Shown: in pieces, positions 1 through 64,000 of the stretch
How positions within the stretch are numbered: position 1 is the first letter of the stretch
Layout: each line of letters starts with the position of its first letter
Program-made: the position numbers and the translations under genes
Assembly: GCA_045536655.1 (NCBI GenBank)
Contig: JAZSOA010000012.1
Coordinates: forward strand, 124,385-188,384
Origin: Candidatus Nanosyncoccaceae bacterium
GTDB lineage: Bacteria > Patescibacteriota > Saccharimonadia > Saccharimonadales > Saccharimonadaceae
Reading direction: 5' to 3'
Length of the DNA stretch: 64,000 nucleotides
Notes under the pieces: model-generated
The model's input: the letters and a program-made list of their open reading frames with translations, nothing else
Database searches by the model: none
What the model was told of the DNA's origin: nothing

Positions 1-150
1 CTCGACCCAGAAAAGATCGACCTTGACGACATCCACGAAACCGAACGCTGGATCGAAAACGCTCTCCGCGACGGTTACGCAAAAGCACAGGAAATCGCCA
101 CCGACAAAATGAAGCCATTGATGGGCGCATTTGGTAATCTAGGTTTGTAG
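1..150 (+). CDS. C-terminal fragment of a YbaB/EbfC-type nucleoid-associated protein (5' end outside window)
   Basis: Frame 1 is open from base 1 to TAG at 148-150 (..EIATDKMKPLMGAFGNLGL*). Its position directly upstream of recR matches the conserved ybaB-recR pairing. Confidence 0.5.
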   Translation, partial: LDPEKIDLDDIHETERWIENALRDGYAKAQEIATDKMKPLMGAFGNLGL

Positions 151-161
151 AATTTCGAATT

Positions 162-189
162 CCTCCACATGTTATTTGTGGAGGTTTTT
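162..189 (+). terminator. Intrinsic terminator
   Basis: cctccaca-N7-tgtggagg hairpin followed by ttttt. Confidence 0.6.
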
Positions 190-258
190 GTTATTAAATA
201 CCGCCAAGCGACTAATCTTATCAAGGCAGCTCCCCTGTAGCATCCTTATAGCCAGAGC

Positions 259-382
259 CAACTAAGTTAACTAGGTTAACTTAGTTAACTTAGTTAACTT
301 GAGAGCTTAGGAACTTGGGAACTTAGGAACCCTGACAACTTTGGAACTTGTGCAACTTAGTTAACTTGGTTAACCAAGTTGC
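259..382. repeat. Degenerate 8-9 bp tandem array (about 13 units, AACTNRGNN) ending in an 18-bp perfect palindrome aacttggttaaccaagtt (363-380)
   Basis: Read directly: aactaggtt aacttagtt aacttagtt ... aacttggg aacttagg ... aacttagtt aacttggtt aaccaagtt. GTTAAC cores recur. Confidence 0.85.
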
Positions 383-468
383 TTACGCGCGCAACATAAC
401 ATGCACGGCGCAAGATATGCCATAGACAATTCAGCGACCATCTCCAAACCCTCTGATATAATATTGAT

Positions 469-1074
469 ATGTTACCATCCGCCCTCAACGATGTAATTGA
501 AACTCTAGGTCGCCTTCCAGGCGTTGGTCCACGCACCGCCGAACGCTATGCCTACTATCTTCTTAAATCCGACGAGAGCATCTCGCTCAATATTGCCAAA
601 TCCCTCACAAAACTTCATTCTGAAGTCAAAACCTGCCCAGTTACCTTCGCGCTCATCGACAGCGATAACGAAGTTTCGCCACTTTACGACGATCCAGCCC
701 GCGATAAAACCACCATTCTCGTCGTCGAGGAACCGCTAGATATTTACGCCATCGAGCATACTAAATCCTTCCACGGCACTTACCATGTTCTTGGTGGCGC
801 CATCTCCCCAATGGATGGAATAACGGCCGACCAGCTTCATATCAAAGAGCTCATCAAAAGAGTAGAGAAAGACAACGCAACCGAAATTATTATCGCCACC
901 AACCCATCGGTCGAAGGCGAATCTACGGCTGTACTTCTCGAAAAACTTTTGCACGAAAAATATCCAGAGCTCCAAATCACCCGCCTTGCACGCGGCTTGC
1001 CACTCGGCATCTCACTCGAATACGCTGACCAAATCACCCTCACTTCGGCACTTAATAACCGTACAAAAATCTAA
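469..1074 (+). CDS. recR: Recombination protein RecR
   Basis: N-terminal LGRLPGVGPRTAERYAYYLL helix-hairpin-helix and a Toprim-like ILVVEEPLDIYAIE..GGAISPMDGI..ATNPSVEGESTA. TGaTATAAT lies 6 nt before the ATG. Confidence 0.9.
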   Translation: MLPSALNDVIETLGRLPGVGPRTAERYAYYLLKSDESISLNIAKSLTKLHSEVKTCPVTFALIDSDNEVSPLYDDPARDKTTILVVEEPLDIYAIEHTKSFHGTYHVLGGAISPMDGITADQLHIKELIKRVEKDNATEIIIATNPSVEGESTAVLLEKLLHEKYPELQITRLARGLPLGISLEYADQITLTSALNNRTKI

Positions 1075-1127
1075 TAATACGCAAGCAATCTCTTCAGCAA
1101 CTACCATTCGTGCTAAAATTTATATAT

Positions 1128-1724
1128 ATGGGAGTTGGAGAGGTTATTCTTCGTATTTATGTCACGCATTTGGCTGCAATCGTCGCAGGCGTCGTAAATT
1201 CTGTTTGGTGCAAGAGTAAGCTTCTTTCCAAGCTCAGCAAGCCTATCGATGGCGGCAAAAACTTTACTGACCACAAACGCATTTTCGGCGACCACAAAAC
1301 CTGGAAAGGTCTCCTTGGCTACGTTGCATTAAATATCTTTTTTACGGTAATTGTCGGCCTTATCTACAAACTTACAAATATCAGCCATCTCAGTTTCGCC
1401 TACGAAAACCACGAAAACACCATCCTCTTCAATATCCTATTTGGCTTTTTGACTGGCCTCGCTTGGGCACTCTTCGAACTACCAAATAGCTTCATTAAAC
1501 GCCGCCTTAGTATTAAACCTGGCAAAAATCCCGAGGGCTGGAAAAGATTTTTCTTCATCATCCTCGATCAGGCCGATTCAATTTTTGGCATCTGTCTTGT
1601 ATTGTGCTTGTTTTACCCAATGTCCGTCGGCCTATATTTCTTCTACGTTTTTATTGGTTCCGCAACACATATCGTCTTTAATATGCTGTTGTATTTTGTT
1701 GGTTTAAGAAAGAATATGTTCTAA
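1128..1724 (+). CDS. CDP-archaeol synthase-like (CarS/DUF46-type) integral membrane cytidylyltransferase
   Basis: Multi-TM protein with GDHKTWKG and ELPNSFIKRRLSIKPGK...LDQADS motifs typical of the CarS family. ATG at 1128 follows TGcTAAAAT (1111-1119) by 8 nt. The track ORF begins at GTG 1110. Confidence 0.6.
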   Translation: MGVGEVILRIYVTHLAAIVAGVVNSVWCKSKLLSKLSKPIDGGKNFTDHKRIFGDHKTWKGLLGYVALNIFFTVIVGLIYKLTNISHLSFAYENHENTILFNILFGFLTGLAWALFELPNSFIKRRLSIKPGKNPEGWKRFFFIILDQADSIFGICLVLCLFYPMSVGLYFFYVFIGSATHIVFNMLLYFVGLRKNMF

Positions 1725-1732
1725 GGAGATTC

Positions 1733-4210
1733 ATGATTTATAAATTCAGTGATGCAGAAATATCAGACAAAAATGGTAATAAGGCCAACTCACTCATCGA
1801 AATGCAACGTGCTGGTTTTAATGTACCGGACGGCCTGGTTTTAAATAGTGATTGTTTTGATGAATTCTTACAATCTAACTCGCTCACAGATACAATTAAC
1901 AAAGAGCTAGCGAAGGGCGACGGCCTATCCAAAAAGACTCTCTCAGCATTCAAAAATGCAAAGCTTCCAAAAGGAGTCAAAACACAGCTGGACAAACTAA
2001 TCGATTCCAAAAAACTTTATGCCGTACGCAGTAGCTGCACGAAAGAAGACTTAGGCGATTCATCTTTCGCGGGACAATACCAAAGCTTCCTCTTTACCGA
2101 AGCAAAAGATATCGAGCGTCGCATTGTAGATTGCTACAAGTCCACCTACAACCAAAACATTGTAGCTTATTGCAAGCAAAACCACATCAAGCTCAGTTCT
2201 CTCAAAATGTCAGTTGTCGTACAGGAAATGATCAATTCAGATTATAGCGGCATTTGTTTTACGGTTAACCCAACAACCGGCAACGATAAAGAAATGCTTA
2301 TCGAGGTCGCAGAAGGCATTGGCGAAGAAATTGTTTCGGGTCACAATGCGCCAGAGCAATATTTCTATAGCTGGTACAATCACTACGCGAAATTCGACGA
2401 AAACAATCAGATTCTAGACAAAGCCAAGCTCAAAGAACTCGGCAAAACCTTTGCTAAAATCCAGCTCCATTTCGGCTTCCCGTGCGACATCGAATTCGCC
2501 CTGAAAGACGAGGAACTATACATTCTACAAGCCCGTAAAATTACCAAGATTTTTTATGGCGATTACGACGACGTATGGACCACGGCAGATTTCAAAGACG
2601 GCGGCGTTTCGGCAACCGTTTGTACGCCATTTATGTGGAGCTTGTACGAATACGTCTGGGATTTCATCATCCAAAAATTCCTTGTAGACTCCAAAATTCT
2701 CCCAAAAAATTACTGCGAACAGCACACCATGGGTGACATGTTCTTTGGGCGCTGCTATTGGAATTTAAGCGTAGTTAAGAAAGCCATGAGTAATGTCATT
2801 GGCTACCGCGAACGCGAATTCGATAACGAATATGGCATCAAGGGCGATTACGAAGGCAATGGCGCCACCACCAAGCTCACGCCAAAGAACGCCATCGTGC
2901 TAGCCAAAATGGCCCTCGCGCAAAAGAAAATCCTCAAAGAGCGCGAAGATAACGCCGAATCGTATATCGCAGATTTAATGTCAAAATATAACGGCTACGC
3001 CAAGAATTTCGACACAAACAAAGCAAAAATCGCTAAAATCTGGCGCAAGCTTGTCGAAAAAGACTATTTCCAGAGCGAGACCACCTATTTCTGGCAGATT
3101 TTCATCAATACCATTCATCAGTCACTCTACAAAGATAGCCTGCTCAAATTCATGAGCGAAGACGAATATCTCACAGTCCTCGGCGGCATCAAAGATATTT
3201 CACACATGCGCCCATTCTATGCCATGTGGGAAACCAGCCGCCAAATTCGCCAAGACAAAGATGAACTCAAATTCTGGCAAGAAAAAACTCCGGAAGCAAT
3301 CCTCAAAAACCTTGATAAAAACTACAAATCTCTCCAGTCTCTCAAACAAATCATCGCGGACTATGGCTATCATTCAGACAAAGAGCTTGATGTTACCTAT
3401 GAATGCTACTACGAAAACCCTCTGCCATATATCAAGAATATTCAATCGATGATCGAGCTCGAAGATAGCTTTGGTCCAGAAGCCGATCAGCTCCGTAACG
3501 AAAACGAATACCACAAAATCCTCGAAAAGCTCGAAGGGCAACTTAGCGCCAAGAAATACCATAAAGTACACACTAAGATTCAGAAAATGCGCAAGATGCT
3601 TTGGTGGCGCGAAGAGTTCCGTGATGTTTCGACCAGATTCTATTACATTATCCATCTCTACTCCAAATACTACGGTGAAGAATTGGCCAAAGAGAAAATC
3701 CTCAAGACTCCAGAAGATATTTGGATGCTCAAAATTCGCGATATCTGGAATTACCAAGACAAGAAAATCGACGCGAAAGAGCTCCGCAAAATCGTCGAGC
3801 GCAATCGTAAATATTACAACTCGTATCGCAACTACATGAGCGATAACGAAATTGTACCGAAAAACCATAGCCAATCCGCCGTTAGTGATTCGAATATTCA
3901 TGGCCTCGGCGCCTGCAGCGGCAAAATTACCGCTACTGCACGCGTTATCAAAGATTTCTCCGAAATCGACCGGCTCAACAAAGGCGAAATTCTGGTCACG
4001 AAATTCACAGATACCGGTTGGACGCCAAAGTTCGCCATTATCTCTGGTATCGTTACGGAATATGGCGGCATCCTTTGCCACGCAGCGATTGTTTCGCGCG
4101 AGTATGGCATCCCAGCAATCGTTAACTGTCACGACGCAATGAGTAAAATTCAAGACGGACAAACCATCACAATCGATGGCGGAACCGGGGAAGTAATAAT
4201 TGAGGAGTAA
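1733..4210 (+). CDS. PEP-utilising (PpsA / rifampicin phosphotransferase-like) enzyme: ATP-grasp PPDK_N domain plus C-terminal phosphohistidine swivel domain
   Basis: AVRSSCTKEDLGDSSFAGQYQSF, DIEFAL..LYILQARKIT, and C-terminal ILVTKFTDTGWTP..GIVTEYGGILCHAAIVSREYGIPAIV. Confidence 0.8.
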   Translation: MIYKFSDAEISDKNGNKANSLIEMQRAGFNVPDGLVLNSDCFDEFLQSNSLTDTINKELAKGDGLSKKTLSAFKNAKLPKGVKTQLDKLIDSKKLYAVRSSCTKEDLGDSSFAGQYQSFLFTEAKDIERRIVDCYKSTYNQNIVAYCKQNHIKLSSLKMSVVVQEMINSDYSGICFTVNPTTGNDKEMLIEVAEGIGEEIVSGHNAPEQYFYSWYNHYAKFDENNQILDKAKLKELGKTFAKIQLHFGFPCDIEFALKDEELYILQARKITKIFYGDYDDVWTTADFKDGGVSATVCTPFMWSLYEYVWDFIIQKFLVDSKILPKNYCEQHTMGDMFFGRCYWNLSVVKKAMSNVIGYREREFDNEYGIKGDYEGNGATTKLTPKNAIVLAKMALAQKKILKEREDNAESYIADLMSKYNGYAKNFDTNKAKIAKIWRKLVEKDYFQSETTYFWQIFINTIHQSLYKDSLLKFMSEDEYLTVLGGIKDISHMRPFYAMWETSRQIRQDKDELKFWQEKTPEAILKNLDKNYKSLQSLKQIIADYGYHSDKELDVTYECYYENPLPYIKNIQSMIELEDSFGPEADQLRNENEYHKILEKLEGQLSAKKYHKVHTKIQKMRKMLWWREEFRDVSTRFYYIIHLYSKYYGEELAKEKILKTPEDIWMLKIRDIWNYQDKKIDAKELRKIVERNRKYYNSYRNYMSDNEIVPKNHSQSAVSDSNIHGLGACSGKITATARVIKDFSEIDRLNKGEILVTKFTDTGWTPKFAIISGIVTEYGGILCHAAIVSREYGIPAIVNCHDAMSKIQDGQTITIDGGTGEVIIEE

Positions 4211-4211
4211 T

Positions 4212-4814
4212 ATGTTTATTGCAAAATGGAATAAAAGCGTGATTCTAACCTATATCGGCGCATTAATCGCCTGTTTCGGCATCTATCTAGCTTTGGCCGG
4301 AGCGCCAAACTGCGCCTGTATTTGTCTCGTACTGGCCGGCGTTTGCGATATGTTTGATGGCGCAATTGCGCGCAGTATTAAGCGCAACGAAGAAGAAAAA
4401 CAATTCGGCATCGAACTCGATTCGCTCGCAGATATAGTAAACTTCATCGCATTACCAATCGTAATTATCCTCACTCAAAACCAAAACTCGTTCGCCTTGC
4501 TTTCGAGCTTCGCGCTTGCCATTTGCGGTATCGCCAGACTAGCGCATTTTAATTCCGTCGCTAAACAAAGCAAAAAGAAAATCGACCATTACCAAGGTCT
4601 GCCAGTTACTTTTTCGGCACTCATTTTCCCAGTCATCTTTATCATCTCCGAGCTATTCTTCTCAGAAAACCTAGGAACCATCCTATCCGTCACGGCCTTT
4701 ATTGTCGCAGCATTCAATATCATCAACATCAAAATCCCTAAGCCACGCGGCCTCGCCTATGGTGTCTTTAGCGGCATCGCCATCGCAACAATAATCTTAT
4801 TGAGCATCCTATGA
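4212..4814 (+). CDS. CDP-alcohol phosphatidyltransferase (phosphatidylserine synthase-like)
   Basis: DG(x2)AR(x8-12)G(x3)D(x3)D signature: DMFDGAIARS...FGIELDSLADIV. Protein is multi-TM. The GAGGAG SD precedes ATG 4212. The stop overlaps the next start (ATGA). Confidence 0.8.
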   Translation: MFIAKWNKSVILTYIGALIACFGIYLALAGAPNCACICLVLAGVCDMFDGAIARSIKRNEEEKQFGIELDSLADIVNFIALPIVIILTQNQNSFALLSSFALAICGIARLAHFNSVAKQSKKKIDHYQGLPVTFSALIFPVIFIISELFFSENLGTILSVTAFIVAAFNIINIKIPKPRGLAYGVFSGIAIATIILLSIL

Positions 4815-5662
4815 CCAAAGTTTACAATCGACAAACACAAACCATTTGTGAACTTCCACAATATGGAGAGAAGCTCCTCAAATTCCTCTACAAAACAGCC
4901 GTGGGCCGGTTTTTGCTAAAAATTATCGCAGGCCATTGCTGCTCCGAAATTAATGCTATCTATAATCGCTCAGCATTTAGTAAAAAGAAAATCCGCCCGT
5001 TTATCGAGAAAAACAAAATCGATGTAAGCAGGTATAGCATCGAAGATTTTAAATCTTTCGCAGATTTCTTTTCGAGAAAAGACAATACAAAAACCTTTTC
5101 CAAAAACAAGAACGAGCTTATTTCGCCTGCCGATTCAAAACTGCTTGCTTACAAAATTTCCAAAGATCTACAAGTACAAATCAAAAACACAACTTACAGC
5201 CTTAGTGACTTAATTGGCGGTGGCATTCCCGAAGAATTTGAAGGCGGCAACTGTCTGGTCTTCCGTCTCGCCATGGACGATTATCATCGCTACTGCTTCG
5301 TCGATGACGGCAAACTCCTAAGCGCCAAGCATATCAAAGGAAAACTCCACACGGTCAGCTCCATTTCCGAACAATACAAAGTCTTCATCCAGAATGATCG
5401 CATTGTAAACTTTTACGAGCTCAATCATTTCGGTAGTATGATACAAATCGAAATCGGCGCCTTGTTAATCGGCAGAATCAAGAACCACAACATTACAGAT
5501 TTCAAGAAAGGCGAAGAGAAGGGCTACTTCGAGCTTGGCGGTTCTACCATCATTCTTCTGACTAAGAAAAACATCAAAATTGACGAGGATATCCTTGCGC
5601 AAAGCAAAGAGAGTACCGAAACAAAAGTAAGCTACGGCGAAAAGATAGGAGTAATATGCTAA
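4811..5662 (+). CDS. psd: Phosphatidylserine decarboxylase proenzyme
   Basis: Psd-like length, with the FELGGSTIIL self-cleavage (G-S-T) motif near the C-terminus. ATGA overlap with the upstream gene. Confidence 0.8.
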   Translation: MTKVYNRQTQTICELPQYGEKLLKFLYKTAVGRFLLKIIAGHCCSEINAIYNRSAFSKKKIRPFIEKNKIDVSRYSIEDFKSFADFFSRKDNTKTFSKNKNELISPADSKLLAYKISKDLQVQIKNTTYSLSDLIGGGIPEEFEGGNCLVFRLAMDDYHRYCFVDDGKLLSAKHIKGKLHTVSSISEQYKVFIQNDRIVNFYELNHFGSMIQIEIGALLIGRIKNHNITDFKKGEEKGYFELGGSTIILLTKKNIKIDEDILAQSKESTETKVSYGEKIGVIC

Positions 5663-6567
5663 AGCGATTGTACATATATTTCAAAGAACGCTATCCAATC
5701 TTCTCCAGGTTTTTGGTGGGCGTAATTATCTTTACGGAAATTTATTTCATTATTCTACTCAATCACGGCGTTACCTGGGATAATATTTGGCCAAATCTTG
5801 GCATTCAAGAATTTGTAGGTATGTTTACCGTCTTCGCCTTTTTGATGTGGTTACGCGTTGCGGACGATCTAAAAGATTACGAAACCGACAAAAAACTCTT
5901 CAAAGACCGCCCACTACCAAGTGGCCGCACGAAAATCAAAGATGTCATGGTTGCCTGTACAATTGTTCAGGCCATAGCTATCGCGCTCAACATTATCTTC
6001 ATGAATAATATCGTCTTCTTTATTATTCTTTACATCTACGGATACCTCATGAGCAAATGGTTCTTCCAGCGCTCAAAGATTCAGCCAAGCCTACCGCTTG
6101 CCCTCATTACACATAATCCAGTTCAGGCTATTGTAAATCTTTACATCGTTTCGTTTACGGTCATCAAATACAATCTTCCAGCTATCACGCTTATCAATAT
6201 CTTGGCACTCTTTACACTTTATTTCCCAGCGCTGATTTGGGAGATTTCGCGCAAAATCAAAGCGCCAAAAGAAGAGAATGCCTATACAACTTACTCCAAA
6301 CTATTCGGCTACAAGAAAGCTACAAAATTTGTTCTCATCATGACGCTCGTGGATATCGTAACGAATTTCATTCTTGTCTTTAATCTCAACAAGATCTCCA
6401 TCCTCGCGCTTGCCTTGCTAGCTGCCTGGATGACCTGGAAGTTTGTCCAATTTATAAAGAATCCTAATAAATTCAAACTCGTCAATAAAGTCGAGCGATA
6501 CATGTACCTGCAAGAAAGCACCATGCTGCTCACGATCGTAATCTTTATCATCGTAGGTAAAATCTAA
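5656..6567 (+). CDS. UbiA-family prenyltransferase
   Basis: Polytopic membrane protein with the first Asp-rich motif ADDLKDYETDKKLFKDRPLPSG (NDxxDxxxD...RPLPSG type). Confidence 0.75.
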   Translation: MLKRLYIYFKERYPIFSRFLVGVIIFTEIYFIILLNHGVTWDNIWPNLGIQEFVGMFTVFAFLMWLRVADDLKDYETDKKLFKDRPLPSGRTKIKDVMVACTIVQAIAIALNIIFMNNIVFFIILYIYGYLMSKWFFQRSKIQPSLPLALITHNPVQAIVNLYIVSFTVIKYNLPAITLINILALFTLYFPALIWEISRKIKAPKEENAYTTYSKLFGYKKATKFVLIMTLVDIVTNFILVFNLNKISILALALLAAWMTWKFVQFIKNPNKFKLVNKVERYMYLQESTMLLTIVIFIIVGKI

Positions 6568-8774
6568 TGCTTGGCGGCAAAGCTAAGAATCTACAAATTC
6601 TCAAAGCGGCCGGTTTTAATGTCCCGGATTTTCAACTCGTGCATTTTGAAGATATTCAAAACGAAAGCTACGAGATTAACCTTCAGGCCCAGAAGTATGC
6701 CGTACGCTCCGCTGCAAATGTCGAAGACGGCACAGAGAGTAGTTTTGCTGGACAGTTTACAACTTTCCTCAATGTTAGCAAAAAAGATTTAAAGAATAAA
6801 ATCCAAGCCTGCGCCAATGCGACAACTACTAGCAAAAAATACGCTGAAAGCAAAAATATTAATACCAAAAATCTAAAAGTCGACGTCATTGTACAAGAAA
6901 TGGTTGACACAGATTTTGCCGGCGTAATTTTTACAGCCAATCCGCAAGGCTTACTCAACGAATCTATTATCGTAGTTGCGCCAGGCCTTGGCGAAAATGT
7001 TGTCGCCGAAAAAGGCAAAGCCACAAGCTATTATTACAATACCACCGATAACCTTTACTATGCCGATGGCGACAAAGACTACCTCGACGAAACCACCATC
7101 CAGAAGCTCATTACACTATCGCAACAAATCGAAGAAGTCCTGACCAAAAATCTCGACATCGAATTCGCTATCAAAAACGGCGAGGTTTATATCCTACAAG
7201 CCCGCCCAATTACAACGCTCAAAACCAATCATCCGCTCGTCCTAGACAATAGCAATATTGTCGAGAGTTATCCGGGAATATCATTACCGCTCACGATTTC
7301 TTTCGCCAAAATGATCTACAGCGGTGTTTTTGAATCGGTTTGCCGCCGCATTGTACGAGATGAAAAAGAACTACAAAAGCATCAGAGCGTCTTTAAACAA
7401 ATGGTCGGCTCGAGCAACGGCCGCCTATACTACAAAATCAGCAACTGGTACGAAATTATCAATTTCTTGCCATTTTCGCAAAAAATCTTGCCAATGTGGG
7501 AGGAAAGCCTGGGCCTTAAAAATAGCATCAAGCATCAGCACGAAGCCAATTTTAGGCTCCATGCCAGAGTTGCCAAGAACTTCTTGAAAGAGCTCAAAAA
7601 CTCCCAAAAGAACATGGCTTGGCTCAACAAGAAATTTATCACAGTCGAAAAAGCCTACCGCGCAAACTATTCCGAAGACCTCAATCTTCAGCAAAGCCTC
7701 GGCCTGTTTTACCAGCTCGCGGACAGCCTTTTCCCGCACTGGGATTTAACTCTCATTAACGACATGTACTGTTTTATCAATGTCGGACTCTTGAAAAAGA
7801 AGCAGGGCGAGCGCGCTAACGAAACCATTTCAGCGATCTCGAACCTCGAAAGCATGAAACCGGTCGAAACCATGATCTTGCTCGCCGCAGACAAAAATGA
7901 ACTCAGTAAAGACGAATATCAGCTACGTTTCAATAAATATATCGAGGATTATGGTGACCGCAACGTCGAGGAGCTAAAACTCGAAAGCCAAACCTTCCGC
8001 ACCAATCCAGAACTACTCGAGCAGAGAATCGAAGCATATCGTAAAGATCCAGAAAACCTCTATCGCCTCGCCGACGAAATTCGTCATAAAACCAGTACGT
8101 CACAAAAAGATCTCCTGGCGAAACGTTGCGCTTCCGGTATTCGCAACCGCGAAATCTCAAGATTAAACCGCAGTCGCATCTTTGGTATGGTACGCGAAAT
8201 CATGCTCCATATTGGCAAAATTCTTACAAAACAAAAAGCCATCAAAACCCAGGGCGACATCTTCTATCTCACGATTGAAGAAATTGAAAGCTACAACAAA
8301 AAAGCCTACGATCTACAATCCATCATCAAAAACCGCAAACAAGAATATCAAATCTTCGCGCAGCTACCAAATTATTCCAAACTCATCTTTGCTGAGCAAG
8401 AATTCGATAAACTCCCGCAGAAACTCAACACTCATCCACAAAAGCTCGACAGTACGAATGTTCTAAATGGTACACCTTGTTCCAATGGTACCGTCAGCGG
8501 GGAAGTCTTAATCATCAAATCGCCGACCGAGCAATACGACACTACAGGCAAAATCCTCGTCACGCGCTCAACTGATCCAGGCTGGGTATTCATGCTATCT
8601 ACCGCCAAAGGCATCATCTCGGAACGCGGCTCGCTCTTATCCCATACTGCCATCATCTCACGCGAACTAAAAATCCCGTCCGTCGTCGGCGTAGAAAACG
8701 CCACAAAACTACTTAAAAACGGAGACAAAATCACCCTAGACGGCAAAACTGGCAAAATTACAATTGAGAAATAA
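6567..8774 (+). CDS. Second PEP-utilising (PpsA/RPH-like) enzyme, paralog of 1733-4210
   Basis: AVRSAANVEDGTESSFAGQFTTFLNV, DIEFAIKNGEVYILQARPIT, ILVTRSTDPGWVF..GIISERGSLLSHTAIISRELKIPSVVG. The start overlaps the upstream stop (TAATG). Confidence 0.8.
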   Translation: MLGGKAKNLQILKAAGFNVPDFQLVHFEDIQNESYEINLQAQKYAVRSAANVEDGTESSFAGQFTTFLNVSKKDLKNKIQACANATTTSKKYAESKNINTKNLKVDVIVQEMVDTDFAGVIFTANPQGLLNESIIVVAPGLGENVVAEKGKATSYYYNTTDNLYYADGDKDYLDETTIQKLITLSQQIEEVLTKNLDIEFAIKNGEVYILQARPITTLKTNHPLVLDNSNIVESYPGISLPLTISFAKMIYSGVFESVCRRIVRDEKELQKHQSVFKQMVGSSNGRLYYKISNWYEIINFLPFSQKILPMWEESLGLKNSIKHQHEANFRLHARVAKNFLKELKNSQKNMAWLNKKFITVEKAYRANYSEDLNLQQSLGLFYQLADSLFPHWDLTLINDMYCFINVGLLKKKQGERANETISAISNLESMKPVETMILLAADKNELSKDEYQLRFNKYIEDYGDRNVEELKLESQTFRTNPELLEQRIEAYRKDPENLYRLADEIRHKTSTSQKDLLAKRCASGIRNREISRLNRSRIFGMVREIMLHIGKILTKQKAIKTQGDIFYLTIEEIESYNKKAYDLQSIIKNRKQEYQIFAQLPNYSKLIFAEQEFDKLPQKLNTHPQKLDSTNVLNGTPCSNGTVSGEVLIIKSPTEQYDTTGKILVTRSTDPGWVFMLSTAKGIISERGSLLSHTAIISRELKIPSVVGVENATKLLKNGDKITLDGKTGKITIEK

Positions 8775-8776
8775 CA

Positions 8777-9841
8777 ATGAAATGTATCGAATTTACAAAC
8801 GAAAAACAACGTATTAAAGATTTTCTAAAACTACCAAAGCTTCTTTACAAAAAAGAAGAGAACACCGAGAATCCCAAAGAAATCGAAAGTATCCTGCTTG
8901 GCAAGCATCAACTTTGTAAGTATTTTAAACTTTACAAATTCCTAGTCTATAAAGAAGATAAGCCGGTCGCACGCTTTGCAATCACGCTCTATCCAAAAGA
9001 CAAAACTGCCTACTTCGGTTTCTTTGAATGCGTCGACGATAAAAAAGTCGCCAAATACGTTTTTGACAATGCCGAACAATTCGCCAAAGAAAACGATTGT
9101 AATAAAATCGTCGGCCCAGTCGACGCCTCATTCTGGATAAAATACCGTCTCAAGATTAATCAATTCGACTCCAGACCATATACCGGCGAGCCGTATAACA
9201 AAGAATACTATTTCAATCTCTTCAAAGACAACGGCTACGAAGTTTGTGACCATTACACTTCAAATCATTATGTCGGCGCAGAGTACGAATATATTAACAA
9301 GGAATACGAAGGCAAATACAAAGAATTTACCAACAAGGGCTACGAAATTCGCAGCATCGACATGAAGGAATTCGATAACTCCATCAAAGACATGTATCGC
9401 CTTATCACGGATCTTTACAGCGATTTCCCAATCTACAAAAATCTATCCCAAAAAGATTTCATCGCAACCTTTAGCAGCTTTAAATCCATCATTAACCCAA
9501 GCATGGTAAAGTTTGGCTACAAAGACAACAAAATGGTCGGCTTCTTCATTAGTATTCCAAATTACCACAACACGGTTTATCATCTGAACCCAATTAATCT
9601 AGCCAAAATCCTTAAATCCCTCAAAGACCCAGATGAATACGTCATGCTTTATATGGGCGTAGATCAAAAACATCATGGGCTCGGCCGAGCGCTGGTTTAT
9701 AGCATTATCCAAGAACTCAACCAAAGCAAAAAGCCAAGCATCGGCGCACTCGCTCACGATGGCAAAGTCACCCAGTATTATGCTAAAGAAAAAGTCGATA
9801 ATGTCTACGAATATGTATTATTGGAAAAGGAGATCAAATAA
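8777..9841 (+). CDS. GNAT-fold acyltransferase-like protein
   Basis: C-terminal YMGVDQKHHGLGRALVYSII resembles GNAT motif A (Q/RxxGxG/A). The rest is unassigned. Confidence 0.45.
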   Translation: MKCIEFTNEKQRIKDFLKLPKLLYKKEENTENPKEIESILLGKHQLCKYFKLYKFLVYKEDKPVARFAITLYPKDKTAYFGFFECVDDKKVAKYVFDNAEQFAKENDCNKIVGPVDASFWIKYRLKINQFDSRPYTGEPYNKEYYFNLFKDNGYEVCDHYTSNHYVGAEYEYINKEYEGKYKEFTNKGYEIRSIDMKEFDNSIKDMYRLITDLYSDFPIYKNLSQKDFIATFSSFKSIINPSMVKFGYKDNKMVGFFISIPNYHNTVYHLNPINLAKILKSLKDPDEYVMLYMGVDQKHHGLGRALVYSIIQELNQSKKPSIGALAHDGKVTQYYAKEKVDNVYEYVLLEKEIK

Positions 9842-11277
9842 TGTTAGTTTATTCCGAAATCATCAAGAATGCCTATAACAAATGGCGTGACAAAGGTTTC
9901 GTTTTCGAAAAAAGGGATGGCAAATTTGAGCCGACCACTTTCGGTGAATTAATCGAAAAAGGTGACGTGCTTGCTCACAAATTAATCGACGAGGGCTTCG
10001 CTGGCAAGAATATCATGATCTTTTCGCGCAACTGCCCAGATTATTTCATTGCCGACCTCGCCATTACGGCCTACGTTGGCGCCTGCGCCAATATAAACTG
10101 CCAACTTCCACTCGAATCTGTCGAACTAATTATCAAGAAGGCTGAAATTTCTGCCGTATTCTACGAAGAAATCTTCGAGCCAATCTTTTCAGAGATTGCT
10201 AAGAAATATCCTGAGATTAAACTCTACCCACTTCATAAAACTATCGCCGAACTTGGCGCACCAGAGGGCGAATTGTTTGATTTTCCAGTCAAAGACCCAG
10301 AAGTCTGCTCCAAAATCATCTTCACGACTGGTACTACATCCGATCCAAAAGGCGTCATGCTCTCGCTCAAAAATGCCTTCGCTGGCTGGGATTCACTCCA
10401 GCGCCGCACGCCTTTCACAGAAGACGAAGTTGCTTACTGCTTCTTGCCGATGCATCATACCTATGGCAATATCTACAACTTCATGTATTCACTCATCGAC
10501 GGCACGCAGCTATATCTCTGTAGCGACACGAATAAAATCGCCGAGGAATTACTAGAAGTCAAACCTACCATCTTCTGTGCCGTGCCAATCATTTACCGTA
10601 GGCTCTACGAAGGCTACGGCGAAAAGCTCGCTTACGCCTTTGGTGGTAGGGCAAAGTATCTCTTCTGCGGTGGCGCACTATTAGATCACCAAATGCGCCG
10701 TTTCTACAAAAAGCATGGCCTCATGATTCTCGAAGCCTACGCTCTCTCTGAAACCGCTTCATCCTTCAGTATCGAATATCCAAACAACGACGATTTTGAA
10801 AGCACCGGCACCGTCTTTGAAGACCTCGATGTTAAAGTAATTAACCAAGACGAGCGTGGCGTTGGCGATATCGTCGCAAAGGGCGATGCAGTCTTCATTG
10901 GCTATCTCAATGACCCAGAAAAAACTAAGGAAGCCTTCACGGAAGACGGCTACTTCATTACTGGCGATTACGGTCGTCTCGAAGACAGCGGTAGAATCTT
11001 TGTGATGGGTCGCAAGAAAGACGTACTGATCGGCGAAAACGGCGAAAATGTCTACCTCAACGAAATCCAGGCCGAGCTCATGAAGAACTGCGAATCCATT
11101 GCCAAGCTACAAGGCAAAGTTGGCAAAGACGGCCAGCTCTACTATACGGTCTACATCAAAGACAATTCTGAAGACGAAGTAAGGGCTGCAATCGAAAAAT
11201 ATAACGCCAATGCCGTCAAAGCTAACCGCCTCGCTAATTACGAGCTACAGTCGGAAGCCAAGATTACTTACAAATAA
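9841..11277 (+). CDS. AMP-dependent synthetase/ligase (acyl-CoA or acyl-AMP forming)
   Basis: IIFTTGTTSDPKGVMLS adenylation motif, YFITGDYGRL, GRKKDVLI. TAATG overlap with the upstream gene. Confidence 0.85.
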   Translation: MLVYSEIIKNAYNKWRDKGFVFEKRDGKFEPTTFGELIEKGDVLAHKLIDEGFAGKNIMIFSRNCPDYFIADLAITAYVGACANINCQLPLESVELIIKKAEISAVFYEEIFEPIFSEIAKKYPEIKLYPLHKTIAELGAPEGELFDFPVKDPEVCSKIIFTTGTTSDPKGVMLSLKNAFAGWDSLQRRTPFTEDEVAYCFLPMHHTYGNIYNFMYSLIDGTQLYLCSDTNKIAEELLEVKPTIFCAVPIIYRRLYEGYGEKLAYAFGGRAKYLFCGGALLDHQMRRFYKKHGLMILEAYALSETASSFSIEYPNNDDFESTGTVFEDLDVKVINQDERGVGDIVAKGDAVFIGYLNDPEKTKEAFTEDGYFITGDYGRLEDSGRIFVMGRKKDVLIGENGENVYLNEIQAELMKNCESIAKLQGKVGKDGQLYYTVYIKDNSEDEVRAAIEKYNANAVKANRLANYELQSEAKITYK

Positions 11278-11283
11278 ACAATC

Positions 11284-11310
11284 GAGACCAGCTCGTAATC
11301 GGGCTGGTCT
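11284..11310 (+). terminator. Hairpin after the ligase gene
   Basis: agaccagc-N11-gctggtct with a weak T tract. Confidence 0.45.
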
Positions 11311-11316
11311 TAATAA

Positions 11317-11345
11317 TTGACGCCCATATATTTCTGTGGCATAAT
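11317..11345 (+). promoter_or_regulatory. Sigma-70-like promoter of the flotillin gene
   Basis: TTGACG-17 nt-CATAAT. Confidence 0.55.
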
Positions 11346-11431
11346 ATTTCAATCGAGGGTGGCGTACATTAGAATTTTTGTGAGTTTTTCTAGCGTCCAC
11401 CCCGAAATATCTTTTTAGGGAGGAAACTATC

Positions 11432-13171
11432 ATGCCCGAACTTTCGACCTTAATCCCCATCATCATCGGCGTCGTAGTCGCGATCGTCGTAATCGTGGCG
11501 CTTTTTGCCATGATCAAAACCGCCAATGGTAACGAGGCTCTCGTAGTCTCTGGCGTTGGCGCGACAGACAAGAACGGCAACCCCACAATCAAACGCGCAG
11601 GTGGCAGAGTCGTCATTCCTTTCATTCAGAAAGCAAAGTATTTCGACCTCTGCGTCCGCACCGCAAAAGTCACCGGAGATATCACTAAGACCATGACTGG
11701 CGTCCCGATTCGTATCGATTGGGCTGTCGCATATAACCCAGACATCTCCAGTCCAGAATCGCTTCAGCGTGCAGTCTGCAATTTCTTAGATAAGAACGAT
11801 GACGATCTACAAAGAGTTATTCTCGACGTCGTATCTGGTGGCGTACGCGCCGTCATTGCAAAGATGACACCCGAAGAAGTCATGAACGGAAAAGACAAAC
11901 TCGACGACCAGGTTAAGGCATCCATTGCTGCGCAGATGAAGGATCTCGGCTTCAATGCGATTCTCTCAATTCACGAAGTTGACGACGCTCCTGACGGCAC
12001 ATACTACCAGGACCTCGCCGCTAAGGATAGAGAAACCGTTCGCAGAGAAGCCGCAAATATCACAGCAGAAAACGATCAGTCCGTACGCGAAAAGCGTGCA
12101 CAGACCGACCTTGCCGCACAGCAGGCCGAACTTGATGCTCAGGTTGCTATTGCCGAACGCAAGCGTGATACCGACGTCAAGAAAGCTCAGTTCCAGGCCG
12201 AAACCGCAAGAGAGCAAGCCAAATCCGCAATGGCTGGCGAACTCGAACAACAGGCCATCAATCAGGAACTCGAGCAGAAGAAGGGTGCGGTTGCAGTAAT
12301 GCAGGCCGAACAGCAAAACCTCGCCGCACTCAAGCAGCAGGAAGTAGCCGTTACTCAGGCCGAAACCGCCAAGAAAACGACCATCATCGACGCACAGGCC
12401 GAGGCTGCCCGCAAAAAGGAAGCCGCAACCGGTGAAGCTGAAGCTCTCAAGGTTTCATCTGCCGGTCAGGCTGAGGCTAAAAAGCTGACCGCTGCCGGCG
12501 AAGCCGAAGCTCAAGCAATTCGCAAAACCAAGGAAGCTGCCGCTTCTGCTGAGGCTCGCAAGACCGAAGCCGAAGGAGCCGCATCTGCCCGCAAGACTGA
12601 GGCTGACGCCGAAGCCACCGCCATCAAGATGAAGGCAAGTGCTGACGCTGAGGCGATTAAGGCCACTGGTGAAGCTGAGGCTGCCGCTATCTCTGCGAAG
12701 GGTAAGGCAGAAGCTGAAGCCATCGAGGCTAAAGGTAAGGCCGAGGCCGAGGCCGCTCGCGCTCTCTCTGATGCTCAGGCGGCCAACGACAAGATCAACT
12801 TCGAACTCCAGAAGATCGAAATTGAGCAGAACACTCGTGTTCAGGTGGCCACCAACATCGCAACCGTTATGGCTGAAATTGGTAAGAACGCTAAGTTCTA
12901 CGATTTTGGCAGCGGTAGCAAGACCGAAGGAGGCGGAGACTTACTTACCAGCGTACTCGGTCGTATTCCGCAGATTTTCGCCCAGGCCGACGCACAAAAT
13001 CAGGCCCTCAACGGCGAAGAACTGCAGGACACCGTCAAGAAACTCGTCGCTTCTATCGCCGAGCCCATCAAAAAAGGAGCAACACCTCCCGCCGGTAGCC
13101 CAATCAGCGACACCGCGGACAGCGCTCCCGAAATTGACGGTCCTTATTCCATGGAAGACGGCGAAAGCTAA
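11432..13171 (+). CDS. Flotillin-like SPFH/Band-7 protein with a long Ala/Glu-rich coiled-coil
   Basis: N-terminal TM, SPFH-like core, and AEAEA/AQAEA repeats typical of the FloT/YqiK family. AGGGAGG SD. Confidence 0.8.
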   Translation: MPELSTLIPIIIGVVVAIVVIVALFAMIKTANGNEALVVSGVGATDKNGNPTIKRAGGRVVIPFIQKAKYFDLCVRTAKVTGDITKTMTGVPIRIDWAVAYNPDISSPESLQRAVCNFLDKNDDDLQRVILDVVSGGVRAVIAKMTPEEVMNGKDKLDDQVKASIAAQMKDLGFNAILSIHEVDDAPDGTYYQDLAAKDRETVRREAANITAENDQSVREKRAQTDLAAQQAELDAQVAIAERKRDTDVKKAQFQAETAREQAKSAMAGELEQQAINQELEQKKGAVAVMQAEQQNLAALKQQEVAVTQAETAKKTTIIDAQAEAARKKEAATGEAEALKVSSAGQAEAKKLTAAGEAEAQAIRKTKEAAASAEARKTEAEGAASARKTEADAEATAIKMKASADAEAIKATGEAEAAAISAKGKAEAEAIEAKGKAEAEAARALSDAQAANDKINFELQKIEIEQNTRVQVATNIATVMAEIGKNAKFYDFGSGSKTEGGGDLLTSVLGRIPQIFAQADAQNQALNGEELQDTVKKLVASIAEPIKKGATPPAGSPISDTADSAPEIDGPYSMEDGES

Positions 13172-13206
13172 CTCAAATAAATCATCCAAAAACTCACAAA
13201 CCCAAA

Positions 13207-13235
13207 CCCCCGGAGCAATCCGGGGGATATTTTTA
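13207..13235. terminator. Bidirectional terminator between the flotillin gene and glyA
   Basis: cccccgg-N6-ccggggg followed by atattttta. Confidence 0.65.
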
Positions 13236-13242
13236 TCTTAGA

Positions 13243-14583
13243 TTATTTTGCACTTGGCAATGGGTGAGCGAGTGCCATCTCACGTACCTCTTCGCGGAGT
13301 CTGCCTTCCGTCACGCCATCCTGACGCTTTTCGGCGCAAATCTTTGCGATTACTTCCATCCAGTCCGCAATCTTGACCATGTCTTTTTCGTCGAGACCAC
13401 GGCTCGTGATTGCTGGCGTACCCAAACGCACACCAGATGGCGTAAAGCGCGGCATCGTATCATTTGGAATCGCGTTCGCATTCAAGGTTAGACCAATCTT
13501 ATCGAGCGCGCGCTCGTAAGTCTTACCGTCGACCCCAAAGGAAGCCATCATGTCTACCAAAATCAGATGATTATCCGTGCCATCGCCAACTAGCTTGAAG
13601 CCACGTTCTTTCAAAGCATCAGCCAAAGTCTTAGCATTCTTTACGATATTCTTAGCATATTCCTTGAACTCAGGCTGTTCAGCTTCATAGAAAGCAACCG
13701 CCTTAGCTGCAATAACGTGCATCAAAGGACCGCCCTGGGTACCAGGGAAGACCGAACGATCAATCAAGGTTGGAATATTCTCGAGCGTATGTTCAGGCTT
13801 CTTGAGCGGATTTGTAACTTTACCCTTGGTCAAAATCAAGCCACCGCGTGGACCACGTAAAGTCTTGTGCGTTGTCGTCGTCATAACATTGAAGCCAAAA
13901 TCAAGCGGATTTGGATGTACGCCACCCGCAATCAAGCCAGCTACGTGCGCCATGTCGGCCATCAATAGACAATCTGGGATATCCTTTGCAATCTTAGCGA
14001 TGCGCGCAAAATCAGGCACCTTCATAAAAGCTGAATAACCGACCAAGATAATTTTTGGCTGGTATTTCTTAGCCTTTTTCTCAATATCTTTGTAGTCCAA
14101 ATCGCCAGTCTTTGGATCCGTACCATAAGAAACAAAGTTGTAGATCTGAGCACTCTGCGTAACTTTGGCGCCGTGTGTCAAATGACCACCTTGTGCCAAA
14201 TCCATACCCAAAACAGTATCGCCCGGTTGGAGCCATGCGTTATATACGGCATTATTGGCCTGAGCACCGCTGTGCGGCTGGACATTGGCATGATCCGCGT
14301 GGAAGAGACGGCGCGCACGCGCAATCGCCAAGCGCTCTACCTTGTCGGTGTTTTGCTGACCGCCATAGTAGCGATAATCTTCCGACGTCGCAACCAAGAC
14401 ATAATCATCATCCTTATCAAGACCAGCAAAGTTTGGATAACCCTCAGAATACTTATTCGTAAAGACAGAACCCATTGCATCAAGTACACCACGAGACACA
14501 CAGTTTTCACTCGGGATTAGTTCCAGGCCCTCACTCTGACGCTGTTCCTCTGCCGCAATTAAGTCAAAAATTTTCTTGTCCAT
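13243..14583 (-). CDS. glyA: Serine hydroxymethyltransferase
   Basis: [29 protein letters not shown]-lysine motif. Confidence 0.95.
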
Positions 14584-14708
14584 AAGAGACCTCCTTCTTT
14601 AGAAACTATTTTACCAGTGAAATAAAACAATCTAAACCATAACTATATTGTATATTAGCCCGCCTCAATTCAAAAGACTTGCGAAAAGCTTACGTTTGTG
14701 CTTATGTA

Positions 14709-14737
14709 TTGATTTTTTGAGTCATATATGATATAAT
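14709..14737 (+). promoter_or_regulatory. Promoter
   Basis: TTGATT-17 nt-TATAAT. Confidence 0.6.
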
Positions 14738-14780
14738 TTAAATGTACGTAATCAGTCAAACGCTTTAAGGGGGTGATTTC

Positions 14781-15329
14781 ATGATGATTACGGTCGCAAC
14801 TTACTACCTGTTCGTACTGGTTCTCATGATGATGCTCTTCGGCATCAATACCAGCACAACAAACTCCGCAGCAGTTTGCGGAGACGGCACGCTGACCGCC
14901 GCAAAGGTCGATGGTCTTATTGAAATCGCCAAAAAAGCGATTGACAACCTCCTCTTTGCATGGGGAGGCGGACCTGGACCTGGACCCGGCGGCCCTGGTG
15001 GTCCTGGCCCTGGACCTGGACCCGGCGGACCTGGCGGACCTGGACCCGGCTTCTACGGAGGCCCCGGACCTGGCTACGGCCCCTTCTATGGTGGCGGCTA
15101 CGGCGGCCCCTACGGTGGGGGTGGCTACTTCGGCCCCTACGGACCATGGGTTGGCGGCCCCGGCGCAGGCGGCTACGGTCAGTATAATCCGTACTACGGC
15201 CCGAACGGCTACGGCCCAACAGGCAACAGTGCGGCTGGCCACGGCTCCAAGCCGAAGGTACCGATCCGTCCCGAGAAATACGGCTTCTTCCAGAGAGTTA
15301 GGCAATTCCTGGACCACTGGTTCGGATAA
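14781..15329 (+). CDS. Membrane-anchored or secreted Gly/Pro/Tyr-rich low-complexity protein
   Basis: N-terminal hydrophobic segment, then GPGPGPGGPGGPGPG...GYGGPYGGGGYFGPYGPW. GGGGG SD, own promoter and terminator. The antisense and alternate-frame ORFs look like low-complexity shadows. Confidence 0.55.
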   Translation: MMITVATYYLFVLVLMMMLFGINTSTTNSAAVCGDGTLTAAKVDGLIEIAKKAIDNLLFAWGGGPGPGPGGPGGPGPGPGPGGPGGPGPGFYGGPGPGYGPFYGGGYGGPYGGGGYFGPYGPWVGGPGAGGYGQYNPYYGPNGYGPTGNSAAGHGSKPKVPIRPEKYGFFQRVRQFLDHWFG

Positions 15330-15344
15330 CCGACAAAACTGCAC

Positions 15345-15371
15345 AGCCCCGCAGCAATGCGGGGCTTTTTC
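15345..15371. terminator. Intrinsic terminator
   Basis: agccccgc-agcaat-gcggggct followed by ttttt. Confidence 0.7.
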
Positions 15372-15385
15372 TTGCTAAAAACTGC

Positions 15386-16414
15386 TTAGAGCGGTAGAAA
15401 TTCTTCCGCAAACTCCAAGGTCATACCTTTAGCAGTCGAGAGGCGACCTTCTTTTAGATGGACAAAATCTGCAAACATAATCGAGATGCCACCACAATAT
15501 TTCAAACAATCGGAATTATTTATCCAATCCTCAAGTACCTCATCCGAAATGTCTTCAACGCTCATCCTAGCCACATCAGTCACATTGACGCTCTGGAGAA
15601 TTTTGCCTTTTTCGGCAAGCAAAACCGCGTTTCCGGTGTAGGCATAGACCTCATTTGAACCACGCATTTGTTCAAGAAGCTTGCGCGCCTCCGCCTTAGT
15701 CTTTGGCTTTCCATACATTTTTCCGCCAAACACAATGTTCTGATCAGCAGCCACAATCAAACGACGACCCCGATTCTTCGTCTGAGCCAAAACAGTCTGC
15801 GCCTTGCGCATAGCAATTTCCGCCAGCTGGTCCTTGAAGGATTTTGAATCATCAGGCGTTTCGTCGGCATCGCTCACGAATACTTCGAACGGAATATCAG
15901 CATCGACCAGCTGCTGCTTACGAATAGCCGACTTAGAAGCCAAAATGACCCGTGGGAAATTCTTCGCAATCTTCGTAAACGGTTTCACGAGATCTTCTGG
16001 CTTATCATAGAAAATCACTTCGGTCGCAATATTTGCCATCGTGGTCGAAATATCACTACCTTTCTTTGCGATAATATAAATCGGCTTCTTCGCAGCATAA
16101 CAAAAACCACCGTTCATGCCGAGCCCAACGCCTTTTTCGCTAAACTCAATAATATTACAATCGCACTGCAACATGGCAGGGAAAGCATAATCCGTCATTA
16201 AGGTTTTGCCTTCTGGAATCTCTGCTTGGCCCCACTTTTCGACATCACGTACCATTACAGTAATCGTAATCCCGGCTTTATTTAAAGCCTTCTCAATGGC
16301 TTCGACCTTAGCTTTATCTTCATCGCCATCATGAAACTTAAGTGCGAAAAAAGAATGAATCGTCCCAGGCTTTCGCTCTTTCGGAATCACGGCCGGCTTT
16401 GCAACTTCTACCAC
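15386..16414 (-). CDS. Maf-like nucleotide pyrophosphatase fused to an N-terminal nucleoside 2-deoxyribosyltransferase-like (Rossmann-like) domain
   Basis: C-terminal half is ILASKSAIRKQQL..VSDADE..LIVAADQNIVFGGKMYGKPK..AYTG (Maf). N-terminal half carries an ..IIEFSEKGVGLGMNGGFCYAAKKPIYIIA pattern. AAGGAGG SD plus GTG start. Confidence 0.7.
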   Translation of the reverse strand: MVEVAKPAVIPKERKPGTIHSFFALKFHDGDEDKAKVEAIEKALNKAGITITVMVRDVEKWGQAEIPEGKTLMTDYAFPAMLQCDCNIIEFSEKGVGLGMNGGFCYAAKKPIYIIAKKGSDISTTMANIATEVIFYDKPEDLVKPFTKIAKNFPRVILASKSAIRKQQLVDADIPFEVFVSDADETPDDSKSFKDQLAEIAMRKAQTVLAQTKNRGRRLIVAADQNIVFGGKMYGKPKTKAEARKLLEQMRGSNEVYAYTGNAVLLAEKGKILQSVNVTDVARMSVEDISDEVLEDWINNSDCLKYCGGISIMFADFVHLKEGRLSTAKGMTLEFAEEFLPL

Positions 16415-16528
16415 ATCAACCTCCTTATGATCTATCTATACTATAGCGTATTTTCTTCTTGCACAGCGCGATTATTGATCGAGTAAGCACGAAAAAACGC
16501 CCAGATGGGCGATTTAATCACGAAATAA

Positions 16529-16604
16529 TGGTGGTTCCGGCTGGACTTGAACCAGCGACACGCGGCTCTTCAGGCCGCTGCTCTACCAACTGAGCTACAG
16601 AACC
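16529..16604 (-). tRNA. tRNA-Phe (GAA)
   Basis: The reverse complement folds as a cloverleaf: GGTTCTG acceptor, GCTC/GAGC D stem, CTGAAGA anticodon loop, GGTTCAAGTCC T arm, encoded CCA. Confidence 0.9.
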
Positions 16605-16665
16605 ATCAATACCTATATCTTATCATAAAAATCCTTGCATTTCTAGACCCAGTTTCAAATCATAG

Positions 16666-16693
16666 AAAATCCCCGTATTCGTACGGGGATTTT
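16666..16693. terminator. Bidirectional terminator
   Basis: atccccgta-ttcg-tacggggat flanked by A and T tracts. Confidence 0.6.
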
Positions 16694-16708
16694 CTCATAT
16701 TTATAATC

Positions 16709-17683
16709 CTAGCGACGCTTAGCCAGCACTCCAAAAGATGCTATCGCAAACAACACAACTACGCAGCCCATAAGACCAGTTGTTGCGGCTTTAATAGTAT
16801 CCAAAGTATCCGGGTTGTCTTCTACGGTAAAGTTAGCTTCCACTTCGCCATTTTCATAAACAATCGTTAAAGTATGGCCACCAGTCGAAAGAGAATCAAG
16901 ATAATTTGCCTTCAAAGCCACAATCACACTGCCAGCACTATCTTCATGACTATCATCGTCAACTTCCTCGCCATCAACCAAGATGCCAGTATAATCATCC
17001 TCGAACGAGCCAGTCGCATGGAAGGTTAAGCCACCCTCGCTACCTTTCGACCATGTTTGGCCATCGCCATCAATCAACGCATAACCATCACCATAATAAA
17101 CATTCAATCTAACGACATGAGTCGTAATAGTAACATCACTAGTGCCAGCATAAGCATGGTCAAGCTCGTCCGGATCTCCAACTAAAACCACATCACTGCC
17201 AGAGTTAACTACAGCACCGGAAGTAATTTCGTCGTAGACGAACATAACAACATTGGCGCTCCTAACTTCGTCAAAAACCAAGTTGTCTAGATATAAGGTA
17301 ACCGCCTCGCTACCTTCAGTCTCACTAGTAATCAAGAAGCAAAGATACGGATCATTGTCATCGTCACCCTCTTCACCAACAAACTCATCATCGACAACAT
17401 AACTACAATATTCAGTCTCATCTGATTGATCAGCCTCATCTGATTGATCAGTCTCATCTGGTTGACCAGCCTCGTCATTCGCATCATGAATCTTGCTAAT
17501 CAATGTCTTGGCATAGCTACCAGTAAATTGATACGCCTGATCGTTCGTGATATCCGCAACTACAACATCTTCCTGCGTCGCACGGTTTATCGTGCCAACA
17601 GCCGAAGCCAAATTAGTAGTAAGTAGGGGGGCAGCTACCAAAGAAAGAGAAGCTGCGCCTAGCAAAAATTTGCTCTTTTTCAC
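16709..17683 (-). CDS. Secreted acidic surface protein with a C-terminal sorting-signal-like tail
   Basis: Signal peptide (M)KKSKFLLGAASLSLVAAPLLTTNLASA from GTG 17683 (the track ORF starts at 17710). The C-terminus is NPDTLD + hydrophobic helix + KRR. Confidence 0.6.
   Translation of the reverse strand: MKKSKFLLGAASLSLVAAPLLTTNLASAVGTINRATQEDVVVADITNDQAYQFTGSYAKTLISKIHDANDEAGQPDETDQSDEADQSDETEYCSYVVDDEFVGEEGDDDNDPYLCFLITSETEGSEAVTLYLDNLVFDEVRSANVVMFVYDEITSGAVVNSGSDVVLVGDPDELDHAYAGTSDVTITTHVVRLNVYYGDGYALIDGDGQTWSKGSEGGLTFHATGSFEDDYTGILVDGEEVDDDSHEDSAGSVIVALKANYLDSLSTGGHTLTIVYENGEVEANFTVEDNPDTLDTIKAATTGLMGCVVVLFAIASFGVLAKRR
17415..17468. repeat. 3 x 18-bp tandem repeat inside the surface-protein gene
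   Basis: gtctcatctgattgatca / gcctcatctgattgatca / gtctcatctggttgacca, encoding the DETDQSDEADQSDE acidic repeats. Confidence 0.8.
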
Positions 17684-17784
17684 ACTATTCTCCCAATAAT
17701 TCTTATGCATTTATTATACACTAGCGCAATCACAAAAATCCACTAGCGTTTTTCAATCTGTTTGACCGATGGTATAATAAATTT

Positions 17785-19083
17785 ATGAAAAAATTCAATA
17801 CGTCGCCACTTTCTGGCATGCAAGAACTCCTACCAACTGAGCAGGTCGTTTTTGACAAGCTCAAACAACAAATCAGCGACGTATACCATCATTACGGCTT
17901 CCAGAGTATCGAAACGCCTTTGATTGACCGTACTGAAATTCTTTTCGCCAAAGCCGGCGGTGACACCGAGAAGCAGATTTACCGCGTCATGAAGACCGCC
18001 GAATCTGCCGATTCTGCTGACCAAGCACTTCGTTTCGACCACACCGTGCCTCTCGCACGCTATGTCGTCGAACACAGCAACGATCTCGCTTTTCCATTCA
18101 GCGTCACTCAGATTAACCGCAACTTCCGCGGCGAACGCGCCCAGCGGGGCCGCTTCCGCGAATTCTACCAGTGCGATGCAGATATCATTGGCCGTGACAA
18201 GCTTCCAATCGCTTATGATGCCCAGGTTATCGCTTGTATTTACGAAGCCCTCAAGGCTTTCAAGCTGCCGAACATGCAGGTTCGCATTAGTAACCGCAAG
18301 ATTCTTTCTGGCTTCCTCGCATCCCTTGGTTTAACTGAGCAGAGCAGCGAAGTCTCCGAAATTATCGACCACATCGAAAAGGTTCCGCTAGACGTCACGC
18401 GCGAAAAACTCGCCAAGCTTAATATTAACAGCGACAGCATCGAAAAGATTATTAAATTCACCGAGGTTAATGGCGACTACGCCACCGTCGAACAAAAGCT
18501 TGCTGAACTCCTTGGCGACATCACACCAATTCGCGAAGGTCTCGATGAACTCAAGACCGTCTTTACGCTTCTCAATGCGCAGGACAGTCTCGACGATGTC
18601 ATTATCGACCTCATGATCATCCGCGGTCTAGATTACTACACAGGCACCGTCTTCGAAACTTTCATTACTGATCATCGCGACCTCGGTAGTATTTCCAGCG
18701 GCGGCCGTTACGAAAACCTTGCCAGCAACTTCAGCAGTCAAAGCTACCCAGGTGTTGGCGGCAGCATTGGCCTCACGCGCCTCTTCTTCGTTCTCAAGGA
18801 ATGCGGTTTGCTTAACTTTGACGAAGAAAAGAAGCCTGTCGATGTTTGCCTCTTGCCACTCAGCGAAAACGAATTCGAATTTGCCATGCAAGTTGCCACA
18901 AAGCTCCGTGCCGAAGGCAAGACTACAGATATTGATTTCGAAACCCGCAAGCTTGGCGCCCGAATGAACCGCGCCGCCAAAATCGCCGAAGCCGCCATCG
19001 TAATCGGCGACAGCGAGGCTGCCAGCGGAGAACTCGAACTCAAAAGCCTCAAAACCGGCGAAAAGACCGCAATCAAACTCTAA
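17785..19083 (+). CDS. hisS: Histidine--tRNA ligase
   Basis: Class II aaRS motifs: FRGERAQRGRFREFYQCDADIIG, GGRYENL. TGgTATAAT lies 6 nt before the ATG. Confidence 0.95.
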   Translation: MKKFNTSPLSGMQELLPTEQVVFDKLKQQISDVYHHYGFQSIETPLIDRTEILFAKAGGDTEKQIYRVMKTAESADSADQALRFDHTVPLARYVVEHSNDLAFPFSVTQINRNFRGERAQRGRFREFYQCDADIIGRDKLPIAYDAQVIACIYEALKAFKLPNMQVRISNRKILSGFLASLGLTEQSSEVSEIIDHIEKVPLDVTREKLAKLNINSDSIEKIIKFTEVNGDYATVEQKLAELLGDITPIREGLDELKTVFTLLNAQDSLDDVIIDLMIIRGLDYYTGTVFETFITDHRDLGSISSGGRYENLASNFSSQSYPGVGGSIGLTRLFFVLKECGLLNFDEEKKPVDVCLLPLSENEFEFAMQVATKLRAEGKTTDIDFETRKLGARMNRAAKIAEAAIVIGDSEAASGELELKSLKTGEKTAIKL

Positions 19084-19168
19084 TCCAATAAAGCCAGACG
19101 AAAAACCGCTCGCCTGGCTTTTTCTTATGCTAAACTAAAACCAAAGGGTTATTAGGAGAAAATACAGA

Positions 19169-19780
19169 GTGGCACAATTATATTTCCGCTATGGCGCCAT
19201 GGGCTGCGGCAAGACCATGCAGCTTTTGCAGGTAGCCTTCAACTATGAAGAACGTGGCCAGAAAGTCTGCGTCATCAAACCAGCGACCGACACTAAAAAC
19301 GGCGACAAGCTTTTAACTCGCATCGGGCCAGAGCGCGAAACCAACTTTACTTTTACCAAACACGACAATATCTTCAACAAAATTAAGCACGAATACCGCG
19401 ATGTCGCCTGCGTACTTTGTGACGAATCACAATTTATGACACCTAAGCAGGCCGACCAGCTCATGAAGGTCGTTACTGCCTTAGATATCCCAGTCATGTG
19501 CTACGGTCTTCGCCTCAACTTCCGCCAGCAAGACGGCGGCTTCGAAGGCGCTACAAGATTGCTCCAAATTGCACACAAAGTCGAAGAGCTCAAAACCATC
19601 TGCGACTGCGGCCGCAAAGCTACCATGAACACCCGCTGGCTCAACGGCAAGCTCGTGGTCGATGGCCCAGATGTCCTAATCGACGGCACAAGCGACATTG
19701 AATACCGTTCCATTTGCCCAAAATGTTTTTATAAATATCTCAAACGCGACGTCAAAAAAGCTAAAAAGGAGAAGAAATAA
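19169..19780 (+). CDS. tdk: Thymidine kinase
   Basis: GAMGCGKT P-loop and C-terminal CDCG...CPKC zinc motif. GTG start. Confidence 0.9.
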   Translation: MAQLYFRYGAMGCGKTMQLLQVAFNYEERGQKVCVIKPATDTKNGDKLLTRIGPERETNFTFTKHDNIFNKIKHEYRDVACVLCDESQFMTPKQADQLMKVVTALDIPVMCYGLRLNFRQQDGGFEGATRLLQIAHKVEELKTICDCGRKATMNTRWLNGKLVVDGPDVLIDGTSDIEYRSICPKCFYKYLKRDVKKAKKEKK

Positions 19781-20397
19781 TGTTCATCGTCGTCGAAGGC
19801 CAGGACGCAACCGGCAAGGACACGCAGGCTGCCAAACTTAAAGCATACTTTGAAACCCAAGGCAAAAAAGTTGTCACTTATTCCGAATCTGGCACCACCA
19901 GCGACAATCCTTTCGTGAAAGGCATAGCCGAGCTAACCTATGGCAAAGATTATGGCATCGAACGCCGCACACGCGCCTTACTTTATCTTGTCAATCGCTA
20001 CGAGCAATGGAAGAAGCTCGCCGAACCAACCCTCAAAGAAAACGGCGTCGTCATTATTACGCGCAACTGGTTCTCGACCCTAATTTACGAAGGCTACATG
20101 CAGGGCGTCAGCCGCAGCTTTATTGCTAAAATTCACAAGCGCGTCATGCCAGAGCCGTACTTTAATCCAGATAAAATTGTCATTTTGACCCTCGACGAAA
20201 AAGAGCAGGCCAAGCGCCTCGAAAGCCAGGGCAAAGTTCGCCAGGGCGAATTCTTCAAATCTAAAGGCTACGAGTTTCAGCACAAACTCAACCAAGCCTA
20301 CCTCAAGGTTGCTAAAGAATTCGACGTTCCAACCTTTGACACTAGTGGCACGATCGACGAAGTCTTTGAACGCCTAAAGAAATTCTGGAATATCTAA
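19780..20397 (+). CDS. tmk: dTMP (thymidylate) kinase-like
   Basis: VVEGQDATGKDTQ P-loop; 1-nt overlap (TAATG) with tdk. Confidence 0.8.
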   Translation: MFIVVEGQDATGKDTQAAKLKAYFETQGKKVVTYSESGTTSDNPFVKGIAELTYGKDYGIERRTRALLYLVNRYEQWKKLAEPTLKENGVVIITRNWFSTLIYEGYMQGVSRSFIAKIHKRVMPEPYFNPDKIVILTLDEKEQAKRLESQGKVRQGEFFKSKGYEFQHKLNQAYLKVAKEFDVPTFDTSGTIDEVFERLKKFWNI

Positions 20398-21044
20398 TGC
20401 ACGAATCTTGGCAGGATTTTTTACAAGCCGAATTCAATCAGCCATACTTCAAAAAACTGAGCGAGTTTTTGACAGAAGCCTACAATAATTCAGTAGTCTA
20501 TCCGCCCAAGCAACAAGTTTTCTCGGCTTTTACGACCGATCTAAACGACGTCAAAGTTGTTATTCTGGGCCAAGACCCCTATCACGAGCCGGGGCAGGCC
20601 CACGGCTTAGCTTTTTCGGTCCGCGATAATATCAAAACACCACCATCACTTGTAAATATCTACAAGGAAATCAACAGCGAATACGGCACGCCGATTCCAA
20701 AATCCGGCAACCTCAAACGCTGGCAAGAGCAGGGCGTTTTACTTCTTAATAATGTTTTAACCGTCGAAGCCCACAAAGCCGGAAGTCACCGCGGCTATGG
20801 CTGGGAAGATTTTACCTTACACTGCGTCCAATACCTATCAGACAAACAACCGCATCTCGTCTTCTTGCTCTGGGGTAGAGATGCACGCAACAAAGCTAAA
20901 CTTATCGACAAGCAAAAACACCTCGTCCTTGAATCCGCCCACCCATCGCCACTTTCCGCTTATAACGGATTCTTTGGTAATAATCATTTCAAAACCTGCA
21001 ACGACTGGCTCGAAAGCCACAACCTCACGCCAATCGAGTGGTAA
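20397..21044 (+). CDS. ung: Uracil-DNA glycosylase (family 1)
   Basis: VVILGQDPYH and ESAHPSPLSA motifs. Confidence 0.9.
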   Translation: MHESWQDFLQAEFNQPYFKKLSEFLTEAYNNSVVYPPKQQVFSAFTTDLNDVKVVILGQDPYHEPGQAHGLAFSVRDNIKTPPSLVNIYKEINSEYGTPIPKSGNLKRWQEQGVLLLNNVLTVEAHKAGSHRGYGWEDFTLHCVQYLSDKQPHLVFLLWGRDARNKAKLIDKQKHLVLESAHPSPLSAYNGFFGNNHFKTCNDWLESHNLTPIEW

Positions 21045-21082
21045 AGATAAAATCCCTCGCCTGTGCTAAAATATATCTAGTA

Positions 21083-21862
21083 ATGACTGAAGATTTTTGT
21101 AAGCTCATTGGCTTAAATATTCACTACGTCAAGCAGGGCGAAGGCACCCCACTCTTAATTTTGGCAGGCTGGGGCACCACTATCTCGACCTATCAGGGTT
21201 TAATTGACGACCTATCCCCAATTGCTACTGTTTATTGTCTCGAAATGCCAGGCTGTGGCAGCTCTGATGAGCCAAAGAAAGCCCTCACTTCCGACGATTA
21301 TGCCAAGCTTGTCGAAGAATTTATTACAAAGCAAAAGATCAAAAAGATTAACTTGTTTGGCCATTCCAACGGCGGCCGCACTATTATTAAGCTGCTCGGC
21401 ACGGGCAAGAAGCTAGATTTTGATGTCGATAAAATCATCCTTACTGGCTGCGCTGGCATCGTTCACGAAAAGTCCAATAAAGCCAAGCTCAAAACGAAGA
21501 TTGTCAAAGCCGGCAAAAAAGTCATCAGTTCGAAACTTGTCAAAAAGCTCGCGCCAAACGCCGAAGAGAAACTCAAACAGCGCATGGGCTCCGACGATTA
21601 TCGTGCCGCTTCGCCAGTTATGCGCGAAACACTCGTAAATCTCGTCAATGAAGACCTTCGCGATCTCTTGCCGAATATCAAGCAACCAACTCTATTGCTC
21701 TGGGGCGAATACGACGAAGCCACACCAATTGCCGACGGCGAACTCATGGAAGAACTCATTCCTGATTCTGGTCTCGTAATGTTCCCATATTCGAGCCACT
21801 TCGCCTTCCTCGAAAACCGCGCCCGCTTCCGCGAAATAATCAACACATTTTTAACGCAGTAG
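21083..21862 (+). CDS. Alpha/beta-fold hydrolase
   Basis: GHSNGG nucleophile elbow. ATG 21083 follows TGcTAAAAT. The track ORF starts at 21038. Confidence 0.75.
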   Translation: MTEDFCKLIGLNIHYVKQGEGTPLLILAGWGTTISTYQGLIDDLSPIATVYCLEMPGCGSSDEPKKALTSDDYAKLVEEFITKQKIKKINLFGHSNGGRTIIKLLGTGKKLDFDVDKIILTGCAGIVHEKSNKAKLKTKIVKAGKKVISSKLVKKLAPNAEEKLKQRMGSDDYRAASPVMRETLVNLVNEDLRDLLPNIKQPTLLLWGEYDEATPIADGELMEELIPDSGLVMFPYSSHFAFLENRARFREIINTFLTQ

Positions 21863-21863
21863 T

Positions 21864-23402
21864 ATGAAAATCGCTATTCTAATTGCATTTATCATCAACA
21901 TCATCTTGTGCCTTGTAGATTACCTGCACATGTTCCAGCTCAATTTCTACAAGACCGACATGCATTTGCACTGGTGCAAGAGCAACTTTAGGAAGATCGC
22001 TTTGCGCGCGCTTTTCGTGCTCGTCCCACTCATTTGTCTTAGCAATAATCTTTTGCTCGAAATCGTTGCTCTCGTAGCGCTAGTTTTTTCAATTATCCTC
22101 AACCTACCAAAGCGCCGCGCCAAAATCCCCCTCAAAATCACCGGCCGCATTTTGCGCCTCCTTACCGTCGAAATAATCCTTATTACACTCGTCTGCCTAA
22201 TCAAGCCTAGCCTCGACAGTCTTATTATTCGTGCCTGTATTCTCACAATTATCGCGCCAGTAATTTGCTTAGTTGCAAACTTTATTCTTACGCCAGCCGA
22301 AGAACTTGGCCGCAAGCGTTACATTGACGGTGCCAAGCAAATCCTCAAAGATCACCCAGACCTCACCATCATCGGCATCACGGGCAGCTACGGCAAAACC
22401 AGCATGAAGACTTATCTTTATGAACTTTTGTCACAAAAATACGAAGTCCTCAAAACCCCAGAGAACTACAATACGCCGCTCGGCATCGCCCGCACAATCA
22501 AAACCCAGCTCAAACCAACTCACGAAATCTTTATCTGCGAAATGGGCGCCATGTGGCGCGGCGAAATCGCCGAATGTTGCGAACTTGCCAGCCCAAAGCT
22601 CGGCATCATCACTTCAATCGGCCCACAGCACCTCCAGACCTTCGGTAGTCTCGAAACCATTATCGAAACCAAATTCGAACTTGCCGACGCCGTACGCCGG
22701 AACGATGGTACCATCTTCCTGAATTATGACAATGAGAATATCGCCAAGCACCCTTGTGAAACCACTAAGCTCAAATATGGCATCAAGGCCAAGAGCCTAA
22801 ACTACAAGGCCGCCAAACTTCAGACTACCGAATCCGGCCAAAGTTTCGAGTTCACCGATAAAACCTCAAGCTTCACCTGTGAAACCAAACTCCTCGGACA
22901 GCACAATATCGAGAATCTTACGGGCGCCATCGCCGTTGCGCGCTATCTTGGTGTGCCGGAAAAAGACATTCAATTTACCGTCAAACGCATCAAGGCTGCA
23001 CCACACCGTCTCGAGCTCAATTCGCACGACAACCTTAATATCATTGACGATAGTTACAACTCCAACCCAGTCAGCGCCAATCTCGCCGTCGATACGCTCT
23101 GCAAATTCGCCGGCAAACATGTCGTTATCACGCCTGGCCTCATCGAGCTCGGCGACGACGAAGAGAGATATAATCAAGAGCTGGGCGAGCATATCGCTGC
23201 CCAAAAGCCAGACTTTGTTTATCTGGTCGGCAAAGCCTCACAGGCGGCCGCCGTCGAAGCCGGACTCATCGCAAAAAAATATCCAGCCCGCAACATCCAG
23301 TTCGTTAGCTCGCCAACCGAGGCCACTAACTACGCCAAAGCGCGCTACCCATCCGAAAAGCTAAACATCCTACTACTAAACGATTTACCAGATAATTATT
23401 AA
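21864..23402 (+). CDS. murF: UDP-MurNAc-tripeptide--D-Ala-D-Ala ligase (MurF) with an N-terminal multi-TM extension
   Basis: GITGSYGKTSMK P-loop and a Mur-ligase central and C-terminal pattern. The first ~140 aa are hydrophobic helices. Confidence 0.8.
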   Translation: MKIAILIAFIINIILCLVDYLHMFQLNFYKTDMHLHWCKSNFRKIALRALFVLVPLICLSNNLLLEIVALVALVFSIILNLPKRRAKIPLKITGRILRLLTVEIILITLVCLIKPSLDSLIIRACILTIIAPVICLVANFILTPAEELGRKRYIDGAKQILKDHPDLTIIGITGSYGKTSMKTYLYELLSQKYEVLKTPENYNTPLGIARTIKTQLKPTHEIFICEMGAMWRGEIAECCELASPKLGIITSIGPQHLQTFGSLETIIETKFELADAVRRNDGTIFLNYDNENIAKHPCETTKLKYGIKAKSLNYKAAKLQTTESGQSFEFTDKTSSFTCETKLLGQHNIENLTGAIAVARYLGVPEKDIQFTVKRIKAAPHRLELNSHDNLNIIDDSYNSNPVSANLAVDTLCKFAGKHVVITPGLIELGDDEERYNQELGEHIAAQKPDFVYLVGKASQAAAVEAGLIAKKYPARNIQFVSSPTEATNYAKARYPSEKLNILLLNDLPDNY

Positions 23403-23411
23403 GGAGAGAAA

Positions 23412-24665
23412 ATGAAAGCCAAAATCGCAGTCTTCTTCGGCGGAAACAGCGTCGAACACGAAGTATCAATCATTACCGCGCTTCATGCCGTCGAGAATAT
23501 CGACCGCACAAAATATGATGTCCTGCCAATCTATATCACCAAAGACAACAAAATGTATGCCGGCGAAAAAATCGGCGACATTGCGAACTATAACAATATC
23601 CCAGCCTTACTAAATGAGAGCACCCAGGTTATTCCAGTTAACCTTGGCGACAAAGTAGCACTTCTTCGTGCTGAAAAGAAGCTCCTCAAAAACGACGTCT
23701 ACGATCATATCGACATCGCTTTCCCAATCGTCCATGGCACCAACGTCGAAGACGGTACGATCGAAGGCTTTGTTAAAATGCTCAATATCCCATACGTCGG
23801 CTGCGATGTTATTTCTTCCGCCCTCGGTATGGATAAATATGCCTGCAAAGAAATACTCCGCGCTAACAGCATTCCAGTTATCGACGGAAAGCTCTATAAC
23901 ATCAAGCAATACAAAGACGACGAGCAAACCCTTCGCAAAGACATTGAAAAAGAGCTCGGTTTCCCAGTCATTACCAAGCCAGTCAACCTTGGCTCAAGCG
24001 TTGGTATTAGTATTGCAAAAGATCAGAAAGAGCTTCAACAATCTCTCGAAGAGGCCTTTACCTATGCTAGTAAGGTTCTTGTCGAAAAAGCCATTATGGA
24101 TTTGAAGGAAGTAAACTGTTCCGTTATTGGCGATTATGAGTCCGCCAAGGCTTCCGAATGCGAATCGCCAATCAAGATGGATAAGATTCTTAGTTATCGC
24201 GACAAATATCTCGGCAATGGCACGAAGAGTGCAAAAGGTACCAAAGGCAGCAAAGCTGCTGGCGTAAAGGGAAGCAAAAGCGGCAGCTTCGGTGGCACTA
24301 TGGGCTCAGACAACTCTAATCCATCGCTCGAACTCCCAGCTAAAATTTCGGCCGAACAGAAGAAAACTATTCAAGAACTCGCCGTCAAAACTTTCCAGGC
24401 CCTCGGCTGCAACGGCGTCATTCGCATCGACTTCATCATCGATCAGAGCAACGGTAAGATTTATGTCAACGAAGTAAATACCATTCCGGGCAGCCTTTCC
24501 TTCCATCTCTGGCGCGAAACCGGCACGGATTACACTAGCGAACTCAACGAAATCATCGCGCTTGGTATCAAGCGTGCAAGGGAAGAAAAGAACCTCACTT
24601 TCTCCTTCGAAACTAATATTTTGGCCAATTTTAACGGCGCCAAGGCACAGAAGCTACATAAGTAG
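23412..24665 (+). CDS. ddl: D-alanine--D-alanine ligase
   Basis: FFGGNSVEHEVS, HGTNVEDGTIEG, EVNTIPG. Contains a Lys/Gly-rich insertion. Confidence 0.9.
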   Translation: MKAKIAVFFGGNSVEHEVSIITALHAVENIDRTKYDVLPIYITKDNKMYAGEKIGDIANYNNIPALLNESTQVIPVNLGDKVALLRAEKKLLKNDVYDHIDIAFPIVHGTNVEDGTIEGFVKMLNIPYVGCDVISSALGMDKYACKEILRANSIPVIDGKLYNIKQYKDDEQTLRKDIEKELGFPVITKPVNLGSSVGISIAKDQKELQQSLEEAFTYASKVLVEKAIMDLKEVNCSVIGDYESAKASECESPIKMDKILSYRDKYLGNGTKSAKGTKGSKAAGVKGSKSGSFGGTMGSDNSNPSLELPAKISAEQKKTIQELAVKTFQALGCNGVIRIDFIIDQSNGKIYVNEVNTIPGSLSFHLWRETGTDYTSELNEIIALGIKRAREEKNLTFSFETNILANFNGAKAQKLHK

Positions 24666-24676
24666 TTTTCGCGCAA

Positions 24677-24699
24677 AGCAACTTAGTTAACTTGGTTAA
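24677..24699. repeat. Second copy of the 23-bp gcaacttagttaacttggttaac element
   Basis: Identical to 352-374. Confidence 0.85.
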
Positions 24700-24836
24700 C
24701 TTTGTTGGTTTTGGCAAATCATATAGTATAAGGGAGCGGGTCCACTAGACTAAGCCCAAATCCACAAAAACAAGCCCAACCCAATCGAAACCAAGCCAAA
24801 CTAAAAACTCAAATCCCAAGAAAATATAAAATCCTC

Positions 24837-24865
24837 TTGACTTTTAAGCAACATTGTGCTAGAAT
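24837..24865 (+). promoter_or_regulatory. Promoter with extended -10
   Basis: TTGACT-17 nt-TAGAAT, with TGc immediately upstream of the -10. Confidence 0.6.
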
Positions 24866-25200
24866 TATAAACATAGAGTTAACTTTGCGCAGATGCACCG
24901 CTACCAAGCGGTGCATTTCCGCTTTCTTAGGGTTTTACAAAACCGCTACTTTTACGCAGGCTTCCCACAGTTGCACAGACCTCATTATTCACATAACCAA
25001 ACCGTCAAAAATCTCAATTTCAAGACTAGCACAAGCGATATGGCTGGTCATATAATGAAAGTACGACATCACACTTCGGTCACTGACGTCGAGAGATCTC
25101 GTCGCAACGTATTTGTCATTTGTACGGGCGGCACCGAGCCGAGAAATTCATGGCTCACATAAATGACTCCAAAAATTTAACAATTTCAAAGGAGTAATTT

Positions 25201-25452
25201 ATGAACAATAACAAAACTTTACAAGGCGAGAAAGTAGAGGTCATGGCACTCTTCAACTACAGCAAGATTCCATGCCAACCACTATACTTCCGCAAACGAG
25301 GAGGTGATGAGGTCGAGATTACCGAAACAACCGGTACTCGCATCAAATTCATCGGCGGCGCAGCCAAGCACATCTTCGAATGCTTGGTCGGCAAAAACCA
25401 ATGCCGTCTCGAGTTTGATTCCAAGTCACTCGCGTGGACACTCTTTGCTTAA
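25201..25452 (+). CDS. Small hypothetical protein (83 aa), paralog of 57979-58266
   Basis: AAGGAG SD. Shares E.vEV.A.F...P..FR...G.EV.I.E......F...V....RL..D..SL.W.L columns with the dinB-coupled ORF. Terminator follows. Confidence 0.6.
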   Translation: MNNNKTLQGEKVEVMALFNYSKIPCQPLYFRKRGGDEVEITETTGTRIKFIGGAAKHIFECLVGKNQCRLEFDSKSLAWTLFA

Positions 25453-25506
25453 AGAGCCACTACTACTCGTCGAACGCTCAGAAGCCCAAAAACTTCTGGG
25501 CGTTTT

Positions 25507-26790
25507 TTATTTCATGCGCATTATATCCGACACGAGCCGCACGATCGCCCGAACCAAACCCAAGATGCCGACCGGCAACAGCGCAATCACCAGAATTCGC
25601 CACCAAGGCAGTGAAGCAGAAGTCGGGACAGATTCCGCAACACCCTCAATCTTTAGCTCCGCCATTTCTCCCATATTGTACCCGGCATCCGCACTGCCCA
25701 TCGCGATCTCGATGTCCGAAAAGTCCACATCACCAATCGTCAAACCTTCGTTCGTTACATCCACAAAGCCTATAAAATAATCATTAATACGCAAGGCTAA
25801 ATATCGCCCCGAACCACGCGTTCTAGTCCAACTCAGGCAAACTTGTTCTTCGCCACAACGCTGTGCGCTAATATTCAACGATGGCAATACTGGCTCATCC
25901 TCATAGGTTCTACCAGCTACTACCGCAGCTATCTCGTCCGTTTGGTTCTTTGTAACTAGTCCGCCCCGTAATAGCGAATAGTTTTTCCGCAAGTATTCCA
26001 AACGCTTCAGAACCTGCATTGCTGCGGTATAGTACGCACCATTTTCCTCATATTGCGAATGCCCCTTAGAATTTAAAGGGTTCTTCGAGCTGCCACAAAT
26101 AAAATCGTTATCATTACACCAAAGACCATAACGCCCAGCTAGACTCTCAAGCTCATACGGTTTACGTGCGCCTAAAATCCCATTGTCCGTATCACAGTTC
26201 GGCACATAAACCCGGTATTCACTCAAATTCTCGCCCCGGCAAGCTGGCGGATTAAAACCCTCACCCTCTGGCAGATATAATTTCGGATCACCAAACAGGG
26301 CAACATAAACTACCTTGTCCGCGTCAAAGCTTTTTAGAGAATTCGCCACCACCATTGCGCCCTGCGAATAACCAGCCAACACCCAGTAAGTATTCGCACA
26401 AGACGCACGCGATCGCATATAATACTCCAACTGTCCAACACCACCATTTATACTTTTACCAAAGCTATACGCCTCACCCGCCGAAACGTAAGTGCCTAAA
26501 GCATTTCCAACCGAAATCGCCACGGCTTCATAATTCAAATCCGTTATCCTATAGCTTAGCTTCGCCTGTTTGGCCGCCAAAGCCATGTTCTTTTGAAACT
26601 CCAAAAAGCTTTCGCCCGTATCCTGAGATTGACCAGAACCACGCGCAAAAACAAACTCCACATCCCGGCAGCCTAGAGTATCATTATCCGAATAATGCCA
26701 GTAATCTTTCGCCGAAGCTAAATTTCAACTCAAACAAGCGCCAAAACAGGCCAATACAATACCAAATATAATCCTTGTAAATCTCTTCAT
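25507..26790 (-). pseudogene. Cutinase-like secreted serine esterase interrupted by an in-frame TGA after the signal peptide
   Basis: GGAGG SD plus ATG 26790 gives MKRFTRIIFGIVLACFGACLS, then TGA (26725-26727). The same frame continues NLASAKDYW..FARGSGQ..GYSQGAMVV to 25507, with a C-terminal TM helix. Confidence 0.65.
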
Positions 26791-26900
26791 TTTTACCTCC
26801 GCAAATACTATCTCACAAACCTCCAAAAACTCTAAGCATAATTGCAATGTTTTTGCCAAAAGACCAGAATAATGACCTAATATAGTGCTACAATATTCTT

Positions 26901-27641
26901 ATGCCAACAGCAGACAATATTGTTGAAGTTAATCATTTCCGTATCGAGATTGGCGGCAAAACTATCATTAAAGATCTATCCTTCGCCGTAAAACGCGGTG
27001 AAATTTTTGGCTTGCTCGGCAGCAATGGCTGCGGCAAAACCACCACGATTCGCGCCTTGCTCGGCATCTATGAAGCTACTGGCGGCGAACTATTAATCGA
27101 CGGCCAAAAATTTACTCCAGACAGCAAGACCAAAATCGGCTACCTCCCAGAAGAACGCGGCCTCTACAAAAAAGAAACTGTTATCGATGTCATGACTTAT
27201 TTTGGCAAACTCCGCGGTATGAAGCGCGCCAAAAGCTGGAGTCTGCGTTACCTCAAACGCGTCGGCTTGGCTGAATATGCCAAAACCCGCATCGATAAGC
27301 TCTCGCAAGGACAGCAACAGAAAATTCAGCTCGGTATCACTATTATGAACCAGCCAGACCTACTAATCCTCGATGAGCCGACTAAGGGTTTCGACCCAGT
27401 TAACCGCCGCCTTCTCATGGATATTATCGACGAGCTCCATCAAAAAGGCTGCACGATTATCCTAATCACGCATTATATGGATGAAGTAGAAAAGCTCTGC
27501 GACGACATTCTCCTACTTAAGGACGGCGTCGCCCGTGCCTACGGTAAGGTCATGGATGTCAGAAAACAATTCCGCTACAAAAACTTAGACCAGATCTTCA
27601 TTGATGTCTACGGTAACAAAGAGGAGACACGCAGTGCGTAA
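26901..27641 (+). CDS. ABC transporter ATP-binding protein
   Basis: GSNGCGKTT Walker A, LSQGQQQK signature, LLILDEP Walker B. Confidence 0.9.
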   Translation: MPTADNIVEVNHFRIEIGGKTIIKDLSFAVKRGEIFGLLGSNGCGKTTTIRALLGIYEATGGELLIDGQKFTPDSKTKIGYLPEERGLYKKETVIDVMTYFGKLRGMKRAKSWSLRYLKRVGLAEYAKTRIDKLSQGQQQKIQLGITIMNQPDLLILDEPTKGFDPVNRRLLMDIIDELHQKGCTIILITHYMDEVEKLCDDILLLKDGVARAYGKVMDVRKQFRYKNLDQIFIDVYGNKEETRSA

Positions 27642-28884
27642 TTTATTCAACGTTATTAGATTCGAAGTTGTACGCAGCCTCAAGAAGCCAAGCTTCTGGA
27701 TTGCCGCCATTCTCGTACCCGTAGTTTTTGCGGCCTACATTTTTATCTGCGCCCTCGTCGGTTACAACACCGGTAGCAGTATCGAATCAGGCAGCGCTGT
27801 AGCCAACCTCAAACTAGCCGTCGTCGACAAATCCGACTATCTCAAATATTTCGAATTCACCAACGAGGCCGACGAAGAGCAGAGCCTCGAGCAATACGAA
27901 GAACTCGATACTGCCCTCGAAGCGCTCAAGAAACGCGAGATCGACGTACTATACTATCTTCCAGCCGATTTTGCCGAAACCCAAAACGTCGAAATCTACA
28001 GCAAGCCAGAGCGTAGCAAAATTACCGACGATTTCAAGGCGCCAATTGCCGCTTTGCTTAACCAGTCCGCCAAGAAGAACGTCAAAACCATCGACGCCAA
28101 GGTTCTCAGTAACGAGCTCAACTTTAGCACTACTACCTTCGATGCTAACGACAATCACGTCATCGAGCTCAAAGAACAGCTCACGGCACTCGTTGCGCCA
28201 GTAGCCGCCGTCGTACTTTTTTATATCCTGATGGCCATGCTCGGCAATCGACTTTCAGTTGCTATGACCGAAGAAAAAGAGAACCGCATCAGTGAATTGC
28301 TCCTCGTCAGTCTCAAGCCAATCCACCTCATTACGGGCAAAATTATCTCTCTCATGATTATTGGCATTATTCAGCTTATTATCTTATTAATCCCAGTTGC
28401 CGCAGTCTATTACCTCGGCCTCCAACGTGGCGTCATTCCAGCCGAATATACTATCGATTTCAATCTTCAGAGCATCCTGAGCTCGCTCGCCTTGCTTATC
28501 TCATCTTACTTCCTCTTTACCTCTATTAATGTCCTAGTCGGTACGCTTGTTTCGACTGCCAAGGAAGCCACCAACTTTGCCGGCTTTATCGTCATTATTA
28601 TGATCATTCCATTTGTCATGATCAACATCTTCACAACTGGCGAAAATTCCACGCTTTCATACATTCTCAGTTATTTCCCACTTTCCGCGCCACTCAGCCT
28701 CATGTTGCGCGCCATCTTCAACAATCTGCCAAGCTGGGAATTAGCTCTCGGCATTGCAGACATCCTTATCTTCTCGTTCATTATCATCCGCATTGCGACC
28801 CACGTTTTCTGCCACAACGCCGTCGACTTCTCAATCAAAAACAAGTTTAAAAACTTTGGTAAAACAAGAAAGAATTGGAGTTAA
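27634..28884 (+). CDS. ABC-2 type (NatB-like) permease
   Basis: N-terminal TM, a large extracytoplasmic loop, then 5-6 TM helices. GAGGAG SD plus GTG 27634. The track ORF starts at 27601. Confidence 0.75.
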   Translation: MRNLFNVIRFEVVRSLKKPSFWIAAILVPVVFAAYIFICALVGYNTGSSIESGSAVANLKLAVVDKSDYLKYFEFTNEADEEQSLEQYEELDTALEALKKREIDVLYYLPADFAETQNVEIYSKPERSKITDDFKAPIAALLNQSAKKNVKTIDAKVLSNELNFSTTTFDANDNHVIELKEQLTALVAPVAAVVLFYILMAMLGNRLSVAMTEEKENRISELLLVSLKPIHLITGKIISLMIIGIIQLIILLIPVAAVYYLGLQRGVIPAEYTIDFNLQSILSSLALLISSYFLFTSINVLVGTLVSTAKEATNFAGFIVIIMIIPFVMINIFTTGENSTLSYILSYFPLSAPLSLMLRAIFNNLPSWELALGIADILIFSFIIIRIATHVFCHNAVDFSIKNKFKNFGKTRKNWS

Positions 28885-28886
28885 AT

Positions 28887-30122
28887 ATGGACAGTCTTAG
28901 TATTCTACTTGGGAAGGGTATCCAAAAAATCAGCAAATTACGCGGTGGTGGCGGCTCAGCCTTGCCAGGCCTCGTTATCGAAAAGACCAACCCAAACTTC
29001 CTCAAGAAAACTCTTTCGAGACTCCCGTATGGCGTAGTTGTAATTTCTGGTACCAACGGCAAAACCACCACGACCAAAATCGTTTCTGAGCTCCTTGCTA
29101 AACAAGGCCTAAAGGTCTTTACAAACAAGACTGGTAGTAATTTCGTACGCGGCGCTATTTCAGCCGTACTCGAAGAAATCAAGATTAGCGGCAAGTTCGA
29201 TTACGATATTGCCGTCCTCGAACTCGACGAAGCCCATGCGGTTAAATTCTGCGAAACAGTCCCAGTCAACTATTCCTTAGTATTGAACGTTCAGCGCGAT
29301 CAACTTGACCGCTTCGGCGAAATCGATCATACCGCCGAACTCCTCGAAAAACTCACCAGCAGCACCAAAAAGTGTGCTGTCCTCAACCGTGAAGATAGTC
29401 GAGTCTCGAAGCTACATAGCAAAAAGGTTATCTACTACGGCCTCAGCACGCCACTCTTAAAAAACTTCCCAAACGACGACAATCTTCTGAACGCTAAAGA
29501 CGAGAAGAGCTCTAATAAAAAAGCAACCGTCACACTCGAAAGGCTCAAAGGCCAGATCGCGACCTATGATATCGAAGGCCAGAAGTTTAGCTGCGACCTC
29601 ACCCTCAAGGGTATTTATAATGCCTACAACGCCGCCGGCGCTCTTGCACTCTGCCATGAAATCATGCCAGAAATCCCAGTTGGCGAATTCATCAAATATC
29701 TCGACTGTATCGAATCCGCCTTCGGCCGCGGCGAAGTCTTCAAAATTAACGGCGCCGACGTCGAACTTTTGCTTGTCAAAAATCCAGCCGCCTTTCAGCT
29801 TAGTCTCGCCAGCTTTGCAGACAACGAGCACGAGTATATGATTGCCATCAACGACGAAACCGCCGACGGGCACGACGTGAGCTGGCTCTGGAACGTCAAC
29901 TTCAAAGCACTTCCACGCGTCAAATACGTTTCCGGTACTCGCGCCGCAGACATGGCACTCCGTCTCAAATACGATGAGGTACCAGTCGATGGCGGCAATC
30001 CAGATATCGCCATTGCAACCAACCGCTTCATGAGCGAGTCGAAGAATCCAAAGCGCATCTTTGCGACCTACACGGCCATGCTTGAAATTCGCAAAATCAT
30101 AACAGGAAAGAGCTTACTCTAA
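28887..30122 (+). CDS. murT: Lipid II isoglutaminyl synthase subunit MurT (Mur-ligase family)
   Basis: ISGTNGKTTT P-loop and a C-terminal DVSWLWNVNF (DUF1727-like) motif. Paired with GatD. Confidence 0.8.
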   Translation: MDSLSILLGKGIQKISKLRGGGGSALPGLVIEKTNPNFLKKTLSRLPYGVVVISGTNGKTTTTKIVSELLAKQGLKVFTNKTGSNFVRGAISAVLEEIKISGKFDYDIAVLELDEAHAVKFCETVPVNYSLVLNVQRDQLDRFGEIDHTAELLEKLTSSTKKCAVLNREDSRVSKLHSKKVIYYGLSTPLLKNFPNDDNLLNAKDEKSSNKKATVTLERLKGQIATYDIEGQKFSCDLTLKGIYNAYNAAGALALCHEIMPEIPVGEFIKYLDCIESAFGRGEVFKINGADVELLLVKNPAAFQLSLASFADNEHEYMIAINDETADGHDVSWLWNVNFKALPRVKYVSGTRAADMALRLKYDEVPVDGGNPDIAIATNRFMSESKNPKRIFATYTAMLEIRKIITGKSLL

Positions 30123-30841
30123 TGACAATTACAATTTTGCATCTATACCCACGCGAAATGAATCTCTACGGAGATCATGGTAATATCTTGACGCTCGTCA
30201 AGCGTTGCGAATGGCGCGGCATCAAAACTAAAGTTATCGAACATGAACCAGGCCAAGCCCTACCAAAAAACATCGATATTATTTTTGGTGGCGGCGGTCA
30301 GGATTCGGGCCAAAACAAGATCGAAGAAGATCTCAAAAAGATTGCTCCAGAACTCAAAAAGCGCGTCGAAAACGGCACACCAACCCTAGTCATCTGTGGC
30401 CTCTATCAGCTTTTTGGTAAATCTTTTACTACCACAGACGAGCACCGCATTGAGGGTATCGATATTCTCAAGCTCAGTACGGTTGCTGGCGACGAACGCC
30501 TCATTGGCAACATCGTAATTAAGAATGACCAATTCGGCGAAGTTGTCGGTTACGAAAACCATTCCGGCCTCACCACTCTCGAAGATAAAAGCCAAGCTTT
30601 CGGTACTGTCATATCTGGTGCTGGCAATAACGGAGAAGACCAAACCGAAGGCTGCATGTACAAAAACTGCATTGGCACCTATCTACACGGTCCAGTCCTA
30701 CCAAAGAACCCAAAAATTGCCGACTTCCTGATCGAAACTGCTATCCGTCGCCAAAGAGGCGGAGATAAGTTCAAATTCACCGAACTAGACGATTCGGCAG
30801 AGAAGGCTGCTCACCGCAGCGCCGCCAAACGCCCAAGATAA
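30122..30841 (+). CDS. gatD: Lipid II isoglutaminyl synthase glutaminase subunit GatD (CobQ-type GATase)
   Basis: LVICGLYQLFG nucleophile Cys and GTYLHGP His motif. TAATG overlap with murT. Confidence 0.8.
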   Translation: MTITILHLYPREMNLYGDHGNILTLVKRCEWRGIKTKVIEHEPGQALPKNIDIIFGGGGQDSGQNKIEEDLKKIAPELKKRVENGTPTLVICGLYQLFGKSFTTTDEHRIEGIDILKLSTVAGDERLIGNIVIKNDQFGEVVGYENHSGLTTLEDKSQAFGTVISGAGNNGEDQTEGCMYKNCIGTYLHGPVLPKNPKIADFLIETAIRRQRGGDKFKFTELDDSAEKAAHRSAAKRPR

Positions 30842-30975
30842 TTGACATAATAGTAGTCTCATTATATAATCAATTCACTTTTTGCTCTTTACAATCCGAG
30901 CCAAAAGCCTAGCACAAGGGCCAGATTGCGCTAGCATACGCTTTGTTTTTCAGTTTTGAAATAGGGAGGCAAAAC

Positions 30976-31446
30976 ATGAAAAAGAGAAAAATCAGAATCG
31001 GACGAGTCATTTTAGCCCTAGCAATCTATGTCATCATTGGCATCTTTCCGCTCAAGTTCACGCACGTTCGCACCGACCAAGCGAAGTCTGAGCTCGCCCA
31101 GGAACTGCTTGCCCAATCCCGCAGCTACCCCAAAGAAATCCGAGAAATCCTCAAAAAGTCTGCCGAAGATCCACGCTACGCCAGAGATCATATTCACGTC
31201 TGGGATCCAGACGGAATAGGATATCATCCCTACGATACCTACATCGGCGGACAAAAATCATGGCACAGTGAGGCTTATATCGTTCCAAACACCGGCGAAA
31301 AAACAGGGAGAGTCATTCTCAATAACGAAACAACCGCAGATTTCCTCTTCATGCTTTCGGCGTCTTGGTTTCTCGGAATTCCATTTGGACTGATGTATTT
31401 ATGCGCTCGAGACGAGCAAAATGAATACTACACGGAAGCACAGTAA
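30976..31446 (+). CDS. Hypothetical two-TM membrane protein
   Basis: TTGACA-17-TATAAT promoter at about 30842-30870, GGGAGG SD, MKKRKIRIGRVILALAIYVIIGIF start. Confidence 0.5.
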   Translation: MKKRKIRIGRVILALAIYVIIGIFPLKFTHVRTDQAKSELAQELLAQSRSYPKEIREILKKSAEDPRYARDHIHVWDPDGIGYHPYDTYIGGQKSWHSEAYIVPNTGEKTGRVILNNETTADFLFMLSASWFLGIPFGLMYLCARDEQNEYYTEAQ

Positions 31447-31529
31447 TAGATCCCTCAGAAAAAGAGAAATATTGTAGAACACTGTTTCAAACTGGCCTAA
31501 GACGCGCTTATACCAAGCGCGTTTTTTCT

Positions 31530-32714
31530 TTATTTCTTTAATTCGACCGGCAAGGCTGCCCAGTTCAAACGCTGACCAATCGCGGCATTTTCTGCTTCGT
31601 TCGCCGCACGCGGAATCAAAGTCTGGCGATCCGTCGTCGTGCCATGATAATCAAATTTCAGACCAATATTCACCTTATTGAGTCCAGCAGCAACAATCTC
31701 ATCATAACAAGCACCATCCTGCGCGACACAAAGCTCAGACAACTTATCCCAAGCCTCAAAATCTACATCCTTGCCATCAATCGAAATATCCGCCTCGATT
31801 GCCGCCGAACGCGCCGTCTCTAAATCGGACTGATCAAACATGAAGTTGCCCATCGAATAGACAATCAGATGACCGTTATAAGCTTCGGCGTTCTGTGTCC
31901 AGTGCGGATGATCCGCAATCACTGCTTCAACCCCACGATCAATCATTTCGTGATACAGATTCGTACGCAAAGTATCAGCCGAAGACTTATATTCTGCGCC
32001 CATGTGCGGCATCGCAAAGGTTGGCACCACCTGGGCATATTTTTCTATATTCTCGCGAGCCGCTTGTACCGGAATACCAAACACGCCATGCGCGCTACAA
32101 AAACCAAACGGCATTTGATGTTGCTCGGTCTCGCCATTCTCCAAAACAGCGTTGATTGGCAAGACTACAATCCCGCAATTATTTTCGCCGTCCGTATATT
32201 CATAGCTACCAAAATATTGAATCCCATACTCTTTGAGATATTCTTTAGTTTTCGCAAAACCTTCCGGACCTTGATTATCAGTATGGTTATTACCTAGCAA
32301 AAAGACTGTAAAATATTTACTAGCTTCTGGAAGATAATCTGGATCACAATTAAACTCAAAGAGATTTTCTTCAGCATAATCATCGTGACCATTGTCCGTA
32401 ACAGGACATTCCAAGCCACCAATCCAAGCATCATAATCTCCACGATTCATGCTATCTAAATTCGAAAATGGATACTGCACACCCAGCTCCGAAGCGCGCG
32501 CTTTTTTATTTGTACGACGCCCCCAAAAAGTTGTGCCCGTAAACAAAACTTTCGTATTGGCCGAAACAATCTCCGGCGTTGGCTCAGCCACGCGCGAATC
32601 CGAGCCAGCTGTCCGGTTTTCGAGGCGTGGCCGCAGCACTAAACAGCCGAGCACGGCTCCCGCCACCAAAACTACACCCCCTGATATTAATCCGATCCTC
32701 CAAGACTTTTTCAT
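31530..32714 (-). CDS. CapA/PGA_cap-family metallophosphoesterase-like membrane-anchored protein
   Basis: N-terminal TM, plus GNNHTDN, MPHMGAEY, ADHPHWTQN motifs. Confidence 0.7.
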   Translation of the reverse strand: MKKSWRIGLISGGVVLVAGAVLGCLVLRPRLENRTAGSDSRVAEPTPEIVSANTKVLFTGTTFWGRRTNKKARASELGVQYPFSNLDSMNRGDYDAWIGGLECPVTDNGHDDYAEENLFEFNCDPDYLPEASKYFTVFLLGNNHTDNQGPEGFAKTKEYLKEYGIQYFGSYEYTDGENNCGIVVLPINAVLENGETEQHQMPFGFCSAHGVFGIPVQAARENIEKYAQVVPTFAMPHMGAEYKSSADTLRTNLYHEMIDRGVEAVIADHPHWTQNAEAYNGHLIVYSMGNFMFDQSDLETARSAAIEADISIDGKDVDFEAWDKLSELCVAQDGACYDEIVAAGLNKVNIGLKFDYHGTTTDRQTLIPRAANEAENAAIGQRLNWAALPVELKK

Positions 32715-32802
32715 CTACTTCTATTTTAACGCCCTTATGTGTATTTTTGTAACTTTTTACAGCAAATTTTAAGATTACAGATTGTGATAAAATATATCTA
32801 AT

Positions 32803-33576
32803 ATGAAAGATACGATGTTCAATCTCAAGGGTGACGTCGCCGTCGTTACGGGCGCCTCATCCGGCCTCGGCAAACAAATGGCCGAAGCTTTTGCAAAACA
32901 GGGTGCCAATCTAGCAATTCTCGCTCGCCGCTTCGAACGCCTCGAAGCTCTCAAGGCTGAGCTTGAAGAAAAATACAAAGTCAAAGTTTTACCAGTCGCT
33001 TGCGATATTACCAAGAGTGAAAGCATTGACGCTGCCGCAGAGGCCGTCAAGAAAGAATACGGCAAGGTAGACATCTTGCTTAACTGCGCCGGTGCTAGCA
33101 AGGACAAGGGTGTCCTCGATATGGCCGACGACGAATGGGATTTTACCATCGCTACTGACCTTACTTCCGTTTTCAAGATGACCCGCGCTTTCGGCAATAT
33201 CATGGCCGAGAATAACTATGGCCGCATTATCAATATCGCCAGCATGTACGGCCTCGTTGGTAACTCCGAAATTCCAACCATCGCCTACCACTCCAGCAAA
33301 GGTGGCGTAGTTAACTTTACGCGCGCCGTCGCCGCTGAGCTTGCTACCAAGGGTATTACTTGCAACGCAATCTGCCCAGGCTACTTCGAAACTGAGCTAA
33401 CCAAAGCCGTCCTCGATACCGAGCAATTCCAGTCCTTCGCTAAGGCCCATGTCCCAATGCAGCGCTATGGTAAGCCAGGCGAACTCAATGCCGCCGCAAT
33501 CTTCTTCGCTAGCCACGAAGCTAGCTATGTCAATGGCGCAATCTTGCCAGTGGATGGCGGATATACGGCTGTTTAG
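32803..33576 (+). CDS. Short-chain dehydrogenase/reductase
   Basis: TGASSGLG cofactor motif and YHSSK catalytic motif. Confidence 0.9.
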   Translation: MKDTMFNLKGDVAVVTGASSGLGKQMAEAFAKQGANLAILARRFERLEALKAELEEKYKVKVLPVACDITKSESIDAAAEAVKKEYGKVDILLNCAGASKDKGVLDMADDEWDFTIATDLTSVFKMTRAFGNIMAENNYGRIINIASMYGLVGNSEIPTIAYHSSKGGVVNFTRAVAAELATKGITCNAICPGYFETELTKAVLDTEQFQSFAKAHVPMQRYGKPGELNAAAIFFASHEASYVNGAILPVDGGYTAV

Positions 33577-33641
33577 CTACTCTTTGACATAAAAATACCG
33601 ACCCCGCAAAGGGGCCGGTTTTTCATAATATCAATGAAGTA

Positions 33642-34508
33642 TTAGTCCGGAACATATTCGCCCGTATTCTTTCCATAGAAATGGTTTCGACGACCATCAC
33701 CATAGAAATACTGGTATTCACCACTCAGATAACGCTCCCCGCCGAATAGCCAGTTGTAAACCTGGTCGTATGCGACTTGGTAGTGATCTTCGCGGTAAGC
33801 CTTGTTCGAATAATAAGCGAACTGATTCGGTTTCAGCAGATTCTCGGAAATAGTATTGGGCCATTCCGGAGAATCCACTCGGTTCAAAACAGTCCAGATT
33901 ACGCAGGCCTGTTGCGCGTAGCTGCAGTCTCCACCCTCTTGTGCGACGGTTTTGGCCAGCATCACGATATCAGACTCACTGACATAATCATAAACCGATC
34001 CACCAACTGATTCAGATTCGTTTTCCTCCTCAGGTTCTTCCTCCCATGCGACGGGCTCGGAAGTGGCTTCCTCGATTTCGGTCGTTTCGGGCCGAGTTTC
34101 TTCCGTAGAAGTCGTCAAAGCAACGGTAGTAATAGTCGTTGTTGAAGTCGTAGTACAAGTAGTTGTCATGGATGATGTTGTGCCAATCATCTCTAAAACA
34201 GACACTGTGTCCTCAGCTTCAAATCTGACTTTCTCCTGTACCGCTTTCAGAGATTCGATGCTCCGCTCGAGCTTCAGGTTATTGCTCTGGGACGTCTCAA
34301 ATCTTGCTTCTTTTACGTACTCGATTTCGCCTGCAGAAACTTCGTCCGGCATATTAACAGCGCTGGCAGTAAGAGAAATTCCCATGCACAGCGTCAATAC
34401 ACCGACTAGTCCGGCAAGCACGATACCATCTCGCTTGAGATAACGTCGATACATGACGCGCAGATATCTCAGTACGTTACGAATTCCACGGTTGTTTGAA
34501 TGCTTCAT
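33642..34508 (-). CDS. Membrane-anchored SleB-type cell-wall hydrolase with a Thr-rich linker
   Basis: C-terminal AKTVAQEGG..QQACVIWTVLNRV..PNQF pattern and a TTSSMTTTCTTTSTTTITT linker. GGAGG SD plus ATG 34508. Visibly GC-richer than its neighbours. Confidence 0.65.
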   Translation of the reverse strand: MKHSNNRGIRNVLRYLRVMYRRYLKRDGIVLAGLVGVLTLCMGISLTASAVNMPDEVSAGEIEYVKEARFETSQSNNLKLERSIESLKAVQEKVRFEAEDTVSVLEMIGTTSSMTTTCTTTSTTTITTVALTTSTEETRPETTEIEEATSEPVAWEEEPEEENESESVGGSVYDYVSESDIVMLAKTVAQEGGDCSYAQQACVIWTVLNRVDSPEWPNTISENLLKPNQFAYYSNKAYREDHYQVAYDQVYNWLFGGERYLSGEYQYFYGDGRRNHFYGKNTGEYVPD

Positions 34509-34663
34509 GATTAATGTACCTCCGAATTGGAATATTTTTGCTGCCAAAAAAGCAACTTGTCTACTTTAACATATATCTAGACTAGTGTCAAGATACTTAT
34601 AGATATCAAAATTATTGTATTCACAAAAAAATAACGCCAAAAGGCGTTTGTTTTTCCAAAAAT

Positions 34664-34681
34664 GGTGGAGCATAAGAGACA
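34664..34681. repeat. Duplicated 3' end (18 nt) of tRNA-Ala
   Basis: tggtggagcataagagac is identical to 34849-34866. Confidence 0.85.
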
Positions 34682-34848
34682 TATTCTTCGCTACGCTCAG
34701 AACATTGCCGGGCGTCGCCTCGGAAATATAAATGCAAGCATTTCTGCTTCACTCGGCTCCTACGGCAACCGAACTCTACGAGTTCTCGTCTCTTTGTTTC
34801 AATTCATAAAGAATAAAAAAAAGGCCCATGGCCATTTTTTATTCTTTA

Positions 34849-34925
34849 TGGTGGAGCATAAGAGACTCGAACTCTTGACCTCCTGCTTGCAAAGCAGGCG
34901 CTCTAGCCAACTGAGCTAATGCCCC
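34849..34925 (-). tRNA. tRNA-Ala (UGC)
   Basis: Reverse complement is GGGGCATTAGCTCAGTTGGCTAGAGCGCCTGCTTTGCAAGCAGG..GTTCGAGTC..CTCCACCA, with the G3:U70 identity pair. Confidence 0.9.
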
Positions 34926-34942
34926 ATCTCGAATTGTAAAGG

Positions 34943-34965
34943 TTAGCTAGGTTGGCTAGAGCGCC
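34943..34965. repeat. Inverted partial copy of the tRNA-Ala D-arm region
   Basis: ttagctaggttggctagagcgcc matches tRNA sense nt 6-28 at 21 of 23 positions, but lies on the opposite strand. Confidence 0.75.
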
Positions 34966-35009
34966 GACGGCGCGTATTTGACTTACTCGGCGACAAGCGC
35001 CTCGTACAG

Positions 35010-35037
35010 GCCAACTGAGCTAATGCCCCATCTCGAA
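35010..35037. repeat. Duplicated 5' end of tRNA-Ala (20 nt) plus 8 nt of upstream flank
   Basis: gccaactgagctaatgccccatctcgaa is identical to 34906-34933. Confidence 0.85.
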
Positions 35038-35214
35038 AACAGATTATATCACACTTGGATAAAATCATAAAGGGATAGAACCAGGGGGGCGGTTCCATCC
35101 CAAACAGATTGTAACAGAATTACCCAAATAATGCAAGCTATGGTCATTGTAGCGGGGGCGCGCTAAAATAGATAAAGCAACATATACAAACCTAAAGGGA
35201 AGGAGCTTATCGGT

Positions 35215-36153
35215 ATGCTCAAATATTACAAAACCGACCTTAGTACTAATTTAACTAAGGAAATTGACAACATTGAACCAGATTGCTGGATTGATCTATC
35301 TTCCCCCTCGCAAACCGAAGTCGAAAAAGTCATCGCCGAAACCGGCATCGAATCCGACCTTATCCTCAAGATGCTCGATGAGGATGAGCTTCCACGCATC
35401 GAAAGCTCCGAAGATGCCACGCTGATCGTCATTGACGTTCCAACCAGTATCGACAACGGCAAAAAGCACATCACCTATCCGCTCGGCGTCATTATTTCAG
35501 ACAACCATTACGTCGTAACCATCTCGCCAAAATCCACCAAAATCCTCAACGATTTCAAGAAAAACCTCGTCAAAGATTTCCGCACCGCCAAGAAAACCCG
35601 CTTTTTAATCCAGATTATCATTAGCGCCGCGGCCGGCTATCTCAAAGTTCTTAAAGGTATCTATAGCAATATCGAAAACAAAGAGAAAGTCCTCCAACAG
35701 TCCACCAAAAACGAGGATCTTATCGACCTACTTTCGACCGAGAAAACCCTCGTATACTTTGCGACCTCTCTCAAAGAAAACGATTTAGTCCTCGAGCGCC
35801 TCAGCAAAGGCATCGTTTTGCCACTTTACGAAGGCGACCTAGATTTGCTTGAAGACGCCCTCATTGAAAACCGCCAGGCGATTGACATGGCCGGTATCTA
35901 CCAAAACATTCTTAATTCCATCACCGAAACCTATGCTACGATTGTTTCGAACAATCTTAACAATGTCATGAAGTTCCTTGCCGGCGCCACCATCGTCTTG
36001 TCGATTCCTACCATGATTTCATCCTTCCTTGGCATGAATGTTCCGTTTGGCGTCATTGGCACAAGCGACCTCTCCGCTATTGCCGTTCTTGTCTTCTCGC
36101 TCATCGCCTCACTTCTCGTTGCAGCCTGGCTTAAAAAGAAAGGCATGCTCTAA
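35215..36153 (+). CDS. corA: CorA-family magnesium/cobalt transporter
   Basis: C-terminal two TM helices with the FLGMNVPF (GMN) signature. Confidence 0.85.
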   Translation: MLKYYKTDLSTNLTKEIDNIEPDCWIDLSSPSQTEVEKVIAETGIESDLILKMLDEDELPRIESSEDATLIVIDVPTSIDNGKKHITYPLGVIISDNHYVVTISPKSTKILNDFKKNLVKDFRTAKKTRFLIQIIISAAAGYLKVLKGIYSNIENKEKVLQQSTKNEDLIDLLSTEKTLVYFATSLKENDLVLERLSKGIVLPLYEGDLDLLEDALIENRQAIDMAGIYQNILNSITETYATIVSNNLNNVMKFLAGATIVLSIPTMISSFLGMNVPFGVIGTSDLSAIAVLVFSLIASLLVAAWLKKKGML

Positions 36154-36188
36154 ACGCAATATTGCACAGATGATATAATATAAGCATT

Positions 36189-36782
36189 ATGAGCAGCGCG
36201 AAAAAGGGAACAGCCGTGGCCAGCGAAAGCAAGGCCATCAAAATCGAAGTACAAAGCAAAAAGAAAATTCCATCATACGTCACAGTTTTAGCTGACATTG
36301 CCTTGCTAATTCTTGGCATTTGCATGGTTTGCTGGGCTAGCACTATTATTGACGTCATCTCGAAAGTTATCGGTGTCATCTTTATTGTTTACGCTCTCTA
36401 TTGCTTAATTGCCTATATCCGCATCGAAGAGAAACGCAACCGCGACTTACCAATGCTAATTACCGGCATTGCGCTCATTATTGTCGGCATCTTCTTCTTT
36501 ACGCAATCCGATTTAATCTCGCGCTTTGTTTCCTTTATTGTTGGCGCCTTCGTTACGCTTATTAGTATCATCCACTTGCAAGACGTTCTCGCGACTAGGG
36601 CAGTAAACAAATATTTCAAAGTCTCGCTCATCTTTACTTTGATTAGCCTACTGGCCGGTATTGCCTGTATCTTCGGCAAAATTCTCTTGCCAGAATCCTT
36701 CGTCCTTGTCATGGGTATCGCGCTCATCGTCTTCGCCACGGCAGACCTAGTCGGATTCATCTCTGCCAAAATCAAAAAATAA
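36189..36782 (+). CDS. HdeD/DUF308-like six-TM membrane protein
   Basis: Repeated paired TM helices with G-rich spacing. No catalytic motif seen. Confidence 0.5.
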   Translation: MSSAKKGTAVASESKAIKIEVQSKKKIPSYVTVLADIALLILGICMVCWASTIIDVISKVIGVIFIVYALYCLIAYIRIEEKRNRDLPMLITGIALIIVGIFFFTQSDLISRFVSFIVGAFVTLISIIHLQDVLATRAVNKYFKVSLIFTLISLLAGIACIFGKILLPESFVLVMGIALIVFATADLVGFISAKIKK

Positions 36783-36816
36783 ACATCAAAATACCCCGAG
36801 CTAATCGGAGTATTTT

Positions 36817-36942
36817 TTATTCGCCGCAAGCGTGAAGTTCTTCAGCGTCACCGCCTTCGTCTTCTTCGGTAGAAAGAATCTTTTCGACCTCTTCCTCCGC
36901 GTTTTCGGTTGCCTTCTTCCACTTATCGTCTTTATCTGCCAT
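36817..36942 (-). CDS. Possible 41-aa acidic mini-protein
   Basis: ATG 36942, MADKDDKWKKATENAEEEVEKILSTEEDEGGDAEELHACGE*. Lies 12 nt downstream of the 2H-phosphoesterase stop. Below the ORF-track size cut-off. Confidence 0.3.
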   Translation of the reverse strand: MADKDDKWKKATENAEEEVEKILSTEEDEGGDAEELHACGE

Positions 36943-36953
36943 ATTTAATCTCA

Positions 36954-37358
36954 TTATACCAAAGTCAAACCCGCACGCGTCACGACTCCATAGCGCCCAG
37001 TTATCTCGATTGGGTTTTCGAGTGGTTCAAAGTTTAGCATCTTTGTATCCTTCATCTGCGACTCACGATTTGCCGAAAGGGTAATATGCGGCACTTCGAC
37101 CGCATCGCAAAGCTTTTGTAGCTTCGGGTTAGAAGCCTCAAGCTCAACCTTTAAGCCCTCGTTTTTGCTATTATTACCATAGCCTACAATGCGAACTGTA
37201 ACAGTTTCGCCAAGCAACTCTTCATGCGCTGATTCAATACCGCCGCGAAAAGACAAAGTAACGTGTAAATGACTCGGACGAACCGAAAGCTTCGGCGGAA
37301 AAAGAGAATAGATTTGATCATTATCCAAGAATATACCAGTATAAATCGGGATTAACAT
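36954..37358 (-). CDS. Small 2H-phosphoesterase superfamily protein (LigT/ThpR-like)
   Basis: Two H-x-T-x motifs (HLHVTLSF and PHITLSA) at the expected spacing. GGTATAAT lies 6 nt before the ATG. Confidence 0.6.
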   Translation of the reverse strand: MLIPIYTGIFLDNDQIYSLFPPKLSVRPSHLHVTLSFRGGIESAHEELLGETVTVRIVGYGNNSKNEGLKVELEASNPKLQKLCDAVEVPHITLSANRESQMKDTKMLNFEPLENPIEITGRYGVVTRAGLTLV

Positions 37359-37431
37359 AGTTATATTATACCGCTTAACAGAGTAAAATAACCATAATTA
37401 TTTGTATTTTGACGATTTTATTACAAAACTA

Positions 37432-37460
37432 TTGACTTATTATACCTATTATGCCATAAT
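37432..37460 (+). promoter_or_regulatory. Promoter with extended -10
   Basis: TTGACT-17 nt-CATAAT preceded by TGc. Confidence 0.6.
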
Positions 37461-37568
37461 GAAACACAGTCTTGAGGGAGGACCATCCCCAAGCTAGAAC
37501 ATTAGTAACCGATCAGTTTTTCGGGGACTAAAATCCGACACGTGCACCTATAAGGAGGAAAATGCACT

Positions 37569-38141
37569 ATGAAAAAGATCGATCTTACATCCGCAGCGTT
37601 CAGCGCACAGTTCGCGAACGCACCGCTCTATGTCAAGACGGCAGTTGTCTCTGCTGTGCAGCTCACGGAAGAAGGCCTGCAGTCTGGCGCTTACAGCGCT
37701 CTTGACGTCCGCTATGACGAAAAGGAGAAGGCCTACGTGGTCGACACCTACGTCATGGAGGAAACCGAGGAAGGCCGCAAGGCCAAACTCGAAAACACCC
37801 GCCCGGTTGAGCCCGGCATGTGGGTTGTCACAAACCCCGTGCAGCAGGAAGGCGACGTCCTGAACAACTTCGCGATGGACGACGCGACCTTCAAGAAGCG
37901 TTACGAGCCGGAAGGCGACGGGCGCTATCGCGCAAAGGGGCGCGGATGGATCATCCCGAACGACACCGGCGAAGAGGTTGAGATCACCCCGCCCTGGGGC
38001 GGTACTCAGACCGGCGCAGCGGACTGCTACTTTGTCTGCGCGCAGGACCCGGCAAAGCCGGAGGAGCGTGGCAACAACCGCTACATCCTCAGCCAGAACG
38101 ACTTCGCAGCCTACGGGCTCGCTTCGGAAGTTCTCGGTTAA
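37569..38141 (+). CDS. GC-rich hypothetical protein (190 aa)
   Basis: AAGGAGG SD, own promoter, ~100-nt leader and a strong terminator. The antisense 208-aa ORF is judged a GC-rich shadow. Confidence 0.6.
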   Translation: MKKIDLTSAAFSAQFANAPLYVKTAVVSAVQLTEEGLQSGAYSALDVRYDEKEKAYVVDTYVMEETEEGRKAKLENTRPVEPGMWVVTNPVQQEGDVLNNFAMDDATFKKRYEPEGDGRYRAKGRGWIIPNDTGEEVEITPPWGGTQTGAADCYFVCAQDPAKPEERGNNRYILSQNDFAAYGLASEVLG

Positions 38142-38166
38142 ACGGCGACTGATCCTTACGCAACTT

Positions 38167-38193
38167 GGGGGCAACTACGGTTGCCCCCTTTTT
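38167..38193 (+). terminator. Intrinsic terminator
   Basis: gggggcaac-tacg-gttgccccc followed by ttttt. Confidence 0.75.
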
Positions 38194-38248
38194 CTTATCC
38201 AAAAATCCGCCATTCTCGATATAATAAACACATACAAGCGAGGCGAAA

Positions 38249-38890
38249 ATGAATCGGATTAAACCAGAAATTATTGAATACATCGAAACAGAAATCCTAC
38301 CACAATATAACGGCATTGGCGGACACACCGATGAACACATCCGACAAGTCATCGAGCGCAGCCTAAACTTTCATAAGCAGGCACCAGAACTAAACATCGA
38401 CATGGTTTACATTATTGCTGCCTACCATGATTTGGGCCGCCTTATCGACAACAAAACCCATCATCTTGAATCGGCTAAACTCCTACGTAAAGACAAATTC
38501 ATTAAGGACCACTTCACGGATGAAGAAATCGAAACAATGGCCGAAGCCATTGAGGACCACCGTGCCTCGCTCGGCAGAGAACCGCGCAGTGCCTATGGTA
38601 AACTCGTTTCTTCCGCAGATCGCAATACCGATATTGAAGACATGCTTAGTCGCCCCTACGATTATCAAAAACATCTTAATCCTGAGATGAGCGAAGACGA
38701 GCTAATCGAAACCGCCCGCACGCATCTGCGTAAGAAATATTCACCGGACGGATATGCCGCTAAAACTATGTATTTCGACAACCCGGATTTCAAGGCAGTT
38801 CTGATCAAAATCGAAGAGATCACGCGCGACCCACAAGAATTCGCCAAAATCATGCGTGAGCACAACGCTAAGCGCAAAGCCGCAAAATAG
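38249..38890 (+). CDS. HD-domain phosphohydrolase
   Basis: H...AAYHDLGR...H..A metal-binding HD pattern. Confidence 0.75.
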   Translation: MNRIKPEIIEYIETEILPQYNGIGGHTDEHIRQVIERSLNFHKQAPELNIDMVYIIAAYHDLGRLIDNKTHHLESAKLLRKDKFIKDHFTDEEIETMAEAIEDHRASLGREPRSAYGKLVSSADRNTDIEDMLSRPYDYQKHLNPEMSEDELIETARTHLRKKYSPDGYAAKTMYFDNPDFKAVLIKIEEITRDPQEFAKIMREHNAKRKAAK

Positions 38891-38997
38891 CAAAGCCTGC
38901 AGGATATAAACAATACGCCGTCGCTCGCAAGCTCGCCGGGCATTGGACGAACCTGGCTCGAATCCTGCCACGCCTCCGGCGTGCAACGAAATAAAAT

Positions 38998-39018
38998 AAG
39001 ACCCTGCGGGTCTTTTTT
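38998..39018 (+). terminator. Intrinsic terminator
   Basis: aagaccc-tgc-gggtctt followed by tttt. Confidence 0.6.
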
Positions 39019-39028
39019 GATTTCATTG

Positions 39029-39103
39029 TGGCTGGGCCTGCAGGATTCGAACCTGCGAATGACGGGACCAAAACCCGTTGCCTTACCACTTGGCGAAGGC
39101 CCA
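39029..39103 (-). tRNA. tRNA-Gln (UUG)
   Basis: Reverse complement is TGGGCCTTCGCCAAGTGGTAAGGCAACGGGTTTTGGTCCCGT..GCAGGTTCGAATCCTGCAGGCCCAGCCA. Confidence 0.9.
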
Positions 39104-39249
39104 ACGATGTCTAGATTTTAGCATAAGATAGGGCAATCTTCAATGAAGCAAAGAAGGCAAAACCGTAAGAAGGGCCAGAAAAAAGAATAATCTGAAAATC
39201 ACAAGCATTACATAAACAAAATGCCATTAGCGTGATATAATAACAGGTA

Positions 39250-42200
39250 ATGCGAGTAGAAAGTTCGCCAGCAACACAGAGTCTGGGGCACAAATCATCA
39301 GTTGTGCGCAAGATTTTCATGCTCGTTCTTGGGGTGGCCCTTCTTACGTCATTCTTCGCTTCGATTGCCGCTTCGGCTACCGAAAACGTCTTCAAAATTA
39401 CCAACACTTCCTTCGTTGAAGCCTCACAAAATGTCGAGGAAGATTTTGAGGCTACCGACGAAGCCAGCATCTCTGACGCGCTCTTATTTCATAAGATTGG
39501 CGATTATGCTAAGTTTAGGATTACCTTCAAAAATTCCGATTCCATCAATCATGTCATCGAAAGCATCACCGACGACAACGAAAACGAATATGTTTCTCTC
39601 GAATACGCGGATTATGCAGGCACAACAGTTAACGCTGGCGATTCTTTTGACTTCCTCCTGACCATCAAATACAACGCTGCCGTCGACAATATCAATAATC
39701 GCGATCAGATCTCAAACTTCAAGCTATATATCAAATATGCCGAATCGGAAGAGCCTGATGAAATCGATGTCGACCCAAGCTCACCAGATACTTCCGACAA
39801 CTTCAAGATCGCCGTTACAGTACTAGTTATTTCTGCCACAGGTTTAATCGTCTGCCTCATTACTGCCAAGAGAATAGGGCGCAAGACCGTTAAGATTATC
39901 GCTATTATTGCAATCGTCGCCTCTGCATTTGTAATTTCTCACAATACTCAGGCTGCATCCGAAGGTACCGACGTCATTGTATTTAGTAGTGAGTTTAATC
40001 TCTATGACAAACTCGTTATCACGCTAAGCAATGATGGCGAAGAAAGCACTATAACCGTAGACTACAACAGCACCGTCAGTAGTATCGCCAAACCAGAAGC
40101 ACCAACCGGCTACGAATTCGACACCTGGAAGGATGAAAATGGCAACCCAATCTCCGACAGTGCAAAGCTCACTGAAGATACCAAGCTTTTTGCTGGTTAC
40201 AAAATTATTACCTATACTATCCGCTACGAAGGACTAGAGTCTGGCGAAGAGCAGGGCTTGCCAACTGAATACAATATCGAAACCAGCGTCACAATCGCGC
40301 CAATTACCACCCGCAAAGACGACGATGGCGACGACTCCGAAACCTTTACTGGCTGGAAAGACGAAAATGACGTAGTCTCTCAAACCGTCACAATTCCAAC
40401 CGGTCAAACCGGCGACAGAACTTTTGAAGCTACTTGGGAAGATGTCCCACTCACGACTTACACCGCAACCTGCAACCTCAACGGCGGCCAGGGCACGGAT
40501 TCATACACTTTCAACAAAAAGACCGAGACTTTTGCAATCCAAAACCCAACCAAAGATTTCTATGATTTCAAGGGCTGGTCGGGCACAGATTTGGTAGGCG
40601 AAGAAAACACAAACGTTCAGGTCGTAAAAGGAACCCGTAAAAATCTACAATTCGAAGCACATTACACGCCAACCAACTACACAATTTCATACATAGGCCT
40701 CAACGATTCAGAACTAACAGATAGACCAACCAGCTACAACTACGAAAGCACTATTCATCTCGAAAACCCTGCTGATAGGTTTGATTCTGATGGCGACAAA
40801 ACCCAGAGCTTTGATGGCTGGTCCAGCACTGACATTACTATTGCAGACAATAAGGATGTTACTTTCCAGAATGAACATGGCAATAAAACCTTCAAGGCCA
40901 ACTGGACAACCGTCGCACCAACCGAATACACCGTTACCTATAACTATAACAACAGCGAAGATCCAGGCAACGAAACCAAATTCACCAAATACGAATCCAT
41001 TAATGTCATCAATCCTACACGCGATTATTACATTTTTGCTGGCTGGACAGGCGAAGGTATTAGTATTACCGACCCAATGGACGTCACAATTCCTGTTGGT
41101 ACCCGAAATAACGTCACGCTCAATGCTACTTGGACTCCAGTAGAATACGATATCACCTACGCAAATCTAACCGAAACAGAATCCGCCAACTTCACGAAGA
41201 AATACACTGTCGAGTCCGACCCAATTTCGCTAACCAATCCAGCCGAACGTGTCACCGACGACGAGCACTTCGTAAACTGGACCAGCTCCGACGTTGATGT
41301 TTCAAACCCATCAAGCATCGTAGTTGCCGACAAGCACAAAGACATCACTATCACCGCCAACTGGGAAGCTAACACTCACAGCCTTAGCATCGATTTAAAT
41401 GGCGGCACGACCGAACCGAACAATCCAACCAGCTTCACTAAGAATACCGAAACCTTCACGCTCATTGAGCCAACCAAGAACGGCTACGAGTTCAAGGGTT
41501 GGTCCGGCACAGGCTTGGATGGCGACTCAAATAAGAATGTTCAAGTCGCAAAGGGCACAAAAGAGGACCTTAGCTTCGCAGCTAACTATACGGCCATAAA
41601 TTACAGCATTGAATACGAAGGCGTCACTGCAGAAGAGAAGGCCGCAAAAGAACTGCCAGAAAGCTACACTATCGAGACCGCCAAAACCATCGCAAAACTC
41701 GACGATCGTTTTGACAGCGATGGCGACAAAACACAAAGATTCGTCGGCTGGCAGACCGAAGGTCAATCTGATACTAGCGAAACCGTCTCTATTCCGCTTG
41801 GCACTACCGGCAACAAATCATACACCGCAATCTGGGAAAACGTCGACCTTCCAAGCTACAATATTGCCTATAATAGCCTCGAAGGCGCAACCGATCCAGG
41901 TAACAAGACTAGCTACAAGAAAACCGATCCAGACTACACCCTAACCAATCCAATCAAGACTGGCTACAATTTTGACGGCTGGACTTGTGAGCAGCTCGAA
42001 GTATCAACACCTACGACGAATTTTGTAATCCCTCAGGGCACTCGCGGAGCATTGGCTATCGAAGCACACTTCAGTCCAATTCACTACACCGTAGAGTTTA
42101 ATATTAACACCCAAGAAACCATCGGCGAGGGTGATGACGTTGAAATAAATAATCTCACCTGCACATATGACTCGGACTGCATAATCCCAAACAAGACACT

Positions 42201-44553
42201 CAATCTCGTCGGCTACACATTTAACGGATGGAATACGCAAGCCGACGGCAACGGCACGCCATACGCAAAGGGCGCAAACTTTACTAATATCACCACTACC
42301 GACGGCGACACTATTACACTCTATGCGCAGTGGACGCCAAAAGACGACATCCCATACACAATCCAATTCTATTTTGAAAATATCAATGACGATGATTTCA
42401 CGATAGATAATAGCAAGACTATCGACAATCTATCCGGCACAGCCAATACGACAGCCTCCGTCGATCCAGCAAATTATAGTTTCGACCACTTCACCTATAC
42501 TAGCGATCAATCGGTCACGGAATCAAACATCGATCGCCATGGCAACACTATCCTGAAGCTCTACTACACACGCAACACCTACAACATAACCTTTAATGCT
42601 AACGGCGGTACTATTTCTGGCACCGAAATCTTCGAAGGCATGAAGTACGGCGCAACTATCAGCAAAGACGACTTCCCAACCGCAACCCAATCCGGCTCAG
42701 ATTTCGCCGGCTGGTTCACCGAAGCTGATGGCGGTCAGAAAATCACAGATGACATTACCGTAGAAGGCACTGATACGATCTATGCACACTGGACTCCTTC
42801 AGAAGTAACGCTCTGTAAAAAAGCAACAGAATTACATGTCGAAACATGCCGCAATAACGCGGGTGGCTGCAAAGACACAGGCTATACTGTGATGAATTAC
42901 AGCACCGATCCGCCAACAGTCGCAAAAATGGGAGCAAAAGGCACATCAGATATCGTATATGGCAACATCTCTGACGGCGATTCAGCCCAGAAGGGCGACG
43001 CTTTTGATTGCGACGTGAATGGCGACGGAGATTACGATTCGAACACCGAAAGATTCTATTACATCAGAAGCACTGAAGATAAAGCTATTCTTATCTACTC
43101 AAATAACTTCCAAAACGGAGCTCCAGGCTATACGGAAAATTACAACTACGTTCCAGCAATAGCGCAGCTACCTACAACCCAACAGTGGACGGCACTAACC
43201 GACGTAGCAACCACATACGATAATAATCGAATTGCAAGATTCCTAAATATAGAAGATTTATCGTCCGCCTGCAGCATAACGTCATTGTCTGACAATCGCG
43301 CATTCCCTGAAACTTGCAGCTTCATGCTCGAAAATACTTCATATTTCGCGCCAAGCGACGCCATAGCTAAGAGCGGTATCTGGACCGATGTAACAAACGG
43401 CGATGACTCGAAAGCATTCAGAATTCATTCCAGTACGCTTAAATTTACTTATATGGGCAAGAATGGCAGCAAAAATGTCGCGCGTCCGATAATCGAAATC
43501 CCAATCGATCAGCTCGATAACTCAGATGTCGAGGTGGTTACCATCTCGTTCAATACCCAGGGCGGCAACACGCTCCAACCCTTCGATATGGGCAAAGGCA
43601 ACCCTCTTAGATTCAGGGAGCAAGACTACACCCCAACTCGCGCGGGCTACACGTTCAAAGGCTGGTGCCTAGACAGTGAATGCGAGACGGAGCCAAACTA
43701 CTCAACAATCATCAATAGCGATACAACTCTATATGCTAAGTGGGAAGAAATGAATACCATTGCAGCAATCGGCAGTACCGGTTACCCATCTCTCGCTGCT
43801 GCCATTGCGGCTGTCCCAACAACAGAAGAGGCAACAGAAGTCGTCCTTCTTAAGAGCACTAGCGAAAGCACAATAACTACATCCGCCGGACAAAACATTA
43901 TACTTAACCTACAAGACGAGACCTTTACCGCAAGTAACAAAAATGCATTGCAGTTGAGTGATGGCAGTAAGCTAAAACTAGTCTCCGGTACAATTAAATC
44001 TAGCCAAAACGATGGCGCCATCAATGTCAACCAGGGCTCAGAATTCGAAATGACTGGCGGCACAATCAATGTATCAAAAAAGCAAGCCATCTACGTCAAT
44101 GGCGGTACGGCAACAATATATGGCGGCAATATTATCTCGACATCCGCTCAAAGAGCCGCCATACATAACGCATGTAGTTCCAGTAACACTCCAGCCTGCA
44201 CAAATACTACTGGCGGCGTAATAAACATTCTCGGAGGAACAATTCAGAACTCCGAAGGTATTGCTATTAAGAACGAAAAAGGAACCTTAAATATCGGCAC
44301 ACACGACGGTTACGTCGAAACTAGCACGCCACATATTATTGGTAAAACTATTGGCGTCGTAGCTGGAAGCAGCTTTAGATTCTATGACGGCACAATTGAA
44401 GGCGAAACTTGGCCGGTAGGAACCAATGACACTACCGCGGACACAAATTATACCAAGATTGCAGGGATCGAAACCGACTCTGAATTAATCAAAGACCATG
44501 ATTCGACGCCAAAGAAAATTTACCTCGCACCAACCACCGGAACAGGCCAATAA
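39250..44553 (+). CDS. Giant surface protein (1767 aa) with about 12 InlB-B/'Listeria-Bacteroides' repeats, a Cys-containing central domain and a C-terminal beta-helix-like region
   Basis: Recurrent Y.F.GW...G motifs (YEFDTWKDENG, YDFKGWSG, YTFNGWNTQADGNGTPY...LYAQW, etc.). TGaTATAAT lies 8 nt before the ATG. Signal peptide present. Confidence 0.85.
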   Translation: MRVESSPATQSLGHKSSVVRKIFMLVLGVALLTSFFASIAASATENVFKITNTSFVEASQNVEEDFEATDEASISDALLFHKIGDYAKFRITFKNSDSINHVIESITDDNENEYVSLEYADYAGTTVNAGDSFDFLLTIKYNAAVDNINNRDQISNFKLYIKYAESEEPDEIDVDPSSPDTSDNFKIAVTVLVISATGLIVCLITAKRIGRKTVKIIAIIAIVASAFVISHNTQAASEGTDVIVFSSEFNLYDKLVITLSNDGEESTITVDYNSTVSSIAKPEAPTGYEFDTWKDENGNPISDSAKLTEDTKLFAGYKIITYTIRYEGLESGEEQGLPTEYNIETSVTIAPITTRKDDDGDDSETFTGWKDENDVVSQTVTIPTGQTGDRTFEATWEDVPLTTYTATCNLNGGQGTDSYTFNKKTETFAIQNPTKDFYDFKGWSGTDLVGEENTNVQVVKGTRKNLQFEAHYTPTNYTISYIGLNDSELTDRPTSYNYESTIHLENPADRFDSDGDKTQSFDGWSSTDITIADNKDVTFQNEHGNKTFKANWTTVAPTEYTVTYNYNNSEDPGNETKFTKYESINVINPTRDYYIFAGWTGEGISITDPMDVTIPVGTRNNVTLNATWTPVEYDITYANLTETESANFTKKYTVESDPISLTNPAERVTDDEHFVNWTSSDVDVSNPSSIVVADKHKDITITANWEANTHSLSIDLNGGTTEPNNPTSFTKNTETFTLIEPTKNGYEFKGWSGTGLDGDSNKNVQVAKGTKEDLSFAANYTAINYSIEYEGVTAEEKAAKELPESYTIETAKTIAKLDDRFDSDGDKTQRFVGWQTEGQSDTSETVSIPLGTTGNKSYTAIWENVDLPSYNIAYNSLEGATDPGNKTSYKKTDPDYTLTNPIKTGYNFDGWTCEQLEVSTPTTNFVIPQGTRGALAIEAHFSPIHYTVEFNINTQETIGEGDDVEINNLTCTYDSDCIIPNKTLNLVGYTFNGWNTQADGNGTPYAKGANFTNITTTDGDTITLYAQWTPKDDIPYTIQFYFENINDDDFTIDNSKTIDNLSGTANTTASVDPANYSFDHFTYTSDQSVTESNIDRHGNTILKLYYTRNTYNITFNANGGTISGTEIFEGMKYGATISKDDFPTATQSGSDFAGWFTEADGGQKITDDITVEGTDTIYAHWTPSEVTLCKKATELHVETCRNNAGGCKDTGYTVMNYSTDPPTVAKMGAKGTSDIVYGNISDGDSAQKGDAFDCDVNGDGDYDSNTERFYYIRSTEDKAILIYSNNFQNGAPGYTENYNYVPAIAQLPTTQQWTALTDVATTYDNNRIARFLNIEDLSSACSITSLSDNRAFPETCSFMLENTSYFAPSDAIAKSGIWTDVTNGDDSKAFRIHSSTLKFTYMGKNGSKNVARPIIEIPIDQLDNSDVEVVTISFNTQGGNTLQPFDMGKGNPLRFREQDYTPTRAGYTFKGWCLDSECETEPNYSTIINSDTTLYAKWEEMNTIAAIGSTGYPSLAAAIAAVPTTEEATEVVLLKSTSESTITTSAGQNIILNLQDETFTASNKNALQLSDGSKLKLVSGTIKSSQNDGAINVNQGSEFEMTGGTINVSKKQAIYVNGGTATIYGGNIISTSAQRAAIHNACSSSNTPACTNTTGGVINILGGTIQNSEGIAIKNEKGTLNIGTHDGYVETSTPHIIGKTIGVVAGSSFRFYDGTIEGETWPVGTNDTTADTNYTKIAGIETDSELIKDHDSTPKKIYLAPTTGTGQ

Positions 44554-44612
44554 AGATCTAGTTAATACTTTCCGTTCTGCCATAATCGAAGCCAATTAGC
44601 TCGAAATAAATA

Positions 44613-44637
44613 GCCCCGCTTCACAGCGGGGCATTTT
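44613..44637. terminator. Bidirectional terminator
   Basis: gccccgct-tcac-agcggggc followed by atttt. Confidence 0.7.
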
Positions 44638-44644
44638 GGTGCCA

Positions 44645-45163
44645 TTATTTCGGCGCCTTTTTGAATTTAGAGAGGAGGCCTTTCTTTTCGGATTCGAGAT
44701 TCGCTTCAACGCCTTCCGGCAAAGCGGGGAACTTGAATTTGCCGTTTTTACAAGCGATCATGAACTTAATCTGCTCGCACATCAGCCGAGTCTCGTCGAA
44801 GCTGCGTCGCATCGCCTCACTGTTCTCCTCTTTGTAACTATCGTTCGCCTGGTCAAAGTAACTCGCACGTTCCTCGAACGTCGCAATCCGCTCATCCATC
44901 TCAGTCTGCAGTTCCTTCACGGTTTTCTTAGAGTACTCGACAAAGTCGAAGATATACTCGCAACCTTTCAGGAATTCCACAGCCTGCTCATCGTCAAACT
45001 CGTAGTCGAACTTCAAAGCGTCCTGTGGACCATGGATAAAGTGGATTGAGTGATGTTCGATGAATGGCACATATATAGCAGCCGGAATCGCATAGAATTC
45101 CTGCTCCATGAACGCCATTATGAACTTTTGCAGATAGACCTTGCTGCCAACGACAATTTTCAT
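44645..45163 (-). CDS. Hypothetical cytoplasmic protein (172 aa)
   Basis: GGAGGG SD plus ATG. No recognisable motif. Confidence 0.55.
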   Translation of the reverse strand: MKIVVGSKVYLQKFIMAFMEQEFYAIPAAIYVPFIEHHSIHFIHGPQDALKFDYEFDDEQAVEFLKGCEYIFDFVEYSKKTVKELQTEMDERIATFEERASYFDQANDSYKEENSEAMRRSFDETRLMCEQIKFMIACKNGKFKFPALPEGVEANLESEKKGLLSKFKKAPK

Positions 45164-45283
45164 AAAATCCCTCCTAATAAAAAACTTCGCGCTCTAAGGC
45201 GCAACGTATATATTATACCACAAAACAGCTTTTTCTTCAAGCTATAAGCATAAGCGGCATAAATCTGGTAAAATATACCTTGT

Positions 45284-46111
45284 ATGACAGAAAACTTACT
45301 TACAGTCCGTGGCCTGCACAAAACTTATGGTAAACGCGATTCCAAATTCGAAGCACTCCGCGGCATTAATCTATCTATCGACAGAGGCGAATCTGTCGCA
45401 ATTATCGGTAAATCCGGTTCAGGCAAATCAACTTTAATGCATCTTATTGCATTACTTGATCGTCCAACCAAGGGCGAGATTACCCTTGACGGCACCAAAA
45501 CTTCCAAACTCAAACAACGCCAGCTCAACCAGCTCCGCAATAAAGAGTTCGGCTTCGTTTTTCAGCAATTCTTTATGAATGCCAACGATACCGTTCTTAA
45601 CAACGTCATGCTTCCGCTCAAAATCGCGGGCGTTGGCAGCAAAGAGCGCAAACGCCGTGCCATGCACGCCCTTACAATTGTCGGCCTAGATTCTAAAGCC
45701 AAGAACAAAGCCAATGATCTTTCGGGTGGCCAGAAGCAACGCGTCTGTATCGCTCGCGCCATCGTCAATGACCCAGCCGTTATCTTTGCTGATGAGCCAA
45801 CTGGTAACCTCGACTCAAGCACTGGTGCTAAAATTGAAGAAATCCTCTTTAAGCTCAACCGTGAGAAAAACATCACGCTCATTATTGTTACACATGACGA
45901 AGAACTGGCAGAGAAGTGCGATCGTCAAATCCGAATTACGGACGGCCGTATCGCCTCCGACGAAGACTTCGCCGAAGAACGCGAACTAGCCGAAATGGAA
46001 GCAGAAGAAAGACAAATTCGCTACAAAAACCATCTTTCAGGCGACACTAACGCCGATGGTATCCGCAACGACGCTAAAGTTGCGCATGTCGAAATTAAGG
46101 AGGAAGACTAA
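45284..46111 (+). CDS. MacB/LolD-type ABC transporter ATP-binding protein
   Basis: GKSGSGKST, LSGGQKQRVCIARA, IFADEPTGNLD. Confidence 0.9.
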   Translation: MTENLLTVRGLHKTYGKRDSKFEALRGINLSIDRGESVAIIGKSGSGKSTLMHLIALLDRPTKGEITLDGTKTSKLKQRQLNQLRNKEFGFVFQQFFMNANDTVLNNVMLPLKIAGVGSKERKRRAMHALTIVGLDSKAKNKANDLSGGQKQRVCIARAIVNDPAVIFADEPTGNLDSSTGAKIEEILFKLNREKNITLIIVTHDEELAEKCDRQIRITDGRIASDEDFAEERELAEMEAEERQIRYKNHLSGDTNADGIRNDAKVAHVEIKEED

Positions 46112-47418
46112 TGAAAGCTCTAGATATCATCAAAGAGGCGAATCAAAGCCTCCTGCGTAACAAACTACGCAGCTTCCTTACCATTCTTGCCATCTTTATC
46201 GGCAGCTTCGTTATTATCCTGAGTACTGGTATTAATGCAGGCGTTAACGATTTCATCGACAAACAGATGGAATCGGCCGGCGGCGAAGATTACCTCGAAA
46301 TTATGTCTACTGCCACAAGCGAATCTATTACTTCGCTCATGAACGGCGAGGTAATTCGCGAATACGAGAAGAAGAGTACGAACCAAAACGACCTACAGAT
46401 TACCGACGAACAACTCGAAAAAGCCCGCAAAATCGACGGTCTCGTAAGCATTGATCCAATGACGCAATTCCAGGTCGAATACTTCAAACTCGAAGGTCGT
46501 GATAAGAAATATAGCTCAGTCGGCTTCAATCTCATGCCGCGCGGCTCACTCAAAATGGATCTTTCGGCCGGTCGCATGCCAAACAACGATGACGAAAGCA
46601 CCTACGAAATCATGGTCGGTGAAGATTATGTCAAATACTTCGAGTTCGAAAAAGCCGAAGACATTATTGGCAAGAAAATCACTCTCTATGCACCAGAAAC
46701 ACTCAAGTGTAGTATCACGGGCAATCCAGAAGAATGCACTCAGCCAGTCGAAGCAACTATCGTGGGCGTTCAGGCTCCAGGCGTCATGGCTATGGGTGGC
46801 GCACGCGTCAACGTTGCCACGATGAACAAGATTGCCGAAATCAACTACACCGGCCTTCCAGACGAAGCCAAAGCCTCCATCATGGCCACCGCACAAGTTG
46901 ACCCAGAACGCATCGACGAAATCAAAGACAAGCTCGCCGAAATCGGCCTTACCGCCATGTCGGTCGAAGACGAAATTGGCCAGATTAAAACTTTCTTTGA
47001 TGCCATGCTTACCGTTCTCAAAATCTTCGGCGGCGTAGCCTTGCTTGCGGCCTCCATCGGCATCATTAATACGCTACTCATGTCCGTCCAAGAGCGCACA
47101 CGCGAAATCGGTCTAGATAAGGCCCTTGGTATGAGTAACGGTCGCGTCTTTGCCAATTTCGCACTCGAAGCTATAGCACTCGGCTTCTGGGGCTCGCTCT
47201 TCGGCATTGGCGTCTCCTTTCTAATTGGCAAAGTCGTAAATGTTATTACGCACGAAACTATTCTTGCCGACCTACCAACTTTCCAGCTTATTATCTTTAG
47301 ACCACAAGACCTACTCTCGATTACGGTCACTATCATGATTATCGCCTTGATTGCCGGTGTTCTTCCTGCGCGCAAAGCTTCAAAGAAGGATCCAATCGAA
47401 GCGTTAAGATATGAATAA
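46111..47418 (+). CDS. FtsX/MacB-type ABC permease
   Basis: N-terminal TM, periplasmic MacB-like domain and a C-terminal FtsX-like 3-TM bundle. TAATG overlap. Confidence 0.85.
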   Translation: MKALDIIKEANQSLLRNKLRSFLTILAIFIGSFVIILSTGINAGVNDFIDKQMESAGGEDYLEIMSTATSESITSLMNGEVIREYEKKSTNQNDLQITDEQLEKARKIDGLVSIDPMTQFQVEYFKLEGRDKKYSSVGFNLMPRGSLKMDLSAGRMPNNDDESTYEIMVGEDYVKYFEFEKAEDIIGKKITLYAPETLKCSITGNPEECTQPVEATIVGVQAPGVMAMGGARVNVATMNKIAEINYTGLPDEAKASIMATAQVDPERIDEIKDKLAEIGLTAMSVEDEIGQIKTFFDAMLTVLKIFGGVALLAASIGIINTLLMSVQERTREIGLDKALGMSNGRVFANFALEAIALGFWGSLFGIGVSFLIGKVVNVITHETILADLPTFQLIIFRPQDLLSITVTIMIIALIAGVLPARKASKKDPIEALRYE

Positions 47419-48889
47419 TCTCACACTATTACAATATTTCGAATGGTATCTACCAAACAATCACCTCTTGTGGCGCCGCGCCGCCACTGAGGCGAGCTAT
47501 CTAGCTAAGCTTGGTTTTGATGGCGTTTGGTTACCGCCAGCTTTCAAGGGACAAAACGACCAGAATGTCGGCTATGGAGTCTATGACCTCTATGACCTTG
47601 GCGAGTTCGATCAAAAGGGTTTTATTCCGACCAAGTATGGCACTCGTAGTGAATATCTCGCCGCCATTCAGGCCCTGCAAAAGCACGGGATTAAGGTTTT
47701 TGCGGATATCGTTTTAAATAGCCGCATGGGCGGCGACGAAACCGAAGTCGTCCGAGCCATCGAGCAAGACAACGACAATCGCCTCCAACAGATCGGGGAC
47801 ATTCATGAGATTGAAGCCTGGACTAAATACACCTTCCCAGGCAGGCAGGGTAAATATTCGAATTTTACTTGGAATAGTGCCTATTTTAACGGCATCGATT
47901 ACGACGAGCGCACCAAAAAATCGAGCATCTATCTTTTTGAAGGCAAGCAATGGGATAGCAAAGTCGGCAAAGAAAAGGCTAACTACGATTATCTCCTCGG
48001 CGCAGATGTAGACTTACACAATCCAAAGGTCCGCGAAGAAATGCTTCGCTGGGGCGAATGGTATGTCGCTACAACCGGCGTCGACGGCTTCCGCCTCGAT
48101 GCGACTAAGCATATCGGCAGTGACTTCTATTCTTGGTGGCTCACGAGCTTGCGACAAAAGACCGGCCTAGAACTCCCGACCGTTGGCGAGTATTGGTCTA
48201 ACGACATGGGCGAACTTGGTAAATATCTACAAAAGACAGGCAACCAATTCTGGCTCTTTGACGTACCGCTACATTTCAATTTCTTCAAAGCTTCACGCAG
48301 TGGCGACCAATACCCAATGAACAAGCTACTAGACGGAACCTTGATCGAAAGCTTCCCAGACCGCGCCGTAACATTTGTAGATAATCACGACACGCAACCA
48401 AGCCAAGGCCTAGACTCCTGGGTGGACGGATGGTTCAAGACCATGGCTTACGCGATTATCTTATTGCGTGGCGAAGGCACACCATGTGTTTTCTGGGGCG
48501 ATTTATACGGCATTCCGCACAATAAAATCAACGCTGTGCCAGATTTGAAGCTACTTCTTCAGATTCGTAAGAATTTCACTAGCGGCAACCTTCATGATTA
48601 CTTCGATCACGAACATATCGTGGGCTTTACGCGTGAGGGAAGCGAAAGCAAGCCAAACTCTAGCCTTGCGGTGATTATGAGCAATAGCAAGGGCGGCCAG
48701 AAGGAAATGTATCTCGGCAAACAAAACGCCGGCAAAAAGTATTACGATATCATCTATGCCACGAGTTCAGTCGTCACGCTCGACGAAAATGGCAACGGCG
48801 TTTTCTCGGTCGGAAACGGTACAACTTCAGTCTATGTCGAAGAAAAGGCTGCTAAAAAACTTTTCTTGAGTGGATACTCTAGTATATAA
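47411..48889 (+). CDS. GH13 alpha-amylase (cytoplasmic type)
   Basis: GFDGVWLPPA, GFRLDATKHI, GEYW, FVDNHD conserved regions. Confidence 0.9.
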   Translation: MNNLTLLQYFEWYLPNNHLLWRRAATEASYLAKLGFDGVWLPPAFKGQNDQNVGYGVYDLYDLGEFDQKGFIPTKYGTRSEYLAAIQALQKHGIKVFADIVLNSRMGGDETEVVRAIEQDNDNRLQQIGDIHEIEAWTKYTFPGRQGKYSNFTWNSAYFNGIDYDERTKKSSIYLFEGKQWDSKVGKEKANYDYLLGADVDLHNPKVREEMLRWGEWYVATTGVDGFRLDATKHIGSDFYSWWLTSLRQKTGLELPTVGEYWSNDMGELGKYLQKTGNQFWLFDVPLHFNFFKASRSGDQYPMNKLLDGTLIESFPDRAVTFVDNHDTQPSQGLDSWVDGWFKTMAYAIILLRGEGTPCVFWGDLYGIPHNKINAVPDLKLLLQIRKNFTSGNLHDYFDHEHIVGFTREGSESKPNSSLAVIMSNSKGGQKEMYLGKQNAGKKYYDIIYATSSVVTLDENGNGVFSVGNGTTSVYVEEKAAKKLFLSGYSSI

Positions 48890-49006
48890 ACAGCAGGAAT
48901 CAGCCACAAAATGGTTGATTTTAGCATAAGCGAAATACTTGAAATAATTTAAAAAGTTGTGCTAGAATATTTTTAAACATAAGCTTAAAAGGAGTTATAT
49001 AAAGCT

Positions 49007-49561
49007 ATGAGCAAAAATAACAAAAAAGGCTTTACGATTATTGAGGTCGTCTTGGTCCTCGCTATCGCTGGTCTTATCTTCTTAATGGTCTTCATCGCAT
49101 TGCCTGCCTTGCAGCGCAGCCAGAGGAACACACGCCGCCGCCAGGATATGGCCCGCATCCTCTCCGCCTTCAATGATTATCAGTCAAACAACAATGGCCA
49201 GATGCCAGACAACACTACAACCACATCTCCTAATACCAAACTTACAGAATTTGCAAAGCGCTATATCGCAGCAAACGCAACAGGTACATATCCAACGAGC
49301 AATACAACCGCTTGTTCTGCCGCTCTTGGCGATCAGTTCTGTGACCCAGATGGCACAAGCTACATTTTCTCGTACAAGGGTGCCGCTAGCGGTGAGCAAG
49401 ACGCTGTGGATGGTACAAGTGCCCTAAACCACACAATCTACTACTGGCAGGATGCAAAATGTGGCGCCGAAGGTAAAACCGCAGACGGTAATGGTAACCG
49501 CGAAATCGCAATCTTCTATGTTCTCGAAGGCGGTTCGATTTACTGTGGCGACAACCAGTAA
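49007..49561 (+). CDS. Type IV pilin-like protein (prepilin N-terminal cleavage/methylation motif)
   Basis: KKGFTIIEVVLVLAIAGLIFLMVF. Confidence 0.8.
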   Translation: MSKNNKKGFTIIEVVLVLAIAGLIFLMVFIALPALQRSQRNTRRRQDMARILSAFNDYQSNNNGQMPDNTTTTSPNTKLTEFAKRYIAANATGTYPTSNTTACSAALGDQFCDPDGTSYIFSYKGAASGEQDAVDGTSALNHTIYYWQDAKCGAEGKTADGNGNREIAIFYVLEGGSIYCGDNQ

Positions 49562-49682
49562 TTAGCCAAATCTAAAAACTGCGAGAAGAATCAACCACCG
49601 GCAAGTCCGGTGGTTTTCTTGTGCCATGAAAAAGCCAGTCACGACCGTGGCTGGCTTTTGATGTTTCAGGTTTCGTATCGTA

Positions 49683-49922
49683 TCAGATAATCTTGAAGGG
49701 GCCGAAGACTGCAAGCAACCCGAAGGACACGATCATCAGGCCGAGGATAACACGGGGAATACCATCGTAATACGAGTCGGGAAGAGGTTTACCCTTACGT
49801 ATCCGAGAGATAACCAGTGTGCCGAACAGAGGAATGCCGAAGCTAATCGCTCCAGTCAAGACCAGATCCAATACGCCAAAACCTAAAACTCTAAGGATTC
49901 TTACGATGGTCATTCCACTCAC
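49683..49922 (-). CDS. Small two-TM membrane protein
   Basis: GGAGGTG SD plus ATG and two hydrophobic helices. Terminators lie downstream. Confidence 0.5.
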   Translation of the reverse strand: MSGMTIVRILRVLGFGVLDLVLTGAISFGIPLFGTLVISRIRKGKPLPDSYYDGIPRVILGLMIVSFGLLAVFGPFKII

Positions 49923-50006
49923 CTCCTATCACGGTCCGACCATAGTATGTCTATATATTACACCATAAAACCACGTCCTATCAAGGTTTATGCTATAATA
50001 TACCCC

Positions 50007-51185
50007 ATGAAAAAGCTCAAAAACGAACTCTTGCACGCCAAGATCGACAAATTTGTTCCAGGTGGACAGGGCATCGCTACGCTCGAAAGCGGCAAAAAGG
50101 CCTTTGTCTGGGGCGTCCTTCCGGGCGAAGAGGTCGAGTTTGAAACCACTAAAAACAAATCGAGCTACTGCGAGGGTGTCGTCGCGCAAATCTTCACTAA
50201 ATCCCCAGAACGTGTCGAGCCTAAAGATAGCTGCTTCCTTTCTACCAGTCCTTGGCAAAATCTTAACTACGATTACGAGCTTAAGGCTAAGCAGAAACTT
50301 GTTTCCGAATGCTTCACTCAGCAACATCTGAATATCGAAGTTTTACCAACCCAGACCGACGGTAAAGAATATTTCTATCGCAACAAAATGGAATATTCGC
50401 TCTACTTCGACCACGACGACGAGCTGATTCATCTCGCTTTTCACAAACGTGGTAGTCATGGCAAAATCCCGATTGCACAAAGTTCTATCGAGCGCCCAGA
50501 AATTTTCGCCCGCGCCCAAGAAATTGTTAATGAATTAAATGCTAAGCATGAAGAAGCCCGCAAATACCAGTCGCTACTTTTGCGCTGCAGCCAGAAAGGC
50601 GAGGTGAGCGGCGACCTATTCGAAAACGGCAAGCCACATCCAATCATGCCAAATCTCAGCGATGAGCTGCTCGGACGTAAATATTCCTATTCACCAAACG
50701 GTTTTTTCCAGATCAATCTACCAGTTTATGAAATGGTCCTAAAAGAAATCGCCAAAGAAATGGATGACAGTCCAATTCTAGATCTTTACGCCGGCGTTGG
50801 TAGTATTGGCCTTTCCGTCGCCAAAGAAGGACAGAAACTCACATTAGTCGAAGTCAATGGCGCCGCTGTCGAAGAAATGAAGAACAATGCTGCCGGTCGC
50901 CCAAATACCGAATGCATTCTCGCTAAATCCGAAGACGTCACAAACTATATCACACCAGACCATATTGTAATTCTTGATCCGCCACGCGCTGGTTGCGACA
51001 AAAAACTCATCGAAAAACTCCTCGAAATCCAGCCAAAAAAGATCGTTTATCTATCCTGCAATCCAATCACACAAGCGCGCGATGTCGCTATGCTTGTAGA
51101 AGTTTACAAATGTTCCGCTGCTAGGCCATTCAATTTCTTCCCACATACACCACACATCGAAAATCTCATCACATTGGAGAAATAA
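50007..51185 (+). CDS. TrmA/RlmD-family RNA (uracil-5)-methyltransferase
   Basis: TRAM-like N-terminus, LDLYAGVGSIGLS SAM motif, LDPPRAG, YLSCNP. ATG 50007 lies 7 nt after TGcTATAAT. Confidence 0.85.
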   Translation: MKKLKNELLHAKIDKFVPGGQGIATLESGKKAFVWGVLPGEEVEFETTKNKSSYCEGVVAQIFTKSPERVEPKDSCFLSTSPWQNLNYDYELKAKQKLVSECFTQQHLNIEVLPTQTDGKEYFYRNKMEYSLYFDHDDELIHLAFHKRGSHGKIPIAQSSIERPEIFARAQEIVNELNAKHEEARKYQSLLLRCSQKGEVSGDLFENGKPHPIMPNLSDELLGRKYSYSPNGFFQINLPVYEMVLKEIAKEMDDSPILDLYAGVGSIGLSVAKEGQKLTLVEVNGAAVEEMKNNAAGRPNTECILAKSEDVTNYITPDHIVILDPPRAGCDKKLIEKLLEIQPKKIVYLSCNPITQARDVAMLVEVYKCSAARPFNFFPHTPHIENLITLEK

Positions 51186-52231
51186 TGTATCGCAACACTT
51201 TTGCCGAGATAAAACTCGACGCAATTTATCATAATTTACAAATCTTAAACCAAAAGTTTTCCAATTACGAATATCGCTTCGCCGTCGTAAAGGCCGATTG
51301 TTACGGCCATGGCCTGGCTGCAATTCAACCGATGCTCGACGCGGGCTGCAATTATCTCGCCGTTGCAACTCTTGAGGAGGCGCTTGAAATTCGCGAACTT
51401 CATCCCAAAACGCCAATTCTATGTCTTGGCATTATCCCGTATTCCGGTCTAGAAGCTGCCAAGCAAAACAACATTACGCTCACGATAAGTAGCCTAGATT
51501 ATGTCAAAAACGCGCCAGTAGGCAGCCTAAACGGTCTCAAATCCCATATCAAACTCAATACCGGCATGAATCGCCTCGGCATCAAAGATGTTGCCGAACT
51601 TGTAGAAACTTACAACTTGCTAGACAACGTCGAGGGAATCTATACGCATATTTACGATGCGGAAAACCATGAGCATACCACCAAACAATTTGAACGTTTT
51701 TCTGAGCTCGCCCACGCACTCCCACTAGAGAAAATCAAAATCATTCACACGAGCGCCAGCGAAGCTACACTATACTATCCAAAGCCAGGCTTTATTAATG
51801 CCTGCCGCTTCGGCATCGTGATGTATGGTTTTTATGCGCCCGAAGAACTAGGCCTGCAATCCACCTTTACACTCAAAAGCGAAGTCGTCCAAATTAATAC
51901 TCTTCAAGCCGGCGAAAGCCTTGGCTATGGCGGCACCTTCGTGGCAGAAGAAGAAACCAAAATCGCTGTCGTTCCGATCGGCTACGCTGATGGTATGATT
52001 CGTAAAAATAAGGGTAGGGCAGTCTATATCAACGACCAAGCTTTCGAAATTGTCGGCAATATCTGCATGGACATGTTGTTTGTAAAAGTTGACAATACTG
52101 CCAAAGTCGGCGACACAGTTGAACTTTTGCGCGACAACCATCATATCGAAGAAACCGCCAAATATCTCGGCACGATTCCTTACGAAGTGCTCTGCGGCAT
52201 CAGCAAACGCGTCCCGCGCATCTATCGATAA
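51185..52231 (+). CDS. alr: Alanine racemase
   Basis: AVVKADCYGHG PLP-lysine motif. TAATG overlap. Confidence 0.9.
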   Translation: MYRNTFAEIKLDAIYHNLQILNQKFSNYEYRFAVVKADCYGHGLAAIQPMLDAGCNYLAVATLEEALEIRELHPKTPILCLGIIPYSGLEAAKQNNITLTISSLDYVKNAPVGSLNGLKSHIKLNTGMNRLGIKDVAELVETYNLLDNVEGIYTHIYDAENHEHTTKQFERFSELAHALPLEKIKIIHTSASEATLYYPKPGFINACRFGIVMYGFYAPEELGLQSTFTLKSEVVQINTLQAGESLGYGGTFVAEEETKIAVVPIGYADGMIRKNKGRAVYINDQAFEIVGNICMDMLFVKVDNTAKVGDTVELLRDNHHIEETAKYLGTIPYEVLCGISKRVPRIYR

Positions 52232-52252
52232 AGATTATGCTAAACTAGTAGT

Positions 52253-53035
52253 ATGAATATCGCAATCCTCGGTGCGGGTGCTTATGGCCGCGCACTAGGC
52301 AAAATTGTCTCTAATAACGGCCACGACCTCAGTTTTTACGACCCAAAAGTCATGCCGGATGTCAGTCTCGAACAGGCCGCCAAGAACGCCGACGCCGTAA
52401 TTATCTGTATTCCGTCCAACTTTTTGCCAAGCTTCCTCGAAGATTATCCTGCCGATTTCAAGCTCAAGCCAACTTTCCTCGCCAGTAAGGGCTTGCGCAG
52501 TGTAGATATCTTTAAAGATTTTACAAATTTCGCCATTTTGTCTGGCCCAACCTTCGCGCAGGAAATCATGGATGGCAAACAATCCGTTTTAACTGCCACC
52601 AACCAGCTCGCGGTAGATATCTTCTCGAACCAGCAGGTCGAAATTGAAATTTGTCAGGATTTACAAGGCGTATTATTGTGTGGCTCGCTCAAGAACGCCT
52701 ATGCCATCGGCGCAGGTTTCAATAGCGATAGCGAAAACGCCGTCGCGGCCTTGATCACAAAGGCGCACGCCGAAACCCGCAAATACTTATTAGATCATGG
52801 CGCCAACCCAGATACCGCCGAACTCGCCTGCGGTATTGGCGACTTAGTTTTAACCTGCAGTAGTGACACTTCTCGCAACTACACCTGTGGCAAAAAATTG
52901 CATGCTGGCCAAAACCTCGACGATATCTTAACTGAGCTACAGACCGTCGAAGGCATCAATGCTCTGCATGAACTGGATGTTACTGATGACTATCCGCTCT
53001 TAATGCATATCGCTAGAATTGCCGGGCTTAAATAA
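52253..53035 (+). CDS. Short NAD(P)H-dependent glycerol-3-phosphate dehydrogenase-like protein
   Basis: MNIAILGAGAYGRALG Rossmann motif, SKG, GPTFAQE, LKN.YAIG pattern. At 260 aa it is shorter than a typical GpsA. Confidence 0.7.
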   Translation: MNIAILGAGAYGRALGKIVSNNGHDLSFYDPKVMPDVSLEQAAKNADAVIICIPSNFLPSFLEDYPADFKLKPTFLASKGLRSVDIFKDFTNFAILSGPTFAQEIMDGKQSVLTATNQLAVDIFSNQQVEIEICQDLQGVLLCGSLKNAYAIGAGFNSDSENAVAALITKAHAETRKYLLDHGANPDTAELACGIGDLVLTCSSDTSRNYTCGKKLHAGQNLDDILTELQTVEGINALHELDVTDDYPLLMHIARIAGLK

Positions 53036-53115
53036 TATCACTTTGGCACATTTTCACAATCATATCCGGAGCGCTAGCTATTCCGAAGAAGTCGTGAAAA
53101 TGCTATAATATACGC

Positions 53116-53185
53116 AGTTGGTCGAACTCTAGAAATTCGACCTTGTTGGTTTAAGTTACCTGCCTAACGGCGGGTAACTTTTTTG
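53116..53185 (+). ncRNA. Candidate ~70-nt sRNA
   Basis: TGcTATAAT at 53101-53109 with no start codon after it. Hairpin ggtcgaa-N9-ttcgacc (53120-53142), then a 12-bp terminator stem aagttacctgcc/ggcgggtaactt followed by tttt (53153-53184). Confidence 0.4.
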
Positions 53186-53544
53186 AGCTTCGGCAAATGT
53201 ACGCTTAACTCCACACTAACGCCTAGGAATATAATCCGTACGCTCATGTCGATTCTCTTTCTCAAGAGCCTCTAGCTTATCTAGAATTGCCGTTCACTGA
53301 GACTCCTGCGATTCGAGTCTCAATAATCTCGGCGATAGGACACTCAAGGGTTAACCTTCTAAACCCTATGGCGGCAATCTAAACTAATAGATTTAAAAAG
53401 TGAAGCATAAGATGTTTCTGCCCCTGTTGTGTGCAGTGACGTAAAATGAAACCATTTGTTCTTAGGCTCAATACTTACAACTGTTGTTTCTATATATGGT
53501 AGCTATTAAGATATGCTCATATTGGCGAACGTGTGAGCTTGGTA

Positions 53545-53615
53545 GCGATTTTCGCAACCAAATACTCCTTAACCAAAATGCCTCATCTTAATTTTGGTGC
53601 GAATTTCGCAACCAA
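53545..53615. promoter_or_regulatory. Two copies of a ~22-bp near-palindrome TTGGT(A)GCGAWTTTCGCAACCAA, 54 bp apart
   Basis: gcgattttcgcaaccaa at 53545-53561 and gcgaatttcgcaaccaa at 53599-53615. Confidence 0.4.
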
Positions 53616-53651
53616 CTTCGCAGTGACATGAAAAAAGCAATAGACTCGAGT

Positions 53652-53712
53652 GGTTTTATGCCTTTAATTTCTAGAACGTATAGATTGTTCTAGAAATTAA
53701 AGGCATAAAACC
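53652..53712. repeat. Perfect 26-bp inverted repeat with a 9-nt spacer, overlapping the -35/spacer region of the helicase promoter
   Basis: ggttttatgcctttaatttctagaac gtatagatt gttctagaaattaaaggcataaaacc. TGtTATACT (53714-53722) and ATG 53729 follow. Confidence 0.85.
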
Positions 53713-53728
53713 CTGTTATACTTATCTT

Positions 53729-56700
53729 ATGGAATTCGAAAAGGCTTATAATCACCTTAATGAAAATCAGCGTGCAGCCGTCGATTATATCGATGGACCA
53801 CTTCTTGTAATTGCCGGCCCAGGCACAGGCAAAACCCAGCTTCTTTCCGTCCGCGTCGCGAATATTCTCAAACAGACCGACGCCAATCCAGAAAACATTC
53901 TCTGCCTAACCTTCACCGAAACTGGCGCCAGTAATATGCGTCATCGCCTTGCCGACTTCATTGGCCCAGAAGCCTACAAAGTCCAAATCCAAACCTATCA
54001 CGCCTTCGGATCCTTCATTCTTCAAGAACACCGCCCGGACCTCAACGCCGCCATCGACGATCTCGAGCGTTTCACTCTAATCCGCAAAATTCAGGCTAAC
54101 CTTCCAGCCACAGATATCCTGCGCCCAGATTATTTCACTCAACACATCATCAGCGCTATTAGCGAACTCAAAGCCGCCGCGCTCGCTCCAGAAGACCTGC
54201 GCAAAATCGTCAAGCGCAACGAAATCGACAACGGCCTCATCTATGCCGCCATCAGTGAAAAACTTCAACAAACCAAGGGTCTACGTTATCCAAAATCTAC
54301 CGCCAAATACACCGAAATCCTCGAAGCTTTGCAATCCTTCATCGATCGTGCAGATGCGCAGAAAACCATCCTTGGCAAAGTCGAGCCAGTTGTTAATATT
54401 TACTACCGCGAGCTCGCCGAAGCCCTCCTCACCGAAGAACAGAGCGAAAAGCCGAGCAGCAAACTTCCAGGCAAATGGCGCGAAAAATTCTTCAAGAAAA
54501 ACAAGCAGGGCGAGTATGTTTTTGGCGATGACATTGCCAATAAAAAGCTCCTCAGCCTCGCCAATATCATGGAGCAATACCAAGCCCATCTCGACGCCGA
54601 GGGCCTTTTCGACTACGACGATATGATCCTAAACGCCATCGCTCTTCTCGAGAAAGATGACGAAATTCGTTACAATGCACAGGAACGCTTCCAATACATC
54701 CTCCTCGATGAATTCCAGGATACCAACGACGCTCAGGCTAAACTCGTCAGTCTCCTCACAGACAACCCAAGTAACGAAGGCCGCCCAAATATTATGGCGG
54801 TCGGCGACGACGACCAGGCCATCTATGGCTTCCAGGGCGCCAACACCTCCAATTTCTTCGATTTCGACGCCAAATACCATCCAAAACAAATCTTCCTCAC
54901 CAAGAATTACCGCTCCAGCGAGCCAATCCTTGAATTCGCCCACAGCGTCATTGAACAGGGTGCAGACCGCTTCTGCAAATCTCCAAGCGTCAACATCGAC
55001 AAGCACATCACTGCCGAAAACCCGCCAGAGAAAACCAGCATCGAGCTTCGCGCTTTCAAGGCTTACCAAAGCGAGTATTCTTACATTGCGAGCGAAATTC
55101 ATCGCCTCATGAGCGAAGGTGTGCCGGGTAACAAAATCTCCATCATTGCACCAAAACACAAATACCTCGTTTCGATCCTGCCATATCTCCATGCGATGAA
55201 TATCCCAATTTCTTACACCCGCCGCGATAACATTCTTGAAGATCCCGAAGTCGAAGAAACCATCAACTGCGCCAAACTCGTCAATGCCTTGACTACTGGC
55301 GACACGCGCAAGGCTGACCCATATTGCTTCCGCGCGCTCAGCCTCCCGTACTGGAAAATCAAAAACGGCACCATCGTCACACTTTTGCATGATGCCAGGG
55401 CCAACCGCCAAAGCATCATTGAAACTATCTACGCCAACAAAGACGAAGAGGATGCTGAGAACCAAAATCTCCATGCCTTCGCAGATTTTTACATGGAGCT
55501 CGCCAAGAAAGCCGCAGATTACAGCGCCGAGAATATCCTCGCCCAAATCTGCACCACAATTATCAACGGTCAGGACAATATCGTTCTCTATAGCAAGCTC
55601 AACACCTTGCGCGAGATTATCGGCAAGAAATCCGCCCGCGGTAACCACAAATTTAACATCGCCGATTTCTGCAATTATATCGACGCTTATAATGCCGCCG
55701 AATTACAAATCACCGACAGCTCACCATACAGCGAATCCGACGAAGCGGTTGTTTTGCAGACCGTTCACAGCTCCAAAGGTCTCGAATACGAAGCTGTCTT
55801 CCTGATCGCCGCCGACAATAAAAACTGGTCCGATGCTGGCGGCAACCGCGACCTTATTAAACTTCCGCGCAACCTCGCCTTCGTCCGCCATACCGGCGAT
55901 ACAGCCGACGAGAAGATTCGTGTCTTCTTCGTAGCCATCACGCGCGCCAAGGCCAAGCTTTATCTCACTTACAGCCTTTCGGATTTTGCTGGCCACGAAG
56001 CCGACCGTCTCAAATATCTCGATATTCGCGAAGCTACCGACGAAAAATCCGGCGACAAAATTCACGTCAGCAAAATTATTCCAGAGCCATTCAATACCGA
56101 ATTGCCGGGCGAATCCGAAGATTTGGCTGCCGAAGACTTTGCGCCAAACCGTTGGTTCGATTCATATATTCCAAGCGACGAGGTCAAGAAAAATCTCCTC
56201 AAGCCATACGTCGAGCATTACAAACTCACTCCAACCGGACTCAATACCTTTATTGACCTACGTTACAATGGCCCAGACGCTTTCTTGCGCCGCTATGTCA
56301 TTGGCGAGCCAAGCGAAGCCAACTTTAGCGCCGATTACGGTACGCTCATTCACGATGTTATGGACGAGCTAAATAAAGAACAGCTTTCCAACGAAGACGC
56401 GCTTGAGCGCTTCAAGCAAAAAGCCGCCGAAGCCGATGCTGACGACAAGACCAAGCAAGATCTCCTCGAACGTGGCGAGCACGAGCTTTCGCGCTTCCTA
56501 GCAGAGCGGGGTGATTATCTCCGCAGTGTCAAGGCCGAATCGGAGCGCAATTTCGCAAGTGAGGGAATTGTTTTAGGCGAAGTGCCACTCACGGGTAAAA
56601 TCGACCGCATCGAGATTGACGAAGAAAACAAAACCATTACTGTAGCAGATTACAAAACTGGTACGCCTAAATCTAAGTGGGGAACTTCCGACAGCACCTA

Positions 56701-56986
56701 TACCTACAAGATTCAGCTCTATTTCTACAAATTCCTCATCGAAAACTGCCGCGCCTACCAAAATTACAAAGTCACCAAAGGCCGTATTGATTACATTCCA
56801 GCCGACTCCGACGGCGATATTGTGCCACTCGAGCTCAACTTCAAAGCCGACGAAGAAGAGAAGATGAAGAAGCTTATCCAGGTAGTTTACAAGCACATCA
56901 AGTCTCTAGATTTCCCAGAAACCGCCGAGGCCAACAAGGCCAGCAACCCAACTGTCGCCTTCGTCGAACAACTGCTAAGCGAATAA
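53729..56986 (+). CDS. UvrD/PcrA-type helicase fused to a C-terminal PD-(D/E)xK (RecB/AddB-like) nuclease
   Basis: AGPGTGKTQ Walker A, LLDEFQDTN, VGDDDQAIYGFQGA, TVHSSKGLEY. C-terminal GKIDRIEID...ADYKTG nuclease motif. Confidence 0.9.
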   Translation: MEFEKAYNHLNENQRAAVDYIDGPLLVIAGPGTGKTQLLSVRVANILKQTDANPENILCLTFTETGASNMRHRLADFIGPEAYKVQIQTYHAFGSFILQEHRPDLNAAIDDLERFTLIRKIQANLPATDILRPDYFTQHIISAISELKAAALAPEDLRKIVKRNEIDNGLIYAAISEKLQQTKGLRYPKSTAKYTEILEALQSFIDRADAQKTILGKVEPVVNIYYRELAEALLTEEQSEKPSSKLPGKWREKFFKKNKQGEYVFGDDIANKKLLSLANIMEQYQAHLDAEGLFDYDDMILNAIALLEKDDEIRYNAQERFQYILLDEFQDTNDAQAKLVSLLTDNPSNEGRPNIMAVGDDDQAIYGFQGANTSNFFDFDAKYHPKQIFLTKNYRSSEPILEFAHSVIEQGADRFCKSPSVNIDKHITAENPPEKTSIELRAFKAYQSEYSYIASEIHRLMSEGVPGNKISIIAPKHKYLVSILPYLHAMNIPISYTRRDNILEDPEVEETINCAKLVNALTTGDTRKADPYCFRALSLPYWKIKNGTIVTLLHDARANRQSIIETIYANKDEEDAENQNLHAFADFYMELAKKAADYSAENILAQICTTIINGQDNIVLYSKLNTLREIIGKKSARGNHKFNIADFCNYIDAYNAAELQITDSSPYSESDEAVVLQTVHSSKGLEYEAVFLIAADNKNWSDAGGNRDLIKLPRNLAFVRHTGDTADEKIRVFFVAITRAKAKLYLTYSLSDFAGHEADRLKYLDIREATDEKSGDKIHVSKIIPEPFNTELPGESEDLAAEDFAPNRWFDSYIPSDEVKKNLLKPYVEHYKLTPTGLNTFIDLRYNGPDAFLRRYVIGEPSEANFSADYGTLIHDVMDELNKEQLSNEDALERFKQKAAEADADDKTKQDLLERGEHELSRFLAERGDYLRSVKAESERNFASEGIVLGEVPLTGKIDRIEIDEENKTITVADYKTGTPKSKWGTSDSTYTYKIQLYFYKFLIENCRAYQNYKVTKGRIDYIPADSDGDIVPLELNFKADEEEKMKKLIQVVYKHIKSLDFPETAEANKASNPTVAFVEQLLSE

Positions 56987-57013
56987 AACCATACTATTCT
57001 CACCTCCATATTA

Positions 57014-57042
57014 TTGACAATTTATGCCTCTTGTGCTATAAT
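57014..57042 (+). promoter_or_regulatory. Consensus promoter
   Basis: TTGACA-17 nt-TATAAT with TGc extended -10. Confidence 0.7.
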
Positions 57043-57162
57043 ATATAACATACACTCCCAGGCAATAGTCTGGGCGTAGTTCACTCAGAAAGGAATGATC
57101 CCAATGGACTAATCCCCCCCATTATCTCCAATCTAGTACCTTACAAAGGAGGTGAGTATGTA

Positions 57163-57390
57163 TGCTGTTTCGACAGATGCAACAACTGCGGCAGGCTGAG
57201 ATATCTGCAGAACGGGTTATGTGACGACTGTGCAAGCCACGGCGCCGCAACAACACCCGGTGGCAGTATCTTCGGTCACGGCTGGGGTGACCGGCCGACC
57301 TGCAAGGAGTGCGACGGAACCGGCATGGTTCAGCATTTCTTTGGAGGCCCCACCAAGTGTCCTTACTGCAAGGGTACTGGCAAGCAGTAA
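57163..57390 (+). pseudogene. GC-rich zinc-finger mini-protein frame (4 CxxC motifs, 2 of DnaJ CxxCxGxG type) lacking an in-frame start codon
   Basis: Frame reads CCFDRCNNCG..LCDDCA..TCKECDGTG..KCPYCKGTGKQ*. AAGGAGG SD at 57145-57151. The ATGs at 57158 and 57162 are in the other two frames and stop after 13 and 20 codons. Confidence 0.5.
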
Positions 57391-57424
57391 TCCGATCATC
57401 CATCCACCCATACATCCCACACGG

Positions 57425-57449
57425 GGCCCCGCACAACCGGGGCCTTTTT
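57425..57449 (+). terminator. Intrinsic terminator
   Basis: ggccccg-cacaac-cggggcc followed by ttttt. Confidence 0.75.
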
Positions 57450-57492
57450 CTTGCACAAAAATACCACCGCTTGATTGACGGTGGTTTATTTC

Positions 57493-57588
57493 TTAGCGGC
57501 CATCTTTGTGGCGAGCGTGCTTGCGCTTTTCGCTGTGCTTGTGATTATTGTTGCGATTAAGTAGCGCAACCTTAACTTTCTTTGCCAT
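57493..57588 (-). CDS. Possible 31-aa highly basic mini-protein on a leaderless transcript
   Basis: MAKKVKVALLNRNNNHKHSEKRKHARHKDGR*. TTGCGA-16-TGgTATAGT lies 6 nt before the ATG. A ccaccg/cggtgg terminator (57464-57484) follows. Confidence 0.4.
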   Translation of the reverse strand: MAKKVKVALLNRNNNHKHSEKRKHARHKDGR

Positions 57589-57669
57589 AGATATACTATA
57601 CCATATCTTAAGAATCTCGCAAAACGTAACATTTTTTGACAATTACCAAAAATATATTATAATCACAAG

Positions 57670-57851
57670 CAGAGAGATTTCCACCTCTCTTTACTATATA
57701 GGTCCCGATGGTTCGCGGGTAGCTCATTATGAAAGGGGAGTGAAACCAATGGGCTAAACAATCCTATTTCTGTCACGTTTTGTCAAATGAAAGCATATTG
57801 ATTTCATTTCATCTCATTTTTCCGGGTCGTGCCTTCGCGGCCCGCTTTTTT
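57670..57851 (+). ncRNA. Candidate ~180-nt sRNA or leader
   Basis: TTGACA-16-TATAAT at 57636-57663. Hairpins at 57671-57690 and 57785-57809, and a terminator cgggtcg-N8-cggcccg followed by tttttt (57823-57851). Only a 2-codon ORF inside. Confidence 0.45.
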
Positions 57852-57978
57852 GTGCTAAAATAAATACATCGAGCTATACTTTGGTCCCTGGCTACGATTC
57901 ATAAAATCCGACGCTAAAGATTCCAAAAGAATCGCGTCAAAAATCATTATTAGTTAACGCGAATTGCGAAGGATTTTT

Positions 57979-58266
57979 ATGAATCAAAACTCTTACTCTT
58001 ACAACGAACAACCCCTCCACGAACCCATCGAAGTCGATGCTACTTTTTCGCGCCAGCTTCTCGGTCATTGTCGGCCGATCGCCTTCCGTACCGAATCTGG
58101 CAGAGAAGTACAAATCTCCGAAATCGGCCTCATTCATCCAAAATACGACGGCCTTAAAACCCTTTTCGCTTTCGATGTTACCGATGGCGCCACGGACTAC
58201 CGCCTCACTCTCGACACCGAAAGTCTCAACTGGTATCTAGATTACGAAGGAGATCGCTATGTATAA
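57979..58266 (+). CDS. Small hypothetical protein (95 aa) translationally coupled to dinB; paralog of 25201-25452
   Basis: GAAGGA SD plus ATG 57979 (the track ORF starts at TTG 57964). Its stop overlaps the dinB ATG by 8 nt (ATGTATAA). Confidence 0.65.
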   Translation: MNQNSYSYNEQPLHEPIEVDATFSRQLLGHCRPIAFRTESGREVQISEIGLIHPKYDGLKTLFAFDVTDGATDYRLTLDTESLNWYLDYEGDRYV

Positions 58267-59476
58267 TCTGCCTCTCAAAACCATGTATATTGATCTCAAT
58301 TCCTGCTTCGCCACTATCGAGCAACAAGCTCGCCCCATGCTGCGCGGTCGCCCCGTTGCTGTCACAAATCGCCTCACGCCGAATGCTTGTATTGTTGCCG
58401 CCAGTTATGAGGCTAAAGCGCTCGGCATTAAGGTCGGTATGCGCCGCATGGAGGCCGAAAGAATCTCCAAAGACGTCGTTTTTGTCGAGACCGAGCCAGA
58501 CAAATATATCTTCGTTCACAAAAAGCTCCGCAAAATTATGGAAGATTACGCGCCTGACGTTGTCATGAAGTCCATCGACGAGGGTGTTTTAAATCTCGCG
58601 CTCAGTCCAGAACATATCCAGAATACGCCAAATCCAGAGCTTGTCACCGAAATCAAATCGCGCCTCCGCAACGAGGTTGGCAATTATATGCGCTGCAATA
58701 TCGGCATCTCAAGCAACCGTTTTCTAGCAAAACTTGCCGCCGAGCTCCATAAACCAGACGGCTACGACGAAATTACACCAGAAAACCAGCGCGAGATTTT
58801 TAGTACACTTAAACTTCAAGATCTGCCTGGCATTAATGTTCGTATGGAAGCACGACTAAATGCGGTCGGCATTTACACGCCCCTGCAGTTCCTCGACGCC
58901 GACGAAGAAACTCTGGTTAAAATGGTTTGCAAGAGCATTGACGGCCACAAATGGTATCAAAGATTACGTGGCCTTGAAGTCGACGATTGGGTGAGCGATA
59001 TCAAATCCATCGGCCGCCAATACGTTTTAGAATCTCGTCGACTCATGCACGAGCAAATCGAAGCCCGCGTCATTCATCTTGCCGAGGATGCTGGCATGCG
59101 CCTGCGTAGCAGAGAATTATACGCCCGCGGCATTTACGTTTGGGCTGTAGATTACAATGATATTCCGCTACACAAAAACATTCTCCTGCGCGAGCCGATC
59201 CATACCAACGCAGATATTATCCGCGTTGCGCGTGAGCTATTTAAAGATTTCCCAGCGCCACTGCGCATTGTTGGCGTTACGCTATATAAAATTCAAGATA
59301 AACCCCAAGCCCAGCTCAATCTCGAGCAAGACAAAATTGAACACGATAATCGCCTCTGCCAGGCCACCGATATCATTAACCGGCGCTTCGGCGACCGCAC
59401 GATTTTCTGCGCCGATTCATTCGGAACGGAATTGGTCAAAGTTAAGATTCCATTCGGCTCGACCAGATTCCTGTAG
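58259..59476 (+). CDS. dinB: Y-family DNA polymerase IV
   Basis: MYIDLNSCFATIEQ, SIDEG, LPGINVRMEARL HhH pattern. Confidence 0.9.
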   Translation: MYNLPLKTMYIDLNSCFATIEQQARPMLRGRPVAVTNRLTPNACIVAASYEAKALGIKVGMRRMEAERISKDVVFVETEPDKYIFVHKKLRKIMEDYAPDVVMKSIDEGVLNLALSPEHIQNTPNPELVTEIKSRLRNEVGNYMRCNIGISSNRFLAKLAAELHKPDGYDEITPENQREIFSTLKLQDLPGINVRMEARLNAVGIYTPLQFLDADEETLVKMVCKSIDGHKWYQRLRGLEVDDWVSDIKSIGRQYVLESRRLMHEQIEARVIHLAEDAGMRLRSRELYARGIYVWAVDYNDIPLHKNILLREPIHTNADIIRVARELFKDFPAPLRIVGVTLYKIQDKPQAQLNLEQDKIEHDNRLCQATDIINRRFGDRTIFCADSFGTELVKVKIPFGSTRFL

Positions 59477-59500
59477 TACCTCACATGCTACAATAATCTT

Positions 59501-61939
59501 ATGGAACGCGAAAACCTTACTATTATTGACGGCAAAAGCGTCTTTTATCGCGGCTACTACGCCATGGGCAACCTCTCACTCCCAGACGGCACACCAACTG
59601 GCGGCGTTTATGGCTTCGCCGCAATGCTAATTGAAATCATCGAAAAACTCCAACCAGAATACATCGCCGTGGCATGGGACAAATCCAAAACCAACATCCG
59701 TCGCCGCCGCGAAATCTATCCAGAATACAAGGCTAACCGCAAACCAGCTCCGCCAGATTTTTATGCCCAGATTCCATACCTCATGGAACTCCTTGAGGCC
59801 TTCCATATCCCGCTCTATGAGTTCGACGATTACGAAGCCGATGATATTATCGGCACCCTCGCGCGCAAAGCCCAAGCCACAGGGAAGCGCGTCGAGATTA
59901 TTTCTGGCGACCTAGATATGCTCCAGATTGTTGACGAAAATATCCAGATGTACCAGCTCAAGCGCGGCTTTTCCGACGTCGAAAAATTCGATATCCCAGC
60001 CGTCGAAGCCAAATATGGCCTCCGCAAAGATCAGTTCCTCGACCTCAAGTCTATCAAGGGCGATAGTTCGGATAACATCCCAGGCGTACCAGGCATCGGC
60101 GAAAAGGGCGCTGTCAAACTTTTGCAACAATACGAAACCCTCGAAAACCTCTACGAGCACGTCGACGAAATCTCAGGCGCCACCGGCAAAAAACTCGCCG
60201 AGGGCAAAGATTCCGCCTTCATGAGCAAGCAGCTCGCCAGCATTCAATTCGATGCGCCACTCGAATTCGATCCAAAAGCCAGCGAACTCAGAGATTTCAA
60301 GCCAGAGGCCGTTGTCACTGAGCTCAAAAAGCTCCAATTCAACTCACTGCTGCGCAAATTCGCGAAACTTTTCCCAGATGTCGATCTCAAAGTTACACCT
60401 GAGCCAGATTTCAAGAAAAAGCCTGAGCCAAAAAAGCCAGCCACCCCAGACGCCGTCCCAACCGATATCCTTCCGCCACCAGCAGATATCGAGGTTAAAA
60501 TCCCCGAAAATCTCTACCTCAGCCAGCACGTCAAAGAAGATATGCATGCCGACACTAAACTCGCCGACGAAATCCTCAACGGCCGTCCATATTGGGACCT
60601 CGGCCAGGTAGATTTCCTTTTCAATCCACTCCAGAAAAAGCAGGCCCAGCTCGACCTCATCGAAGACATCGTCACAACCGAAGACTACGTCGAGCAACGC
60701 AAGCAACTCGCTGCCATTCCGAGCCTCGAAAAAATCGCTACAGATTTTGACCTACCACTCATTCCAGTCCTATACAGAATGGAAGAAGCTGGCCTCAAAA
60801 TCGACCCAGATCGTTTCGAAGCCCTTCGCGTCGAGTTCGGCGCCGAAGAGAAGCAAATTAGCCAAGAAATCTACGAGATGGTCGGCCATAGCTTCAATAT
60901 CAACTCACCACTCCAGCTTTCGCAGGTACTTTTTGACGAACTCGGCCTTCCAACTAAAGGAATCAAGAAAACTCAACGTGCCTACTCGACCGGCCAGAAA
61001 GAGCTAGATAAGCTCCGCGACCTTCATCCAATTATTGGCAAAATCGAGCGCCTCCGCGAGGTTAGCAAACTTCTCAGTACCTATATCACGCCACTGCCAG
61101 CCCTCGCCGATAAAAACCAGCGCATTCATAGCACTTTTACGCAAGACGTCACCGCCACTGGTCGCCTTTCCAGCCTCAACCCAAACCTTCAGAATATTCC
61201 AGTTCGTAGCGAAGACGGCAAGCGTATTCGCTACTGCTTCGTACCAGAGAAGGGCAAAACTTTCGTTGCGGCAGATTACGCTCAGTTCGAGCTTCGTCTT
61301 GCCGCTGAGCTTGCCGGCGACAACAATCTTATCAAAGATTTTAACTCCGGATTAGACATTCATATTAAGACCGCCAGCGACGCCTACGGCGTGCCAATGG
61401 ACCAGGTCACCAAAGAACAGCGCCGCGCCGCCAAGGTCATCAACTTCGGCATCATCTACGGCATGAGCGCCAAAAGCCTCGCCGATGGCACCGGCATGAC
61501 CTTCTACCAGGCCAAAGATTTCATCGAAAAATACATGGAAATCCGCGCGCCGATCGCAGACTATCTTAAAGCCCAGCTCGAGCACGGTCGCAAATTCGGT
61601 TACGTCGAAACCTTCTTTGGTCGCCGCCGCCCAACCCCAGATCTTAATGCGCCAAACTTCCTGATTCGTGCCGCCGCCGAACGCGCTGCAGCCAATATGC
61701 CAATCCAGGGCACTGAAGCCGACCTTATGAAGCGCGCTATGCTAGAAGTCGACAAAGCCCTGCCAGAGGGCGCCAAGCTCGTCCTTCAGATTCACGACTC
61801 CCTTATGGTAGAATGCGACAAAGCTCAGGCCGAAGAAGTTGCACAAATCTTACAAGAAAAAATGGAAAACGTCGCGCCAGATTTCAAGGTAAAGCTGGCC
61901 GTCGACGTCAAAACCGCCAATAACTGGGGAGAACTATAA
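59501..61939 (+). CDS. polA: DNA polymerase I (5' nuclease plus polymerase domains, short central region)
   Basis: 5'-3' exonuclease motifs (YKANR, DLDMLQ, GVPGIGEKGA) and Pol A motifs (DYAQFELRLAA, RRAAKVINFGIIYG, QIHDSLM). TGcTACAAT lies 6 nt before the ATG. Confidence 0.95.
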   Translation: MERENLTIIDGKSVFYRGYYAMGNLSLPDGTPTGGVYGFAAMLIEIIEKLQPEYIAVAWDKSKTNIRRRREIYPEYKANRKPAPPDFYAQIPYLMELLEAFHIPLYEFDDYEADDIIGTLARKAQATGKRVEIISGDLDMLQIVDENIQMYQLKRGFSDVEKFDIPAVEAKYGLRKDQFLDLKSIKGDSSDNIPGVPGIGEKGAVKLLQQYETLENLYEHVDEISGATGKKLAEGKDSAFMSKQLASIQFDAPLEFDPKASELRDFKPEAVVTELKKLQFNSLLRKFAKLFPDVDLKVTPEPDFKKKPEPKKPATPDAVPTDILPPPADIEVKIPENLYLSQHVKEDMHADTKLADEILNGRPYWDLGQVDFLFNPLQKKQAQLDLIEDIVTTEDYVEQRKQLAAIPSLEKIATDFDLPLIPVLYRMEEAGLKIDPDRFEALRVEFGAEEKQISQEIYEMVGHSFNINSPLQLSQVLFDELGLPTKGIKKTQRAYSTGQKELDKLRDLHPIIGKIERLREVSKLLSTYITPLPALADKNQRIHSTFTQDVTATGRLSSLNPNLQNIPVRSEDGKRIRYCFVPEKGKTFVAADYAQFELRLAAELAGDNNLIKDFNSGLDIHIKTASDAYGVPMDQVTKEQRRAAKVINFGIIYGMSAKSLADGTGMTFYQAKDFIEKYMEIRAPIADYLKAQLEHGRKFGYVETFFGRRRPTPDLNAPNFLIRAAAERAAANMPIQGTEADLMKRAMLEVDKALPEGAKLVLQIHDSLMVECDKAQAEEVAQILQEKMENVAPDFKVKLAVDVKTANNWGEL

Positions 61940-61942
61940 TCA

Positions 61943-62620
61943 ATGAAATATCTATTCTTAGCCGCAATCGCACCGATAGTATTTTTGCTATCTTACATCC
62001 ACAAAAAAGATCCACATCCAGAGACGAAGAAGCTTCTGAAAAAGATCTTCATCTTTGGCTGTCTATCCACGATCCCTGTCATGTTTGCCGAAGGCGCATA
62101 CTCCGCAATGTTTGGCGAGGCCGAAACCTTTATGGGTGTCTTCATAGGTATCGCCTTGGCCGAGGAATTCTTCAAGTGGATCGTTATATATATTCTTTGT
62201 TACCGTAACCAGGAATTCGACGAAAGCTACGACGCAGTCGTTTACTCAGCATTCTCATCGCTCGGCTTCGCCTGTATCGAAAATATTCTCTACGTTGTCT
62301 TTATGGGCGGAATCGGCGTCGGTATTTTACGCGCCCTCACCGCAGTGCCTGGGCACCTTTGCAATAGTATTATTATGGGTTATTTTATTGGCCAAGCTCG
62401 CGCTGCCAAAGCCAAAGGGAAGAGCGCTTTTCCACTCCTATTCTGCAGTTTACTTTTGCCAACCCTCGTCCACTGCATCTATGATTACCTCCTAGGTATT
62501 GGCGAAATCTTTCTCTGGATACCGTATTTTATCGCTATCGTCGTGGTTTGCATCCTTACCGTGCGGCATGCCGCAAAGAATAATACCTTATTTCCAGATA
62601 GTACCCCGCAATTAAATTAG
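61943..62620 (+). CDS. PrsW-family intramembrane protease
   Basis: Multi-TM with an ALAEEFFKW motif and a later H...N region. Confidence 0.75.
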   Translation: MKYLFLAAIAPIVFLLSYIHKKDPHPETKKLLKKIFIFGCLSTIPVMFAEGAYSAMFGEAETFMGVFIGIALAEEFFKWIVIYILCYRNQEFDESYDAVVYSAFSSLGFACIENILYVVFMGGIGVGILRALTAVPGHLCNSIIMGYFIGQARAAKAKGKSAFPLLFCSLLLPTLVHCIYDYLLGIGEIFLWIPYFIAIVVVCILTVRHAAKNNTLFPDSTPQLN

Positions 62621-62630
62621 CAATGAAAAG

Positions 62631-62660
62631 CCCCCGCACTTTCGTGCGGGGGTGTTTCTT
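62631..62660. terminator. Intrinsic terminator
   Basis: cccccgcac-tttc-gtgcggggg followed by tgtttctt. Confidence 0.7.
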
Positions 62661-62719
62661 ACTTCCGATTATTGCGCCTTACTCCACGCATCGGTCGTTT
62701 CGGAGGTGTTACATCCGGC

Positions 62720-63244
62720 TCACTGTTTTCTAAGATAGACATCGCCTACCTTGTTTCCAAAGAGGATTCGTAGACAGCCATCACTATTCGCAATATGACG
62801 AATATCCGCCTCGATTAGAAAATCGAGATAGTACTTGACGACCTGCAATGCAGTATCTCCGCTCTTTGGATTCGTGTACATCATGGCATAGCACAAAGCC
62901 GTCCTGCGCAGCTTGTCGTTATCGCAGCATCCAATTGGATAGCCGCTCCCGGGTCTACCATAACGACCATGCAGAGCTCGATTTGCCAAATCCGTAGCCT
63001 TCACCAAATAGTTGTCAAGCGCGTTGCCGTAGCTCAGACCGCGGTCATAGCCGTAATCGTAGTCCTCGAGCAGGATTACCTCGCCGGCCTCAGAGTTACG
63101 AAGCTCCTCAACCAACCAACCAAGACGGTCGATGATGCTTTCGCATACATCAGGAATCTGCTGGCATTTGTCCATGATCAAGCTTTCACGATTATTATCT
63201 ATGTTGATAAAAATCCCGTAAATCTCCTCATACAAAGCAGCCAT
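62720..63244 (-). CDS. Hypothetical cytoplasmic protein (174 aa from ATG 63244)
   Basis: GGAGAGAG SD plus ATG (MAALYEEIYG...). No recognisable motif. Confidence 0.5.
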   Translation of the reverse strand: MAALYEEIYGIFINIDNNRESLIMDKCQQIPDVCESIIDRLGWLVEELRNSEAGEVILLEDYDYGYDRGLSYGNALDNYLVKATDLANRALHGRYGRPGSGYPIGCCDNDKLRRTALCYAMMYTNPKSGDTALQVVKYYLDFLIEADIRHIANSDGCLRILFGNKVGDVYLRKQ

Positions 63245-63451
63245 TTTTCTCTCTCCTTTCAAGCGGGGGGCGAATAATAAGGAACAAAAAGATGCATTTA
63301 TTATAGCACACAATTTAGTATTTGTCAAGAATACGCTGATACGTCATGTAGCCGTGAGTTCTGGTTCAAAATACTATTATTTCTTAAGCTGGAATCTAGA
63401 ACTAATCCCAAGCGGCAATTTGTTATAAATCTCTATATCGTAATTGGCTTT

Positions 63452-64000
63452 TTAATACCGTATCACTGGCCTCAGACCGTTTTTTCGCATTACTTCCCGA
63501 AGCTCATCGCCCTTCGAATTTAAAATCTCAACAGCCATATCCCGGGCCTGCTTATTGGTGGCATTTATTTCCACCCGAATAGATTCGGGTCTATCGTATT
63601 CATAATCATCGCCACAATCTAAGTGAGAATACATCCAGGTTGGGTATATTCGAACTACGACATCGTCTTTTAATGGGGAAAGCCAACCTGTTATAGCCTC
63701 AGTAATCGAATCATCCACGATGTCTTTACCAGTCAACCCATCATATCCACCAAAAAACACTTCGCCAGTCAGATCTTCGACATATTCGCGTCCAAATACA
63801 CCCTGGAGCAACTCGGTATATGCCTCGATGCCTTCGTTGCGCAGTTCTGGTTCTTTCGTATGCATAATATGCATTACGCTATTGAGATAATCGCAATACT
63901 TATCATAATCTGCATCACTGTTTATGAAACTAAAAAGATCTCCCCCATCCCACACTACACCTTCGACATTGCGACTCTTTCTTTCAAGCTTAATTAAATC
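63452..64000 (-). CDS. Hypothetical acidic protein, possibly 5'-truncated by the window edge
   Basis: The frame stays open from 63452 to base 64000 (..DLIKLERKSRNVEGVVWDGGDLFSF..). The first in-window start is GTG 63955. Confidence 0.45.
   Translation of the reverse strand, partial: DLIKLERKSRNVEGVVWDGGDLFSFINSDADYDKYCDYLNSVMHIMHTKEPELRNEGIEAYTELLQGVFGREYVEDLTGEVFFGGYDGLTGKDIVDDSITEAITGWLSPLKDDVVVRIYPTWMYSHLDCGDDYEYDRPESIRVEINATNKQARDMAVEILNSKGDELREVMRKNGLRPVIRY

Follow-up and report, generated by a model that had tools for sequence, protein, structure and literature searches.

Archaea assemble polar membrane lipids with a DGGGP synthase of the UbiA family, CarS, archaetidylserine synthase and a decarboxylase, in a pathway that includes GGGP synthase and G1P dehydrogenase and takes its lipid phosphate from glycerol phosphate. 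All four of these families lie in one operon in the window analysed here, a 64,000-nucleotide stretch of a rumen Saccharibacteria genome, where the UbiA protein is nearest to DGGGP synthase, the CarS-like protein retains the CarS motifs and the PssA-like protein matches archaetidylserine synthase best. However, the hosts of the operon are bacteria, its four enzymes all score below the equivalog cut-offs, and a kinase (K1 or DgkA) that phosphorylates an alcohol appears to be the source of its lipid phosphate. The operon also adds two Rph-like kinases (K1 and K2), a tandem GNAT and a ligase; GGGP synthase, G1P dehydrogenase and polyprenyl synthase are absent from the cluster and its conserved flanks. 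A previous sequence-only reading had called the genes archaeal-style, which fits only in part, as the CarS-like protein reaches 76.5 bits against a cut-off of 148 for the archaeal equivalog (NF003114), PlsC fusions are known for its subfamily, and a G3P dehydrogenase gene lies in the window.

Other parts of the operon resemble further described systems. Rifampin phosphotransferase (Rph) and the prodigiosin ligases PigC and RedH are built like K1 and K2, with ATP-grasp at the N-terminus, a phosphohistidine swivel domain at the C-terminus, a divergent substrate domain between them and no PEP/pyruvate TIM barrel. They act on hydrophobic substrates. K1 and K2 differ in scoring well short of the Rph (281 against 999) and PigC (283 against 1300) cut-offs and in having family-specific, very highly conserved central domains; their context implies lipid substrates, an activity not known for the family. 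The DgkA to CdsA route, which starts with a diacylglycerol or undecaprenol kinase, likewise converts a lipid alcohol to a lipid phosphate and then a CDP-lipid, whereas the window kinase is an 825-aa soluble Rph-type protein and the cytidylyltransferase is CarS-like, not CdsA. As in the bacterial PssA/Psd route to PE, the CDP-alcohol transferase, complete in its motif, is encoded next to and translationally coupled with a Psd proenzyme that has the GST cleavage site, but here the pair is embedded with UbiA and CarS-like genes. Finally, clusters in Cyanobacteria, Geobacter, Anaerolineae and Brevibacillus share the four core genes and their order, yet carry DUF3419 as the head-group module, often have an HMG-CoA reductase or radical-SAM gene upstream, and encode proteins only 20-30% identical to those of the window.

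A full-text literature search found no description of the cluster. We propose that the operon most likely makes an undescribed membrane lipid via an archaeal-type prenyltransferase, lipid kinases that resemble antibiotic kinases and a serine/ethanolamine head-group pathway. To the reading as a whole, in which a horizontally shared, self-contained operon of three modules makes a specialised polar lipid, we give somewhat better than an even chance. The gene families, their intact motifs, the conserved and modular operon and the exchange of K1 for DgkA are established by the data, whereas the step order, the substrates of K2, UbiA and GNAT and the chemical nature of the lipid are inferred.

Organization and conservation of the operon

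The operon spans 1128-11277 on the + strand in the order CarS-like, K1, CDP-alcohol phosphatidyltransferase, Psd, UbiA, K2, tandem GNAT and ANL ligase, each an intact open reading frame (Table 1). The sequence-only reading had described a ten-gene coupled operon with junctions of 0-8 nt or overlaps; every junction was verified and the operon is real, but it comprises eight genes, and neither recR upstream (469-1074) nor flotillin downstream (11432-13171) is a conserved neighbour. The family assignments made for the eight genes were all borne out by Pfam search, or by AlphaFold model and fold in the case of GNAT. A hairpin following the ligase may mark the operon end, although a terminator scan missed it because of its 10-nt loop and weak T-run; the promoter-like site at 11317-11345, between hairpin and flotillin, is flotillin's own.

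Table 1. Features of the operon, with positions in the window and gene junctions read from the sequence
Feature	Position	Strand	Supporting evidence	Junction with next gene
CarS-like CTP:lipid-phosphate cytidylyltransferase	1128..1724	+	PF01864 65.5 bits, 8e-18; alternative GTG start 1110	TAA 1722-1724, 8 nt with GGAG, ATG 1733
K1, Rph/PEP-synthase-like swivel-histidine kinase, proposed lipid-alcohol kinase	1733..4210	+	PPDK_N 8e-57, PEP-utilizers 2e-25	TAA 4208-4210, ATG 4212 (or TTG 4200)
CDP-alcohol phosphatidyltransferase, PssA-like	4212..4814	+	PF01066 (CDP-OH_P_transf) 1e-15; alternative TTG start 4200	ATGA 4811-4814
Phosphatidylserine-decarboxylase-type proenzyme (Psd)	4811..5662	+	PF02666 (PS_Dcarbxylase) 5e-44; NF001941 244 bits	7-nt overlap 5656-5662
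UbiA-superfamily prenyltransferase, distinct subfamily nearest DGGGP synthase	5656..6567	+	PF01040 40.7 bits, 2e-10; NF010118 405 bits, full length	TAATG 6565-6569
K2, second Rph/PEP-synthase-like swivel-histidine kinase	6567..8774	+	PPDK_N 2e-35, PEP-utilizers 9e-25; NF004882 742 bits, full length	2-nt gap 8775-8776
Tandem (double) GNAT acyltransferase	8777..9841	+	Acetyltransf_1 only 1e-3 by sequence; AF2 model	TAATG 9839-9843
ANL-family adenylating ligase, probably acyl-CoA synthetase	9841..11277	+	PF00501 (AMP-binding) 1e-47	
Hairpin, possible operon end	11285..11310	+	Perfect 8-bp stem, AGACCAGC...GCTGGTCT, read from sequence	

We assessed conservation in the best 80 species-level loci, 45 of which hold the full eight-gene order; the others mostly retain seven or fewer cluster genes because the contig stops short, the CDP-OH gene is lacking or the CDP-OH-Psd pair has moved. 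Such tight packing is no accident: related loci repeat the order with intergenic gaps whose medians run from -7 to +13 nt. The flanking genes are unrelated, no family among them being common to more than 12 of the loci.

Three modules of differing constancy

The variation among loci points to three modules: a core of UbiA, K2, GNAT and ligase, an activation pair of CarS and K1, and a head-group pair of PssA and Psd. The core order is the same in nearly all loci, and UbiA and K2 exceed all other cluster genes in constancy and conservation; in Brevibacillus, Oscillatoria (Cyanobacteria), Geobacter and Anaerolineae the core recurs with DUF3419 taking the place of CarS/K1/PssA/Psd. The head-group module is movable or dispensable within the cluster family: the CDP-OH-Psd pair follows the ligase in two loci (L059, L073), and about 13 Lachnospiraceae loci lack the CDP-OH gene within the cluster; one of these, L020, carries it at another place in the locus.

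The two kinases had previously been treated alike, a view that the module structure contradicts, as K2 goes with the UbiA core and K1 with CarS. The kinase of the DUF3419 clusters scores 287-292 bits against K2 and 126-161 against K1 in three of four loci, and K2 is by this comparison the counterpart of the UbiA-adjacent kinase there. K2 has intact ATP-grasp and SHTAIISRE motifs, and its nearest solved structures are the rifampin phosphotransferases 5fbs and 5hv1. In K1 the CHAAIVSRE histidine motif is conserved, with 256 of 825 positions at least 95% conserved; a Pfam search found no PEP/pyruvate TIM-barrel domain in either kinase. The only loci with a CarS-like gene but without K1 are L043 and L078, in both of which the CarS start is overlapped by a DAGK_prokar gene (PF01219, 1e-23 to 1e-25). 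We propose that K1 acts as a lipid-alcohol kinase because this DgkA-type gene replaces it before CarS and because a DAGK_prokar-CarS fusion (P0544) exists among relatives, alongside a UbiA-CarS fusion (P0543). These replacements and fusions also favour the earlier suggestion that a lipid alcohol passes through a kinase and CarS-like CDP activation to PS- and PE-type products.

The remaining enzymes retain the expected motifs. When aligned to the A. pernix CarS structure 5guf, the CarS-like protein keeps GDxKTxxG, SFxKRRL and LDQxD, and 52 of its 198 positions are at least 95% conserved across 74 loci; the earlier assignment of 1128-1724 to this family stands. The PssA-like protein keeps the DxxDGxxAR...G...D...D motif, with archaetidylserine synthase (89 bits) and PssA (73 bits) as its top NCBIfam matches, both below cut-offs, and the GGST self-cleavage motif of Psd is invariant across 77 loci. 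The GNAT model (pLDDT 87.4) is a clear tandem GNAT, its top Foldseek matches being the tandem GNATs 2wpw, 7q3a and 5kf1 and MshD 1ozp. A conserved GxDQxHxGLGxAL segment in its C-terminal half can be read as a CoA-binding loop, which would fit an acyl-CoA donor from the adjoining ligase. The ligase is probably an acyl-CoA synthetase: its best NCBIfam match is long-chain-fatty-acid--CoA ligase (182 bits, below cut-off), and segments read as ANL motifs A3, A5, A7 and A8 and the terminal Lys are conserved across 63 loci.

Proposed pathway and the nature of the lipid alcohol

In the pathway that we propose, the core would yield a diacylglycerol-like lipid alcohol bearing at least one isoprenoid chain. 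UbiA may join the isoprenoid chain by an ether bond, the ligase would convert free fatty acid to acyl-CoA, and the GNAT may acylate either the backbone or the final head group at its free amine. The phosphate that K2 introduces would not be the one found in the head group; the phosphorylated compound that it supplies would most likely be either the prenyl (di)phosphate donor or a phosphate-bearing acceptor for UbiA. K1 would then phosphorylate the lipid alcohol with the beta-phosphate of ATP via its swivelling histidine, the CarS-like enzyme would combine lipid phosphate with CTP to give a CDP-lipid, the PssA-like enzyme would exchange CMP for serine, and Psd would decarboxylate the resulting PS-type lipid to a PE-type lipid.

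The isoprenoid component of this scheme rests on UbiA. A profile search of PDB sequences matched only the DGGGP synthase 6m31, and the AF2 model (pLDDT 87.8) gave 6m31/7bpu as the best fold match (TM 0.66-0.70); archaeal DGGGP synthases are thus the only solved relatives by profile and fold, and the protein lies in neither a quinone nor a haem clade, in line with the sequence-only reading. The motifs LRVADDLKDYETD and WEISRKIKAPKEEN...TYSKLFG are present. ExxRK...(D/E)E stands in for the second Asp-rich motif, and the reaction may therefore depart from canonical prenyl transfer. In Brevibacillus, Geobacter and the loci L085 and L086, UbiA is immediately preceded by an HMG-CoA reductase gene, which fits isoprenoid input.

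K1 or DgkA could instead turn a polyprenol such as undecaprenol into polyprenyl phosphate, from which the CarS-like enzyme, PssA and Psd would form polyprenyl-phospho-serine and then -ethanolamine, a donor or anchor for modifying the cell envelope and not a bulk lipid. DgkA is an undecaprenol kinase in Gram-positive bacteria (B. subtilis, S. mutans), undecaprenyl phosphate is available to all hosts, Saccharibacteria among them, which would favour free transfer of the operon, and the UbiA superfamily has polyprenyl-phosphate enzymes, with the membrane PRTase 8j8j among our fold matches. We nevertheless regard this carrier as unlikely: DGGGP synthase, not PRTase, is clearly the best match by fold and profile, no clear role is left for UbiA, GNAT and ligase, and the substituting DUF3419, to which NCBIfam gave no name, is presumably BtaA-like and related to a diacylglycerol-modifying enzyme.

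It is also doubtful, and slightly more so, that the operon makes ordinary diacyl PE, with the CarS-like enzyme substituting for CdsA on phosphatidate, PssA and Psd giving PS and PE, ligase and GNAT feeding in exogenous fatty acids, and UbiA and K2 peripheral. Fusions to PlsC-type acyltransferases are known among close relatives of the CarS-like protein, whose bacterial subfamily may take the usual acyl phosphatidate, so that the CarS-like gene does not prove an isoprenoid substrate. A general PssA may serve where the CDP-OH gene has left the cluster, and the G3P dehydrogenase in the window would suit this route. Against it, UbiA, 68-81% identical across phyla, and K2 are the genes that vary least and persist where the CDP/PS/PE module is swapped for DUF3419, UbiA is itself found fused to CarS, and a standard diacylglycerol route needs no 825-aa Rph-type kinase.

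Host range and distant variants

The best 80 loci are mostly from Clostridia, many of them gut bacteria and some cultured (for example Butyrivibrio sp. XPD2006 and INlla14, Lachnospiraceae bacterium P6A3 and Ruminococcaceae bacterium YRB3002), with three from Saccharibacteria, two from Muribaculaceae MAGs and one each from Fibrobacter and Bacilli MAGs. The sequence-only reading had seen a salvage and remodelling pathway evolved for a CPR organism without de novo lipid synthesis, in keeping with the Saccharibacteria origin of the window and with fatty-acid activation and lipid kinases that could run on scavenged precursors. Such an origin is very unlikely given that the gene order is found mainly in Clostridia and is not specific to CPR, that the core reaches Cyanobacteria, Geobacter, Anaerolineae and Brevibacillus, and that the copies in Saccharibacteria fall in a single clade (98/100 bootstrap), sister to the others and not their source. 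The loci sampled already point to absence from most Saccharibacteria and presence in fatty-acid-prototrophic Clostridia.

A secondary-metabolite cluster, in which the Rph/PigC-like proteins would be ATP-dependent condensing or activating enzymes, UbiA would prenylate or cyclise a small molecule and the lipid-type genes would only tailor the product, is barely credible: K1 and K2 do match PigC (283 and 204 bits) and RedH, and distant variants carry a P450 or a radical-SAM gene, both common in biosynthetic gene clusters, but the cluster contains no carrier protein, PKS/NRPS, transporter or regulator, DgkA can displace K1 or be fused to CarS, and the integral-membrane phospholipid enzymes CarS-like, PssA-like and Psd are kept in order.

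An eight-gene operon is shared between Saccharibacteria and Clostridia

Re-reading of the sequence together with Pfam and NCBIfam searches revealed eight intact ORFs on the + strand, running from 1110/1128 to 11277 as a compact operon of ~10 kb that includes two Rph/PEP-synthase-like swivel-histidine kinases, K1 (after the CarS-like gene) and K2 (after UbiA). All eight genes belong to the families named by the sequence-only reading, and each of its gene junctions proved correct; its count of ten genes has to be lowered to eight, because neither the upstream recR nor the downstream flotillin is a conserved neighbor and a hairpin and promoter-like site split off flotillin. The flotillin/SPFH gene itself immediately follows the lipid operon, with a promoter-like site of its own, and encodes a long Ala/Glu/Lys-rich tail.

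Features of the operon, of the rest of the window and of homologous loci in other genomes (L numbers; positions are those of the window or of the locus named)
Feature	Position	Strand	Matches or remarks
CarS-like	1128-1724	+	PF01864, 8e-18
K1, 825 aa	1733-4210	+	PPDK_N + PEP-utilizers
CDP-alcohol phosphatidyltransferase	4212-4814	+	best models archaetidylserine synthase, PssA
Psd	4811-5662	+	PF02666, 5e-44
UbiA	5656-6567	+	PF01040; NF010118 'prenyltransferase' 405 bits, full length
K2, 735 aa	6567-8774	+	PPDK_N + PEP-utilizers; NF004882 742 bits
GNAT-like, 354 aa	8777-9841	+	GNAT sequence match marginal only
ANL ligase	9841-11277	+	PF00501, 1e-47
Hairpin, perfect 8-bp	11285-11310		between ligase gene and flotillin
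Promoter-like site	11317-11345		between ligase gene and flotillin
Flotillin/SPFH protein, 579 aa	11432-13171	+	FloT-like
Cutinase-family esterase, 384 aa	25507-26661	-	
FabG-like short-chain dehydrogenase	32803-33576	+	
1767-aa protein	39250-44553	+	Listeria-Bacteroides repeat domains
GpsA-like dehydrogenase, 260 aa	52253-53035	+	NAD-dependent glycerol-3-phosphate dehydrogenase, short
FabG-like counterpart	L001 2-289		5' end of locus
FabG-like counterpart	L002 2749-3345		
Extra double-GNAT gene, ~344 aa	L006 14214-15248		between tandem GNAT and ligase
DUF3419-type cluster	L081 8512-19900		
DUF3419-type cluster	L082 7285-17947		
DUF3419-type cluster	L083 7168-18766		
DUF3419-type cluster	L084 10001-18487		
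DUF3419-type cluster	L086 8704-18668		
DUF3419-type cluster	L087 7259-17762		

We scanned a UbiA alignment against one genome per species, which returned 355 loci, and kept the best 80. As judged by tblastn with the eight window proteins, the gene order CarS-K1-CDPOH-Psd-UbiA-K2-GNAT-ligase is kept among relatives and complete in 45 of these 80, bearing out the neighborhood as a conserved one. Most incomplete loci among the 80 hold at most seven cluster genes, through contig ends, loss of the CDP-OH gene or a shifted CDP-OH-Psd pair, and median intergenic distances range from -7 to +13 nt. Clustering of 569 flanking ORFs yielded no additional family beyond 12 loci; the families recovered include an ABC ATPase (the largest, 12 loci), LytTR and a cation efflux protein. 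Because flanking genes are unrelated between loci, the eight genes behave like a discrete, self-contained unit. In five loci (L006, L012, L015, L018 and L058) the tandem GNAT and the ligase are separated by an additional double-GNAT gene that looks RimJ/RimL-like by eye.

Only three of the best 80 loci are Saccharibacteria MAGs, from rumen or gut, and nearly all others are Clostridia; the cluster is thus no peculiarity of CPR bacteria, and this distribution speaks against a CPR-specific form of the lipid salvage pathway that the sequence-only reading proposed. Cultured carriers among the 80 include Butyrivibrio sp. INlla14, Butyrivibrio sp. XPD2006, Lachnospiraceae bacterium P6A3 and Ruminococcaceae bacterium YRB3002, and the carriers from further groups are one Fibrobacter MAG, one Bacilli MAG and two Muribaculaceae MAGs. 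In a neighbor-joining tree of UbiA, K2 and GNAT, the four Saccharibacteria copies group as a single clade (98/100 bootstrap) with the sampled non-Saccharibacteria copies as its sister (87/100), a rooting that leans on a long-branch outgroup. The eight genes have a GC3 (0.48-0.54) inside the range of other window genes. Recent transfer into the window genome was therefore rejected, since GC3 is native-like and the Saccharibacteria copies are an old separate clade; sharing between the phyla is clear but not recent here. Carriage by mobile elements was likewise rejected: when plasmid and phage collections were searched by tblastn with UbiA, nothing closer turned up than a 30%-identical homolog on a megaplasmid of Brevibacillus laterosporus.

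The cluster copies in L008 (Fibrobacter), L044 and L077 (Muribaculaceae) and L021 (Bacilli) nest within Clostridia clades of the tree, which reflects either more horizontal transfer or binning contamination. Separately, the FabG-like dehydrogenase of the window has 79-82% identical counterparts ~5 kb (L001) and ~2 kb (L002) upstream of the cluster, so the location of the cluster differs between related Saccharibacteria genomes.

The UbiA and CarS-like proteins are bacterial relatives of archaeal lipid enzymes

The UbiA protein passes PF01040 (40.7 bits, cut-off 34.2), and its AlphaFold model is all-helical (pLDDT 87.8). A profile search of PDB sequences matched only 6m31, the M. jannaschii DGGGP synthase, and Foldseek placed the DGGGP synthase structures 6m31 and 7bpu on top (TM 0.66-0.70), followed by AfUbiA, membrane PRTase and UBIAD1. 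By both approaches its nearest solved relative is DGGGP synthase and not a quinone or heme enzyme, in keeping with the sequence-only reading. It falls far below the archaeal-type prenyltransferase model NF009523 (27.8 bits against 269) and nearly attains the cut-off of its own family model NF010118 (443), and it constitutes a subfamily of its own. Its first Asp-rich motif, (N/D)DxxDxxxD, is intact, with ADDLKDYETD conserved; in place of the second (DxxxD) stands WExSRKIxxPx(D/E)E...TYSxLFG, in which only an acidic pair is left. We did not take the altered second motif to mean an inactive enzyme, because the acidic pair and its surroundings (ExxRK...(D/E)E) are conserved both in the eight-gene clusters like that of the window (gut-type) and in the distant DUF3419-type clusters described below. 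Neither GGGP synthase nor G1P dehydrogenase was found in the operon or in recurrent flanking families.

The CarS-like protein passes PF01864 clearly (65.5 bits, gathering cut-off 22) and scores 76.5 bits to NF003114, about half of the 148-bit archaeal equivalog cut-off. All 87 of the nearest 50%-cluster representatives match NF003114 weakly (best E-value 3e-24), which suggests a distinct bacterial subfamily. Alignment to A. pernix CarS (5guf) revealed common GDxKTxxG, SFxKRR and DQxD segments, and K57, S121, K124, R125 and D147 are invariant, and D150 nearly so, across the 87 representatives.

Conserved motifs are also present in the head-group enzymes. The CDP-alcohol transferase matches PF01066 at 58.9 bits and retains DxxDGxxAR...G...D...D (65 loci), with scores under the equivalog cut-offs of TIGR00473 (73 bits against 107) and NF038087 (89 against 240); serine as its substrate has indirect support, from the neighboring Psd. 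The latter matches PF02666 at 150.8 bits and carries an invariant GGST self-cleavage site (77 loci), and it falls short of the NF001941 equivalog (244 against 371).

K1 and K2 are swivel-histidine kinases without a TIM barrel

Both kinases contain an ATP-grasp domain and a swivel phosphohistidine domain with conserved catalytic-histidine motifs, CHAAIVSRE in K1 and SHTAIISRE in K2. As the sequence-only reading had noted, the PEP/pyruvate TIM barrel is missing (no PEP-utilizers_C match by Pfam in either), and scores to PEP synthase models lie far under the cut-offs. Its comparison to rifampicin phosphotransferases holds for the closest solved relatives, which are rifampin phosphotransferases, but not for the Rph equivalog NF041857, to which K1 scores 281 and K2 193 against a cut-off of 999. 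Constraint is particularly strong on K1, where 256 of 825 positions show at least 95% identity across 72 loci. K2, at 735 aa against a median of ~756, is missing a variable 40-aa insert, as in other loci; since all its motifs are intact, the suspicion of a pseudogene was rejected. The NCBIfam equivalogs NF004881, NF004882 and NF004883 ('phosphoenolpyruvate synthase') nearly reach their cut-off scores on these kinases without a TIM barrel, as NF010118 likewise does on UbiA, and such kinase genes are therefore probably misnamed PEP synthase in many annotations.

The GNAT-like protein is a tandem GNAT by its predicted structure (Foldseek probability 1.00 to 2wpw, 7q3a and 5kf1), with a Pfam score of 19.8 by sequence alone, under the 20.7 cut-off. 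It conserves GLGxAL, a segment we read as the acyl-CoA pyrophosphate-binding loop, which fits an acyl-CoA donor from the adjoining ligase. The ANL ligase (163 bits to PF00501) conserves segments read as A3, A5, A7 and A8 and the C-terminal lysine (63 loci), and every NCBIfam match to it is under its cut-off.

A conserved core is joined to alternative head-group modules

The 30%-identical megaplasmid UbiA led us to a wider family of clusters in which DUF3419 replaces the CarS-like gene, K1, PssA and Psd. These contain UbiA, an Rph-like kinase, DUF3419, sometimes an unknown protein of ~450 aa, a tandem GNAT and an AMP-ligase. Often the gene immediately before UbiA encodes HMG-CoA reductase; in cyanobacteria a radical SAM gene plus two unknown genes lie upstream instead, a layout seen in Oscillatoria and again in L087. 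We found such clusters in Brevibacillus, Oscillatoria, Geobacter, Anaerolineae and other loci, and the underlying UbiA family has 4022 members at E<1e-5; the DUF3419-type cluster is apparently widespread and without earlier description. NCBIfam returned no name for the DUF3419 protein, whose family we take to contain BtaA, an enzyme acting on diacylglycerol. In three of four loci the kinase of these clusters scores 287-292 bits to K2 versus 126-161 to K1. K2, and not K1, is thus its counterpart, and UbiA, K2, GNAT and ligase therefore make up a conserved core, to which the CarS-like, K1, PssA and Psd genes are joined as one of at least two alternative modules. Within the gut-type family this set divides further into an activation module (CarS-like and K1) and a head-group module (PssA-like and Psd): the CDP-OH-Psd pair is movable, following the ligase in L059 and L073, and the CDP-OH gene is absent from the cluster in ~13 Lachnospiraceae loci.

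The activation module bears on the function of K1. Among the best 80 of 355 loci, only L043 and L078 have a CarS-like gene without K1, and in both a 115-116-aa DgkA-type kinase (PF01219, 1e-23 to 1e-25) is encoded immediately upstream, overlapping the CarS-like gene. This non-orthologous replacement is the best support for the view that K1 acts as a kinase on a membrane lipid alcohol to supply the CarS-like enzyme. A sensitive search with the CarS-like protein (1224 representatives, E<1e-3) additionally revealed a DAGK_prokar-CarS fusion (P0544), which supports the kinase-to-CarS link, and a UbiA-CarS fusion with the same LRVADD motif (P0543), which supports the UbiA-to-CarS link. Several further fusions in this set join CarS to a PlsC-type acyltransferase (P0540, P0566, P0575 and P0595), a sign that the bacterial CarS-like subfamily may handle acylated lipids too.

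Proposed pathway and competing explanations

Every enzyme comes from a known superfamily, and the route from CDP-lipid through PS to PE is textbook logic; we classify the cluster as a form of CDP-activated aminophospholipid synthesis. From the module structure, we infer that the core would produce a diacylglycerol-like lipid alcohol with an ether-linked prenyl chain, which K1 would convert to a lipid phosphate and the CarS-like enzyme, with CTP, to a CDP-lipid. The PssA-like enzyme and then Psd would yield a serine lipid and an ethanolamine lipid. K2 could, for example, produce the prenyl (di)phosphate donor for UbiA; its phosphate is probably lost within the core, because the K1 step has to follow the core and an alcohol would be the substrate of the DUF3419 module, too. 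The ligase/GNAT pair may serve either backbone acylation or N-acylation of the head group, as both alternative head groups would carry a free primary amine (serine/ethanolamine here, homoserine if DUF3419 acts like BtaA). The organism can make a bacterial G3P backbone, given the GpsA-like gene in the window; since no G1P dehydrogenase was seen within the window, G3P is more likely than the archaeal G1P.

We propose, with low confidence, that an archaeal-like ether aminophospholipid with isoprenoid chains, or a hybrid with both acyl and prenyl chains, is synthesized naturally by many Clostridia of herbivore guts and by some Saccharibacteria of the rumen. We are similarly tentative in suggesting that the pathway runs via a DGGGP-synthase-like UbiA and a CarS-like enzyme, with Rph-type 'antibiotic kinases' as its lipid-alcohol kinases. 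It is possible, and no more probable than these proposals, that Cyanobacteria, Geobacter, Anaerolineae and Brevibacillus run a sister pathway, which adds another amino head group to the same lipid core.

A less likely account is ordinary diacyl PE synthesis, with the CarS-like enzyme in the place of CdsA; the PlsC-type fusions suggest CdsA-type action on acyl lipids in some bacteria. The constancy of UbiA and K2, taken together with the replacement of K1 by DgkA, is explained less well by this route than by prenyl-ether lipid synthesis. The same holds for a serine/ethanolamine carrier linked to polyprenyl phosphate and for a secondary-metabolite cluster. The CPR-specific salvage idea accounts for these observations less well too, besides its conflict with the predominance of Clostridia.

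A full-text literature search (CarS, UbiA, PEP synthase, GNAT, DUF3419, BtaA, Psd) returned no account of the cluster and no description of these genes together in one operon, of Rph-type kinases in a lipid context, or of a core shared across phyla whose head-group modules can be exchanged. CarS was undetected in the bacterial (Ca. Cloacimonetes) MAGs of Villanueva et al. (PMC7852524). If true, the ether-lipid proposal would represent a widespread bacterial crossing of the lipid divide not seen before, and many rumen and gut bacteria would contain a lipid class that lipidomics has yet to assign, made by enzymes that textbooks assign to Archaea. A lipid-alcohol kinase would be a new biochemical role for the Rph family, giving the Rph/PEP-synthase-like proteins that NCBIfam names 'phosphoenolpyruvate synthase' a physiological role. 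An epibiotic Saccharibacterium here has a complete, intact lipid-building operon in common with Clostridia, and the cultured carriers and the compact, self-contained operon make the model directly testable and suited to heterologous expression.

Elsewhere the window has typical Saccharibacteria content, including Mur ligases, Ddl, MurT/GatD and thymidine and thymidylate kinases, as well as ABC transporters and a large surface protein. Its housekeeping proteins share 90% clusters with proteins listed by NCBI under 'Candidatus Saccharibacteria bacterium'. The 1767-aa protein with repeat domains is probably a surface adhesin of the epibiont, and the cutinase-family esterase could release fatty acids from host or plant lipids.

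Follow-up and report, generated by a model that had tools for sequence, protein, structure and literature searches.

A narrow-clade small RNA gene of rumen Nanosyncoccaceae and a paralogous copy of its core in an mRNA leader

Organization of the helicase-dinB interval

The 64-kb stretch of DNA analysed here, hereafter the window, belongs to the genome of a rumen Candidatus Saccharibacteria (Nanosyncoccaceae), with a GC content of 43-53%. Its DinB homologues and the DNA itself both point to rumen and gut Saccharibacteria. Between a gene for a UvrD/PDDEXK helicase and an operon of yolD-like, dinB and polA genes lie a small Cys-rich zinc-ribbon gene, a tiny basic gene on the minus strand and a gene for a small RNA, and this interval carries two copies of a short element composed of an extended Shine-Dalgarno (SD) tract, an AUG and a nearly immediate stop codon (Table 1). 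Copy 1 is located in the 5' untranslated region (UTR) of the zinc-ribbon mRNA, and copy 2 within the small RNA. The original prediction had described a leader motif shared by two neighbouring transcripts; two transcripts there are, but the second is a small RNA gene and no leader.

Table 1. Features of the helicase-dinB interval, with positions counted from the first nucleotide of the window
Feature	Position	Strand	Description
UvrD/PDDEXK helicase gene	53729-56986		Upstream of copy-1 promoter
Copy-1 promoter	57014-57042	+	TTGACA, 17-nt spacer, TATAAT, with TG; 12/12 consensus positions
5' GC hairpin of copy-1 leader	57057-57074	+	CCCAG gcaatagt CTGGG
Copy 1 of the element	57076-57112	+	Covariance-model match; SD duplex; metatranscriptome contig X39
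Copy 1, 5' arm	57077-57085		TAGTTCACT
Copy 1, extended SD-like tract	57087-57099		AGAAAGGAATGAT
Copy 1, 3' arm	57103-57111		AATGGACTA
Copy 1, mini-ORF	57104-57112		ATG GAC TAA
Small Cys-rich zinc-ribbon ORF (DUF5351 / DnaJ-CXXCXGXG-like)	57162-57390	+	Downstream of copy 1; translation, intact homologues
Copy-1 mRNA intrinsic terminator	57423-57452	+	RNA contigs stop at 57396-57406
Tiny basic protein gene	57493-57588	-	31 aa
Small-RNA promoter	57636-57663	+	TTGACA, 16-nt spacer, TATAAT; 12/12 consensus; predicted transcription start ~57670
Free-standing small RNA gene	57670-57855	+	~185 nt; non-coding apart from mini-ORF
Small-RNA 5' hairpin	57671-57690	+	AGAGAG/CUCUCU with CU-rich block UUUCCACCUCUCU
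CCACCTC inside 5' hairpin	57681-57687		Anti-SD-like
Short GC hairpin	57704-57719	+	CCCG atggttcg CGGG; directly 5' of copy 2
Copy 2 of the element	57719-57757	+	R1 match 71 bits; SD duplex -16.8 kcal/mol
Copy 2, 5' arm	57720-57728		TAGCTCATT
Copy 2, extended SD	57731-57743		GAAAGGGGAGTGA
Copy 2, 3' arm	57748-57756		AATGGGCTA
Copy 2, mini-ORF	57749-57757		ATG GGC TAA
Third conserved small-RNA block and hairpin	57783-57809	+	UCAAAUGAAAGCA; hairpin AAAUGAAA/UUUCAUUU; from alignment
Small-RNA intrinsic terminator	57823-57855	+	9-bp GC-rich stem and T run; abuts dinB-operon promoter
yolD-like / dinB / polA operon			After small-RNA terminator; extended -10 promoter TGCTAAAAT; 5' UTR ~115 nt

Copy 1 lies 27 nt downstream of a predicted transcription start at ~57049-57050, and its promoter is also found ahead of the orthologous leaders of two relatives, L009 and L101. 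The GC hairpin at the 5' end of the leader is kept with altered pairs in L009 (TCTGG/CTAGA) and in L100. The encoded zinc-ribbon protein matches DUF5351 (E = 1e-6) and has weak similarity to DnaJ-CXXCXGXG and anti-TRAP. In the window, its ORF appears frameshifted at codon 3, where TTT stands at 57168-57170 and relatives have TT; related-strain sequences omit position 57168, and intact homologues are present in L101, L009 and L100. The gene has an SD of its own, perfect and with a duplex energy of -18.0 kcal/mol, 45 nt downstream of copy 1. Transcription across leader and ORF is documented by two metatranscriptome contigs, X39 (57063-57406) and X40.

A free-standing small RNA gene around copy 2

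Copy 2 is the core of a stand-alone small RNA gene with its own promoter and intrinsic terminator. From 5' to 3', the unit is composed of the promoter, the 5' hairpin with UUUCCACCUCUCU, the short GC hairpin, the element, the block UCAAAUGAAAGCA and the terminator. Nine sequence variants of this unit were found, every one near dinB but some not upstream of that gene; its carriers are the loci L008/L027, L092, L099, L001/L093, L103/L104, L102, L007 and L051/L095. In all variants the -10 box stands at a constant distance from GCAGAGAG, a GC hairpin precedes the element with differing loops and stem lengths, and the terminator is kept with changed stems. An own promoter, an intrinsic terminator, the lack of a protein ORF and conservation across genomes are the marks of a free-standing small RNA, and each is present. 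The possibility of a hidden small protein was considered separately and rejected in view of the short reading frames, none of which stays open for more than four codons within 57670-57855, and of the ATGs outside the mini-ORF, which are not conserved.

The placement of the gene varies among relatives. In most loci it is flanked by the tiny basic gene on one side and the dinB-operon promoter on the other, and seven of the nine variants are just upstream of that promoter. The L051 gene sits in the gap from yolD to dinB, and that of L099 is set off from the dinB promoter by an insert of 200 bp. In L102 the gene follows dinB but is encoded on the opposite strand, convergent with it and lacking any downstream gene. 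Relatives that lack the small RNA (L009, L010 and L100, with a DinB identity of 96%, and L003, L004 and L006, with 67-70%) still have the dinB promoter and leader, and a separate promoter and leader serve the dinB operon in every relative. Because its position varies and because relatives without it keep the dinB promoter and leader, the small RNA is a dispensable gene and not the leader of dinB. The original prediction had cast copy 2 as part of a 5' leader acting as a switch in cis, a model that conflicts with the convergent arrangement in L102, the insert in L099 and the dinB operon's own promoter and leader.

Rumen metatranscriptomes contain RNA from the unit. Contig X25 covers only 57633-57774, at a depth of 29 and with no strand information; contigs X26 and X27, also with no strand information, run from 57682 to ~57823, are flanked by adapter sequence and leave the surrounding DNA uncovered. 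Isolated contigs of this kind argue for an abundant short RNA. X25 reaches 37 nt further upstream than the predicted transcription start.

One way in which such an RNA might act is in trans, as a base-pairing regulator whose CU-rich, anti-SD-like UUUCCACCUCUCU, exposed in the 5' hairpin, would pair with the strong SD of target mRNAs and so repress them. The SD/mini-ORF core would then mimic a target from within the RNA or act as a decoy, and copy 1 would resemble a target or be a competitor. The gene's own promoter and terminator and the short, isolated RNA contig are in keeping with this proposal, as is the retention of the block CCACCUC in eight of eight full-length variants (as CCACCTT in L092), even in L051, where the stem of the 5' hairpin is replaced. 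C/U-rich loops aimed at SDs are a common design of small RNAs in Gram-positive bacteria. We nevertheless consider a trans-acting role possible but unlikely: no target was found, duplexes between the small RNA and the dinB leader in six genomes were no better than those of shuffled sequences, and the CU block paired with the internal SD no better than composition-matched shuffles did. An anti-SD mimic would, moreover, be unspecific, and the proposal leaves the retention of an AUG and an early stop unexplained.

Relationship of the two copies and range of the family

The positions originally given for the two copies and their alignment, with 29 of 37 positions identical and one 2-nt gap, were reproduced, and both mini-ORFs and the short GC hairpin ahead of each copy are where they had been predicted. 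Under divergence-tolerant scoring (+1/-1 or +5/-4), no other stretch of the window matches copy 2 locally as well as copy 1, which outscores 100 of 100 dinucleotide shuffles; under stringent scoring, the similarity of the two copies does not rise above such shuffles. A better test is a covariance model, R1, for which copy 2 was combined with six homologous small RNAs of other loci and copy 1 was left out. R1 detects copy 1 at 22.7 bits (E ~2e-4), and the next best hit in the 64-kb window is no better than E = 3.5. The two copies are therefore related, although their similarity is modest.

A more sceptical reading is that copy 1 has no function of its own and reflects a recent local duplication, a gene-conversion patch or simply the composition of an ordinary ribosome-binding site, in a leader that evolves fast. 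The helicase-dinB interval is a hot spot of presence and absence, the orthologous leaders of L009 and L100 have no mini-ORF, an ordinary ribosome-binding region of L006 scores 10 bits with R1, and the outcome under stringent scoring points the same way. These observations have to be set against the significance and uniqueness of the R1 match and against the behaviour of three leader variants (W1, L101 and the X5 contig), in which the SD, the AUG, one codon and UAA are kept while the flanks change. The L101 leader and the L103 small RNA also have a downstream CUAAU(A)CCC(C)GU in common. On this evidence, a copy 1 devoid of function seems distinctly improbable.

The sister leader L101, whose protein is 93% identical, is instructive in this respect. 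It and the corresponding Logan contigs retain GAGAGGAAGUGAUCCCAAUGGGCUAAU, but the 5' arm is replaced by GUAGAAUCUCU; the SD, the mini-ORF (AUG GGC UAA) and the spacing between them are retained, and the R1 score falls to only 7 bits. The copy-1 leader is fast-evolving: within its lineage the SD, AUG and stop persist and the stem does not.

Two further links had been drawn within the window. A weaker relative of the element, placed at 37503-37536, is not detected by R1 at E <= 10. The 11-mer TAAAATCCGAC does occur at both 37529 and 57902, the latter in the dinB operon, yet sharing of this kind is at chance level: the window holds 1,087 pairs of direct repeats of at least 11 nt, compared with ~460 in shuffles, and the link to dinB therefore carries no weight.

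Searches beyond the window delimit the family. Rfam 15 gave no relevant match for the window at gathering thresholds, for 56950-58000 at E <= 10 or for the L051 small RNA at E <= 1. When a degenerate motif pattern was run over one genome per species (185,579 species), it returned 77 matches, just two of them from Saccharibacteria; the other 75 were judged random against ~50 expected from the information content of the pattern, none having GTAG upstream and two having an early stop. The same approach yielded four real and four random matches in JGI metagenomes, and in viral contigs three matches, all inside one phage coding sequence and attributable to chance. A literature search found no described small RNA of Saccharibacteria; to our knowledge, the regulatory RNAs of these and other CPR bacteria are almost unexplored. 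The small RNA forms an undescribed family confined to a narrow clade of rumen Nanosyncoccaceae, and not a broad cis-regulatory class. The prediction of a new RNA family thus holds insofar as the motif is real, lacks an Rfam match and has homologues in other genomes, but its range is narrow, and the structure and cis role attributed to it are unsupported. A tRNA-like origin was also considered for GGGUAGCUCA, which resembles a tRNA acceptor and D arm, and was rejected as there is no tRNA match at that place.

Conserved translation signals and the search for a structure

The best-conserved parts of the element are the SD-like GAAAGG and the tiny ORF: start, early stop and SD strength persist through changes in the sense codon and in the choice of stop triplet. 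In nine scored elements (seven small-RNA variants and the leaders W1 and L101, with L103 and L102 left out), the SD/anti-SD duplex has an energy of -14.1 to -18.2 kcal/mol with the canonical 16S tail GAUCACCUCCUUUCU, which is assumed for the host, as its own 16S 3' end lies outside the window. These duplexes fall within the top 0.0-0.7% of the 822 ATG contexts in the window, where the median of long ORFs is -6.4, and are comparable to the zinc-ribbon gene's own SD; copy 1, at -14.1 kcal/mol, ranks in the top 0.7% of window ATGs under the same assumption of a canonical anti-SD. Measured from the predicted transcription start, the tract lies at 38 nt in copy 1 and at 61 nt in copy 2.

The AUG is invariant in 11 of 11 forms and stands 8-10 nt from the SD. 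Most variants have the mini-ORF AUG GGC UAA and copy 1 has AUG GAC UAA, while L007 has AUG CCA UGA and L102 AUG UUC UAG; the sole change in length, AUG GGU GAU UAA in L051, is in frame. Ten of the 11 forms accordingly have a single sense codon and L051 has two; the sense codon varies freely, and the stop is retained across UAA, UGA and UAG. In the window at large, a stop follows within two codons of an ATG in 7.1% of cases and within three codons in 9.9%. An early stop in three divergent lineages has a joint probability of ~5e-4, an optimistic figure in view of shared ancestry and of the single-base changes that convert UAA to UGA or UAG. As these variants are closely related, their conservation is in part inertia.

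The original prediction had a 9-bp stem forming in both copies, with a compensatory U-A versus C-G change at the fourth pair. That change is correct, and the stem is complete in copy 2 (nine of nine pairs, one of them G-U), but copy 1 has eight of nine pairs and a C-A mismatch. Across nine distinct sequences the stem is 89.7% paired, with just one double-sided change. A test for covariation gave a score that 183 of 500 shuffles reach, which is not significant. Predicted folds differ among variants, and the single-sequence folding energies of the two RNAs equal those of shuffles (z = -0.43 and -0.56). A second hairpin, AAUGGG/CCUAUU, would pair the AUG region with a downstream CCUAUU in seven of 11 forms and excludes the 9-bp stem. 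Its single compensatory change occurs in L001, its predicted energy is no more than -2.6 to -6.5 kcal/mol, and L007 and L102 do not have it; being weak and non-universal, it was set aside as the structural basis of the element. The conserved core is the SD, start and stop rather than a fold.

The leader of the yolD-dinB-polA operon is a separate case. It is 99.1% paired, with 13 double-sided cells and a score reached by 0 of 500 shuffles, in an alignment of 14 sequences as compared with nine for the stem, and it is a covariation-supported RNA without an Rfam family. As this covariation is found in the same genomes, the genome set can reveal covariation where it is present. As a candidate cis-regulatory element, the yolD-dinB-polA leader may hold more promise.

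These results bear on the mechanism first proposed, a switch in cis in which a ribosome that loads on the mini-ORF would prevent formation of the 9-bp stem, or be kept off by it, and thereby control (in a variant of the model, through the AAUGGG/CCUAUU hairpin) translation downstream of copy 1, or termination and read-through into yolD-dinB-polA at copy 2. The stem is predicted to form in both window copies (-10.0 kcal/mol in copy 2 and -4.9 in copy 1), the hairpin exclusive with it has a compensatory change of its own, and the small RNA is often situated just upstream of the dinB promoter. We give this mechanism very little credence, however, as the stem lacks significant covariation, is gone in the sister leader L101 and folds no better than shuffled sequence, and as the mini-ORF stop is 65 nt upstream of the small-RNA terminator. 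Neither an antiterminator nor a platform that sequesters the SD was found. The convergent small RNA of L102, the insert in L099 and the persistence of the dinB promoter and leader where the small RNA is lacking all weigh against such a switch at copy 2. A riboswitch-type element would be recognized by covariation, by a match to a described family and by a constant position in the 5' UTR before a coherent set of genes, none of which is seen here: the element is found in the leaders of one gene family only, and the nine variants are free-standing small RNA genes. A leader-peptide attenuator is equally hard to recognize in one or two varying codons with no antiterminator pairing and no constant downstream gene in the unit.

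The element could instead be a shared site for an RNA-binding protein, either the zinc-ribbon protein as an autoregulator or a CsrA-like protein recognizing a GGA loop, with the small RNA serving as a sponge. The occurrence of one element in both an mRNA leader and an abundant small RNA would suit such an arrangement, as would the purine-rich GGA motif in a hairpin loop and the weak similarity of the zinc-ribbon protein to anti-TRAP and the DnaJ zinc finger. Yet each RNA has one site only, the hairpin is not kept in leader variants, and the small RNA is also found at loci without the zinc-ribbon gene (L001, L007, L008, L092 and L103), so that we regard a protein site as highly improbable.

A possible ribosome-docking module

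What has been described is a narrow-clade small RNA gene with one paralogous leader copy, and not a demonstrated structured cis-regulatory family. The strong SD, its spacing, the invariant AUG, the arbitrary codon, the early stop and the strong promoters are together best explained if the shared element is a ribosome-docking module resembling a STAB-SD or a minigene, a reading that we favour tentatively and to which we give slightly less than an even chance. The extended SD would pair with up to ~10 nt of the 16S rRNA 3' tail, with the AUG 8-10 nt downstream, and a 30S or 70S ribosome would bind the element, initiate and terminate almost at once, after one or, rarely, two codons. Ribosome occupancy near the 5' end of the RNA would then be the property that matters: a docked ribosome might protect the RNA from decay that depends on the 5' end, a kind of protection known from Firmicutes, modulate what lies downstream, or both. 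The flanking hairpin, whose loop contains the SD and whose stem takes in the AUG, could tune access.

Several observations sit uneasily with docking. To be stabilized makes little sense as the lone role of a free-standing small RNA, the conserved blocks CCACCUC and UCAAAUGAAAGCA are left unexplained, and the gene downstream of copy 1 already has a perfect SD. The upstream start of contig X25 relative to the predicted transcription start does not fit well either, and the close relatedness of the variants makes conservation partly a matter of inertia. No RNase J was present among the nine large ORFs of the window (432-825 aa) that were scanned against Pfam.

A stronger form of the proposal, which we judge rather unlikely, is that in these ultra-small epibiotic bacteria the small RNA, free-standing and strongly transcribed, has been selected for engaging ribosomes, which would bind it and 'translate' a two-codon minigene behind its super-strong SD. 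The RNA would then serve as a sponge for ribosomes or initiation factors or as a sensor of translational capacity, and the paralogous copy would place the neighbouring mRNA under the same control. We know of no described class of ribosome-engaging small RNAs. Whatever its mode of action, the small-RNA family is concrete, expressed and easily mutated; its narrow distribution limits its reach.

Comparison with known systems

Small RNAs of Gram-positive bacteria that use C/U-rich anti-SD seeds, such as RsaE/RoxS and RNAIII, resemble the one described here: it too is free-standing, starts at a consensus promoter, ends at an intrinsic terminator and has a conserved CU-rich block within a hairpin loop or close to one. 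It differs from them in having no sequence or Rfam relationship, and the known RNAs are without a conserved SD/mini-ORF. The bar minigene of phage lambda consists of an SD followed by AUG AUA UAA on a short, strongly transcribed RNA, and its toxicity is due to drop-off of the peptidyl-tRNA of one specific tRNA in Pth-limited cells. The element is built of the same parts on a short RNA, an SD followed by an AUG that one sense codon separates from the stop; the likeness is one of anatomy. Unlike that of bar, the sense codon of the element varies (Gly, Asp, Pro, Phe) and no specific tRNA is thus implicated.

Further parallels are offered by sites at which ribosome binding itself has been linked to function. 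The STAB-SD of Bacillus thuringiensis cry3A binds the 30S subunit and blocks RNase J1 (PMC4113751), and ribosomes initiating at a strong SD protect the B. subtilis hbs mRNA (PMC5737220). The element has in common with both a strong SD in the 5' part of the RNA, either upstream of the real coding start or separate from it; the strong 16S-complementary tract in the 5' region by which a STAB-SD is recognized is present here on the assumption of a canonical anti-SD. It departs from STAB-SD, which directs no initiation, in having a conserved AUG at 8-10 nt and an early stop, suggesting that initiation does take place, and in forming the core of a non-coding small RNA as well. In E. coli, start-stop sites (yecJ, hslR) bind ribosomes, and the binding itself has been proposed as their function (bioRxiv 10.1101/520783). 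These sites likewise combine an SD-like sequence, a start and a near-immediate stop and give no meaningful peptide, but they have no sense codon and lie inside genes, whereas the element has one or two codons and is situated in a 5' UTR or a small RNA. Should docking prove to be the function of the element, the STAB-SD and start-stop idea would gain a new setting, a small RNA that stands alone in organisms whose genomes are minimal.

Gene content between the helicase and dinB genes

The interval from the helicase gene to the dinB promoter (window positions 56987-57860) is a hot spot of gene presence and absence, and the same interval occurs in L001, L006-L009, L100 and L103, which are loci of related Saccharibacteria genomes. 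Its cargo differs by relative (the zinc-ribbon gene, a 172-aa protein together with an HTH pair, a 90-aa protein, and the small RNA), and gain or loss is seen even at a DinB protein identity of 88-96% between genomes. In L099 (positions 200-400), an insert of ~200 bp lies with the small RNA terminator on one side and the dinB promoter on the other; it is packed with the short tandem repeats GTTCAACTTGTT and GTTTAACTTGTT and has an inverted repeat at its flanks. At L003 (DinB identity 69%), a Cas9-like gene with HNH and RuvC domains (5020-8221) follows dinB at the place that polA occupies in other relatives.

The interval in the window also contains an unannotated, highly basic ORF of 31 aa. 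This ORF is conserved in ten relatives, namely those examined in which it was found (including L001, L007, L008, L009, L051, L092, L100, L101 and L103), was missed by gene callers every time, and has no match in Pfam, NCBIfam or PDB.

Features between the zinc-ribbon gene and dinB (window coordinates)
Feature	Position	Strand	Description
Cys-rich zinc-ribbon ORF	57162-57390		perfect SD
31-aa ORF	57493-57588	minus	highly basic, MAKKVKVALLNRNNNHKHSEKRKHARHKDGR; unannotated
yolD-dinB-polA promoter and 5' UTR	57852-57981		operon's own extended -10 promoter, TGCTAAAAT
First leader hairpin	57869-57899		5'-terminal; cap C(UUCG)G
Leader linker			between hairpins; GAUUCAUAAAAUCC
Second leader hairpin	57910-57938		GACGC/GCGUC; variable insert

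The zinc-ribbon gene and the SD/mini-ORF element

The zinc-ribbon ORF lacks an in-frame ATG, GTG or TTG close to its perfect SD. The sequence there reads ATG CTG TTT CGA C in the window vs ATG TTG TTC GAC in relatives, such that a short T run (57168-57170) carries one T more in the window; the extra T is either a real frameshift, making the gene a pseudogene, or an assembly error. The element model, which was built from small-RNA copies, gives a score of 10 bits to an ordinary ribosome-binding region, that of the zinc-ribbon gene in the distant relative L006 (CATTACGAAAGGAGGATGCGATGAATG, 2851-2899), and CATTACGAAAGG is identical in this region and in the L008 small RNA. These two sequence likenesses hint at a possible origin of the element in a true site of translation initiation.

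A metatranscriptome contig (X25, depth 29) includes window positions 57633-57669: it begins ~37 nt before the point where transcription of the small RNA is predicted to start, and it covers the small RNA's promoter. This suggests that transcription starts further upstream, that there is read-through, or that DNA was carried over.

A structured leader of the dinB operon

The 5' UTR of the yolD-dinB-polA operon is both conserved and structured, and the promoter and this leader are also present in L001, L003, L004, L006-L009, L051, L092, L099, L100, L102 and L103. Across 14 sequences, its pairing is 99.1% with 13 double-sided changes, and its covariation score was reached by none of 500 shuffles. 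A search of window 56950-58000 against Rfam (E <= 10) returned no match to the leader. It may be a cis-regulatory or stabilising element, not described before, of an operon for DNA-damage tolerance.
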